A stretch of DNA of 64,000 nt, taken from the NCBI GenBank assembly GCA_030704615.1, contig CM060734.1, positions 36,456,001 through 36,520,000 on the forward strand, read 5' to 3'. Below, piece by piece: positions 1-64,000 of the stretch. The position numbers were made by a program, and so were the translations under genes. Positions within the stretch are counted from its first letter, which is position 1. Each line of letters opens with the position of its first letter. Source of the stretch: Takakia lepidozioides (taxonomy: Eukaryota > Plantae > Bryophyta). Below the pieces are notes generated by a model. It saw only the letters and a list, made by a program, of their open reading frames with translations, was not told where the DNA came from and did not search any database.

Positions 1-236
1 ATACGAGAGCATGAGATGTTGAGGAACGAAGAAGAAGATATGAAATGATTCTACCCATAGAAATATATACATGAGTCTCGATCCACTTCACAAGGAAGTC
101 TACTATTTTAATCTCCGCTGATATCTCCGCTGAGATCTCTAGATAGCTACTACCGCTACCACCGTCATGCAGTGATAATGTTGCACCGCTAAACTATTTA
201 TGTACAGTTGACTAGGAGGAAAGCTGATATCTAACA
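1..236 (-). repeat. Copia 3' LTR (partial)
   Basis: Matches 11328-11563, ends ...CTAACA, and adjoins the PPT (minus strand TGAGGAGGAG). Confidence 0.95.
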
Positions 237-243
237 CTCCTCC

Positions 244-412
244 TCAGATTTCTTGTTGAGTCTCTGGAAGAACATTTAATCGCTCTCTATGAAACTCAAA
301 ACTAGTCCTAGGCAGCGGCTTTGTAAACATGTCAGCAGCCTTTAGTTGTGTTGGACAATATTCCCACTCTATTTCTCCTTCATCCACCTTCTCTCGGATG
401 AAGTAGAACTGC
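244..412 (-). pseudogene. C-terminal part of Copia RNase H, separated from the rest by the CACTA insertion
   Basis: Removing the insertion and one TSD restores KHIATQFYFIREKVDEGEIEWEYCPTQLKAADMFTKPL...*. Confidence 0.9.
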
Positions 413-1474
413 CACTAGAAGAAAAACGCAGAATAACCACTCATTTTGAGTGGTAAAAGACACTAAACCACTCTGGCCCCATAGTGATGAAGAACCAGTG
501 CATTAGGACAAGTGAGTGGTAAAAGACATTACGTGGCACCGGTGGTTAAGGACAGTGGTTCGAACCACTCACGTCCGGGTCCACCTGTTAGCTGAGCACA
601 GTGGTAAATTAACCACTGTGACATGTCAATGACGTGTCACTGAGGTAAACCAACCACTTATGACGTGTCACAGTGGTAAACTGACGTGTCATAGTGGTAA
701 AGTAACCACTCTCGTTTTGTAGTGGAGACGTGTAAGCCGGTGGTCCGTGGATGATATTGGAGATTATGTCGACACGTGGCGACACTCTCAGCATGGACAC
801 ATGTATCAGTGCTACGAAATGGATGGAGTGAAATTCAATGACTTCCGAAACCACTTGTTGAGTGATCACAAAATGACTCATAGAGTCATTCTATGAAAAC
901 GGAGAATATACAATATCACTCACAGAGTGGTTATGTGAGTGGATGACGTCTCTCAGTAGATCATTGGAATAATTACCCACAGAGTGGTGTGTAAGCTATT
1001 TGAGTCATTCATGGTGTCTCTCTTAGTGGGAACTATGGATTGGAGTGATTACTAACAGAGTGGTGTGTAAGTGATTAGGAATACACTGGAGGAATTCATA
1101 CCACTAGTACAGTAATATATATGTGACTACTTATACCACTATACGAGTGGTAATGTAGGCAATTGTGTGCATTTGGCTACTCCCACAGTTTTAAATTATA
1201 CCACTTTTACAGTGATGTGCAAGTGATTATAAACATGACTAGAGGAACACATACCACTAGTGTAGTGAAAGAAGTACCATTGGGGATTCAAGCTCCACAA
1301 AATAGACTAGAATCCCAGAGAGTTAAGTGTTGGAACATTGTCAACAAAATCCAGCCATGATAAAAGTCTGAGCCTAACTTCTACACGGCGTCTCCACATG
1401 CATGCTAGGAACACTGAACTGCTTTCCTGCCTTCTTCTCACTGCCAGCAATGTCTATGCCCGGGCGAACGAAAT

Positions 1475-1750
1475 CTAAGCCCTCTTCATGTTCTTCTCTG
1501 GCCAAAGACAATTCAGACCGACAACATCCTCCAACATTGTTTGCGGTGGGACCTCTTCCTCGTTAGGGTGAGGCAAGACACAATTGGCAATATAGATATC
1601 ATTCACCTCAACCCGCCACAATCCTTCAGGTATAACACGGTAGTGATATGTGTCTTTGTCAGGCACACCAGTGACAATTCCACTAGCAGCCCTGTGTCGT
1701 GGTAAATGAGGATCATACAGGCTGATTTTGTCCTTCAACTTAAACTGCAC
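1475..1750 (-). pseudogene. Possible CACTA accessory (TnpA/Tnp1-like) protein C-terminal fragment
   Basis: ORF with ASGIV...WRVEV...LPHP...LEDVVG..LWP resembles CACTA ORF2 C-termini; recognised by eye only. Confidence 0.45.
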
Positions 1751-2729
1751 ACAGCACCCACCATAAAACCCACATTAATCAACCCATGAAGACTTACATG
1801 TATATTGAAAACTAGATAATGAGGACCGTCCAGTATAAGCAATCACTCAAAGTGCAAATACTTTTGGTAGCATAAGAATATCTGTCACTGTGGCAGGGGG
1901 TTGATATTTGGGGGTTGCCTTTGAAGGCGTCATAGTTGGTGCACTGTCGGTGGCAATATCAAGAGTGGCTTTCTCAGCCTACAAACATCACGCCCAACAC
2001 CCCTTAGCAGTTACATTTAGCAATGCATCTACTTTAAATAGTTTGAAGTACCCAACATATAAATGGCCACATTGTACAGAACTAATAGCCAACAGGTGCA
2101 TGCATGCTCACCTCTAGTACGAAAACTGCTGCATGGAGAGGTGCCTCCACCCCACAAAGTTAGCAATTATGGAAAATAAGGTCAACCGGGCAACGAGCAA
2201 GGTCGGCAGTTCGTGAACGCATCTTCTCCAGTTCCCGCGATAATCTACGGGGGTTGACGGAGTGACTGGAGGATGGATGATGGTTCGTTTGAATCCAAGC
2301 AAAGCAAGGCCGAAGGTCTGAACACTCATAGTTTGAGTTACAAACCTTGGTCCAACGTGCCAAAAAAAGTTTGGCATCCAATGGCGTGAATGCATGGAAT
2401 GTCATGCTCTGGCGCCCTAGCAATGTCCCACATCCATTCAGTATTAAAACCCTAACACATGTTCTAACCCTTTGAAATTTAATCCATGGGTCAAGCCATA
2501 CATAGTCCAATTCGTAAGTCATTTATCTTTCTAACAAGGTTTCCAGGTCATTCACATTTAGGAAAGAACCTTGGTTTGATATATAACATTTACCACCATA
2601 TATGCAGATTGTAAACTCATCACAAAAGCAGATTGCAGGTCTGGAGATAAATCTCCAGAACCAGGCTCAAAGCATATCAGGTTCGAATTGAAACAATCAG
2701 CCACTCATGCCTTAAGTTCATGAAGTTTT

Positions 2730-4400
2730 TACCTCGGTTGTCCCACCATTGATTGGGGTCAGAAAAGTATTCATTCCACAACTTCTCCTCGTCTCAGCTG
2801 TTACCTGTTTTTGGATACTTCCCTGTTGTCACATTGGCAGTACCATGTCAAAGTCGCTCCAAACTATCAAAGGCTCACTCAACCAGCTAACTTGCAGAAT
2901 TCAACATGAAAATTTAGGCCGATTCTGATAAGAGGGAAAAACAGGGTGAAATGTGTTGAAGAAGGTGCTTTCATTATCAGTACCTGAGTTTATCATTGTG
3001 CCGTTGCTGCTACGGCTTCTAGTTGACCAGTCACCATCTATCCATGCAGGTTTCTTGTAACTATTGATCCATCTGGTACATTTCCAGCTTTGGTGATGCA
3101 ACCATGCACCTCCGATGCCCTTTTCCAAGGCTGCCAGGCTTGCACACACACTGCAAACGCACACAAACATGATGTGGTCGAACTTCACCCCTTCCCCCAT
3201 CATTTGCTTTCAGGTCTCCAAAGCCCCATACAGCGCCCCTGCTCTGCACACCCTGCAAACATCAGATTCCACAACACCACATCTCATTCAGCCGTAGTGT
3301 TGAACACTCCCTTGGCATCCTCAATGCTACCATATTTGGCATACATGGCCACCAAAGCAGTGTTCAGGATGACATCTGGAACAATTGCAGATTTGATCAT
3401 GTCACCAGGGATCTCTTTGCCCTTTTCCAGGGCTGCCAGACACACTGCAAACACACACAAACCTTATATCGGCGGGCTTCACCCCTTCCCCCATCATTTG
3501 CTCATAGGAGGCTCTCAAGGGTCTACCCACTCTCGGCACCAGACTGAAATTTAAACTAAGGGCAGGAATCCTACCTTTGAATCGCAAACAGAAGCAGAGA
3601 GGAAAGGGAGAGTGCAATTGCACCCAACTCAACTTATCACACTAGTTCCTATGGTCAATTGCATCTGCTACACTCTGTAATTTGACAAGCATTCACTTTT
3701 TTGCCTCGGTTGTCCCACCAGTTACTGGGGTCAGAAAAGTATTCATCCCACAGCTTCTTCTCATATCTGTTACCTGTTTTTGGATACTTATGGACGACTC
3801 TGATGGCAGGGGAATTCAGGGTGAAATATGTTGAAGAATGTACCTTCATTAGCAGTGGGTCTTGTTCTATCAATTGTGCTGCTGCCATTGCTGTTTCCAG
3901 TTGACCATCTACCCACTCGTAGCCATTGTGCTATTGAAGAAGGTGCCCCCCCATCATTTGCTCATAGCTCTCCAAAACCTCCATCCCACGTCCCTGCCGT
4001 GCATACCCTGCAAACATCGCACTCCACGACACCACATCTCGTTCAGCCATAGTGTCAAACACTCCCTTTGAATCCTAGATGCACCCACATTTTGTAAACA
4101 TGTTCACCAGGGTATTGTTCATAATGACATTTGATACAATTCCAGCTCTGAAGATGACGCCATGGACCTCTTTCCCCTTTTCCAAAGCTGTCAGGGCAGT
4201 GTTCAGATTGACATTTGGCACAATTCCAGCTTTGATGATATCCCCATACACCTCTTGCCCTTCTCCAGGGCTACCAGGCTTGCACAAGCATTACAAATGC
4301 ACACAAACACGATGTGCTTCCCCCATCATTTGCTCATAGGTCTCCAAAGCCTCCATCCCACGTCCCTGCCGTGCATACCCTGGACCAAGCTGACTCTCCC
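2730..4400 (-). pseudogene. Captured, duplicated fragments of PLS-class PPR motifs plus an OSB-type WWDNR motif
   Basis: MMGEGVKFDHIMFVCVCSVCASLAALEKG and NVIMNNTLVNMFTKCG (PPR); KLWDEYFSDPSNWWDNRGKK and KLWNEYFSDPNQWWDNRGK; many frameshifts. Confidence 0.8.
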
Positions 4401-5530
4401 AAGAACCTTGTAAACATCAGCGAGGACTTAAGTGCGCAGCAGCGATAGGGCTTAGTGGGGCCTAGTGCTTGAGGGAAGAAAAAAACATCACATTGGTCCA
4501 TGAGAACCACCATGGTGCAGCTAAGCGAGCAGAGATTGAAACACGACCTGCTAAGACCAAGCTGACTCTTCCAAAAACCTTGTAAACATCAGGAAGAATA
4601 CCAAATCATGGTACTAACAGGAGCCAAAAGCCCACATTTGCAGGATGGACAAACTTCTTCACATCCTACATTAAGAAAAAGCCACACCTTGCGATTGCGA
4701 TTGTCCCACCATCATGAAGGATCGTAAAAAACTCATGCGAGTTTTGCTCCGTGCTGCAAATTCAGGGCCGAGTCTGATGAGAGGGCAAAATAGGCTGAAA
4801 TAGGTCGAAGAAGAAGGTGCCCTAACCACATTGTCGTCAACCTTGTGTTATGACCCATGGAGGATTTGACAGACCATGAACCCAAACGGACCTCTTGTGT
4901 GTGCTACTTGTGTCTGTAGTCAGGTAATGTCGGATTGTCCATGAGCACCACCACGGTGCAGCTGAGCGAGCAGAGATTGAAACGCGACCTGCTAAGATCA
5001 ACCTGCACGAGGACTTAGTGTGCACAACAATGATCGGGCTTAGTGGGGCTTAGTGCATGAGGAGGAAAAAAACAACACGAGGAGTTTGAACCCGCGACCC
5101 CGCATACGCAGGAAGAGCCCTTACCAGTACGCTACATGCACACATTTAAAATTCCCCCCCAAAAATATGTATATATTGTACATACGTGATGGGCAATTTT
5201 TTAAGTTTTTTAACCTTTTCACAAACCCTATAAGCAACTTTTTGTTTCTTATTTTTATTTTTAATAAATTTTAAAAGAAACCTCAGGCCCTTGAGGAGGG
5301 GGAAAAATTAACCCCCTTTCATTTATGGGCCATGAGACCTACAGGAGGATCAACGCCCAAACATACCGTCGCCACAAACAATCCCGCACATGGAGTAATG
5401 CAGCGGGTTTGAACCCTGAACCACCAAGGCGACACATTTTGCACTTATCAGCCGATGTGCTTTTTTTTAATCTTTTGCACTTTGATTTTTTTTTTTAAAT
5501 TCATTTTAGTGGTTATAAGTGAGCACATAG

Positions 5531-5884
5531 ATGTATTCCATGGAGATAAACAAAACTGTTCATCCGGTGTCTTCACGGTGGATGTATCCCATGGAGCGTT
5601 ATATGAAAGATCTTAAGGGATACGTTAGGAATTACGCAAAGCCAGAAGGGAGTACGGCTGCAGGGTATGTTCTAGATGAGGCCATGGGGTTCATGACTGA
5701 GTATATGCAATCATTTGATGCAACTCAACAGCAGACTTGGGATGCAAATGCAGAGGAAGGGGTTGAGGATGAGGTCTTCGAAGGTATTGGCAAAAAGTGG
5801 GACATAACTGGAGCTAGGAGAGATGCAGCACAAATTTTGTATGTGCTGAACGATACCAATGTCATGGCTCCTTGGGCGCAATGA
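5531..5884 (+). pseudogene. CACTA transposase (TnpD) C-terminal fragment, DUF4218-like
   Basis: RWMYPMERYMKDLKGYVRNYAKPEGS motif. Confidence 0.85.
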
Positions 5885-7120
5885 GTACTTCTTTTCATTG
5901 CACCTTATTCATATCAAGTTCAATTTCAATTCTGACTGTCACCAGTGTAATCAAACCACCCACGAAGTCACCAATGTCAGTGGTTCATCCTGATTATAAC
6001 CAATGTTGTAGTAACGGAATGTCTGAGTGAATGACTTGTTGGAAGAGCATGTTAATTTACAAGTCATTCTGCTCACTCCTCCAGTGGTTTGAAACAGTGG
6101 TTTTCAAAGTATCATTCATGCTAGGTATTTTTTGCTAAGTAATGCAATACTTCATTGCTAACATGTGTCATTCTTGTTGCCATTTTGTGACAAAAAGTAT
6201 GCAACAGAGAAGGCACAGTTCACAGCAGACAGAGAGGCATGTGGTGATGAGTGGCATGCCAATCGACATCTACCTTATCAGATCAGCCAATACCTAGGTC
6301 ATTAGATGGTCCCACGACTCTAAATAAAGAAGACCTGGCTATGTTGGCTACCATTCAAGCGGCATTTGTGCAACCAACCGCTATTCCAGTTGAGCAAAGT
6401 GATTCAGAGGGTGACGAATATGTTTCAGATTCAGAATAAAGTTTATTGTTGGAACCATTTGTTCAATAGCATCATCCCACAATGATCTGGCCACTTGTCT
6501 GTTTTTCAAAGTCTGTCACAGCTGCACAAACCACTTAAAGTTTTTCATGTATCACCCAAAAAGTGGTACCAATCACTGTTGTGTAGGCAACCACTCATGA
6601 GCAACCACTAGCATAGTGGTTCCAATTATTGCAGTATCTTTCACCACCCACTCTCCACCACTGTCAAAGTGGTACAAATCAATGAGGTGTCTTTAACCAC
6701 TCAAGATCAACGTGCATTGTCCCCGTCCACGTGGAAAATTATATTTATGAACTAAAATATATTTCCAAATAATAAATCACAAATAAAATTTGAATTATTA
6801 CACGTGGAGTAGGAAGTGGTTTCAACCACTTCCCATCACTGAGGTGTCTATAACCACTCACAATGTACCACTGCACTTGTCCACGTGGAATATTATATTA
6901 ATTAATTAAAATATATTAGCAAATAAATAATAATAAATAAAAACAAATTATTACACGTGTACTACTGAGTGGTTGAAACCACTTCCAACCACTGTCTGTG
7001 ATGCCACCATGGCATTTCATTGGGATTAACCACTGGCAAGTGGTTACTAGTGGTTTATAGAGTGGAAAAAGACAGTAGTGGTTAAAGGGCCAGTGGTTAT
7101 TCCACATTTTTCTTCTAGTG

Positions 7121-10100
7121 TGCGTTGCAATGTGCTTCGACTTACCATGGTACTTGGTAAATTTTGTCAGCGCAATGCAACTCTGATTGTCACAATCAAT
7201 GTTGAGAGGTCCGGTATGTTTGTAACCAATATTCTTCAGCAACCTCTTCAACCATATTGCTTCCTTAGCAGCTTCAGTGGCAGCCATGTACTCCGCTTCG
7301 GTGCTTGAGAGTGTTGTAGCCGTCTGCTTTTTGCTACGCCAAGAAATTATTCCACCATTGAAGGTGAAGCAATAGCCTGATGTGGACTTTCTAGTATCCA
7401 CTTCTCCTGCGTAATATGAGTCACAGTATCCTCGCAAGATCCGCATCATTGCTGCAAATAGCATTTGTACCAAAAGAAATTCCGAAATCAATGGCACCTT
7501 TGATGTATCTGAACACCCACTTAACTGCAGCCCAATGGGGATTATTTGGATTCTCCATAAATCAACTCAGAACACTGACAGCAAAAGTAACATCAGGTCT
7601 TGTACAAGTGGAAGCGTATATCAAGCTTCCAATTGCATTTCTGTATGGAATTTTTCTCATTTGCTCTTGTTCTTTTCTTGAAGAAGGATACATTTCCGTA
7701 GACAATTTGAGGTTTGCTTCCATGGGTGTTGAGACTGGCTTGCAGTCTTCCATCTGGAACTCTCTCAACACATGTTCCAGGTAGCGTTTCTGGTTCATAT
7801 GAATCAGCATTTTTCCTCAGTCACAAATGATGTGAATTCCAAGGCAATATCGCATTTCGCCAAAATCCACCATCTCAAATTCAGTTGCGAGCATGCTCTT
7901 TATATCCTTGAGATAGTCTAAGCGATTGCTAAACAAGATAGCATCATCCACATATAGTACTAAGATGACGAAGCGCTCTCATGCTCGCTTCATATAGACA
8001 TTGGAATCGACACTTCCTCTTTCAAATCCACGAGTCATTAGGTATCCATCCATGCGTTGGTACCATGCTCGGGAAGACTGTTTCAACCCATAAAGAGATC
8101 TTTTTGAGCTTGCAAACCTTGTTTTCAGCTCCCGCTATCACAAAGCCCTCAGGTTGCTGCATGTAAATCTCCTCTTTAAGGTCACCATTCAAAAATGCCG
8201 TTTTAACGTCCATTTGATGAATCTCTAGGTCATTTAACGCTGCCCATGCAAGTAAAGTCCTGATCGATGCCATCTTCAAAACTGGTGAAAACGTGTCAAA
8301 GTAATCCACTCATTCCATCTGTGAATATCCCTTAGCAGTCAACCTAGACTTGAGTCTGTCAATCGTCCCATCCTCCTTGTACTTTCTAGCAAAAACCCAC
8401 TTACAACCAATTGCTTTTCTTCTTTTTGGAAGATCAGTGAGTTCCCCACGTACCATTTTTCATGAGTGATTGATACTCCATTTGCATAGCATCCTCACAT
8501 CCATCGGCTTCATCGTTTTCCAATGCTTCCTTGACATTTTGAGATACAGCAATTGCTGCAAAACATTCAGGATAGCCTTGAACTTCAAGATTCTCTTTGA
8601 CTTTTAGTGAAGGCCTACGACTTCTTGTTTTGATGTTATCGTAACAGTTCAAGTTTTCCCTTGCTCATGTTGAAGGATATTGTTCATTATCGTTACCTCG
8701 TGTAAACTGCTCTAGGTCATCATTTGAATCAAGTTCACCGTCGGGTTCACCGTTTGTGTCTTGATCGATGTCCTGCAGATTCTCCTCAGTCGGTCCATAA
8801 TCTGTACGTTCATGAACACCCTCTGCAAGATTTTGAACTTTCAAGTCTCCTCGTGTGAGACAATCAACAAGGTTTACAAGAAACAAATCCCAGAGATCCC
8901 ATGAATCTCTTTTTATAGAATATTTTGTCGTCTGTTCTTCTATAGCATTGGACTCATCAAACACTACATCCCTGCTTAGGAAGGCCTTCTTTGTGCTAGG
9001 GTTATACATCTTGTAACCCTTAGACTCTTCAATGTAGCCAATGAAAATACACTTAATGCTCTTGGGTTCCAATTTGCTAATCCGCTTCTCATTTGGAATA
9101 TGAGCATAAGTTTTGCATCCAAAAATTCTGAAATGACTCACGTTAGGCTTCTTACCGCACCAGATCTCTTTAGGTGTCTTGGTCGGCGATGCTTTTGTGA
9201 TCACCCTATTTCGGATGTGCGCCGCGGTCATCACTGCTTCTGCCCACAATGCCTTATCCAACTTGTTGTCATGAATCATGCTATGAACACTCTCCATTAG
9301 GGTTCGATTCATCCGTTCAACAAGTCCGTTTTGGAAAGCATTGTATGGAACCGTAGTGAACCTCTGGATTCCATGTTGCCTGCAATACTCTTTGAATGCA
9401 GTAGAAGTGAACTCTCCACCATTATCACTCCTCAAGCTCTTGAGTTTGCAATCAGTTTGCATCTCAGCTAATTTGTGGAATGTTTTGAACGCCTCAAACA
9501 CTTCTGATTTTGCCTTCAAACAGTATTCAATCACTCTCCTCAAGAAGTCATCTGTGAAAGCTACGAAGTATCTCGCTCCTCCTAGACAATGGACTTTCAT
9601 AGGGTCCACCACATCTGCATGAACTAATTCGAGCACTCTGCTTCCAGTAGTCTTTGGAATTGGTGCTTTATGTTGCTTTCCTAGTAAGCACCCTTCACAT
9701 ATCTTCAAACTGGATTTTTTTTCAAGCTTAAAACCAGTTGCACCTTGTGCTTTATCTATGAGCAGCATGGTCTACAAATTCAGATGCCCTAGTCTTTTGT
9801 GCCAAACTCAACAGAATCTAAACCATGCTCACTTGACATAGATACCATTGCACAACAATCATCAAGTGCTGAAGTCAAGCAGTAAAGATCTCCAACTCGA
9901 GTTCCTTCAGCTACTAGATTCAGACTATCATCATAGATCTCACAACCATCTTTATTGAAAAATGGATATAGACCTGTATCAACAAGTTTACTTACTCCAA
10001 GTAAATTGTTCTCCAGACTTGGAACATGTAGTACTCCTTTTAGCTCCTTCGTGACTCCATTTGGAAGCTATGTGAGCACCGTCCCTTGACCTTGAATCTC

Positions 10101-11135
10101 GCTGAATGTATTGTTGGCAACTTTCACTCTCCTAGGAACTTCAAACTCTTTATAATCCACGAACCAATCTGATCTCGGGGTCATATGGTCTGTAGCTCCC
10201 GATTCCAAGAGCCATGATTCCAAAGTATTGATCCGCATCGTGTGTGCCGCATTAGTAGTAGCAACCATAAGAAGTATGGCATCCGTAGAAGTTGAGTCTA
10301 ACTTCGTCTCCGCTGAATTTGCTTGTGGACCAGACTTAACCTGCTCTACAATTTTCTTCCAGCAGTCTTTCTCGTCATGACCTCGTTTTTTGCAGTATCC
10401 ACAAATCTTCACCATTTTCTTCTCGGTGCTCCTACCATCTTTGCTTCTGGCATTATGGAGTTTTTTATTTGAACCACCAGAAAAAACTTTCTTGCCGCTA
10501 GCTTGGTGCTTGCAGTTGAACTTAGCTACCATTGTCGTGGTTTCTTCAACGTGCAGACCAAGTTGTCTTTGCCTAGTGTCTTCTTGAAGAAGGATTGTAA
10601 CGGACTCCTCCCACTTCATGTCCTTATTATTTCCAATGAATACCATCACGTTGTCATATGACACCGGTAAGCTATTCAAGAGGATAAGAAGACTAAAGCG
10701 TTCTGAAGTTGGACCGTCATCAGTTTCTCCTAACTGATCATTCAGATCCTTCAACTTGTTGATGTGCTCCATGAGATTGTCACCTTCTTGCATTCTTGTG
10801 TTGAGAAGATGTCTAAGCAATATCAATTGCTCATGCATCGATTTCTTCTCATATAATTCACCGAGTTTTTCCCAAGCCTCTGCAGTCGTCTTTGAAGTCC
10901 TAATGCGGCGAATGACACTATCTTGAAGATGCCAAACAATGACCGAATGGGCTTTGCCATCCTTTTCCTTGATCATCTTATCTGCACTCGACGATTCTGC
11001 TTCAGGTCGAATCTCCTTCCCGGACACTATTCCCCACAAGCCTCGATGCACTAGCAAGTGTTGCATCTTGTACTTCCAGAGAGAAAAATCTTCTCCACCA
11101 AATCGATCCATAAGACGTGGGACAGTCGTCTCCAT
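7121..11135 (-). pseudogene. Copia gag-pol polyprotein with stops and frameshifts
   Basis: Gag with CGYCKKRGHDEKDC knuckle, PR WLLESGATDHM, integrase LVHADV...LRSDNGGEF...ERMNRTL (8665-9768), RT HQMDVKTAFLNG and LYVDD, RNase H SSTEAEY. Confidence 0.95.
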
Positions 11136-11282
11136 CTTCCCAGATAGAACCGATCTACTTATACCACTTATCTATAACTAGTTTCCTATCCCACCATTAA
11201 GTCTTATCTAAGATCAAAACATCATAGAGAGAGTACTGATCACTATTTCTCCCCCCATCTATCTCACTAGTCTATCATCTAA

Positions 11283-11294
11283 GCTCTGATACCA
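11283..11294 (-). promoter_or_regulatory. Primer-binding site (initiator tRNA-Met)
   Basis: Minus strand TGGTATCAGAGC directly after the 5' LTR. Confidence 0.9.
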
Positions 11295-11563
11295 TGTTGG
11301 AAAACCATCGAGAAACACAGATCACTAGTACGAGATCATCAGATGTTGAGGAATGAAGAAGAAGATATGAAATGATTCTATTGATAGAAATATATACATG
11401 AGTCTCGATCCACTTCGGAAGGAAGTCTACTATGTTAATCTCCGCTGATGTCTCCGCTGATATCTCTAGATAGCTACCACCGCTACCACCGTCATGCAGT
11501 GATAATGTTGCACCGCTAAACTATTTATGTACAGTTGACTAGGAGGAAAGCTAATATCTAACA
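11295..11563 (-). repeat. Copia 5' LTR (269 bp, TG...CA)
   Basis: TGTTGG...CTAACA; matches 1-236. Confidence 0.95.
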
Positions 11564-11942
11564 GGAAAGCAAAAGAGGGCTGGCAGATTTGTTGACTGAA
11601 TGCTGAGAAAGGCAATACAAAATCTGCATTCAAACTCTAGGCTAACATGGCCTTCTTGCATTCAAACGTTCTTCCCGACATTTCACTCACCGTTCATTGC
11701 CGGCGACCGCACGTGCGGAACTGGTAACAGCGGGTGGACCCATGGGCTGCAGACATTGAACCTGCTCAGGTGCAATGTATCTGCCCCTCTTGTTGGCGAC
11801 CAGGTTCACTGTATGTGGATTGCTTCTTTGGTGGATTTGCGGCTTCCCAAACATTTTTCTTTTCAATCGATAAAAAAATTATTATTATTAAAAAGGTTGA
11901 CTCCAGACTCCTATCAAATCACTGGCGGCAACCCTACATCAT

Positions 11943-12768
11943 GTCTGCCCTGGATAAATGTTAACAATGGGGAGTAGGGGGAAAAAAAAAACATTTAGAC
12001 AAGGTTAACACATTAACAGTTTATGAAGGGGCTAATTGTAACCCATTAACATTTACAGAGATAACATTTTACAAATATAAGATTTATGAAAATAACACTT
12101 TCATTTTAAAATAAAAAATACTAAAAAAAAAACACTTATGAAACAAAGTGTAATTATATGGAGTCATTCAGTTATGGGTAGGAAATATGAATCGATTGTA
12201 GACTTATGAGTATCTCTAATATGCATATCATCAAGTTCTTTCTCTAGGCGTTTCATGGCTAAAATAGTTTTCATAACGTCCCGAGGCTTTTGTTCCAAAC
12301 ATTGAGAAATTGTAACTATGGCCATTTTTGGCATCTTTGAGTGCTTCCATCTACTTGGCAAAACATCTAACACAAGTGCAATTACCACTAATCTCTCAAA
12401 AACAACCTCCATGTCAAGTGTCGAAATGGAACATACGAACATACATTCGTATCAAGGTATTCGCTTCTGATCTCATCACTTTAGTATTACCTCCCACTTA
12501 CTTTCTAGTCTTCTGATTGGTTATGTTGTTGGATGTAATCTTATCTACTCTAATTTGGAATTTATAATTATGGAGCATATCTCCTGTTAGCTGAAGCCTT
12601 TATGGTGCACTTAACATATATTGAGGGCAAATTAACAAAGAGGGGAATAAACATTTGTTAACAAATAACACTTAAGATTTGCTAGTGTGCACAAGTGGGG
12701 AATAAAATTTTCTTAACATTTATGGTAATTTAACGTTTATAGACGTAACATTTATCCAGGGCAGACTC
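11943..12768 (-). mobile_element. Non-autonomous Tc1/mariner (pogo-like) element
   Basis: 21-bp perfect TIR GTCTGCCCTGGATAAATGTTA (11943-11963 / 12746-12766), TA near the right end, internal remnant ending KSTIDSYF like pogo/Tigger C-termini. Confidence 0.65.
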
Positions 12769-13432
12769 TATCACATCCCAAATGGCTACTATTTTTCGTT
12801 TGTATTATGTTTTTTCTTTTTTCTTTTTTTGAAAGGGGATAAAGCCCCATCAATTATGTTTTTTCTTTTTCATTTTTTGGTTGAAGGCCATAAATTATTA
12901 TTAACAGACGAAGAAAACATAACCTCACGCTACATGCCATGAAGGCTGAGAAAATATTCACTGGCCATTGACTAGAGCTTCAGGGGAGGGTCTAATGGGG
13001 ACTATATAGAAATGATGAAGGAGTGTCCAAAAACGGGGAGGAGACAAAGAGACTATAGCAGAATCTATGGTGGAAGACTGATCAATTATTGCCTTGTTTC
13101 CTGTTAGAAGGCTCAAAAGATAATTGTACTTTGGATTTTCATTTCCTAAAGCTGTAACATCTGTAGTCATGCGCACTCGAAGAAGAAATAACGCGGACCT
13201 GCTTGAAAAGATCGTGGATCCGCCTCTGACAGTGGTTCAGCGGGCTGATGGGGATTTCAGCCCAGTTCAGTTGCTCAACTTGCAAGCGGATCCACTGGAT
13301 AAAATAAGATGAATAAAATGGAGTGACTGTTTACATGATTCAAACAAAAGTTATTTTTCATGTTAAAATTTAAATGTTAGTTTGTTTTTTGCCATACATG
13401 CATCATACTGAACAATACAAAAGTATACGACA

Positions 13433-13808
13433 TGTCATGGTTTTAGTCATGGTTAACTAGAATTACCTACTTCTAGTTAACTAGGATATTTTATATATTC
13501 ATATTTGTATTTTGTGTGTTGGGATTTCATTTGGTCTCACATGCCAAGTGAGGTGTCAAACCTCACTTGGGACATGGGGATGGGTTTTCCCCTTGTGAGC
13601 GTTGAGGAGGGCTCATCTTCTTGTAGTTGAGCCTCCATGAGCCTACATGAGCCTCTCCCACCTCCATAGCTCTAGATATTGAGAAGGAGTGTGGTGAGGG
13701 CTTTGTAGGGTGGATTCCTTTAGCAAAGGTGCATTTGGCTTGACTTAGTTTATGTGATTGAGTGGATTCATGAGTGGAGTGTTTCCCTTGTGTTCACTTT
13801 CATTATCA
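13433..13808 (+). repeat. Split direct repeat A1 (left terminus)
   Basis: Near-identical to 23359-23723 (about a dozen differences including a 10-bp indel). Confidence 0.95.
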
Positions 13809-15914
13809 CTACAAGAAGAATCATCAATTTTTATGTGGAGTTACAGATTTCACCATCCAGGAGTTTTGCTATAATCTGCCATTTTTGACGGTCAATGCTT
13901 CCAAATAATGTGAGTAGTTAGATGTAGTAGGTAGGTAAATACTGGTAAGGTTCATTCTGGTGGATGGACAGTCAGTGCCAGATATAGCCTCATCAATGAG
14001 GCTAGGTCCTATTTTGGGGATGGCCCACCAAAATGGCAGCCGACGCTTAGGGGTTAAGCATCTAAACATCTAATGGTTACGGCACAAAATCGTTGTATAC
14101 ATGGTCATGGATTCGAATTCACACAAAACTATGTTCGATTTCACCCATTATAGCTAACCTAGCTAGTATATAGTTTTTTTGTTTGATTATACAATGGAGC
14201 AGCCATTTTGATTTTTGCTAAATGTCAAAGTTCAATAATTTTTTGGTAGATGTTCCATCAACCTTCCAAATTTCATCAAAAATTAAGTAATCTACAAGAT
14301 GGCTTGGTAATTGAATTGAGGGTTATAACATCACCAATAACCAATCCAAAATGGACATTTAGTGGACATTAGGCTGCAAAGTGAGCACAATTTTGTAAAA
14401 TTCTAACAATCCATTTGTTGCAATCTTGTATTCGCTTGTGAGTGCGGAGTGTAAGGGTTAGTTTAGCACTTGTGTGTTGAAGAGCTTGGGAAGATAGCTC
14501 TTGTGTTGCAAGGTGTTGCATATATTGCAAAGAAAAATCCTTGTGGTGTTAGGGCTTTGAGAAATATTGCTTTGCCCTAAGGAGGTGGAGAGCTCAAAGA
14601 TGGAGCTCTTGTAGATCACAAGGGTTACAAGGAAAGGTACTTGTGGTGTTACACCAAGGTGTTGGGGAGCTCAAGAAAGAGCTTGTTTGCCACAAGATTT
14701 GCAAGGATTGCAAGAGGGAAGTCTTGTGTGTGTGGAAGCATGGATTCTAGGGATTGAGAATCGTTTCTATGCATTATGGAGTCAATGGTGTGTACCATGG
14801 CGTGTGGAGAGCAACTAAATGATTGTTAATACCCATTTCACTATCAATCTAGGGTTAAGCAAGCTCAAGTGTGGATGTTGTGGAAGAGAAGCCAAGGAGC
14901 TACATAGGCTTGGGCTTGAAGACAGCAAGGCAAACACTTGGAGAGCATTAGGAAGCTCAAGAGGTTTGAAGGGAAGCATATGGGTGAAAATTCTATCAAT
15001 GATGATGTGAAACCAAGCCTAGAGCATTGAAGAGCTTGAAGCACATGTGGGAGATCATTGGAGGTGGTCTTCATGAAGAAAAAAGATTGTGGCTCAAGGC
15101 ATGCATAGCAACTTCAACCATAGACTAGCATGTGACAAGACAAGGAAGGGGAATGTGAAGCTCATGTATTCATTCCCTTTTGGCTTAAGTTTTGTGGTGG
15201 ATGGTTGATCAAGCAAGTGATGCTTATATGGAGCATGCTTGGCTTCCAATTTCAAGCTTGAGGAGAGCTAGAAGGTAAAGGGAGCAAGTTGATCCCCTTG
15301 TGTATGAGGTGATGCATGTGTGGAGCATGCTTTTGGCTTGAGCTTTGCAATTTCAAGCTTGAGAGGAGTGGCTCTTGAGCTAGCAAGTGAATGGAGCTTG
15401 AATGACCAAGGCTTGAGAGGAGACAAGGCTTGGTGGCTTGCCAAAGGAGATATAAGCTTGATTTGGAGTTCCAATGAGAACTTGAGCTTGTTGTGTGACC
15501 AATGCATTGCTAGTTGAGTTGGAGACAAACTTGAGTAGCTTAAGGTGAAGAAGATCAAGGTAATTTGCCTTGGTACCCCATAGAATTCATGGATGCTTGA
15601 GGGGATTAAGCATAGAGCCCCAAGGAGCACAAACCCTAGCTTGGTGAGGCTAAACCTCAAAGAAATAGAGGGGGAAGTGGCTAAAGCCTAGAGGGAAATG
15701 GCTAAACCCTGGGGGGAAATGAACTACTCTATGAGGGGGAAATGGCTATTCCAAGGGAGAAATGGCTATTCCTAAGGGAAATACAAGGGAAATACGTATA
15801 GGCCCATGGGAATACTGGGGAAATATTATGGCATATTCTTGGGAATATTCCTATGGAATTTTGGGAACTTATTGGGAACTTGGGAACTCATTGGGAACAT
15901 GGTGATATAAGAAG

Positions 15915-16150
15915 AGTCCTTGGAGGACTGTTTGGGGACCTTGGAGGACCATTTGGAGGACCATTGGGAGTTCTTGGAGGACTGTTTGGAGGACCATTGG
16001 GAGTCCTTGGAGGACTGTTTGAAGGACCATTGGGAGTCCTTGGAGGACTGTTTGGGGTCCTTGGAAGACCATTGGAGGATCATTGGGAGTCCTTGGAGGA
16101 CCATTTAGAGGACCATTTGGAGTTCTTTGGAGGACTGTTTGGGGTCCTTG
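15915..16150 (+). repeat. Degenerate ~33-bp tandem repeat in the Gypsy 5' region
   Basis: Units like GGAGTCCTTGGAGGACTGTTTGGAGGACCATTG; explains the repetitive ORFs in several frames. Confidence 0.85.
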
Positions 16151-16952
16151 GAGGCCAATATTTGGCGAGCTTGAGGAGTCTTTGGCGACTTGTGTGAGAG
16201 ACTATTTAGGGTCCTCGAGGGCTAAGTTTTGGCAGGCTCTTGGGGCCTTGGTGTACTGTTTTGGAGTCCCATTGTGTAAGGATTGGGAGCCTTAGTAAGA
16301 TTGTTTGAGAAACATATTCTTGAGGGCTCCTGGAGAGTTATTTGAGAGACCCTTGAAAGGTAGTCTTGTCTATTGTTCAAGCAAGAGAGTGTGGAGATAG
16401 GGTAGTGGGATGAGGGCATGCTGGGATTAGGAATTGCTTTAGTCTCTCTTCCTTGTAGTCTTTCACCCTCTCTGTAGGCCAAAACCTTTCCGTAGGTGGA
16501 GGCAAGAGTCAGTCCGGGTTTGGGCTGGGGTGTCATTGCAGGAGCGACACTGTGGAGTGTTCTTGGTATGGGGGAGTTGTTGTCTTGATTTTCTTGTGTT
16601 TGGATCCCCTCCACACCTGCATGCTTGACTGTGCGTCAAGTTAGCTTTGTGTGGGCGTTTGTTTTCATAGGAGGTTGGTCCGGATTTGATCACCGGTCAA
16701 TCCTAGAGCGTGCTGTCGATGGTGAGGCTGGGGTGATGACCAGTCAGACCATCATTGTTTCTCTTATGGTAAGGCTGGGTTGATGACCAACAGACCATAG
16801 GAGTGCTTGCGGTGGATGCAGGTGCAGGTTTATGTTACGAACCTAGTAGTCTAAGCCATAAGCCGCAACAGGTTCTCTACCCGGTTACCTTGTGGAAAAG
16901 GGGATTAGAGACAGGTTTACAACATGTGTGGTTGTGAGTTTTCATCACGGAG

Positions 16953-17700
16953 GTGCCACCAGTTGCTGAGGAGAGTGCCGGTACGAGCACTAGCGATATT
17001 AGTGGGTATACAAGACGAGGTGTGCGGTTAGTTTCTACAAGCAGCAGTGGGACGTCAAATGGAACAGGAGCTGGGAAGTCCACCCAAACTCCTGCTGCAG
17101 CACCAACACCCGTGCCAGCCTTTAACCCAGTTGTGGAGTTCTTCGAGGAGTTAAGGAGAAACTATCAGGGGATAAGGACAGAGAAATTGCGGAGCTTGCA
17201 AGAGTTCCAACAAAGGCCTACCGAGAGTTTAAGGGAGGCTTACACTCGCATGAGGCGCTTAATAAACGTAACCCAAGGGGTTACAGAAGCTCAGGCAGTC
17301 CAATTCTGGTATGGGATATTGGACAAAGAGCTGAGGAGAAGGGTGCGAGATGCAACTCTCCTACACGTGGCCCAACCCACCTTAGCAAATGTGTTTTTGC
17401 TGGCAAAGCGGATAGAGCTCAATATGGTGGAGAAGCGAGTGGTCATGGTGGGGTTCGGTAAGGAGACACTACGAAGTGGGGCTCCTAGCCAACAACAACC
17501 ACTACCCCAACGTGCTCAAGGCAACAAAAAAGCTCAGGCGAAGCCCAGGGAAGGACAGAGAGGATCTCAATTGCAGAGGTCACTTCCTTCATTCCCAGGC
17601 CAACAACAGTCGAGAGTGACATGTTGGGATTGTGGAGAACCCCATGTTAAGAGAGATTCCCGGAAAGAGGCAAAGGGTCAGCACAGGCACAGCCTACACG
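16953..17700 (+). pseudogene. Gypsy gag, cut off at the inversion
   Basis: LQEFQQRPTESLREAYTRMRRL (gag major-homology-like motif) and a degenerate knuckle CWDCGEPH. Confidence 0.85.
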
Positions 17701-18829
17701 TCCCGGTTGGCAGGGAGGATGCACCATCCAATGGGAGTGTAGAAGTAGCCATCAATGCTTGCAATCTCTGTTGCTCAGCCATGCACAAGCCAATTATCCA
17801 TGTCAAGCAATTTAGATCCATTGCCTGACCCAACACCTGGCGTCGTGATGCCTCTGACAGAGTTGGCACAGATGTAGTGCCCGTGGCAAACTCCATTGCC
17901 CGCTCGCGCTCATCCGCATTGGTCTCCACCAATTGCTGTAGCACAATGTCCCAAATCAACCTAGGACCATTGTCTCGAAAAGCATGAGATGAGGGAAAGC
18001 TCATGAGCGTAGGCAAGGCTATACGTGGCTGCCCCACTCGATTGATCACTACTAGAGGTGGACGGTCATCATGTCGCGCTATCTGTGGTTGCCTCCCTTG
18101 GTCCAAAATGCCCTCAACCGTGAGATTGGGTGGCCGTTGAATAGAATCATATGCTCTCTTGAGCAGCTCTGGTGGTGCAAGATTGGCCCACCACAATCGA
18201 GGTCGATGCGCACGTGATCCCACTGCTGCTGCATCCAATAGCACCGCCGATCCAATCCAAGACCGCACCTGATGCACACTGGCCATTACCCTAGCCCGAG
18301 AATCCCCCATAAGAGGAACATTCTCCAACATATAGCCTAGAGGTTGCACTTGCCTCATCTGCAAGTCCCACAACACTTGCAACATCTCCCAAAACAAATG
18401 CGATCGTGCATCATGCAAGCCATTCCCATGACCTGCGAGAGAGTGTCCTTGGCAAGGCCATCCAGCTATCACCAAGTCAATGGCACCATACCGGTCCAAA
18501 TCATCCGCCCCCAGCAAGGTAATGTCTGCTGGCAAGGCCTTTTGATACCCTTGAATTGCTGAGAGAGGCAATAACTCAGGGTACCGGTATGTAAGCAAGG
18601 CGATGTGGCGCATAGAAATACGCCGAGCTATCTCATCCTTCTCCACATACAAGTACTTGCGTACTTTAATCCCAGCTTGCAACACTCCTGCAAGCCCGGT
18701 GCTCATGCCTCCAAACAGGTCTAGCAAACAAATCCCTGAGTCAGGTGGTTGCCAGGTAATGGGCACTGTATCCAAATGAGCTAACTGAGGAGGTCCAGGT
18801 GATGTCACTGAACTCCCCTCACTCACCAA
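17678..18829 (-). CDS. DNMT3-like C5-cytosine DNA methyltransferase domain (retrotransposon-borne, open 383-aa frame)
   Basis: Canonical motif order: I LLDLFGGMSTG, II YVEKD, IV IAGWPCQG, VI MLENV, VIII AHRPRLWWANL, IX ERERAM, X RRQVLGQAM. Confidence 0.9.
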   Translation of the reverse strand: MVSEGSSVTSPGPPQLAHLDTVPITWQPPDSGICLLDLFGGMSTGLAGVLQAGIKVRKYLYVEKDEIARRISMRHIALLTYRYPELLPLSAIQGYQKALPADITLLGADDLDRYGAIDLVIAGWPCQGHSLAGHGNGLHDARSHLFWEMLQVLWDLQMRQVQPLGYMLENVPLMGDSRARVMASVHQVRSWIGSAVLLDAAAVGSRAHRPRLWWANLAPPELLKRAYDSIQRPPNLTVEGILDQGRQPQIARHDDRPPLVVINRVGQPRIALPTLMSFPSSHAFRDNGPRLIWDIVLQQLVETNADERERAMEFATGTTSVPTLSEASRRQVLGQAMDLNCLTWIIGLCMAEQQRLQALMATSTLPLDGASSLPTGTCRLCLC

Positions 18830-18844
18830 TGGATAGGCCTCTTG

Positions 18845-19660
18845 TCATGCTTGGTGCACATACTCGCCTACTACTCGATGCAAATTCCCAACTGTACCCC
18901 ACAGGGGAATATGAACAGACACATAAGGAAGCAAATCAGCCTTGTATGCCAATTGTTTGTCCTCATCAGGTGGTGGCCTATCATCTGCATGGCTATTGCC
19001 CTCCAAGAGCTCACCACCCCAAGCCACCACCCCTGAGAATGCAGCCAATGTGGGCATCATGTTCCTATGATCCACCGCTACATTTCCAATAAACCGCACT
19101 GAGAGCAGTGCACGTCGACCATCCCCTGACTGCCATTCCGTCCTATAGGATGCCGTTTCCTCCCAAAAGTCCAAAGTAAAGCCCATTGGGTATAACACAG
19201 CCCTACCAACAAGCACATCATAAGACATCGCGTCCGTAACAATGGCTTTAGCTCTCATGACAGGGCCATCTGTAGGATGATCTGGTTGCAATCAAATGAA
19301 GAGCTTATGGCGTGTAATCCCTCGTGTCTTATCTGAACCGCCCAAAGATGTTTGAATTTGGAAAGGGCAAAGCTCCAAATCCGCCTCTGTAAGGCCCAAG
19401 CCTGCAATTGCTGCTCTCCCCAACATCAATGGCTATGCTCCCGAGTCCAACAAGATCCGCAGTGGCTTATACCTCCTCCCGGTTGGGCCACCCAACTGAA
19501 ACACACCATCCTGATTGTCCACCAGGACTACCCCAGGAGTCACCATACTACGCTCAATGGCTGGTCTAGCTGGCAACTCTTGCAACCTTGCAGGTGCCGC
19601 TTGCCATGGCGCAGCTGTGGCTGTCTTCACCCTTGAATCCAGGGCATCCATGCACTGCAC
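18845..19660 (-). pseudogene. Retroviral-type aspartic protease (in the inverted segment)
   Basis: RILLDSGA active site (~19436-19459) followed by the YDVLVG motif. Confidence 0.8.
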
Positions 19661-20164
19661 CTAATCCGTTATCCCCGCAGATAGTGCCGATGCATCACCA
19701 TTCTCACAGAGTGCAGCTACCAGTCTAAACACTGCAGCTGGCCGCATCCCCAGCATTGCAATTGTCGTGGCAGAAAATAATGGAGCTTGGCAAATTGTCG
19801 TAGCCGCCCCCAACAATGTACTGGCTGCACCTTGCTTTGCAACACCACCTACTGGCGTTTTCCGAGCCATACCAACTCTCCCCAATGACACTTGTGGCTC
19901 TGCCTCTTACACACTTGGGCGAGCGGGTGCCATCGATGGCGTAGTTGGCACTGTCTCAACCAATGTAAAGGATTGTGGAAGCCATGTCTGACGACTTGCT
20001 TCCCCCTTTTGTGGATCAAAATCCACATCCGTTCCTCTTGGCTCAGGAGCACGCGTTGTTGCTTGAGTGATAGCAGCTGCAGAGTCCACATACAATGATC
20101 CTGCAAGTGCGGCTCCACACATGAAGCCCATACCAATCTGGTCTTCCCTAGGCATAGACCATGG

Positions 20165-21790
20165 ACTGAGGATCAGTTGGAGGCCAAGGTAGCCAAGGTT
20201 TTTGAAGAGGTTGAGAATGTTTCTTGCTCAGAGGATGTTCTCAAGGTGGCTATGGCAGAGCAAGTGGAGACTACGCCATAGTCAGATTGGGCGGACAAGG
20301 CCCAAGAGGTTGCTATCTAGCAACCAAAGGATTCGTCTCCTACCTCCAAGCCTGGTGTATCCAAGGTTGCAGTCACTGAGGACAATTGGGAACCTGATGT
20401 TGGACCTACAGTCACCGGAGGAGAGAGACGGAGGATCCAGCGATTTCTAAGTGCTTATAGAAATTGCTTTGCCTTTGGTTTGAAGGATTTGGGGAGTTTG
20501 AAGGGTCAGGAGATTCGTATTGATTTGGCAAGTGATACGCCAATCTTTCGAAGGCCCTACCGGTATAGTGACATGGAGAGGTCATTGATCTAGTCACGGA
20601 CTATGGAGTTGTTCGAAGCTGGATTGGTGGAGTTGTCAGGCGGGGAGTATGCCTCGGCAACGATGATGCCAGCTAAGAAAGATATCTATGGCAATTGGAC
20701 AGAAAGAAAGGGGACTATCGTCTCGTGAACCATCAGACTAAGTCCGATAGATATGCCATGCCAACTCCAGAGGAGATCTTTGATGCCATTGGGCATGCAA
20801 AGGTGTTTACCACATTGGACTTGCGATCCGGTTACCACCAGTTGCCAATCAAAGAGGCTGACAAGCAAAAGACGGCATTCTGGGGGATTGACCAACATGG
20901 GAAGGACTGCTTGTACCAATGGCGGTTTTTACCGTTTGGGCTGAAGAATGCTCCTGCAGAGTTTTCAGAGGGTCATGGATAGGATTCTCGCGGGGCTAGA
21001 CTTCGTCCGGTGCTACATTGATGACATCATCGTCTATAGTGCTACGGTTGAGGAGCATGAGAGACACCTTCAGGTGGTGTTTGAGCGCTTGAGAGTGCAT
21101 GGGTTGAAATTGCACCCTGGGAAGTGCAAGTTCTTCCACAACCAGATTGAGTATCTGGGCCACATAATATACCCTGGAGGATTGGGTGTTCAAAAGACGA
21201 AGGTGCATTACACGCATTCCACGCCCCATAGATGTTAGCAGAATTCGTGCTTTCATGGGATTGACAAACTACTATCGATGGTTTGTCAAGGGATTTAGCA
21301 GCATTGCAAAGGCTCTTACCAAGTTGACCAAGGTGGGTCAGGAGTGGCAGTGGGAGGAGGAACAGGAGGAAGCATTTGAGGAACTCAAGGCTCGATTGAC
21401 TTCTACACTTATTCTGAGGTGACCTTTCCAGCTACATACGGATTTGAGTATACTGGGAATTGGAGCAGTGCTCACACATGTGGATGACGAGGGAAGAGAG
21501 TTCGTAGTGGCATATGCCAGCCGCTCGAACAATGATGCCGAGGCGAAGTATAGCTCATATGAAAGGGAGTGTCTAGCTGCGGTATGGGCAGTGGCACATT
21601 TTATATGCTACCTCTATGGCAACCTCTTCACCCTTATCACGGATCACCAACCATTGAAGTGGTTGATGGAGTCAGACAAGCTTACAGGAAAGCTTGCACG
21701 GTGGGCACTTATGCTTCAAGAGTACGACTTCTAGGTGGTGCATCGAGCCGGTATAGTCAATCGGGATGCAGATGGGTTGAGTCGTAATCC
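20165..21790 (+). pseudogene. Gypsy reverse transcriptase and RNase H, with stops and frameshifts
   Basis: LDLRSGYHQ, LPFGLKNAP, CYIDDII, IRAFMGLTNYYR, GIGAVL, ERECLAAVWAV, TDHQPL. Confidence 0.95.
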
Positions 21791-22109
21791 ATGCACGAGC
21801 GAGCATGATGATACTGGAGCTCGGTGGCATGGTGAAACGGATGAGGAGATGGTGCCAGGATGGCACACATCTGCCTTTTTGTACATCATAGCAATGGGAG
21901 CTCAAGCTGGTCCATCCCATAGCATTGGTCAAGTAGATGGTGTGCATGACGATCCGGAGATCAGTGAGGAGCTTGGTGGTGCTAAGGATGAGCATGAAGA
22001 TGTAGCAGTGTTGGCCTACCTTCGTACAGGAGAGACAGCAGTCAGTGTGACTACTAAGGAGAGAGATCGGATCCTACAACGAGCCAAGAGGTTCAAGTGG
22101 GAAGGGACT

Positions 22110-22781
22110 CACCTACTCCGGGTATGGGAGGATGGACGAGTGAGGATTGTGCCTCATCCAACACAACGAGCGCGATTGGTACGCCATGCCCATGAGGAGT
22201 TGGGACATTTTGGGGTGCGGCGCACTCATAGTTTGCTGCAAGGACAGTATTGGCGGGGCATGGAGAGAGTTGTTCAGACAGTCAAGAGAGGTTTGCGCAA
22301 GTACGGTTTGCAGAAGGGACACCTAGGAGATTGGGACCTTCAACTGCCTTGGCTAGCTATGGGCTATAGGTTCTGCAAACAAGCTTCACTTGCCTCATTC
22401 TCACCTTACTTTCTTCTCTTTGGCCGAGAGCCGGATTTGCTTGCATCTATTTGTAGGGAGGCTGCAATAGTTCTCAACCTTGATGATCCGGATGTGTGGA
22501 TACAAGTATGTGCCCAGCGGGCAGAGTTGTTCAAGAGAGTCATGCCTATGGCTTTTGAGAACCTTGCTATTGCCCAACACCGAGACACATTGAGGTACGC
22601 CACTATACGTGGAGGGGGATATCGGTCAAGTGTTCGGCGTTTCCACCCTGGGGACTATGTGTATCTGCAGCAGACAGCGCCTACGACCTTGGATGTCACA
22701 GCAGGACGTGTGATTCTAAGGGTCAGGGAGGTGTTGCCTTCAGGAGTGTTGATTCTGGAAGGTCAAGACGGCATGGTATAG
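22110..22781 (+). pseudogene. Gypsy integrase with an internal deletion of most of the catalytic core
   Basis: HAHEELGHFG (HHCC start) runs directly into ERVVQTVKRGL...WDLQLP...SPYFLLFGR; the CC pair and both catalytic Asp regions are absent. Confidence 0.85.
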
Positions 22782-22864
22782 AAGGACCATGTGCGCAATT
22801 GTGCGCCATGTCACCTTCCACATGTGGATGGGAGGATAGATCCCAACCTTGCAGTAGTACCTGC

Positions 22865-23014
22865 AGGGTTGCGTTGCATGCTATGAGGGCATGCTGGTGG
22901 CGCATGGTGTGTGACAAATGCTCAAGGGGGTGGCACATGGGATGCTTGACACCGCCACTTGAGGAGGTCTCTATCGGAGAATGGTTGTGTCTACGATGCC
23001 TTGGACAGAGGTAG
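22865..23014 (+). pseudogene. PHD finger at the pol C-terminus (N-terminal part damaged)
   Basis: VCDKCSRGWHMGCLTPPLEEVSIGEWLCLRC fits the C4HC3 PHD consensus. Confidence 0.85.
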
Positions 23015-23260
23015 TGGGCATGACAATGGTGAGGCGGACAAGTGATCCAAGGTCTAGCTAGTGAGGCTTCAATGCCATGGATACTCAACTGAAGATCATG
23101 GATTGCATGAAGGCGACTAACGATGGGGCTACGTTTGCACCCGACCTCTTGATCTATCGACTTCAGGTGTTGGGACTTGTGCAATTGAAGACCAAGCGAT
23201 GATCTTATTGAGATGGATACTTGTCAGCTATCCGGTGTTAAAGGGACCTAAGCACCGGCT

Positions 23261-23271
23261 AAGGGGGCGAT
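23261..23271 (+). promoter_or_regulatory. Polypurine-tract-like sequence before repeat B1
   Basis: AAGGGGGCGAT immediately followed by TGTGGC. Confidence 0.65.
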
Positions 23272-23356
23272 TGTGGCATAGCTTTCTAGGATTGTGTGCT
23301 TAGAATGTATGGTGGACAGTGATGTATGTTGTGGCACGATGCTTAGGTGCACGACA
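23272..23356 (+). repeat. Split direct repeat B1 (85 bp)
   Basis: Near-identical to 23725-23809. Confidence 0.95.
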
Positions 23357-23358
23357 GC

Positions 23359-23723
23359 TGTCATGGTTTTAGTCATGGTTAACTAGAATTACCTACTTCT
23401 AGTTAACTAGGATATTTTGGATATTCATATTTGTATTTTGTATGTTGGGACTTCATTTGGTCTCACATGCCAAGTGAGGTGTCAAACCTCACTTGGAACA
23501 TGGGGATGGGTTTCCCCTTGTGAGCGTTGAGGAGGGCTCATCTTCTTGTAGTTGAGCCTCCATGAGCCTCTCCCACCTCCATAGCTCTAGGTATTGAGAA
23601 GGAGTGTGATGAGGGCTTTGTAGGGTGGATTCCTTTAGCAAAGGTGCCCTTGGCTTGACTTAGTTTATGTGATTGAGTGGATTCATGAGTGAAGTGTTTC
23701 CCTTGTGTTCACTTTCATTATCA
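23359..23723 (+). repeat. Split direct repeat A2
   Basis: Copy of 13433-13808. Confidence 0.95.
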
Positions 23724-23724
23724 T

Positions 23725-23809
23725 TGTGGCATAGCTTTCTAGGATTGTGTGCTTACAATGTATGGTGGACAACGATGTATGTTGTGGCACGATGCTTAGG
23801 TGCACGACA
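23725..23809 (+). repeat. Split direct repeat B2 (right terminus)
   Basis: Copy of 23272-23356; ends CACGACA, followed by TSD GACA. Confidence 0.95.
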
Positions 23810-23980
23810 GACAAGCAAACCCCTTACCTAAACATGGAGAGGGAATCCATGTTAGGGTTATTGTTCGTGAAAACGATTGCTCAATTCCAAGTAGTCAGTT
23901 GCCGGTGATTGTAGTGTGAGATTGCCACAACTTCATATTGAAAAGAAATATATTGCACGAGGTCGGGAAAAAAAAAAGGT

Positions 23981-24310
23981 ATGACGTCTCCTGAAAGAAG
24001 CGTAACTTATGGTGTCTCTTGACCCCCACGAGGTTGGATAAACGATACAACGTCTTTGTTGCTAGATCATTGGGAGGAGAAATACTGGGATCATGGGCGT
24101 GGACATTTTAGAGCAAAAGATTGAACATACATTATTAACATACTTAATGTAGGGTTTCCCAATGTGCCTTATCGTTCTTGGAAGCAATGTCGCGACAAGG
24201 TGGACAAGCTTAAGGATGTGTATCGAGAAGGAAAGCAAAGATGTGATGCAACAAGTGCTCCTCGGCCTTCTGAGTGGCCATGGTACAAAAAATTTGCACG
24301 GCAAAGGTGA
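23981..24310 (+). pseudogene. Myb/SANT-like (trihelix-type) DNA-binding domain remnant, probably from PIF/Harbinger ORF1
   Basis: Hand translation: W.NDTTSLLLDHWEEKY...RAKD*...SWKQCRDKVDKLKDVYR...SEWPWYKKF; in-frame stops. Confidence 0.7.
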
Positions 24311-25201
24311 ATAGTGAATGGTGAATTTTGCCCGAGTTCACCTAACGGATGAGTCGTGGGATTTCATCTGCCCATGCATGTGAGTGGTGAGGACGGTTCC
24401 GCCTCTGGGTCCCACAGGGCTTAATGGATGATCAGCCCGCCCCGCAGCCCTCCCCGCACCCTTACGTGCATTGTATTTGTGTCTCTAGTTTACATCAAAT
24501 TCCTCTCTTTCCGTTGGAGAGAATTAGGCACTTAAGGAGCTCCCAATATACTGGGAAGTTATCGTTTTAGGTAATGGTTGATTCTGAGGTTCTTGTGCAC
24601 ATGATACCGAGAGTTGTCAAAACCAACGAGAAACTATATTTGCATTCTTAAGTTCTTAATTTCTACACACCTGGGAAAAGCTGGTATTGTATGATGGTCA
24701 GTAAAAGTCTGATATTAGGACAATGGTAGACTACTTTTGCAGTAGAAACTAGTATGCACTACACCTAATAACAATTGTGTTAGATATCTTCAGGGAGTTT
24801 GGGAGTTGTTACTAAGCTGTGCAGACTAATGAGACCCAGACAGAGATGGAGGAGGGGCTGAGACAAATGAATCCAAATTTCTGGACTTCAAAATTGAGTG
24901 ACTTCGTTATCTTCAGATCCCAAGCCTTTATTTATGTGTTTGTAAGTTTTTCCCCAAGTTGTGGTGTTGTATAGAAGGAATGCCTAAGAATGTCAAACTA
25001 TTTGAATTTCATTAAGGTGTCCGCATTCCAAAAGAGTGGGCCCTTTCATGGGTGAAAGAGACATCATATAATTTATGCTTGCTTGGGCAGGAGTCCACCC
25101 TGAATTTCCTTACAACAAGTTAGGAAACATAAGTTGGGTGTTCCTTTCACTTTCCTGACTTACTTTTGGAAGGTGGGGGAAGTATAGGAAACTGTTGACT
25201 C

Positions 25202-26667
25202 TCAGGCTGCCGCTGCAACATTTTCATCAGGGGGTTTGGACCCTTCCTCTCTCTTGGCTTTCTTGGCCTGATAATCTTTCACAGCTGCCTTGATTGCGTC
25301 TTCAGCAAGCATGCTGCAGTGCAGTTTCACCGGTGGGAGCGAGAGGTGCTTGGCAATGTCACTGGAATACACCACATGAATTCAGATAAAGAAAAATCTA
25401 ATGTCAACTAATTTTTTTGCAGCCTTGAACGCTTACAGAATTATGGTTCTCATCACTCGTGCATGAAAGTGGGTGCACCTTTTGGAGCTGCAGATCCTCT
25501 CAACTAGTGCAAGATTGGGTAAAATAGATATTAGAACTAGAAGTTGCAAGCTCTAGTTTTTCGAGTGTGAACTAAACTAAAACAATTGCAGATCGCCAGG
25601 AGCTTCTGGAGCATTCTCTTCTAGAAAAGTTAATTATATTCCCACCTAAAAGGTATACAAATCAACAAGTAAGAGGGAGCTGTGCCATAGGCTCAGATTT
25701 TCGCATTCCCTCATTCCCTTTGGAAGTTACTTTTATCTGGTATTTTTTCTTGTTGTTGAGGTTGTAGAGGAATTCCAATGGGAAAAAATTATATATCCTA
25801 TGATGGCAACACATGAAACTATCCGAAAGCTCCTTATGAGAGAACTTAGAAAGTTTGAGACAATCCACCCCTCCAGTCTGGGAACTATTTCTCAATCCTG
25901 GCATATATCATTCATGATCAACAAATCAAAGGGCTTGTCAAAATGGTGTGCAATCAAAGTTGTGACCAACTATGGGTAGTGTTGCAATGTCCAGAACCTT
26001 GTTCCAGCATGAAATCCACCTTTGGGAATGTAAGGTTCGCCTTACCTATTCTTTATCGTTAATACTTCTTCCATTTGCCTCCCCTTTATCCACTCGGTCG
26101 CTGCACGGAATATGAGGTAATTTACTAAGCTGATCATGAGTGCATAGGAGCAAATAATTACATGATCTATCAGGGAAGCACAATTCTTTGAACATCAAGA
26201 TTGTTACACAACTCACACCACACAGTAAATATCTAGAATGTTGTGTCTCTTTAATTTACCTGGCCAAACTACCACTATACATTTGTGTCTTAGGCCGTGA
26301 ATGAGTGATGGGGAAGCTATGAACATGACAGGTGTTTGCCTGTTGGTAAGATGTTTGTGTAGTTACCAACAGAGGATGAAGCAATGGCAGACCCGCACCC
26401 AAAGGTTTTGAAGCAGGAATCTACTATCGTTCCAGTAGCTTCATCCACCTTGATCTGCACCTTCATTACATCCCCACAAGCTGGAGCTCCAACCAACCCT
26501 GTCCCCACGTTCGGATCATCCTTATCAAAGGATCCAACATTGCGAGGATTGTTGAAGTGCTCCACCACCTTTTCGTGATACATTTTTGGCGCCAATGAAA
26601 CACTCCCTTTCTGAAGAGAAACAGTAGTCACCGCTCTTGTCATCCCTCTTCCAAAGAGACTCAACAT
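25202..26667 (-). CDS. ISU1: Mitochondrial Fe-S cluster scaffold IscU/ISU, 3 exons (26667-26367, 26100-26046, 25361-25202), 171 aa
   Basis: YHEKVVEHFNNPRNVGS, GAPACGDVM, FKTFGCGSAIASSS, LPPVKLHCSMLAEDAI; GT-AG introns keep the frame. Confidence 0.95.
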
Positions 26668-27252
26668 CGTTTTTAAAACGCATGGATGCTTGATAAAAAC
26701 GACTTGCGTTGATCAGGACAACCCCCCTTGAAGTACAATCGAACGAGGGAAAGATAACCACTTGGATCTGAGCTTTCCAAGAAAATGTCTAAGCATCTTG
26801 AAAATGGAACCAGTTCGTTGGACAAAATTCCTCAAATACACTCATACACAACCCATCAAGGTGACCCGACGCTCATCTGGACGCAATCAATCTACGACAA
26901 GAATCCCCCTAACACTGAAGATATTTTCTTAAAAAAGGGAGAGAATTTGGAGGTCACAAATTCATATGCTCTTGAAGCTGCAACCTCTTGATAAAATTGA
27001 ACCAACTTCTATCATGAAACTTCAAATTAGAAGTTCCAAAACAAATTAAAGAAAGCTAAGAAACCAAATTTAAGATCCCACTACAACCCCAAAATCCTAA
27101 AGAAACTAACGCAATCAAATGACCTCAATTCCACACTCTACATAGGTTTGGTGTGTGATTTCTACTAGAGAAGAAAAGATTAAATCCATGACTACCACCC
27201 TATCTGATGTCGGTTGAAGCCATCAACGGATGTGTTGTTTCAAATTTGAACC

Positions 27253-28381
27253 TGTTGGAAGTCACCCTCTTAGACAAAGAGTTGTGATCCTTGTGACTTA
27301 GACCTATTGGTTGTATCAATAGTCACAACTGTTCATATGTCTTAAAGTGAGCACACGCTCATTATTGTAACATCTTCTTCATTATCAATTACAAGTCACT
27401 CTCTTTAGAACTCCATAAATTTAACATGGTATCAGAGCTAGTGCTCAAATGTTCCATAGAGATCTAATGAAAGTCAACTTAAGATTGTCATGCTAGTATT
27501 GTAATATTAGTAGATATGATAGTATTACAACTATAAAAGAAGATCTGTCTTCATGATCTAAAAATATATTATATATAAAATCAAACTTTGCATCAATATA
27601 GTATACTATGCTGAACAAATTATTCTTAGGCAAAGAAGCCCACGAAGGAATATTCATGGTGAACAACATGCAAATGAGTCATAGAGACAATTGAATCTAA
27701 TGGTCATTTCGTGCATATTGAAGTGTCATTCAAGCATGTAACAATTTACGTTGTTAACGATGCTTGGAGTTCCAACAAATTTGTTTCAGAACCTTCATAG
27801 AGTTATGTCATGCGACAATAACTTAAAGAAGACATATAAGGTGTCATCCCAACAGCACCACTATTGGTGCATTTGAACTTCAAATGAGCAATTTCTCCAA
27901 CGAGAACTTCTATTTGAAAATCAGACTATCTTTAAAATGATAGCAAGCTGGTCATGACGACAACTTCCACTTTGACGTGAACGAAGTCTCAGTTTGACCA
28001 ACGGAAATGGAGCACATGCTAGAGGACGTTGGCCAACGCCAACAACTCTATATATCTCATTTAACCAAAGATTAAAATTATGTGAATATGCTTTAATAGC
28101 ATTGTTGGACAAAAATAGGACCTTCATAATTTACACTCTTGAATGTTTTCATTGAGGGAAGGTGTTGGAAATCAATTCTAACATTCAACATGTCATATGG
28201 TGAATCTTGAAGGGACACAACTCTTAAACAAAGAGTTGTGATCCATGTGACTTAGACCTATTGGTTGTATCAATAGTCACAACTGATCATATGTCTTAAA
28301 GTGAGCACACGCTCACTATTGTAAACATCTTTTTCATTATCAATTACAAGTCACTCTCTTTAGAACTCCATAAATTTAACA
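27253..28381 (+). mobile_element. Small non-autonomous LTR element (TRIM-like, Copia-type)
   Basis: LTRs 27253-27426 and 28163-28381 (TGTTGGAA...TTAACA), PBS TGGTATCAGAGC 27427-27438, PPT GAGGGAAGG; no clean TSD. Confidence 0.85.
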
Positions 28382-30169
28382 CCGTTGTGCAACAACGATG
28401 GATGGAACTCCTAGTTTTCCTCCTCAAGTGATTTGAGCTCAATTGATGTGTTGATCGCATCAGAGCGGATTTCGCTCTAGGTATGCCAAGTCCATACGTC
28501 CATACGGTAGATCAGAGAATTGACATTTGGTAGCTCAGCCTCCCATGGCACTGTTGGGCAACCAAAGTCATAGGAGAAAATTAGAAATCAGGACTTACAC
28601 CTTGTAATAATTGACTCTTAGGGCTTCAACGTCACATGCAGAGGTCTAGCAGATTTCGGAGACCTCTAGCCTTCAAAGATCTGCTCGCTTCTTGTAGTAG
28701 AATGTGGAAGAGAATCCTGGCAGTCCGTTCACAATCATAGCTACAGATTGGCTTGAATTTCATGCATGTCCGCAAAAACTAGAAGTTCTCTGAAGCGAGG
28801 ATTAAAACAATCATGCAAACATTGCAAGAAATGTGAAACTGTGAGTGCGGACTGGTAAAATGAAAGCACAGACCACACTCAGACGTCCACAAGGTACGCA
28901 CATCGAACACCTTAGTATCCTTTTGCCTTATGCTACTTCTGCCGTCCTCTCCGAGTCTCTATCCATTATTAATGTGACGGCGCCTCCTTATCCGCCCTTA
29001 GTTATTGCCCATGTGATATAGTTAACCCTTAAGGGACGAGACTTGTTTTTGGATTTTGGGACAAAACCGGGACCCACCCTCACACGTCAGCCTGTAGCTG
29101 CCTACCCCTGTTCATCCACGTGGATATACCGTACAAAGATACCTACCTACCAGATGCACAAGCACCCCAAATTTGGGGAGATTCCACCGTTTAGTTTGGG
29201 AGATTATAACAATTGAAAATAGTGCATGTTTTTTAAAATAAAATAAAATAAACCTTGAGTTGCATCCGGGTGGCTGTCAGAGACAAATCCAAATCTCCAG
29301 ACTACATACACTAAGAGCGCACTTCGGAGGTCCTTTCGATTCAGGAAATCTTGTGTCATGGCAGTTGGCTTTCTTTCACCCAATGAGGATTCGACTGGTT
29401 GAATGGGATGATATCATAGTGCGGGTTTACTTGTGATTTGGATGGTGGAAGCTTGAAGGTGAAACTGAGTAGATTGATATAAACTATGAAAGTAAGTCAA
29501 TAAGCCACCTGCAGCTGGTGATCTAATAGATAATCGAACAAGTGTAGAGAGAAAACTTAAGTACCTAAGAAGAAGCCTCCAGAAGAAAAGGAGAAACTAG
29601 ACCCAGCTATGTTTGTCACGTATTAACCCCTAAACGACAAAGCGACCCGAATCGGGTTCTAGTCGGGCACCAGATCCACCTCCCTTGGATGTGAGTGAAT
29701 GGAGGTAGGTCCCTAAAGATAAAGTGAGGGGGTTAAGGAAAAGCACACGTGCAAATTTAAAGCACCCTAAAATATTAAAAGCTGTGCTTCTTAGAATTTT
29801 TCAAAGTGCAAATTCAGCGTTGACTTGCCTACATGGCAGGCCAAATGAGGAATTTTGAAAACAACATCTAAGGCTCAGATTTTATCAAAAGGCCAAATTT
29901 TTTGACAAGGCACTATGTAATGTTAGTGTGCACTTACTTACTAGACGAATTAGAAAAAAGAAATCATGTCATGGCTCTACTTGGGTAAGAAGCCAAATTT
30001 ATCCCCCGGATTTCACATACAAAGCACCCCCCCAAATTTTTGGCAGATGCACCTGAAATTTGGTGTGAGGGTTTGGGATGCAGCACTACACTAGAATGGG
30101 GCACTTTTTTTCCCAGCAAAAATTTGCAACATTGATTTTTTTTTCTTGGTCAAACATGTACCTCATGTA

Positions 30170-30670
30170 CATAGAGGTTTTCCCTGTGTGCAATAAATTT
30201 CTGCCTTCCAAGGGGTTTTGTAAATATGTCTGCGATTTGTTCGTATGAAGGAATGAACTCCAGATTTATGCTTCCTCCTTCAATCTGTTCTCTCACAAAG
30301 TGATAATGGACGGCAAAGACGTGCTTTAGTCCGACTATGAAAGACTGGATTTATAGTTAGCTTGATTATGCCTTCATTGTCACAGAAGATAGGAAAAGAA
30401 TCCCCCTCTTGAACTCCAATTCTTGCAGTAGCATCTGCAACCAAATGTCTTCCCTGCTACCATATGATAGGGACCTATATTCTGCTTCACATGAAGATAT
30501 AGAGACCGTAGGCTGTCTTTTGCTACACCGTGACATTGGAGAGGTCCCCAAAGTAAATGCATATCCACCAGTAGATCTCATTGTCTCTTCATCCCCAGCA
30601 TGATCAGCATCAGTAAATCCTTTCAAGCTATTTTCATCCCCTCTCCTGTATAGAAGATAATGGAGCCATT
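30170..30670 (-). pseudogene. Copia RT/RNase H remnant
   Basis: GFTDADHAGD...RSTGGY...SSCEAEY and ADIFTKPL. Confidence 0.85.
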
Positions 30671-31211
30671 TGATCAACCAAATCTTCATGTACTGTAGTA
30701 AAAAGGGTCGATGCATGATTTGCCCTCATGGCCTTTGCTTGGAAACTCATATGGAATGCTTTCAAAATGTCATATCGTCCCCAACGTCTTGTTATCATGT
30801 CTTTCTCAGCTTATAACTTGCTCCAAGCTTGAAACAACCATATTATCACATTTTCACGCAAAATATCAATTGAGATATCAAGATTTATACCTGCAAAATC
30901 AACACCTACTTCCAACTGCCTTTAAATCTAACTTGTTGACCAATTCTTGAACAAAAGAAACAAATGCATTACTTAAAGATCGTTAAAGAATTATATCTAC
31001 AAGTTGTAACTTTGAGGTGTAGCAATTTGCCTGCATATAAATGATACATATCTCTGGATTTTAGTTTCATTCACTCCCTAAACTCAATATATTTATGAAT
31101 ACTCCAATAATATATGAGTCACATCATCTTTTCATTATTCCTCTCCGTACTCGATAGAGCTTTTTTTATTATCTCTCTTTTCATATAGGGTACTAAAATG
31201 GCATTAACAAA

Positions 31212-31460
31212 CTATTGACAAGTTTCAAGTGTTGACCAATGGTTATCAGACAAAGTCCAATTAAAACCAACCTTCAATGAATCAGAAACAACAATGGATA
31301 TATGTAGGAAACGAGAGGTTTTAAAAAAAAAAAAACTATCTGCAATTATTGTTTTATCTACAGTTGATGAAACACAAATAGTTACCGCTATTTTATCCTC
31401 CAATCCAATCTGACCAACATCTTTAGAATCCTTTAGTGTCCATGTCATTTCTCCGCTATA
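31212..31460 (-). pseudogene. Possible pogo/DDE_1 transposase remnant
   Basis: TWTLKDSKDV..IGLEDK...T...S...SDNHWSTLET resembles DDE_1-family segments. Confidence 0.45.
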
Positions 31461-31591
31461 GATACAAAGTGGATCCACATTAAAACAACATATAGACACA
31501 CAAAACTTAATGTAAACCTAAACATATGACATATACAATAAATATATGAGGCCATAATATTTTATAGATGTAAATATATTGAAGGACCACT

Positions 31592-33480
31592 TTATAAGCA
31601 TAGGATTTGATCAAGAGTAAGGGCCTTAGTGAGAATGTCTGCAACTTGCTCATTGGTAGTGATGTACTTTAGGTCGATGAGTTTCCTCTGCTGAAAATCA
31701 CGAATGACATGATATTGAATGTTAATGTGTTTTGTACGCATGTGGAACTCCGGATTGAAAACTAACCGGATAGCACTCTGGTTGTCTCCAAAGACGTTTG
31801 TAGGTGTGGTTCGACGAAAACCTATCTCAAACAATAATCTCCGAAGCCATACGAACTCTTTTCCTGTCAATGCAACAACTATGTTTTCAGCTTTAGTCGT
31901 GGAGCTAGCAACGCACTGCTGCTTGCAACTGACCCAAGTTACCAGTCCTCCATTCAGAAAAAAAACGCATCCACTTCTTGATTTTCTGTCATTGATATTT
32001 CCGGCATGGTCAACGTCTGCATAAGCTATCAAGGTATTTGTCCGTGTTCCTGCAGTATAACACAGTTTGTACCCTTGAGGTACTTCATTGTGCGACGAAT
32101 TGTATTGCAGTGAGTCACCTTTAGAGCTGTTGAGAACTTTGCCACTGTTTCTACAGCAAAAGCAATGTCAGGTTTCGACCCCATCATCGCAAACATAATG
32201 TGTCCGACAGTTTCAAGGTATGGAAAATTGGGATCATCTGTATCGTCAACATTTCCAACCTGCAGGTGAACATTTGGATCCGTTGGCGTGGAAACAACAT
32301 GTGAATCAGCAAAACCAAATTTCAGCAAGATGCGAAGTATATATTGCGTCTGGTCAATATAGATGGTTCCCTGACATATAAATCTCTGCTTGTGCGAAGT
32401 CCGACATAACAGTCAGCAGGTCCCGCTGTCACTTCAAACATGGTACCCGGGGAAGTCACTTCCAAAAATGTCCAACCGACGTGCAAAAAAATATAGGGTG
32501 CAATTTATTCAGAAAAGATAAAAATTAGAAAACATTTAAAAATAATAAAGAGTACATTATATTGTGATCAGGGAATAATTTAAATTAATATAAGGTCTAA
32601 AATAATGATTCATTTTTATAAAAAAATTAAAGTTACTATAGGGTTGAGATAATACCTATGAAGAATTCCAAAAATATATACATGTTCTTAGGGGAAGGAT
32701 ATAGATATTTGTACGTAGCTTACTGATAAAATGGTGGCTAGGTAGGATTCAAAAAAGGAGAAGGAAGACATGGAGCAGGTGGGGGATATCGCGACAGCCT
32801 ATTAATCTCCTAAATAGACCAACCACACCAGTTATGGTAAACTACTTCTCAAAATCTAGATGACAATTTAAATTCAAATATAATCATACCGATAACAAGT
32901 GAGTAGATGTATACTCAATTATTAGTTCAGTCACTATGACATTCGATAGAGCGTAAAACGTTTATACTTTGAATGCTGATGATGTGAATGCTTTAAATGA
33001 ATTTATTTCAACCAAATAATAAATTCATTTGTCTTGTAAAAGAAAAATATTGTATTATTAATATAGGCTGTCTAATATTTGTTTGAAACAAAAACTTATA
33101 ATTAAAATAGCATGCCCAAAATTCACCATATTACAAAATTATGTAATTATAGGGTACTAAAAAAATCCAAATTAAAAGTAATACCCCTCTACAAAATACC
33201 CATTTATCTCACGTGCCCTATACAAGTGATAGGGAGTGACTTCCCCGGGACATGGTATTGAGATGGGTAACAACTTGTGTGAGTTTCTGTGTATCTGTAC
33301 ATCCTCCTATCATGAACGGGTCATCAACAAAGATGGCCACTATGAGAGTAGATTTGGTCTCGTTCACATAAACACAAGGATCGGCAATGGTAGCGTTTAA
33401 CTCATATCGCATCAAGAATTGATTGAACTTTGAGTTCCAAGCTCTTGAAGCCTGTTTCAAGCCATAGAGCACAAGGCAGG
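31592..33480 (-). pseudogene. Copia RT-RNase H remnant split by a MITE
   Basis: LYGLKQASRAW, IFVDD, YADVDHAG, HMRTKHI, ADILTK; removing the MITE restores HLNTMFEVTAGPADCYVGL. Confidence 0.9.
32446..33249. mobile_element. 804-bp AT-rich MITE with 8-bp TSD
   Basis: TIR CCCGGGGAAGTCACT / AGTGACTTCCCCGGG; TSD ACATGGTA at 32438-32445 and 33250-33257. Confidence 0.9.
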
Positions 33481-36036
33481 TGTCAGACTCTATACATCGT
33501 GTTACCACTTAGCAGAGTCATGTGTTTTTAATAAACAGTCGCTACCCCCTGGTATGTGCCGCCGACATTTCTCTCTTTATTAACAGCAATTTTTTTTTTT
33601 GAAAAAAATCAATTAGGTTTTTTGATAATTAGACACACACATGAAGATATTGATGGATTTTTCAGTTATCTTTCGAAAAAGTTGAAGGAAAGCAGTATAT
33701 ATATATATTTACGGATTTAATGAAATATTTTATAATTTCTCAAGTGCACATTAGTGTCCACTGAAGCCAAACATCCCATTCCCAATATAGCATCGTGTCT
33801 TACATATGTCCTACTACTGCACATAAAAAGCTACCAAATATTTGGGAGGTACAAGAGAACATGATGACATATCGTATAACATACTCGATAAAATGCTATA
33901 ATATCTTATCAAGTTTGGTGGTGAACACTGATGAAACACGTATTAAATAGAATCTTTTAATGTAGTGAGCAATCTCAATTATACAATGATGTGATAGATG
34001 TTGTTTGGATGATACTATGATGGTGAGTATCTGCCAATGTCTTGGAGATATAGAGAAATTTGCCTGTTTTCGTCATATACTGAGCCTTGTAGGTTGATCA
34101 ATGAGTGGGAAAAAGAGTCGATTTCATTGAATCTCCACTACTACATTGAGTGGGAGTATTGAAATTCACTGTGTAGTCAATCCAATGAAATACATTGGTC
34201 TAGATGAGTAGGACATGCCAGGTCATTTCATCCCGATCGGTGGCGTTCCATCTTCAGGTCTTTTTGAATTTGTTAGTTCCTGCTTTTACTTTCGCTGGTT
34301 AGCTGCAAGTTAGTGTGACTGGATGCTTCATCGTCCCCATGGAGTATATCTCCTTGTAATAGATGTTCTTGCTGGCTTTTGTAATGTCCAGTATTCATAT
34401 GCTACACTGCAATGAAGACTTTCTTGATGTGTGCATATTACCGTTTTAGTCTAATTTCAACAGTACAGTCACCCCACTTAGGTCTTTTTATAAAGCTATG
34501 TTTCTCCTTGCAATCTTTTGGACTGATAGAGTTTTCAGGGTTTCACATGTTTGATGCATCTTTTAAATGAGCCTTGTTAGTCCAGCCCAATCAGTGATCT
34601 TTGAACCTTCCCCAAGAAGTAGGTCCACCCCTAGTCTCAGTACTGTCTTTTTCTATTCAAACCCAGAACCATCCATCAAGTTGCAGACATGACTTTGCAG
34701 AAATTCAAAACATCAGCAATATTATTCGATGGGTGGGAGTGTTGGAAATGACATCTCAAATCTGCTGGTATTTTGTACATTGTACATTATGTACAGTGAC
34801 AAAATTAGGCTAAGAAGTAGTTAGCTGCCACATCTTTTGGCAAACCTTATGCAGATTCATGTGCGCCACTACATGACGCATTTCTTTTTTGCCATTATGA
34901 TCAATGTACCGGGATTGCCCCATCCTATATATTTAAAAAGTATGTGCTACAATAAGAATAACAGCAGCAGAAAGCATAGCTCTATTTCCTCCATAATCTA
35001 ACTCTCTTGTTTCAGTTCTTCCCGACCTTGATTTGAGTTTGCGACCTTTCTAACATTTATCCCCGGCTAAACTGAATGACACTTCTCTAATAAAAGAGCA
35101 TTGCTTTCTGGTAGTGTATGAAGTGAAAGTGATGAAGTGATGATTTTAGACCAAATGTTGCTCTGATATGCCCATAATTATAGTCTAATTACTTCTATAT
35201 TGTATACCCATCATTGCAGAACCCATATCCCAATGAAACCTGAGGAAGATCGGCCATTGAAAGACATATAATATTCACACTTCCCTTCCCTCCAACCAAC
35301 GGGGAGAACCGGCAGCCAGTTACATGCTAGCCGAGTGCCATCCTGGAATTTTCGAGTATGACATGAAACCTCCGGATAAGGAACCGACAAAAAAAATGGC
35401 CCAAGAGGAAATCATCCGAGTGCCTTGCTGTTAGGACGGATTTTTGTCTTTCCGTATCAGGAAATGCCGGAAATATGCCTTAGTTGGCAAAGCCTGGACG
35501 GATTCCAGCCGTTCTCATCTTCTAGGAAAATGGAAAATGGTCGTTGAATGCTGCCACGTGGTGGAAATCCAGCATGCCAAGGCCCAGGCCTGGTTATATC
35601 CAATGGACAGAGTTAGGGTGGTTGGGGGCAAACCCTAGAGGAGACTTTAGTCAGGAGAGAAGAAGTTGCTCGCAGCTCCAGCCTCCCGCAGGCCCACGCA
35701 CGTTTTCAGCCTTGCACTAGTTCCTTGCTAAGTCCACAGCTCACCTGCCCGAGCCCGCACTTACCACTGGCTGTATGCTGATGTGCTGCCGATGCTCCCG
35801 CCATCCCACGCCTGCTTGCACTCGATGCGTGCTACCACAACTTAAGGCCAATGCCCCAGCCGCAGCCACACTCATCGCGTGGGCCCCGCACTTCTGCTTA
35901 GGGGGAGTTCCTTCATTTTGGCGGCCCTATAGGCCTTTCTTTATTGCAATTTATGTGCTCAGCCCCTTTGGTGATCGCTGGCCCTTCCTTGTTGCAATTT
36001 CCATGCTATATATTTGTATTTTGTAAGGTCTTGGCT

Positions 36037-38300
36037 ATGGCCAAACGCCAAAGGAATCTAAGAACTATGTTATTTAGGGCTGGTCGCACTGGTTATTGTG
36101 ATGAGGAATCTCCTTCTGCTGTCCCCTCTGCCTCATCTTCAAGTGGTATGGACAAGCCATCTAATAGTGTAGAGGCAGCCCAGAAAGCATGGAAAGATGC
36201 TTGGTATACTCAGTTTGATTGGATTGAGTTTAACCATGATCTAGGTAGGGTTTTTTGTAAAGTTTGTAGAGAGAAAGGAGGGAGGACAATCTTTGCAAAT
36301 GCTGGTTCTGTCAATGTCAAGGTGAGTTCATTCCAAGACCATGCTAGGTCAGAAGAGCATCGTAAGTTGTCTTGGGCCCTACAATCTGGTAAGAAAGCCA
36401 TGGAGAAAGCCATAGCTAGTGCTAACCGAGCTTTGTGATGATGTTGTTTTGCCTCTTTTCCAAGCTACTTACTACATTGGTTTGGAGGCCTTGCCCATTA
36501 GCAAATTTCCAGGTTTGTGTCAACTTTTGGTTACTCTCAAAGCTTGTATTACTCAGAAACTGTATCATGATGAGAAGTCATGTGCTGATATATTGTTTTT
36601 TATCTCATGTGTTGTTCAGAAGAAGGTGTTGGATAGAGTGAAGGATTCCAAGTACTATGGATTCATGATAGATGAGTCAATTGACATTTTAGTGACCGGT
36701 CATCTTGTTGTTTTTGCTTCTTTTGTTGAAGAGGGTTTGCCAGTCACTCTGTTTTTGGGGTTACTTCAGATTATTATGGCAAGAAGGATGCCGCAATGAT
36801 ATATGAGTGTTTACTAACTGGTTTGAAAGAGTGGGGTTTGGATCTAGATAAGTTTTTGGGGTTTGGTTCGGATGGGGCAGCAACCATGGTGGGGGCTCGA
36901 TCCGGCGTGGCTGCTCGTCTTAAGCAAAATGTAAACCCCTTCATGTTGGCCGTCCATTGCGTAGCACATAGGACCAACTTGGCAGCATTAGAAGCTGCCA
37001 AGACATCACCATGTGATCTTATTTCGAGTGAGGATGACATACTTTCGAACTCTCTTGCTGGTCATTTTCGCAAATCATCTAAGCGTAAGGCAGCCTTGCA
37101 AGCTTTGCAGACCGAGCTTAATGATCCTCAGAAGTGCCTCAAAAGGTTTCACAAGATTCGTTGGTTATCTAGGTGGCAAGCCGTGACATCACTTTGTGAT
37201 AGTCTTGAGAATGTTCTCACGTATTTTAGAGATGTGTCGGCTGCCAAAGATGATGGGTCAGCCCCTCTTTTATATAACAAGCTAAGGTCATTCAAAATGA
37301 TTTATGTCTTGTATTTTTTGGCTAATATTTTGCACGGTCTATCTCTACTCTCACGTGTGTTCCAATGGAAGTTTGTGGATGTAACCAGCATTGGGTCCAT
37401 AGTTAAGATAGAGATTGCACAAATACAGATGTTTTTCATTAAGGATAGCACGGATTTGAACCAATCCACCTTCAATGAGGAAATGGGTTATCACATCATC
37501 TCGGAGTTTGGTCCTCCTGGTGGGTATTTGAGGCGGCTAGCCTCTGAGATTAGGGGATCCAAATTTCATGGTGTACAAATGACACGAGAGAGGATGGGGG
37601 GTGATTTGGAGGCAGCACTAACCTTCCAAAAGCTTTATGCAGAGGCTGTTTGCAATGCTTTGGATGCCATATTTGAGGACAACGTAGTTGTAAGTGCATT
37701 CAAAATATTGAGTCCATGTAACCTACCGACTAGGCAAGTGGGGTTAGCAAGTTGGGGTGTAGTAGAGTTGGAAATATTATGTGCGCACTATGGTGTGGAG
37801 AGGCCGATTGCAGGAAGGATATTGCCTGCCCTTATTGACATAGCAGCGGTGAAAAAGAGTTCTTTGCTTTCAAACTAAAGGTAAGTACCGAGTGGATGGA
37901 GAAAAATTTCAAGGATCTTTGGGGCATGGTGACTTGGAACCCTTCTTTAACGGTGAAGTATGAAAACTTGCTTGTGCTTTCTGAAATTGCTCGAGTTCAA
38001 TGTGTAAGCACTGCCGCATGTGAGAGGGCATTCTCAGTTCAAAACTCAATCAAAACTAAATTTCGAAACAAGTTGAAAACAAAGAACTTGGAAAGTGTGC
38101 TTCATGTTGCTTTGGAAGGGCCAGGTGTGCAGGCATGTCAACCTGTTTTGATTGAGGCCATATCTTTGTGGAAGAACTCCACAAAGTTCAGACATTTGTT
38201 CTCTCATCCTGAGCTATATTTAGCTGGACAGCCAGTAGCTGGACAACCAGAAGGTGGACCATCAAATGTAGAAGGTACCAATGATGATTTGCAGTTTTGA
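36037..38300 (+). pseudogene. hAT transposase (ZNF862/DUF4371-like), frameshifted; element ends roughly 35300-38780
   Basis: FDWIEF...VFCKVC zinc finger, IDES.D, GFGSDGAATMVG, HCVAHRTNL, IRWLSR, STAACERAFS dimerisation motif. Confidence 0.9.
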
Positions 38301-39199
38301 ATTTTTATTTGTTTGTTTGTTTGTTTAGATAGGTAACGCTTCTAAAATTCAAGGCCCTTAAATTTTTGGTTGAGATCCTTGCATTTTAGAAGGGTTCGAT
38401 CCTTGGCCTCCAACTGGTGGAGGGCATTGACATGTTCAACTCCTGCCAAGGATACTTTTCTGCACTTGTTTGAATTGCTTAAAATTGGTTGTGATTATTT
38501 ATTGTTGTTCATTTGCTGAATTTGTATGCAGCCGAATTTATTTTTCATTTGTAGGAAATGAACCGGTTGATATGTACAATGGCCGGATTTATAGCCGAAC
38601 ACAAAAAAAAAGAAAAAAGGAATATTACTTATTGTAAAAACAATATGTAGGAAATTGACCGCCTGAAGTTACCACCAAGGGGCAGCAACCGACCCCCCCC
38701 CACCCACTTCGCCGGTTGGTGCTGAAAATGAGCGGCCACTGGCTGGTTCAACTCAAAATATTTCCCGGATGTTTCCCTCTCTCTCTCTCTCTCTCTCTCA
38801 TAAATGTAGACACCGCACGTGTCGACAGAAGGCTGGAAAGCCCTTGAGCTTCGAATAAGGTGCTTTACTCCAGCTCACTCGAACGACTTCGAAGAACAGG
38901 AGGACGATATAATCTAGGTATGGCCGGAAATCTTATGCATGCCGAGGCGCTTCACAAGCCCAAAGCTGACGTCAACTTGAAGAGGCAAATCTCGACTGCC
39001 GAGCACGAAACAGTTGGAGACATGGGACTTTTCTAAAGTCTTTAGATCGATAGGGAACCCAGACACTGCTTCACTTATATAATCGATCGATAAATTGCAT
39101 CAGCTGAGCAGGAGCTATTCATCTCAATGGTATTCCATCAATCTACATCTGTAACTCGCGTATGTTCACGGAGATGGACACCTAGGCAAATTATGCTAT

Positions 39200-39990
39200 T
39201 CAATTGATCGTATCGTCTTAGATGTTCTCGGGTCCCATGTCACCAACTGGTTCGTACTTGGCGGTGTAGGTTGCCTCGATGGTAACACGTGGTCCAGAGA
39301 TAAACTTCATTGTTGATGCCCACCAAGACCAGCAGGGACTACACTACATTTGAAGGGCGATCCCCGGTACAGCTGTCTTAGGCCAGCTGAGATTTAGACA
39401 GTACAATGTTCAGACAGTCTGGAGAAATTGGAATGATGCGGTAACGATGAATCGATCGGATGTACGCGGGCCCCTTTGAGCACATGTCACCATATTTTAG
39501 GTTTCCAATTTTAGAGGGTGCTGTGAAGACTGCAACCCTGAAGTATATGCAAAATCGAGTCCATGGCCGCTTGCAAGTGATCAAATGATGAGTTCAGAGC
39601 TACTGAACATACCTATATAATATTTTGGCTTGAGCAAAAGCAATATCATGCTCCATCTTTAAATGCTATACTTAAATGGTGACTGGCGAGGTGCGCGAGA
39701 GGAACAAATTGAAACCTGGGAAGTACCTCCATTTTCTCATGTGTATGCGCTGGTGTTAGCTTGAGAGCAATATCGAGATGAATCAGTTTACCCAACTTGT
39801 TCCTCTGAATCAAGCAGGGACGTTCAATGTGGAGCACAAAGGCATTTATCAGGCCCATTCTAACTACGATATTGTGGACCCATTGTGGATGGTGCCTGGA
39901 CCTTCAAAGATCTCAGACTTACTGAATAACTCGGGCATGCGCAAGGGGAGGATCTCGTCCGCATGCTTGCAGGCATCAGAGAAAATCTCC
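39200..39990 (-). pseudogene. Degenerate paralog of the PR-10/Bet v1 gene
   Basis: ACKHADEILPLRMPELFSKSEIFEGPGTI and MKFISGPRVTIEATYTAKYEPVGDMGPENI* match the 45311-47249 protein. Confidence 0.8.
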
Positions 39991-40666
39991 ACAAAGATAT
40001 GTCTATCAGACAAAGCTGAGAGAGACGAATCAATCTCTGTAAAAATACTAGGGAGAAGAGGTCTAATTAAGTGGTGAGAGATGTGGCATTCTATAAGCAG
40101 TAGTGAATCATGGTGCGAGCAGCCCGCGTGGGTTTGACTTGCATGCCGAGGCCGCCATTGACCAAAGCCGCCCATCTTGGACTATTCAACTCTCCGAAGT
40201 GCGACGGTCCTTCCTCACTTGGAAGTCTGCCAGCCCTAACTACTTTTTCATACAAAAAAGTAACAACAGGAGAGGTCAAAATTTAACATCAACCAATCTA
40301 AGAGACTAACAAATAAAGGTGTAACAATCAAGGGTCAAGTGTCGGTTATAAAAGTGGCTATATACCAGCTGGCATGTTGTAACAGGCCCACGTAGACAGA
40401 ACCAGGCTCCAGAATTCAACTACTGCCCATACGTCCTTTGTATAAGTAGCTGGAAAAAAAAAAGAAACACTGCTCCCAAGGCCGAACTCACTAATCAAAG
40501 GGTTCAGTTGGAGTCAGTAGCTCAGTTCGATCATAAACAGGGCATGGGAAAGCAACGGTGCTGGATGCCTTATCATAGCTTAACAGGATGTCCAATGGGG
40601 ATAGCATTTTGTCATTTCAAGGGGATTTAAAAAAGTTAAAAAAGGGCTTGGAAACTTAAGGGTTAA

Positions 40667-43600
40667 CCCTTAATTGCCCAAGCAACCCATTTGGGTCGCT
40701 TGGGTTTGCTTAACCAACCATAACTTCCTGTGGTTAAGGCTGATTGGGCCTTTTTTGGGCTCAATCGATAGAAAATCGGGTCCCCCTTCATACGGCATTG
40801 GCCAATTGGTCAATGCTTGAAGGGGTACGGGTCTGGATCAATGGGAAGGGGGCCAACTCAGCTTTTTGAGGCCATATTGGCCCCCCCAAACCTGCCCAAG
40901 TTGCTGACATGGCAACCTGGGTTAGGTTAGGGTGAAAGAAATATACCCCAGAAAATATGAGGCAACACGCTTCCCCAAACCCCTTGAATGCCTGGTAGGG
41001 GCAGGGCGGCAGACGCAGGACTGGGAATTTCCATACCTATTCCCTAACCTGGATCGACGGCGATGGCAGCTCCGGCCATCACCTCGGGTCCGTGGCTGGC
41101 GGACTGGATGGAGCTTTGAGGGCGGCAAGCTCAGGGCTCGAGAGGTCTCTCCCATGCGCAGGCCCAGCTGTTTGCAGGGTGTGTGTTGAATTTGTAGGAT
41201 GTTGGTGCTAATGCAGCCCACCCATGAGGATTGCATGGCGGCGATGCAGCTGGTGGCATTCATTTTCGCGCGCAATGCTTTGAATTTTTCATTTGGGGTG
41301 CCCGGTGTATGGATGTTTGTGGCACGATTTTTGCATGAGAGAATCACCCAATGCGTTTGTTTGGTGTTCTGTTCTGTCAATTTGGGGTGACATTCCTTCC
41401 TGAAAACCCTAACTGACCTGCTCATTTCATTGCCCATCAATTTTGTGGGATCATGGTTACTTCATCACGGTTTTTTGGCCATCGATTTTGCTCGAGCATG
41501 AGAGATGCACCTATGGCGTGATTTTGTGGGTGGCCCAGGTTTCCATGGTGTGTGGCATGTTTGCCTTTGTCCAGCCTGAGGGTTCTCTCGATTTGGGGTG
41601 ACCTTCACGATTGTGGAACTAAATTGACCCGTGAATTTCGATTCACGTTGTCATGGTTCCTGGCACGTTGGCCGTTCTGTGGGCTGAAGTTCTATCGATT
41701 ATTAGGTAACATGCCTGACCTGCTCATCAATGTTGGCCATCGATGGTTGGATCCATGGTTACTTCATGCAATTTTTGGTCATTTGGCATTTGGTGTCTTT
41801 TGCATGGTTGCTGGCACGATGGCATTTGTCCAGCTTGAGGGTTCAGTCGATTTGGGGTGACATTTCAAGCTCACATCGATTTCTGATTTTCTACCTAATT
41901 GACCTGTGAATTTTGATTTTGGGTGTCATGGTTCTTGGCACGTTGGCCTTTCTGCAAATGGAGTTTTATCGATTCCTTGGTAACAATTCTGACGTGCGAT
42001 TCAAGCATGGTGCGATTGAACCTTGATGAGATTTCTTCCTGAGAGCCTAAGTGGCCTGCTCATTTCATTTGGCCATCGATTTATGGGTGGCTCCAGCCCT
42101 GTCTCCAGCCTGCACTGTATGTTGTGTTCATTGGGAGCCACTAAACCTAGCCAACCTTCTTCTTTTCTTGTGGCGATCATGTTTCACCTATTTTGGTCTA
42201 TGATGACAGGGTGGTGGGGTGATGTGCAGAGGGCTCACTTTTTGATATGATATTTTGACAGTCTACTGCGACTAGTAATCACTAACATCAGTATCACTAA
42301 CAATAGCTAGAGGGAGGGGGAGAGGGGGGCTATGGGATGGTAGTGGTGGGGATGGGGGGGGGCTCTCGGCTGCAATGGGCAGTTTTTGTGTGGGTTCAAT
42401 CCCCACTTGAGTCTGGGTTATGGTAGGGGAATGTGTAGGACTGGTTGCAAAAAACATGTATCACTAAGTTCAACACCTGGTTGAACTAATGTTCATATGT
42501 ATGTATCATGAACAAATTCAAGAACTCCTTGAATTGATGTATACTTCCTTTCGCAGCTTTGCATGACTTAGACAATTTCAAGATGTATCACAGGCTTGAA
42601 AACACACAAAAAACTTAGAACAATGCAAGGAGTTTCAAGCACACAAAGGACTTGTAAACAAATTCAATGAGCTTCAGACACACAAAGGATTAAAACAAAT
42701 TCAAGGGGCTTCAAGCACACAAGTACATAAGGGACTTAGACAAATTCAAGGGTTCCTACAGTTTGACATTCAAAACTGTTTGGAAACATCCCGGTAAAGT
42801 AAAAAATCCGGGATGTATTTCCGGTGAAATCACCTTCATCTGCAAAACACGGGATGCATTTCCGGTTAGGGGTAGGCCATACATATATGGGGTGGCAAAG
42901 TCCAAAACCCCTCATTATGAGGGGTGGGCCGAACCTAGGGCAGGGGTTTCATAGGGTTGAGGGTGGAGTGGGCCCCCAAGAAAGTAGGGGCCGGGTAGCA
43001 AGAGGAGCTCCCAAACCCTCTACCCTTGTGGGCTATGGTTCCAAATATCCTAGGCCTGCAGGCTATAATATAGGTGTGCCATTTGAAGTCTTGGGCAGGG
43101 AACCTAAAGATGCGATGGCAGTTACTGATTGGTCTCAAAAACATTTGGGGACCTCACATGGATGCCCTTGACACTTCAACCGGAGAGATAAGGAATGAGC
43201 GGCTGAGATTTTTTGTAGAATATTTGGAAGAGAGATTAAGGTCTGCCCAAAGAAAATGGCATAATTTGACCCCCCCATTTGTCACTACAAAGGAGCTCAC
43301 TTGAGAACATTTCAGAAAAAACTGAAAACTTCTGAGGATGTGTGTTATCAGGTATAGAACAACATTCTTGTGACTGTAATTTTTTTTTAAAACAAACTGC
43401 CCGGGTATTGGCTAAAAAACTGCTTTTTTTGGCACCTATTTCTTAGAGGAGAGTTGTTTTTGTCCCCACTCTACACTTTATAATCTGCACATCTGGCGGT
43501 TCGATTTTGATGAAACTTTTTGTGGTAGGAGGTGGGGTAGGTGGGAAGTAATTCTAACGGTCAGCTTTACATGGACAGATAAAGATAAAGATAAAGTTTC

Positions 43601-43711
43601 TTTAACGTCCAGTGAATTGGACATGGACAGATAAAATCTGTAAAAAAGTTTTTGTGGGCTAGGGTCGAGTTTTTCCATCGAAGGGTGAAAATGAGCTTGG
43701 GCACTTAAGGG
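40667..43711. mobile_element. Non-autonomous TIR element with piggyBac-type ends
   Basis: TTAA on both sides (40663-40666, 43712-43715); TIR CCCTTAA[T/G]TGCCCAAGC; no transposase seen. Confidence 0.75.
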
Positions 43712-43922
43712 TTAACCGCAACTGGCAGGTTATTAGAAAGTCAATAAATTGAAGTAACTGGCCTACAAGGTTCTTTCAATATTGAGTTCCAATGTAACTG
43801 CAACATCCTGTTACATAATAAAAATTATAAATAACCGCCCAACACCCCCCCAAGATCAGTGTCATCCATGAGTTTAAGAGCATCTGGAAGGTCATAGTCT
43901 CCTTGAAACACTCCTAGAGCGT

Positions 43923-44220
43923 CTAGAGGATCTGTCTCTTCATCTTGTGCTTATGGTCAAACAACAAACAGAAATGCGTGGGAAGTTGATCTTCTACCCC
44001 CGTGGCTGGTTCTCTTGTAGTAATCCTTGATAGATGATCTGCTGTAACATGTAATCTTCTTGGTTTATGAACAACTTCAAAATCATACTCATGAAGAAGT
44101 AATAGCCATCGAGCAACCCTGCCACTAGCTAGTGGTCGATTTGCTAAATGAACTAGAGCCTCATGATCAACAATAAACTTAAAGCGATTGTTAAGTAATA
44201 ATGCCGAAACTTTTGGAGCA
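43923..44220 (-). pseudogene. Gypsy RNase H remnant
   Basis: FIVDHEALVHL...GRVARWLLLLHEYDFEVVHKP...ADHLSR. Confidence 0.8.
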
Positions 44221-45310
44221 TATAGCATCCTACGACAATTTGGCATGAAATGTTTTTGCAAGTCCCCATATCTTAGAATAGGATCTGGCTATGCATGGAG
44301 GGGCCAAGCAAAAATGAACCCGATACTGCAAATTCTTGGTCAAACCTGACATTGCAGATTTTTCAAATTCCCAAAAACAAAAGAGATCCCACAAAGCACT
44401 ATAATCTTGAAAAGTTTGTGGTGAAATTCTTCAAGATTTGTTATGTGGATGTATGTGCTAGGTAGCAAAAGGTTTTTACGGTTCATATTTATGGATGTAA
44501 TATGGTAGGTGGGTAGCTTGGTTTTACTGCCGGGTAAGAAATTTAAAAGGCAAAAAAACTATCTGTAGGAAGTTAAGGGTTAAAGATAGTAATAAATAAA
44601 ATTAAAAAATAATTAAATAATTGTTGTTCCTGAAATAACAAGCGACTCATTGAGGGAGAGAGACTCGTAATAACAAAGTTGCTTTTTCTCTTCCATTTCA
44701 TAGTCAATGGAGCCAAGTATATCCACTCCACACTGTTCATGGTCCATGGTCAATCCTTGGTGGTCTTGACCCCACCTGAGTGCTTTTGACCTCAGACTTT
44801 TCGATCTGAGGAAACTCCAGGAAGTTCTATTCTCTAGATACCACGGTATTGTTGCAGGAAAAGCTGGTCAGCCTGCTGCTGGCTTGGTCTTCTAACCTCC
44901 TTTCTAATACTCGACCATTCTTTCCCAAGAAAGTTGGCACACTACTCTAGATAACCTTATGTCATAATATGTCTCAGCGATGATCCCAACTGCAGTCACC
45001 TAAACCCCAGACTTTTGATAGGCTTTTGAAACATGTTTGTGGGCGTGGGCGGCTTCCGCGCCTGGTGCCAGCACCGCATAGCACAGCAAGACTAAAACGT
45101 GACAAAAATAGATGTAGGAGGTCAAAGGTCCTCCACACTGGATGCTCCCATGTGCATTCCCTTATAAGCAACGCCATTTCTCCCTTCTCTCACACCACCA
45201 TCACTTCTGCACAGCTCTCCCGACCCCTCCCACTCTCTCAGCCTCGTCTGGAAAGCTTGGAAGAACTTAGTGGGTGCTAGGTTCTCTTATATCGGTTTCA
45301 TTGTAGAACA

Positions 45311-47249
45311 ATGGTGAAAACGCTATCGTACACCCAGGTGCTTGAGGCCTCACCCGATAAAGTCTGGGAAGCTTGCAAGCATGCCGATGACATTCTCCCC
45401 GTACAGATGCCTGAGTTTTTCACCAAGTCTGAGCTTCTTGAAGGAAATGGAGGTCCAGGCACCATCCGCCTCGTTAAAATGGGCCCAGGTAAAAGACCTT
45501 TCTACTCAACCTTTTTTTTTCTTTTTCAGATTGAGAGGAACTCGGATCACAGAGGTGTTCCATTTAGAGGAGTAGACATTCTTAGCAACATATCCGCCGT
45601 TCAGTCTTAGACAATTCCTTTTGAGCAATAGTTGTCTTTGGGCGCCTTGTGGAGGGCCCTCTTTCTTCTTTCATGAATGAATATTGCTTTCGGTTTTATA
45701 AAGTAAGATCAGTAATTATTTCAGTTCTTTGATTGAGAGGAACTTCCAGGGTAAATTCATGTAGATGCAACGTTACCCTCGGATGCCAAGATCTATGTCT
45801 TCATGATCCAGCTAGGTCAAGCCCAAATTTGTAATCAAACGTTAGCTCCCTTGCCCGATCGTGAACTTATTGAATCTCTCTTTCTCTCTACATTCTTATT
45901 CTACTTGACCATAACACTAGAAATCTTCTTTGTACTATGTCTCATGTGTTGACGAAATCTCGGGCCCTTTTGTCGCTAGTTACCAATGCACATAGGCCGG
46001 AGAGTGTGAATGGTCCCAACTTGCCACAAGGAATCCGACGCATCCACTTGTAGTACGAAAAGACAGTTATTTGGACATCAATCTTGAATTTATAAGAAGA
46101 TATATTCCTGCCTGCATCCCAATGGCTCTTTCTGTATAATTGCAAATGGTATAACATCCTTCATCGGCAGAGGTATTGTTCTCTGAAGTATCTTGCTAGC
46201 CAAGTGTCATGAAGTGTGCTTACTTGTCTGCAGCCATCCCTCACGCTGGGTTTGTGAAGGAGCGCATGGATATCTTTGACGATGCTACGAGAACCCTTGG
46301 GTACACAGTACTGGAGGGCGATCCCCGCTACAGCCACTTCAGTGCTAAAATGCAATTTACCCCTGGACCAGATGGTACCACCGAGGCACTCTGGACCGCG
46401 GAGTACGAACCAGTTGGAGGCATGGGGCCCCCTGAACACGTCAAGGCTATTGTTGTTCACGTCTTCAAGTGTCTAGAGACAGCGGCTAAGGCCTTGGTAC
46501 TCTCACACACTGAAAAATTGGATGTCTCACCCGATTCTATCTGGAAGGCGTGCAAACAGGCCGACGAGTTGCTTCCCGCTCAGATGCCTCAGTACTTCAC
46601 CAAGTCCGAGCTCCTACAAGGACATGGCGGTCCAGGATCCATCCGCCTCGTCAGAATGGGCCCTGGTATCACAACTGACTCCCCTCCTGCATGATTCATT
46701 ATCTCCACAAGTTCAATGATAGAAGTTCTAGAGGAAGGAGTTTCTATGTTCTCTACATTCTCTGGGAGAGCAGAGCTTACATATGAGTTCACCGCGTGAA
46801 TATAAGCTGCAGAGAATTGACTGGTAGTGTTGTGACATCATCCGCATTTCTACAGGGGTAACAGCTGTTAAAGATCTAACTAGATCGATTCTGTCATTGC
46901 GTATATAATTTAAAAGCTTCCACTAGTTGGCACTGACTGTAATCGCCGTTTCGTTTATTTCCCGGCAGCCATCCCATACGCTGCAGTTGTGAAGGAGCGG
47001 ATGGACCTCTTTGATGATGCCACCAAGACCCTGGGGTACACGGTGCTGGAGGGCGATCCCCGTTACAGCGCATTTAGCGCTAGAATGCATTTTGCTCCGG
47101 GACCGGATGGAAGCACAGAGGCGACCTGGACTGCATACTATGTCCCAGTTGGAGATGCAGGCCCCCCAGAACACATCAAGGGTGTTGTTACTCTTATGTT
47201 CAAAGCTCTGGAAGCCGCTATTAAGGCCAACCCTGCTGCCTTTGCTTGA
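45311..47249 (+). CDS. PR-10/Bet v1 (MLP-like) protein with two tandem domains; exons 45311-45488, 46234-46665, 46969-47249; 296 aa
   Basis: Two repeats with the glycine-rich loop (EGNGGPGTIR, QGHGGPGSIR); phase-1 GT-AG introns after MGP in both repeats; frame closes at TGA 47247-47249. Confidence 0.92.
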
Positions 47250-47369
47250 AGCGTGCAAGTTTCTTCACATTCACATCAGTACCGCCGCTACTAAAAGATA
47301 CCATAGGACTCGGATCATGCACAACAAGTGCCACAACATCTCCACGCTGAGTAGTTAGACGTTCCCGCT

Positions 47370-47786
47370 AGTTGTGTCGTTGTAGTTTGACATCCTTGAG
47401 AAACTGATCCTTCTAGACTGGATTCTATCTGATCTCTCAGATCCAGTGTCTTCTTCTATCTTAGGTTCGCTAGAGCTACGCTCATGCGAACCTAGAAGCT
47501 CTGATACCATGTAGAGAAAGCTTGTGCAATGAACAGCGAGTATCAACATTAGAGAGAGGTGATTTATACAGGATGTTCACCTTATCGGCTACCTTATCTC
47601 TAATAGGGACTAACTACCGAAAATCACTTTGGTTCATAGAGTATTCGGTGTAAAGGTTGGCTGAGTAAGTTGGCATAATAAGTGCAATCTACCTAACTCT
47701 AAGTCTTATCTATAGTTCATTTAAGGTGTGTAATTTCTACAATTCACCTAGTCCTACCACTTCAACAGTAACTTATATATTCTACA
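47370..47786 (-). mobile_element. Truncated Copia 5' end (LTR, PBS, start of internal region)
   Basis: PBS TGGTATCAGAGC (minus, 47498-47509) next to TGTAGA...TCTACA (47510 to about 47786). Confidence 0.7.
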
Positions 47787-49941
47787 AATCAAGCAATATC
47801 CGTATTCATTAGCATATGCACTTGGAAGATAGGCATACTAATTTACAATATTACTCTGAATTGTCTCTCACTACTGTCTCTCTATTGAATCCAATTACCT
47901 CACTTAGAACCCTTCATTTGAGAGCTTTATTGGAAGAGGAGGATCTCTTCCAAACAGGATCTCTTCCAAACAGGATCTTTATTGAAAAGCAAAGATGACA
48001 GTACATGAGAATCTTCAGCCCTGGTCGGGACAGGTGCTGAAGGCCCTGGGATTGTGTGTGACATTGTATGACATCAAATCCGTGGAGGGTGGGTTTGTCT
48101 TCCCTGGCGATGGTGCACCTCGCTTCACAGTAATGTGACAAGCTAGAGAAGATGAAGAAACAGTTCAAACCATCTTTAACACCTTCACTCTGATTCTTCA
48201 AGATGAATGCCCAGCAAGTAGAGCTCAGTTTCCTGCCAGACCTGCTAGCAAACCGGCCGGCGCCTAAGTAGCTAAGGTTTGGGGACAACTTCCAGAAACT
48301 TGGGGATCATAGACAGACACTCTGCTGTTGTGGAAGGGTCATGTGGGTTTGAAGTGATGGTATTAAGTGAGCTTGATTGTGATATGTATGATATAGATAT
48401 GATCATGAGCTTAATCTGCTTAGTTTTTGATTCTGCTTTGCAGGCAGTGTCCTCTCGCAGCTTCTGCTCCTTCCCTCTTTAGGGGTCATGTTTTGGGGGG
48501 CCTGATTTGCTGTGTTTGCATTGTGCTTCTCTGCCTACAGCCTGCTAGCCAAGGTTATGATGACCAATGGTCAAAATCCACTCCTTTGCTTGCCAAAGGA
48601 CCAATAACCTTTGTGTCACAATTTAATGCAAGCCAGATGGATATGATGAAATTCCCTCAACATGATTATGCATGCTTGTGAAACTAAGATTTGGCGCCTC
48701 AGTTTTACCTTCAGCTATCTATTTTCTGATGCTTCTCAGATGCTTCTCTACTTCCATAAGATCACCACAACTCTTTGGCAAAATACCACATCACCTCCTG
48801 ATAGAGGACTAGTGACACTCTTAAAAACTGAATTTGCTTCATGGTGGGTGCCTACAAACCATCTCAAGCTCAAATCCACTAACTCTAGCCAAGTTACATT
48901 CGAGCTCAATTCCATTCCCTAAAGTTGACAACTCATTGCATGGATGACAGCACAAAACCCCTCCCCGACCTCCTCACAGATCACTGGGAACAGAGAGTCA
49001 CTGTTGAAAAAAACTATTCCAGTGCCTACCATCTTCGTCACACTTCTATACCAAAAGCCTGCCCATTCGATGGTGGTTCTTGTTTCCTGACTCCAACAAA
49101 ACTCGACTTACAGAAAAACTTAAAACATCAGAATCACTATCTGACTAACCTCCAAAGTTGAGAAAGATATGACGCTACATAATTCATGCTACCTATAGAT
49201 AGTAGACTTATAACATGCTCTTGCAGTAGTGCAGGATACTACCCAGCCAGAGCTAGTTGTGGTACTTATGAGACTACCGATGTTAGACCTTGCCTTCACA
49301 AAGAGACACAAGGACTAAATAAATTCTTCATTTCATAACTGTTTGAAAAGTTGATAGGAATAAAGCTACAGAGCTTCATGTACAAAAAGCAGATAGTCGC
49401 TACAAAGTAGAAATTGGAAAACTGGGAGATGCCAGTCTTCAAGCTATGAGCAGGAGGAAGCATGGATTTGGACCCAACCTAAAATAGAATGTCTTCACAA
49501 AATATGCACAATTGCGTTTGCAACCGTAAAAACAAGCACTGCAGCTGAGATGAAGATTCGCTAATCTAAATACCCCGCTCGTACAAGTAAGGCAATTGTC
49601 TTGAAAACTCCGTCTTCAAGCTCTCCTGATCCATACACTGGCAGGTAAGCCAGAACATGTCAAAGACGCGAATGTCACAAAACATTTAGACGGCTGGTTA
49701 TCGAGTAGGTGTTTCAGGTGGACTAATGATAAGCCAGCCCCTGCTGCACAAGAACCTGAAATCAGAAAGAATTGCACACAACTGCACAGAAATATGTCCT
49801 GGAATCGATAATAAAACTTATTGGCAGGATGATAGCAGAGCAATAAGAGGGAACCAGAAAACGGTAGGACAGACGCCATTTCTATCAGTTGGGAATGGGG
49901 AAAAAGACAAGGGAGACATAAGGGTGCCAAAGACAGTGACA

Positions 49942-52900
49942 CTATCTGAATGGTCTCAGGTTGGAGTGTCCATTAGAAGAAGGGGTCGTGTCACCCAAAT
50001 TGCTGTCATTGCCAATTGAAGAGACTGAACGTTCTGTCCGAATAGGTCCAGGCATTCCCTTGATGCTGGGACTTCGCTGAGGGTAGGCAGCTGGGCGGAA
50101 TGGGCGCATCAATGGCCCAGAATTACTAATCAGATTCTCAGAAATGGGAAAGGACAGGCGCTTCTTGGCCGTTGCCCAACCATCTTTCTCTGGAGTTCCT
50201 GGCCGCTGCTTAGGTGTGCTGTGGGATCGAACCTTGGCTCTGGCAGATTGTGTGGCCTGCATGTAGTTGGGAACTGCTGGGGAGCTTGCCAGGCTCTCAT
50301 CATCTCGAATTGATCCTGCAGTGCTGTACCGGGTACCGAATCGGGGCCCACCAGATGGCATACTGGGAGTGGACCTAGCTGTAGTAGACACTGTACTTCC
50401 CACTTCTTCAATATCCTCCCTCCGAATGCTGCTCCGTGGGCTGGCCGAGCGAATAAGGATCGGCATTGGCTTATGGCTAGAGGGTGGGGTGGCTGGGGAA
50501 TGTAAAGCCCCTTGGCTTGTCGTTCTTTGGATGGTGTTCGAGCTCTGGTAATTGTGGCTGTTTCCATTGGCATGAATTGGTCCAGACTGGGGTACAAGGC
50601 GTGAGTCATGATTTGAAGGTAAACTTTCACTCCTCATTGGTCCTGATTGGGGAACAAGCGTTCTCCGTTTGTAGGAACTCTGCTGTTTCAACCCAGAATC
50701 AATCTCCAACATCTTCACTACATGGTCACCGTCAGCACTCTTCACAGAATAGCTTTCAAGCACATCCTTGGAAACAGAGCTGTTGTCAAAGATTCTGTTC
50801 TCCCATGGACGCGCTGCCATCCATCGCTCCAGCCAGCTCCAGCCCCAGTGAGGTTTGTCCGGCTCGCAATCAATGTACAACTGTGACGCCTGCTTTGGGG
50901 CCGATCTCCATAACTGTCAGTACAGAAAAGGTTAGGTAGCAACAAAAATCACTCAAGTATAAAAACTGCTTAAAATCATCGAAGAAAATGAGGCTGTCCG
51001 AGTATGCCAGCTAATTGCAAGTGACACTATCCAGGACACATTTTCAATCTCACAGGACATTCAAACTGTGTCACCTTGTCATATTTCAGAACATCTAGGA
51101 CAGTGACGGCTCAATCTGCAACATAGACTGTTCCCTTTGAGGTATGACTACTCAGACTGGCACCCATAGGGAGGGGCTTTTTGTGCAACAAGTCTCTCAC
51201 CAAATAAGACAACAGCCCGCATACCAAATAGAAAAGTTGCACCATTGGTTTGTACATGTAGGCAATTTGTCCGGTCAAAGCACACTTTAGACAAAGGGAT
51301 CCAGGCACAACCACACAACAAGACTTTGGGCGAAATAATCACACAGATGAGCTTTCGAAACCAAACCTGATGAGAGAACGCATAGGCTAGAGCTCTCTCC
51401 CTCTTCATTGCTGCCTCTTGCTTGCTATGCATTTTGGCCTCCAGCTCTTGCACGGTGCGGAGGCTGTCATTCCACCCTGAATCCTGCCAGCCATCCTATG
51501 AATCCAACAAAAGTACGTCAGTGTCTTCCAATTTTCTGTTCAGTATCATGAAGCAAACACGTGAGTATGGGTTTAATTTCCCATAATAATAATCTACGTA
51601 GGGCAAGAACATCCGATGGTGCAATATGAAAGGATACATTTTGTTCCTAAAGATTCAGTCTCTGGCAGAGTCTTAGTGACCCTTGTTGCTTTGTTTCATC
51701 AACCCTAAACCTGCTGATAGATAGTAATCAATAAAAAGAACATGGGCAATTCCTTGTTTGCATACCTGACAAGAAGTTGCATGATTCTGGAAACAAAAAC
51801 TACAATTAGCACATTCCCATCTTTTTCTAGAATGGCAAACGAGGAGAACAAACAAAAACACTACGGCAGTAGAACGCCACATGATCAGAAGAGTGTACCA
51901 CAGATTTCCTGGGACGAGTCTCCTGCTGCCGCCGCTGCCATAGCTGCCGTTGAACAGCTTGACCTTCCTCAGACATTCTAACCCGCCGGGCTCGAACCCG
52001 GGCTTGAACACGAACGAGTGCTTGCATACATCGAAGTGTGATCGTTGCCTGGCGTCGCACTGTATGTCCACGGACCAAGGCCTGTAACCTCACGAGGCCC
52101 TTAAGAGCACGTAACGCTCGTCGTGCCTGCAATGAGAGACAAGAGGGTTCTTCTTCAAAGACTAATTCTTCACAATCCAGCCTGAGAAAATTTGTGCACC
52201 AACCAATGCGGATCCACGCATACAGATGCATCACAGACCAGAAGCAACCTGCCCTGCCTATGGACTTTATTTTGGTCCCTGGGTTGGCAGAGACAGCCAG
52301 AAACAAACTGGGAGGAAAATTTAACTAACTAGACTTGAACAATCGCAAGAAAGGCTCCTGCAGAAGACTTGAATAGAAAATGCACGCAACAACTCCATGT
52401 GAACATTAGCTTCATTAGGATAGTGGTTAAAAACCTCTTAGTTGGTCAGCAATTTCCTTAGAACTGTTACATCCTCCAGAAACTGCAAACAGCACTGGGA
52501 ACTTCAGGCTAGAGTATGTACCAGATATCCACGGAAAGCTGTTTGGATCCGAATGGCTGCCCAGTCTTCCTGTGTCGTATAGACAGACAAAGTTGTCACA
52601 CCATTGTACTGGCGAATAGGAGTGGCTTTATGACTGGGCATTGGCACTGCGCCGCTGCCATGTGTGTACTCATCTCCCCCCTTCTTTTCTGCTACAGAGG
52701 CAGCCTGGAGGTCCTTGACTTCATCCGAAGCAGACTGATGGTGTGAGGACTTGCCAAAGCTCCATCTTCTTCTGTTCTTGGGCTTCTCCTGGGACACAAG
52801 CCATGCGCAAACCCGAAATTGGAGTTATTAGCATATCTTGAAACCAAGTACCGCCTGTATCTCTCATTTGAAAGTTAGAAGGCCTTGCAACCACACCTCT

Positions 52901-53374
52901 GCACATCTGCAGATGTCATATCCCGACAACTCCTGATAAGGTAGCACTGCTACAATGCTAGACACCCTCCTAAAGTTATGACAAGTGAATAACTTGATTG
53001 CCAAGACAAATGCTTTGCAGTAAAAATACACTTGAATCAAAAATCATGGAATCTCGGCCTGAGACTCCCACAATAGCAGAGTCTAAAATGAGTTTCCCCA
53101 CATCCCTAATCCTGCCTCTTTCATCATTATCTTCAAACGCATGAGTACAGAAGCCAAGGGGCAGGGTATGCACGCAAACAACCATATAAATCTGTCAGTG
53201 GACCATACAAAATGCTGCATTCAACACAGGGCATTATAAAATTACCACCACTATTGGAGGAATATCCCCAAGAAGATCTAATTCTTTTGGCGCAGATTTC
53301 TCTGAGTCCTTGTCCTTTGAAGGAGAGCGAAATGCTTTTTTGACAACACTGAACCATTTTCCTTTCTTGCCCAT
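49942..53374 (-). CDS. IQD: IQ67-domain calmodulin-binding protein (IQD family); exons 53374-53246, 52788-52522, 52126-51899, 51495-51367, 50913-49942; 574 aa
   Basis: [27 protein letters not shown]|[62 protein letters not shown]; all introns phase 0 GT-AG. Confidence 0.95.
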
Positions 53375-55589
53375 ACTCAAGTCCTGCAGCCAGACTAGTC
53401 CAGAGTCTGCAAAACAGCAGCTTTTGTATAAGAGATTGCAGTAGACGACCATTGTGATAGTGCAAACCTAGAAATTTACAATGAGATTTCGTGTAAGAGC
53501 CAGAATCGCATGGCATAGAAGCACGGTTGATGTGTGCACAATATACATCTGAGAAGCTAACCAATCTATGACTGACAACAGTACCATCAGTTGGAGCAGG
53601 GCCAAATGGAGCATGGTAGGATGTCAGAACAGCCAAACTGCTCATATATCAAGAACTAAGCTGAGTATTTAGGCTTGAAGGCAGCCCCGGCATTGTCAAT
53701 TTCAAACGGCGTCCTCCAGAGCAGTAATGCTCTGCTGTCCAGGTGTGTGTTGCATCCCCTGCAACTTGACTTGGTTGTTTTGTGGAGCAACATTGTCGGC
53801 GTACTCCTTTTTACTTTCATCATCTTCACCTCTGAACTAACATTCATTCTATTTCTATCCAAGGCTTGCCTGGCAGTGATACCCGGCATCCCATCAGCTG
53901 AAAAGTGGCTTGCTAGGAGTCCAACTGAGATCAATATAAACGGGTGATCTAGAGACAACTATTTCCAATCAGAGAATCAGAATGCCTTGTTGCAGACAGA
54001 CAAAAGACTATCAAGAAGACGGACGGCACAGAGAGGGGATTGAAAGTGAACAGCGAAACAGAGACAAACTGCCGCAGATAGAACGGGAGAAGACCCTACA
54101 GAAGCGTTCACAGCAACGCAAAAGATAGAGGGGGTGCAGGTAACACTACGAACGTGAACTGTTATCGAATGCTGGGATTGGAGAGCGACAGACAGAAAAA
54201 TTCGATTTCACTAACGAATTGTTCCACAAATCAATGACCGTACCTTGGAGTTTCTGCCATAAAACAGAGGCAGAAGCCCATCTGCGGATTTGGGTAGTAA
54301 AGTGCACGACTTGTGAAGCAAGGATTGGCAATTGGTTTCAAGTATGAAAGGAACACATTCCTCCTAGCTCAAAGCCCCAGGATGTACCTGAATGTGGTCC
54401 TTCACGCGATGTGGTAAGAGAAAGCTCCTAAGTTGCTGAGGCGATCTCGTTCAAGGACATGTATCGTTAACAACGACGTGGGAGCATATATTCTGTAGGA
54501 AATAGAAACAAACAATCTATTTACTATCCATGGTCAGACCAGGAAAAGCAGAGAAACTGTAGCTCGGAATGATGATCAAGTACTCTCAAGGAAACTCGGA
54601 GAGGAAAATCCCAATGGGGTAGAAACAGAGCGAATGTGTAGTGCAGACGTTCATAGAGGAGTATGCTAACAATGTTGATCCACACAACATCTAAGTAAAG
54701 GTCCATTTGACATGACAGAAAGCTCTGACCGGAACAGCTATTCAACTCTATCAATGGACCAACAATGCAGCTCGTGGATGCTTTCTATGGAGAACGGCTC
54801 AACATTACAAACTTTCGGAGTTACGAGCTTCCCTCGATTCTCGAGAACAACCTTCAAGCCCAAACGTCCACCGAAGATTTGGTGATAAGCACAAGCTTTG
54901 GAAACCCTCTAAGCATTACCCAGAAACTAGAGCATCTCCTCTCCGCGGTAACTAAGCAGCTTGATGGTGGAGTTGAAGCTCAAACACATCGAGGATCTTT
55001 CGCCTGTAGATTCGACAAATTTGTCCACCTCCCGTGGCACCTATGCTACGATTAGGAAACCAGATCTACTACTCCAACCAAGGAAGGTCGGTAGAGGAGC
55101 AATCTAATGACAGTCTCAAGTTGACAGAAGCAACAATGCCATGGTACTCAATGCTCCATCTCCTTCTCAATCCAAGACAGACGAGGTGGGCGAGCTCACC
55201 GTATCTCGCCGAAGCCCGAACAATCCTCCACTAGCCCTCGCATTCAAGCTTCCTCTGCATAATGCCTGACAGACAAACTCGCAGAGCCGGAACGGTACGC
55301 TATCCCAAAAACCGTGCCAACGCGAGCATACTACACCACACCAACAAACCACCACCTCCTTCCTCAAGATTCCCGCAATGCGTAACTCAGAGCCGAATGC
55401 AGCCGTTGATCTCTCTCGCTACTCTGAAACCTCCCCCCCTAACAGCCTAGCGACAATACAGAAGGTCCGCAGCCTCCCCTCACATCTTCCCTCCTACCGG
55501 TGCCTGACATTGATGCAAACAGACAGCGCGCGACGAACACGAGCCCTCGACAGAATAGAGCGCGAAGAAACAGCGGCACCGAGCGAGCG

Positions 55590-55593
55590 AGCG

Positions 55594-55624
<31 letters not shown>
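55590..55624. repeat. (GA)n microsatellite in the probable IQD 5' leader/promoter
   Basis: GA run; CT-rich on the IQD sense strand; minus-strand donor GTGAG near 55199 suggests a 5'UTR intron. Confidence 0.75.
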
Positions 55625-55628
<4 letters not shown>

Positions 55629-58600
55629 CGGCGACGGTCCCGGCAGCGCAGGCACGGCACTCCTCCGGCAGGCCTCCGTTTGCCCTACCGCAATCCGTCG
55701 CCGCCGCGGCGTGAACCCTCTCGATTTTTTCTTTTTTCTTTTTTTCTCTAGATTAAATTGTGAATTATCAGAAAGCGGCACACCTTACTCGGCTCAGTAA
55801 GAAGTTACTACCGACTCCAATTTAGCAACGCATTAAAATAAAATAAAAGCAATATGGGCGGAATTAGGTCACACAATCCGCAGGAATGTTGGAACCCGGA
55901 ATATCTTCGGATGTGACGGAAACGTGGCCACTCCGCCCGAATCTTCTTTTCCCGGCCCCACTCCGGCCGCCGTGTAGATGCTTTTTAGACGAGAAATGGT
56001 AGCAACAGGATGAGGTCCCACGCATACTGTCAGTCATCAGCGCTTTCTTCATCCATCTGGTTCCATTTCTCATCCTATCCTGCGGGAACTGAAGAGCCCC
56101 CAATGGATGAACAAATGGATGCGCGACAGGGAAATGCCAAGGCTGACGCCGCGCAACACAAGCCGGTGACCCGGTACGCGGGGCCCACCATCTATCGATA
56201 ATGCCTCTCCGGGTGCAGCCGGTGGGCCCGACCGACACCTGCCACCACCCGCCTGCCACACTGCTCCATCACAGCCTGTGGCGACAACCGCCAGCTGGCA
56301 CCGCAACCTCTTCTCTGCCACCTTTTTCTTTTTCTACGACTACATCCATCACCATCGTAAAAAGTTGGATTGCAAACTTCTCTGTGGGGCCCTTCGAAGC
56401 TTCATCCACAGTGTACGACGTTCATCCACAGAAAACATGCTCTGGCACCCGAGTATGGCCAAAAAAGTGGGCGCCACCGGAATGTGTGTATTTCAACGCG
56501 CCGGTCGGTCGGACAGCTGCCAGCCCGAGGCCATCGCCGTCGCCGGCGGTGGGGCCGGCCTACCCACCGGTAGCAGCCGGTGGCCCGAGTTGATGTCACT
56601 GTTAGTAGGCGGTGCGCAGGACAGGCCGGGAACGTGGAATAATCTTGGGGTCACATGGGCACCTGCTGCCGCGCTATCATCATTCCCTTTCTTATTACCT
56701 CCCTCATGGCCGCTAATAAATATTATTCAATCATTCGCTTACAGGATAACCGACCATCGCCACCCATCTATCTATATACACAAACTGGACCGACATTGGA
56801 CGACAATCTGCGCTATATCCTGGATGAGAATATTTCTACAAATTCCGGATGAGAATATCTTTATTGGGATCCAATAAAAAACACTTCAGCCTCCAACGGT
56901 CCGATGAGTCAATCGTGGATGGTTACAGATTATCGTTGACCAGCGTCTCCAAGAACGATGAATGATGCACTGTTCATCCAAGACAAGAGTCACGACAAAT
57001 GAAAAGCATCCATTGCACATCCTACAACGGCAGGTGGCAGGTGACTGGCAACCTGCTGCCAGCTTTTGACCAGAATGGCACGTGTCCGCACATAGGTGGC
57101 AGAGCGCGCGCGGCTATGGCACGCAAACTCTCCCAACGATGGGCTCTATTAAGGGGGCGACAACCCGGACGATTATTAATCCCCCGTAATTAAGCTTGCA
57201 GCGCTTTAACTAAATTCCCTTGCATTGAAATGGAAATGGGGTAATCATCGCTTCGCACACTTCCCGTTCCGTCGCTTGGCCGAATTTAGTCAAAACTGCA
57301 GGGCTAAAGAAAGACACGAAGGAAATTAAGGTGGACGGGGAGGCGTATTAGCAAATGATAGGCTGGAGTCAGGGTTTGACCATTGACCGAAACGCCTACC
57401 ATTATGAACCAGGCGGCAGGAGCGATCGCAACCGTCTAGTATCAAACATCGTGTTCTGTACGTACGTACGATTCGAAGATGTACACGTACGTATCCAACG
57501 GTGGTTATTGCCGCTGCCGTTTTGCAGGGGTTTCCGATGAGCCCACACGTAGCATCCCCATCACTAGGTACCTTACATAGTTTGTATCTAGCATCTACCT
57601 ACCTGGCTGGTTCTGACCTACCTGCATAGGTCTCAGTCTTGGATGTAGGTGTGGTCACGACCATCATCCATGGATGATGGGAAATAAATTAAGTTTACAT
57701 CTAATTATGGTTGAAGATGCGATAATAATGTTAGTTAATGAGAGGATAGTATCGTAAATATCTAGTAAAACGGCCGTGCAGAATCAGCAGTAAAATTTCA
57801 TCCATCACTCATCCATCGAGTGCATTCAGGTACGGTCTGAAAAGGAGATATTGAAATTGTCAAAAGAGTTTACTAGGGATAAAGGTGAAGGGTTGGACTA
57901 TTGGGACTCGGTGTGGGACCGAGATTAAGAAATCCCGTTTGATTGCATTATTGGTGGTCCAGGCCCAAATTGGATTGGATGGATGAGAGTTGGTAAGGGT
58001 TACGTTGATGTGACCCGCTCTCCCGTTGCGCTGATGTCACACGAGGGACAAAGAGGCAGGACAAATTATGAGCGAGGGTGGGCCATTAGGGGGGATATGT
58101 TGGATGGATGATTTCATCCGCATCTCCACACGCATCCGGCCTTAAGGCTTTCTTGGGGTGAACGGGTGACGGCTTGACGGTGTGCGGGGGGCTGCAGTCG
58201 TAGATCTGCAAACAGGTCTTGGAGCTTTGAAGTTTGAAGGGCGTCATAGGCAGAACCCCACTGAATGGTTTGATTATGTTGGTGGTGTTTGGCTAGTGAA
58301 GAGTTAATGCACTAGTGCTGTTCATGACAATTAATTCCGAGCTTGCTTGTGAGCTCTCTTCATAGAGCCAATGTTGCTGATCAGTTACTAGACACACTTG
58401 GGGTCCAGAATTCATGGACTAATAACGCCCTGAACTAAAGTCCGGAATACAACAGTCCATATTTGCTCACAATCATTGATCAAAAGCTTGCTCTTATTAA
58501 TCCCTCAGCTCATTGAGCAACATTGATCACCCAGACCACTTATTACACGGATATCTGCTTCTAAGCACGAGGGGCTCTAGACCTGGAGCAGACAGGATCA

Positions 58601-61600
58601 CCAATATCAACAAGCTCTTCAAAGCCGAGGCTTCCAGATGTAGAGCGAGATAGTTATGAAGGAAACAGAGTCATTGAGGCGATTAAGTAGTGTGGGAGCA
58701 AGGACGAGGCTCTTGTGTCGGCTGGGAATGCATGAATAATAGGAATGCAGAAATTGCCGTGGGCAATACGGCACCGAGGCGCAGTGCACAAACAATACAT
58801 GCGCTCCACGCTTCTCATAAACGGTTGCCGTATACGGGACGGTGCACACATCTTCATCCACCCCCCCAGAAAAAGGTGCTATCCTGGACGAATGAGTCTA
58901 TCCATGGATACATCGGTGGCCCCATGGCCTGGACGTTGGGACGTTTATCTATTCGTGAGAAGGTGTAGAAGCAGGTTCAGTGTGAGATGCCCAGCCCCTC
59001 AGCAGTGCCCTAGTGTTCCATGCAAATGCGGGTTTGATTTGATGTAGCTTGAAGAAATGAGATAAGCAAATTGCAAATGGCATGAAAAACAAGCCTTGAA
59101 ACAGTTAGTAAGCAGAAAGTGAGAACTGAATTTCCAGTTATATGCAAATCCTGGCATATTGAAGACTGTTCCTCACCCTCCCCAACCATAAATTTGAAAT
59201 ATGGGCTCCCCTTGTTTCAAGTTTTACCAATGTATAAATCTCTTCTAGCTGATCTTGATCAATTGAGTCAAGCACCCTATTCAAATGTGGGATAATAGAA
59301 AAGAAGCCATGTGTGGCTCCAACAGTGTCTAATCGCCACATAAGTAATGGGCAGTACCCACCATACTCTCTCTACCATTTTGCATAGTTTGATAGACATC
59401 AAATTCAACATGTATATCCTCAGCCATGAATCTTATGGCTAGTAAGCTCATTGCGATATTGGGCTTTAAATGAATTGATTATCATGGCATCAATGGCCTA
59501 TAACGTGCTAATATAATTAGGAGGCAAAAACTCCATAGTAGTTATTCGAAGATTTGCAACTATGTTGACAATTTTATGACCCAAGAAATTATCAAACAAA
59601 ATAACATCTTGTTGTTAATGCCTGCTGTACGCATTCTTTCTCAAAGCCCAACAAAAATTTCTTAAACAGACAAATTGTCATCCATGCCTTATTGTTCGCA
59701 GAGCACAGACTTTTAGGGTTTAAAACATTTCGCCTTGCAAACGACTTGTTTGTCCAATGCATGAGATCGTTGTCTTTTTGGTGATTGTTATCCCATTGTT
59801 TGATGATGAATGCATATATTGTATATATTGCCTCTTCAATGGCACTCCGTAAGCTTATGAATTGAAGAATTACAAGGTATACTACAAAACATATATGTAG
59901 ATCTGATTATGGTGTCATGGATGGGTGTTTCTCATGTACTCAATTCCAATCTCACAAGGAGATTTGGAATTAGTGCAGGCCGTTCCTTGCCGTTCCTTGT
60001 TAGGGCGATGGTGTTTTCAAAATTGGACGTGAGAGATTGGATAACCAGTAGCTTATGGGCCAAATTTATCGAGACCCTGCGAATCTTACTCTTAAATAAC
60101 ATGTACCCAAAAGTTTGCAACTAGCAAATGGCTACCCACTTAATATAATTAATTTTGAGCATTAAGTGACCACATCTCATTAAAATAGACCCATTTTTAA
60201 CACTTCTTTTAACAACTTTTCGACACTTCCTTGGGGGAGGGTTGGGCAACTCAGTTGCCCTACTTACTTAACAGTGAAAGGTCCACCTTCGACACAAAGC
60301 AATATCCCTTGGGGGCGAAGTGACACCATAAGTTACACTACCTTCGGCAAAAGTCTTCCTTCAATTACTATCAACAATGCCAACCACAAAATATGTCAAA
60401 AGTTATATGTGTGCAATATTATTTGTGCACAATTATATGTCACTTTATTTTGACCCGTTTTGTGACAGTTTTTTCTTTAACTCTTTGCGATGTTAGTTAG
60501 AAAAAACTCTTTGTGATGTTAGTAAACAACACGTGTAGATTTCTTTTTGAAAGCACCGAAGTACCTTCACATTAAGTTAACCATTGGACCCAGTACCCCA
60601 TTTTATGTCTAGGTTGGTCATAGTGGATGACATCCAACATACACCTATGTGGCTTTAAACCTAGTAGCACTTGTAAGGCGGCCTTGTGCCCTAACCACTT
60701 GGCTATCTGTTGGATACTTGATAATAATACATCGCTACAATTTAGTCATTCGAAAATATTTCAATCAATCACGATATATGAGGGACCTCAAAGACTTGGA
60801 ATCGTGAGCTCAAATGATTGAAAACTGCAATCATAGTACATTGCACCGATCATTTTAACAAAAAATTAGAACATATTTATATATGTTCAAATTATGCACT
60901 CTTTGTCCAAGGGTTGTAATGCATTGCTTCTAAGTTGAATGTCATGTCAAGGTGTTGTATGACCTCTGCTTCCACATTACATGTTTCATAATGTTCTGCT
61001 ATATTCAGTGTCCAAGTTGAATGATTGTAATGACATATAACTAATTTCAGGGTCAAGGTGTTGTATGACCTCTGCTGTCCAAGTTGAATGATTGTAATGA
61101 CATATAACTAATTTCAAGTTGAATGCTCTAGCAGCGTGCACTGCACTGTACTATCAAACTATATTCAATCTAATTTTGGGCTGCTTTCAAGTTGAACAAA
61201 CATTTGTCTCGTAGTTGCCCAACTACCACTCAATGGCTCCGACGTATAGTCATTGGTTTGCTTTGCTCTTACAGAAAAAATGTTTAATTCCTAAATGTCA
61301 GATCGACCCGAAACGAGTCGCACCCATTTTTTTACCCTTCTCCGTATTAGATATTAGGGTTTGTAAGGCGCAGGCGTGTGCCTATGGCAGGGCCCACGTG
61401 TAGCAAAGAGGGTCATGAAGGGTGGGAACGCCTCTATCCGTCGGTCCATCCATTGCTCGGTCTGCCGCAACTAGATCTGCTAGACGACAAGCGGGTCCAC
61501 TACGGTAGGTCCGAGCCAAGCGGGGGCCATGACCTGCCCGCATACTCTGGTAATGCACATAAAGCATTAAAATATTTCTAAGGCTTTTAATAAGCATCGG

Positions 61601-62459
61601 GTAGTGTGATGGTTAAGAATAATGAATAAGATATATGAGGTTTGGTGTTCAATTTTTGTCGGGTGTCATTTGTGTTGATAATGAATTATTTTGTAAACAT
61701 GTTCTTTCTAAACTTTTTTAAAGTCCTTATTCTTCTACGGCGGGGGTGGACGTGGTGGACTCACCTGGTGTCTCGTGACCTCATATGCACCGGCAGACGC
61801 CCAGCCTTGGAGAGTGGACCCTCTAGCGGGCTATGGAGAGTGGATGGACCTTCCAACAGACTCTCCAAAATGGACTGGACTGTCCAAATGATCCTCCAGC
61901 GGACTCTGCAGAGTGGGCAAACTCTCCAAAATAGACTGGACTGGACTGTCCAACGGACCCGGTGGATGGGCGATGGGCTTATGACGTGACCCCATGGGCT
62001 ATAATGGTGGTGCCCACATGCGTATTGAAGACCTTAATATTAGAAAAATGAGAAGTTTTTTCTTACAAACCCAAACCCCTGTACTTTTTCCAATTTATGT
62101 CCGATTAATATTTAGGAAAAACAAAAATGGTAGCATCTCAACAAGAGCTTTCCAATGGCACATGCCCGAGGCTGGTTCATCCAAATGGCAATAAATTAAG
62201 ATGATCTACAAGGCCCAAATTACAAATTGCGGAGAAATCATCTTTGGATATGTTTTGTACGCCTAGTTGCACAAACTGATGTCATGTGGCGCTAACACGT
62301 CAGCAACATGTCTCAAGTCATGTCACCTTAAAACTGACTTTACGTTATGTATTTTTTAAATAAAATTTAAATTTAATATTTCATAACTTATCATAGTAAT
62401 ACGTAAGCCACCATGTCATATCTAGTTGGTGGACCGATATTTTAAAAACTAATTTAAAA

Positions 62460-63360
62460 AAAAATTGGGACCGCAACATCTTGCGATTCCAACTTTTGAA
62501 AATTTCTGTAATAAATTGGGACCACTAGTATTGGCGGTCCCAATTTTATCTGTATTTTCTTTTCGAGTTCTTCTTGAAAGATAAAATCGGGCCGTCAACT
62601 AGTTTAACCCCTTAACGCTCGCGGGCCCATTTTTTGGAATTTTTGTAAAAACAAAATAAAAAAATGGAGATTTGCAAGATTTTGCATGTCGGGATGGCAT
62701 TGGCTCGGCCTGCTGTACCCCCAAAAAATGTTCCCCACGTCCCCCTTGTTCCAACAAGCCCAAAATCACCAGGTGCAGGGACTTGGTCAAAGTGCAGGGG
62801 GTATGAGATACTCTTTTGTGAGCTATGCACAGGAAAACAAAGAGGTGGGAGCAAGCGCAATTAGAATCCCCCCAAAAAAATCCCTAGATTTCTGCCGTCC
62901 ATCCTGGTCCATACTGATCTGGGCAATAGCTCTCGCATGGACCATCCTGTCGTCGACACGCAGTGCACCCAACAAAAAAAATCAAAATCGGCCAAAATCT
63001 GCAACTGGCAGACCTGTTTGAGCCCAGAAAATGGCCCGTTTTGGGCCGGCGGGTGTTTAGGGGTTACTTTTTTTAATTTCTGTTTTGTGGATAAAATTGG
63101 GACCGCCAGCTACTGGCAGTCCCGATTTTACTTTAAAAAAAAAAATAGGGCCGCCAATTGTGACGGATGGTCCCGATTTCCATCCAAAACAATTAAAAAA
63201 ATTGGAATTGCGAGCTCTTGCGTTCCCGAATAGAATTAATAAATAAATAAAAATATATATTATTAATTGAGGAAAACCAATTGTGGCGGTCCCGATTTTA
63301 ATTTTTAAAAAACTAAAAAAAAAACTAAAAATTGGAATTGACAGATCTGGTGGTCGCGAT
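62460..63360. repeat. Cluster of direct and inverted AATTGGGACCGCCA-like subterminal repeats of DNA-transposon ends
   Basis: Repeated TTGGGACCGC / GCGGTCCC motifs interleaved with TTAA-CCCC ends at 62604 and 63363. Confidence 0.55.
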
Positions 63361-64000
63361 ATTTAACCCCTAAATGACGAGCCGTCCCGAATTGGGTCGG
63401 CCGTCTTTTATTATCCCTGGAATATCTCCCAGGGATGAAGTCGGATGAAACTGGCGCCTAAACAAAAACGCGGCGGCCAGCGAGCTATACATGCTCGACT
63501 TTATGGCGGCCAAAATATGATTTGGAGCGTCGTCGGCGATTTTTGCAAGTGCCAGGGGGGCCTGGAATCTGTAGCCCAAGGCTTTCACGGGGTTTGACTT
63601 GAGCAACGTGACAGGGCATATTGGCAAGTCGGCCCCTTTCACGGCCGGGGGTCTATGGGCTCTCTCCCTCTTCAACGGCATGTACACTCATTTTCACTTC
63701 CAGGGAAGCCCTTCACGTTGCGGGGTTTTCGTGACGTGGCCCAGAAAACTTGCCGGAAAAGGCACACCGGCCCGGCAAATGATTGCCTGAGATGGACGCC
63801 ACCGGAAATTTCACCTAAATGAACATCTAGTTTTTCGTTTTGGAATTTTCCTGTGAAATTTGGGCAGGCTTGTGTGCGTTGTTGCCCTGCACCTTTCAAC
63901 CGCTGGAATTTTCTTTCCATTGTGGAATTTCTCTTCTTCCGGGTGATTTCACTTTCTAGAGTACTTACAAGTTATCCCCTTATTTTCACATACAACCGAC

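Follow-up and report, generated by a model that had tools for sequence, protein, structure and literature searches.

The locus studied here raises the question of whether a retrotransposon of a land plant, the moss Takakia lepidozioides, carries a cytosine methyltransferase of its own, and what use the element would make of it. The window (the whole 64,000-nucleotide stretch analyzed, positions 36,456,001 to 36,520,000 of contig CM060734.1) had been predicted from its letters to contain a 383-aa frame with C5 methyltransferase motifs in canonical order. This frame was confirmed. It lies on the minus strand from 18844 to 17678, measuring 388 aa from stop to stop or 383 aa counted from 18829, and in the latter form it matched the Pfam family DNA_methylase with E 1.8e-11. 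The motifs DLFGG (18721), AGWPCQ (18466), ENV (18325), AHRPRLWWANL (18211), ERERAMEF (17911) and LGQAMDLN (17833) follow one another in canonical order on the minus strand; by number, the frame has motifs I, II, IV, VI, VIII, IX and X.

The proposed likeness to DNMT3 was also borne out. As compared by sequence, the closest solved structures were DNMT3A, 3C and 3B (E 2.5e-12 to 3e-7), with HaeIII, DRM2 and HhaI far behind (E >= 2e-4). An AlphaFold model of the domain, calculated from a 76-sequence alignment, had a mean pLDDT of 96, and the top Foldseek matches listed for it were all DNMT3 (DNMT3A/B/C), with DNMT3A the best (E 2.4e-19, TM 0.69/0.83). Judged by motifs, sequence and predicted fold, the frame is a DNMT3-like C5 cytosine methyltransferase domain with putative activity. 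Fold and motif order are like those of host DNMT3, as represented by animal DNMT3A/B structures, and are not DRM-permuted. The identity to DNMT3A is nevertheless about 21–22%, the PWWP and ADD domains are missing, and the domain is part of a polyprotein. Unlike host DNMT3, it has no introns. A host DNMT3 of mosses has been described by Yaari et al. 2019, as cited in the accessible part of PMC10952607.

The element around the frame spans 13433–23809, begins with TG and finishes with CA, and is flanked by the 4-bp target-site duplication (TSD) GACA. Along its length the order is A1, coding region, polypurine tract (PPT), B1, 'gc', A2 and B2 (Table 1). The description of a TSD-bounded Gypsy element thus holds for the duplication, and an empty site was found in three of four sequencing runs (X1, X2 and X5); the repeats, arranged as A-coding-B-A-B, do not form an LTR pair. 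The depth of the empty site resembles that of the filled site, so that the empty site may be a duplicate region. A neighboring IQD exon is 70–72% identical to its counterparts in Ceratodon and Physcomitrium, 67% to that of Sphagnum and at most 44% to those of vascular plants in near-full-length matches, as expected of a moss host.

Table 1. Features of the DNMT-bearing element and its borders, in window positions
Feature	Position	Strand	Remark
Left target-site duplication GACA	13429..13432	.	Empty site joined 13412 to 23821
Repeat A1, TG...CA, 376 bp, left element end	13433..13808	+	Sister-copy left ends fall at A start
Predicted transcript start/self-primer segment in A1	13616-13626	+	Predicted
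11-nt primer-binding site, exact complement of A1 positions 184-194	13809..13819	+	Probable Tf1-type self-priming
Insertion of ~615 bp, skipped by sister-copy contigs	13820..14434	.	Joints 13817/13819 to 14434
Tandem repeats of 12/21/33 bp, long 5' leader	15911..16183	+	
gag, degenerate zinc knuckle, cut by left inversion breakpoint (~17681-17699)	16938..17690	+	PF03732 E 9.9e-6
DNMT3-like C5 cytosine methyltransferase frame	17678..18844	-	Domain ~18742-17786, within inverted block
Aspartic protease, DSG at 19447, stop-interrupted, within inverted block	19127..19483	-	Asp_protease_2 in relatives
In-frame TAG-CAA-CCA, conserved at the boundary of ORF1 (gag-PR-DNMT) with ORF2, likely read through	20318..20326	+	
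Reverse transcriptase + RNase H, frameshifts and stops	20582..21731	+	
Integrase: zinc-binding and C-terminal parts, catalytic core deleted at 22253/22263	22152..22808	+	
PHD finger, pol end	22904..23008	+	PF00628 E 6.3e-6
Polypurine tract, adjoins B1	23260..23271	+	
Repeat B1, TG...CA, 85 bp	23272..23356	+	
Palindromic B1/A2 junction GACA-GC-TGTC, att-like copy of the right-to-left end join	23353..23362	.	
Repeat A2, versus A1: 10 substitutions and 11 gap columns	23359..23723	+	
Repeat B2, versus B1: 3 substitutions; right element end	23725..23809	+	Sister-copy right ends fall there
Right target-site duplication GACA	23810..23813	.	

An intronless frame directly behind an aspartic protease had also been proposed. 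The two are indeed in one frame, but the block that holds them is turned around relative to gag and to the reverse transcriptase (RT), RNase H (RH) and integrase (IN). The ORFs P0123, P0127, P0155 and P0126 of relatives map to the element with gag on the plus strand, protease (PR) and DNMT on the minus strand and everything from RT onward on the plus strand again. Because single ORFs map in this +/-/+ manner, the block (~17690 to ~20170) must have been inverted in this copy. Among the metagenome loci compared, the inverted arrangement was found in no relative as the main order, and the opposite-strand layout as the normal state of the family was ruled out by the colinear ORFs and loci of the relatives. 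The breakpoints are placed approximately and showed no microhomology longer than 7 nt.

The copy is decayed in other respects. Five in-frame stops lie upstream of the DNMT, one of them directly past the protease DSG, and pol has seven stops in addition to frameshifts. At the integrase deletion, sister contigs continue into other sequence (5–38 loose-end contigs per DNA run). In the DNMT frame, no ATG precedes the one inside motif I. The window copy is dead and cannot express its DNMT.

According to the original prediction, the idea would fail if the DNMT were confined to this copy and most similar to a spliced host DNMT3 gene, or if no copy linked it to pol. Many copies and species were found to carry it. 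A protein search near the length of the frame gave 157 matches at E <= 1e-10 among 7996 candidates scored, 120 of which were listed, and a search at longer lengths gave 54 relatives among 7991 candidates scored. The named relatives among the matches listed come from Marchantia polymorpha, M. paleacea, Calypogeia fissa, Riccia sorocarpa and three Sphagnum species, so that the named sources listed are liverworts and Sphagnum only, plus one bacterial-bin label. Several sit on chromosome-scale contigs, and the DNMT is up to 72% identical to those of the Marchantia, Calypogeia, Riccia and Sphagnum relatives. The annotated Marchantia genes Mp_4g09160, Mp_8g17980 and Mp_6g11220 are DNMT-bearing elements of this type. 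In the open literature searched, no report of DNMT-bearing Gypsy elements in embryophytes was found.

The link to pol is equally general. Metagenomes yielded 68 loci, of which L001–L061 and L075 were analyzed; some represent the same insertion in several assemblies (L036/L037, L031/L032 and L040/L041). DNMT is followed by RT on one strand in 37 of the 41 analyzed loci of at least 4 kb, and gag/PR or RH/IN adjoins DNMT in the remaining four. A profile search over 1.84 billion representatives returned 560 proteins at E <= 1e-30. Among the 129 of these with at least 900 aa, DNMT stands amid retroelement domains in 128 and alone in one; it lies after the protease or before RT in 37, and after RT/RNase H or before the integrase in 91. 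The catalytic G[WF]xC, EN and HRxR were retained in 205, 213 and 212 of 228 near-full domains, respectively.

Relatives have an H2C2/rve integrase and the Gypsy order gag-PR-RT-RH-IN, as does the window copy apart from its inversion and deletion. A chromodomain past the integrase was absent from the window and from 29 relatives scanned, a PHD finger being present instead. No match to the tyrosine recombinase family was obtained in the window or in relatives, where rve and H2C2 are present. In host run X1, 40,476 contigs aligned to the element at 80% likeness. Their summed depth was ~120,000–130,000 over DNMT and 290,000–510,000 over pol, compared with 60–80 for unique contigs; the family is thus very abundant, although these depths give no copy number and the lower depth over DNMT is no proof of DNMT-less copies. 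Run X8, guessed to be RNA, showed scattered diverged contigs only. A bacterial or phage origin was unsupported: matches were weak (E 1e-8 or weaker) in six viral and four of five genome loci. The fifth genome locus, L075, comes from a bacterial bin and comprises a whole element.

The suggested dN/dS check was carried out and gave low values between lineages. The ratio was 0.12 for L033–L026 and 0.08 for L033–L075, the latter with saturated dS, and 0.075–0.15 for the window against 20 loci, again with saturated dS. When the 20 decayed loci were compared with one another, the ratio was higher, at 0.33 (median 0.49). By these values the DNMT is under purifying selection between lineages. A tree was calculated from 103 of 214 DNMT domains, without host DNMT3, DRM or KnitGypsy sequences. 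The two DNMT layouts part at its midpoint root, and the window DNMT is one of 19 tips in a clade, supported at 1.0, that includes Marchantia and Calypogeia sequences. For 67 elements the DNMT and RT-RH trees were correlated (Mantel r 0.64, 0 of 2000 permutations) and shared 12 of 15 strong splits. The agreement points to long co-inheritance with at least one domain move.

Two other histories of the frame were weighed against this background. If a spliced host DNMT3 mRNA had been captured once, by the window copy, the DNMT would be intronless and its block might lie opposite to gag and pol like a foreign insert, both of which are seen. The block holds the protease too, however, and aligns colinearly to single ORFs in relatives; the DNMT belongs to a clade of retroelements that includes the liverwort sequences; and very many sister-copy contigs cover the block. 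One-off capture is refuted by these observations, and the sequence comparisons support the DNMT as cargo carried throughout a Gypsy-type family of land plants. A domesticated DNMT would instead have been freed by the inversion, expressed separately and held open by selection. Its attraction is the contrast between 388 open codons in the DNMT and 12 stops across ~1500 aligned codons of the remaining element. An open DNMT frame in a dead copy is mildly unusual, with a chance of ~0.05 by a rough and post hoc estimate. Nevertheless, the DNMT domain is also stop-free in 3 of 20 decayed relatives, the gag of the window copy is open as well, the first ATG lies within a catalytic-domain motif and an empty site exists, all of which make domestication very improbable.

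With the DNMT read as family cargo, its place in the polyprotein can be considered. In both L033 and L075, two long ORFs share a frame, gag-PR-DNMT and RT-RH-IN-PHD, with a single TAG between them; in L033 these encode 1369 and 1047 aa. Protease, DNMT and RT, which had been expected in one frame, do share it in both loci, but a conserved stop intervenes, and a joint product would be made only through likely readthrough. At the stop position, the 39 rows aligned have TAG-CAR in 27 cases, TAA-CAA in 10, another stop in one and none in one. CAR-YYA is the readthrough context of tobamoviruses, and it was matched by 6 of the 39 rows, the window (20318) included. The conserved stop past the DNMT explains why 22 database proteins end just behind it. 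From its conservation and context, the TAG between ORF1 and ORF2 is likely to be leaky and read through. The amount of DNMT would then be similar to that of Gag, and pol would be the readthrough product.

The repeats set the family apart from ordinary Gypsy elements. The A-coding-B-A-B order was found in the window and in L037, and its 3' part in L019, L020 and L054; none of these five has two whole direct LTRs at its ends. The other marks of Gypsy elements, namely TG...CA termini, a PPT, a primer site and a TSD of 4–6 bp, are present. Contigs exit to unrelated, heterogeneous sequence precisely at the start of A (26, 23 and 25 contigs in X1, X3 and X4, respectively) and at the end of B (27, 20 and 33). 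Five elements have both ends: in the window, L037, L021 and L031 the two copies of the 4-bp TSD agree fully, and in L027 they differ by one mismatch. The PPT adjoins B in all five elements examined.

Behind A1, the 11-nt primer site pairs with a segment inside A. Such a self-primer complement was found in five of six elements tested, in four different sequences (the window, the L037/L034 family, L075 and L033) that covary across these four families; none was found in L052. It is clean (at most one mismatch) in 8 of 12 A1 copies, the chance of an exact 11-mer complement is 0.0003 or less, and the primer site is paired in predicted folds. A CACTA insertion directly after A1 was considered and ruled out: other families have the same letters behind A1, and these constitute the primer site. 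The PPT and primer site set the ends of retroelement cDNA, so the LTR made by the RT is likely to be B-gc-A.

The integrated ends are nevertheless not those of B-gc-A, but those of the internal palindrome. The palindrome GACA-GC-TGTC is kept, with at most one change, in L003, L019, L020, L037, L054, L033, L075 and L052, the last being a distant element with another domain order. The A2/B2 join is nearly precise, CA-N(1-2)-TG, in the window, L019, L020, L037 and L054, and retains primer-site letters in L031/L032. The presence of B2 behind A2 would mark a head-to-tail join of cDNA termini. Of eight loci with PPT-B, five continue to A2 and three end in flank. L021 is a whole A-coding-B copy with a TSD, and A-coding-B forms were also seen in L005, L015 and record 17 of X4; they fit cutting at the palindrome and equally recombination of B1 with B2. 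Neither a circle nor a cDNA was seen, and the terminal overlap of L075 can be an assembly collapse. Integration through the internal LTR site is well supported by the sequences and is considered probable. For a Gypsy element, no report of such integration was found in the open literature searched.

The observations can be joined into one model, to which we assign a rough probability of 0.6 as a whole: the window holds a dead, inverted copy of a family with DNMT as fixed cargo, self-priming, palindrome integration of end-joined cDNA and self-methylation. The TAG would be read through at a low rate, and the DNMT, made at Gag-like levels, would be freed by the protease inside the particle. RNA running from mid-A1 to A2 would be copied by Tf1-like self-priming into linear cDNA with two LTRs, each B-gc-A. 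The cDNA ends would be joined head to tail first, giving the A2/B2 junction, and the DDE integrase would then cut the internal CA-GC-TG palindrome to yield A-coding-B-A-B. Packaged DNMT would methylate the cDNA at its cytosines, either ahead of insertion or during it, and the new copy would thus be marked like host repeat DNA. More broadly, and with some hesitation, the family may be an old and widespread Gypsy branch, of bryophytes and probably also of green algae, in which the att site has moved inside the LTR, with obligate end-joining of cDNA, DDE insertion and Gag-level DNMT3 pre-methylating the cDNA.

Whether end-joining passes through a free covalent circle is evenly balanced on the sequences. 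A symmetric 2-LTR circle should also yield the permuted form A-B-gc-A-coding-B, with B preceding A, and this form was found at none of 12 left ends, which speaks against a simple circle. Along a linear route, RT would jump from the right cDNA end to the left end, or the integrase would join the ends, and the integrase would then resolve the product at its first and last palindrome with no free covalent circle. Both the missing permuted form and the near-precise A2/B2 join are accounted for in this way. This route also requires cutting at the internal palindrome, however, and the ragged L031/L032 join with its primer-site letters resembles host end-joining; it is regarded as rather unlikely.

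The methylation step is similarly open to argument. It had been stated that DNMT-bearing retroelements perform de novo CG methylation. As far as the accessible text of PMC5890265 goes, this is correct for the dinoflagellate SymbioDIRS-Dnmt3, the only one active in the yeast assay, but the charophyte KnitGypsy-Dnmt3 of Klebsormidium showed no activity, a result its authors call inconclusive. In the same text, de Mendoza et al. proposed in-particle methylation of cDNA for DIRS elements. In the moss element, CpG o/e is 0.40–0.57, no lower than in the neighboring Copia or in host exons, and the element is thus without a methylation signature of its own. The DNMT might be retained for another role: it could work in trans on older copies or on host chromatin, bind DNA or RNA within the particle, or protect the palindromic att site. 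The inactive algal enzyme and the CpG values favor such a role, as do the two polyprotein positions (37 versus 91 of 129), by which the dose relative to RT may not matter. Against it stand the catalytic Cys, ENV and HRxR retained in ~90% of 228 domains, the complete DNMT3 fold of the predicted model, and the position next to Gag, at the site of cDNA synthesis. Another role is accordingly doubtful, and the putative methylation of cDNA in the particle, favored by conservation, fold and place beside Gag, has in our estimate about as much for it as against it.

The significance of the locus lies in the land-plant range and in the permuted-LTR integration model, not in the dead copy of the window. 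The known range of DNMT3-bearing Gypsy elements, one alga so far, now takes in mosses and liverworts. The members in the model Marchantia make the question of 2018, what use a retrotransposon has for a methylase, testable in a genetic system. Programs that look for two whole LTRs would likely miss the family or misplace its bounds, so that the part of bryophyte genomes it occupies may be underestimated. The model predicts that a DDE integrase acts on the internal palindrome of end-joined cDNA, and so bears on the old dispute over 2-LTR circles as integration substrates. If true, the family would be an example from nature of an LTR retroelement that normally completes its life cycle by way of a 2-LTR-circle-like intermediate, and land-plant genomes would contain an active de novo methylase carried by an element.

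Among known systems, KnitGypsy-Dnmt3 of Klebsormidium nitens is the closest by its published description. The accessible text of PMC5890265 describes DIRS-like repeats for it and names no land-plant members. Shared with the moss family are the Gypsy domains with an intronless, non-rearranged Dnmt3 in the polyprotein, purifying selection on Dnmt3 and A-coding-B-A-B repeats; with three features of that kind present, the moss element works like KnitGypsy-Dnmt3 as described there, and its anatomy explains the hitherto unexplained repeats of the algal element. In contrast to it, the moss family occurs in land plants (moss, liverworts and Sphagnum) at very high abundance, and its DNMT closes ORF1 before the conserved stop instead of lying simply within Pol. 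The PHD finger, self-primer, 4-bp TSD and att-like junction of the moss family are unmentioned for KnitGypsy in that accessible text. In their accessible parts, bioRxiv 10.64898/2026.05.21.726589 and PMC12344493 speak of 'streptophytes', citing de Mendoza et al. 2018, and their trees could hold land-plant sequences.

Like the Tf1/sushi and Tcn1 chromoviruses, as described in the accessible text of PMC6317226, the moss family has no tRNA site, a site after the repeat that pairs within the repeat, and the Ty3/Gypsy order. Tf1-type elements nevertheless integrate at the cDNA termini and have two whole LTRs, neither of which applies here, and they bear chromodomains where the moss family has a PHD finger and DNMT. 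An 11-nt primer length and retention of the primer are known from Tf1. Split direct repeats of the form A-coding-B-A-B, in which the end-to-end junction recurs internally, are found in the PAT and Ngaro tyrosine-recombinase elements. SymbioDIRS-Dnmt3 has this arrangement as well, and a Dnmt3 too (PMC5890265). DIRS-type elements, however, use a tyrosine recombinase, whereas the moss family has an H2C2/rve DDE integrase and 4-bp TSDs.

The integration step proposed here resembles two further systems. IS3-family elements form circle junctions, in which a DDE enzyme acts on abutted ends with a short spacer. For foamy virus, cleavage of a palindromic 2-LTR junction by the integrase has been reported (PMC1180852). 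In both, as proposed for the moss family, a DDE enzyme would act on abutted ends with a short spacer in double-stranded DNA. In those systems the junction arises where the cDNA termini meet; in the moss family, by contrast, the site used lies inside the LTR and is inherited, and the permuted form would therefore be the normal life cycle.

A second arrangement, with the DNMT3-like methyltransferase (DNMT) lying between RNase H and integrase, forms a larger radiation, represented by the metagenome locus L052 and 91 long proteins (those with the DNMT after RT/RNase H or before integrase, among 129 of at least 900 aa). L052 shares the palindromic CA-GC-TG repeat junction and a G-rich polypurine tract with the family of the main element, the DNMT-bearing Gypsy copy.

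Inverted internal segments were present in further copies (L043, L048, L055 and L059), and inversion within the family may be recurrent. The left flank of the main element ends in ACGACA, identical to the six letters at its right end. No such match was seen at the other target-site duplications examined, and this one may be due to chance.

The other features of the window are listed below. The LTRs of the Copia-type element are 235 bp long and 94% alike, and enclose gag, integrase and RT frames (family names assigned by eye).

Other features of the window
Feature	Position	Strand
Ty1/Copia-type element, separate from the main element (family names by eye)	2-11563	minus
ACGACA, end of left flank	13427-13432	
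ISU1-like exon, host (name by eye)	26317-26712	minus
hAT-like transposase remnant (name by eye)	35902-38300	plus
Second Gypsy RNase H remnant, unrelated to the main element	43968-44198	minus
Tandem Bet v1/MLP-like host gene (name by eye)	46200-46694	plus
IQ-domain host gene	49942-52324	minus

Some relatives carry bacterial labels. A complete DNMT-bearing element (L075) lies within a contig whose title names a cyanobacterial bin, and protein P0021, a closely related DNMT, is labeled Obscuribacterales. In both cases the DNA probably comes from a plant or alga and was binned as bacterial.

The Marchantia gene models Mp_4g09160, Mp_8g17980, Mp_6g11220, Mp_2g26090 and Mp_7g09570 (proteins P0123, P0124, P0127, P0136 and P0108, respectively) are fragments of the DNMT-bearing Gypsy family. 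Some are annotated as DNA methyltransferase or PHD proteins, and retrotransposon-derived models may have raised host DNMT tallies in Marchantia.
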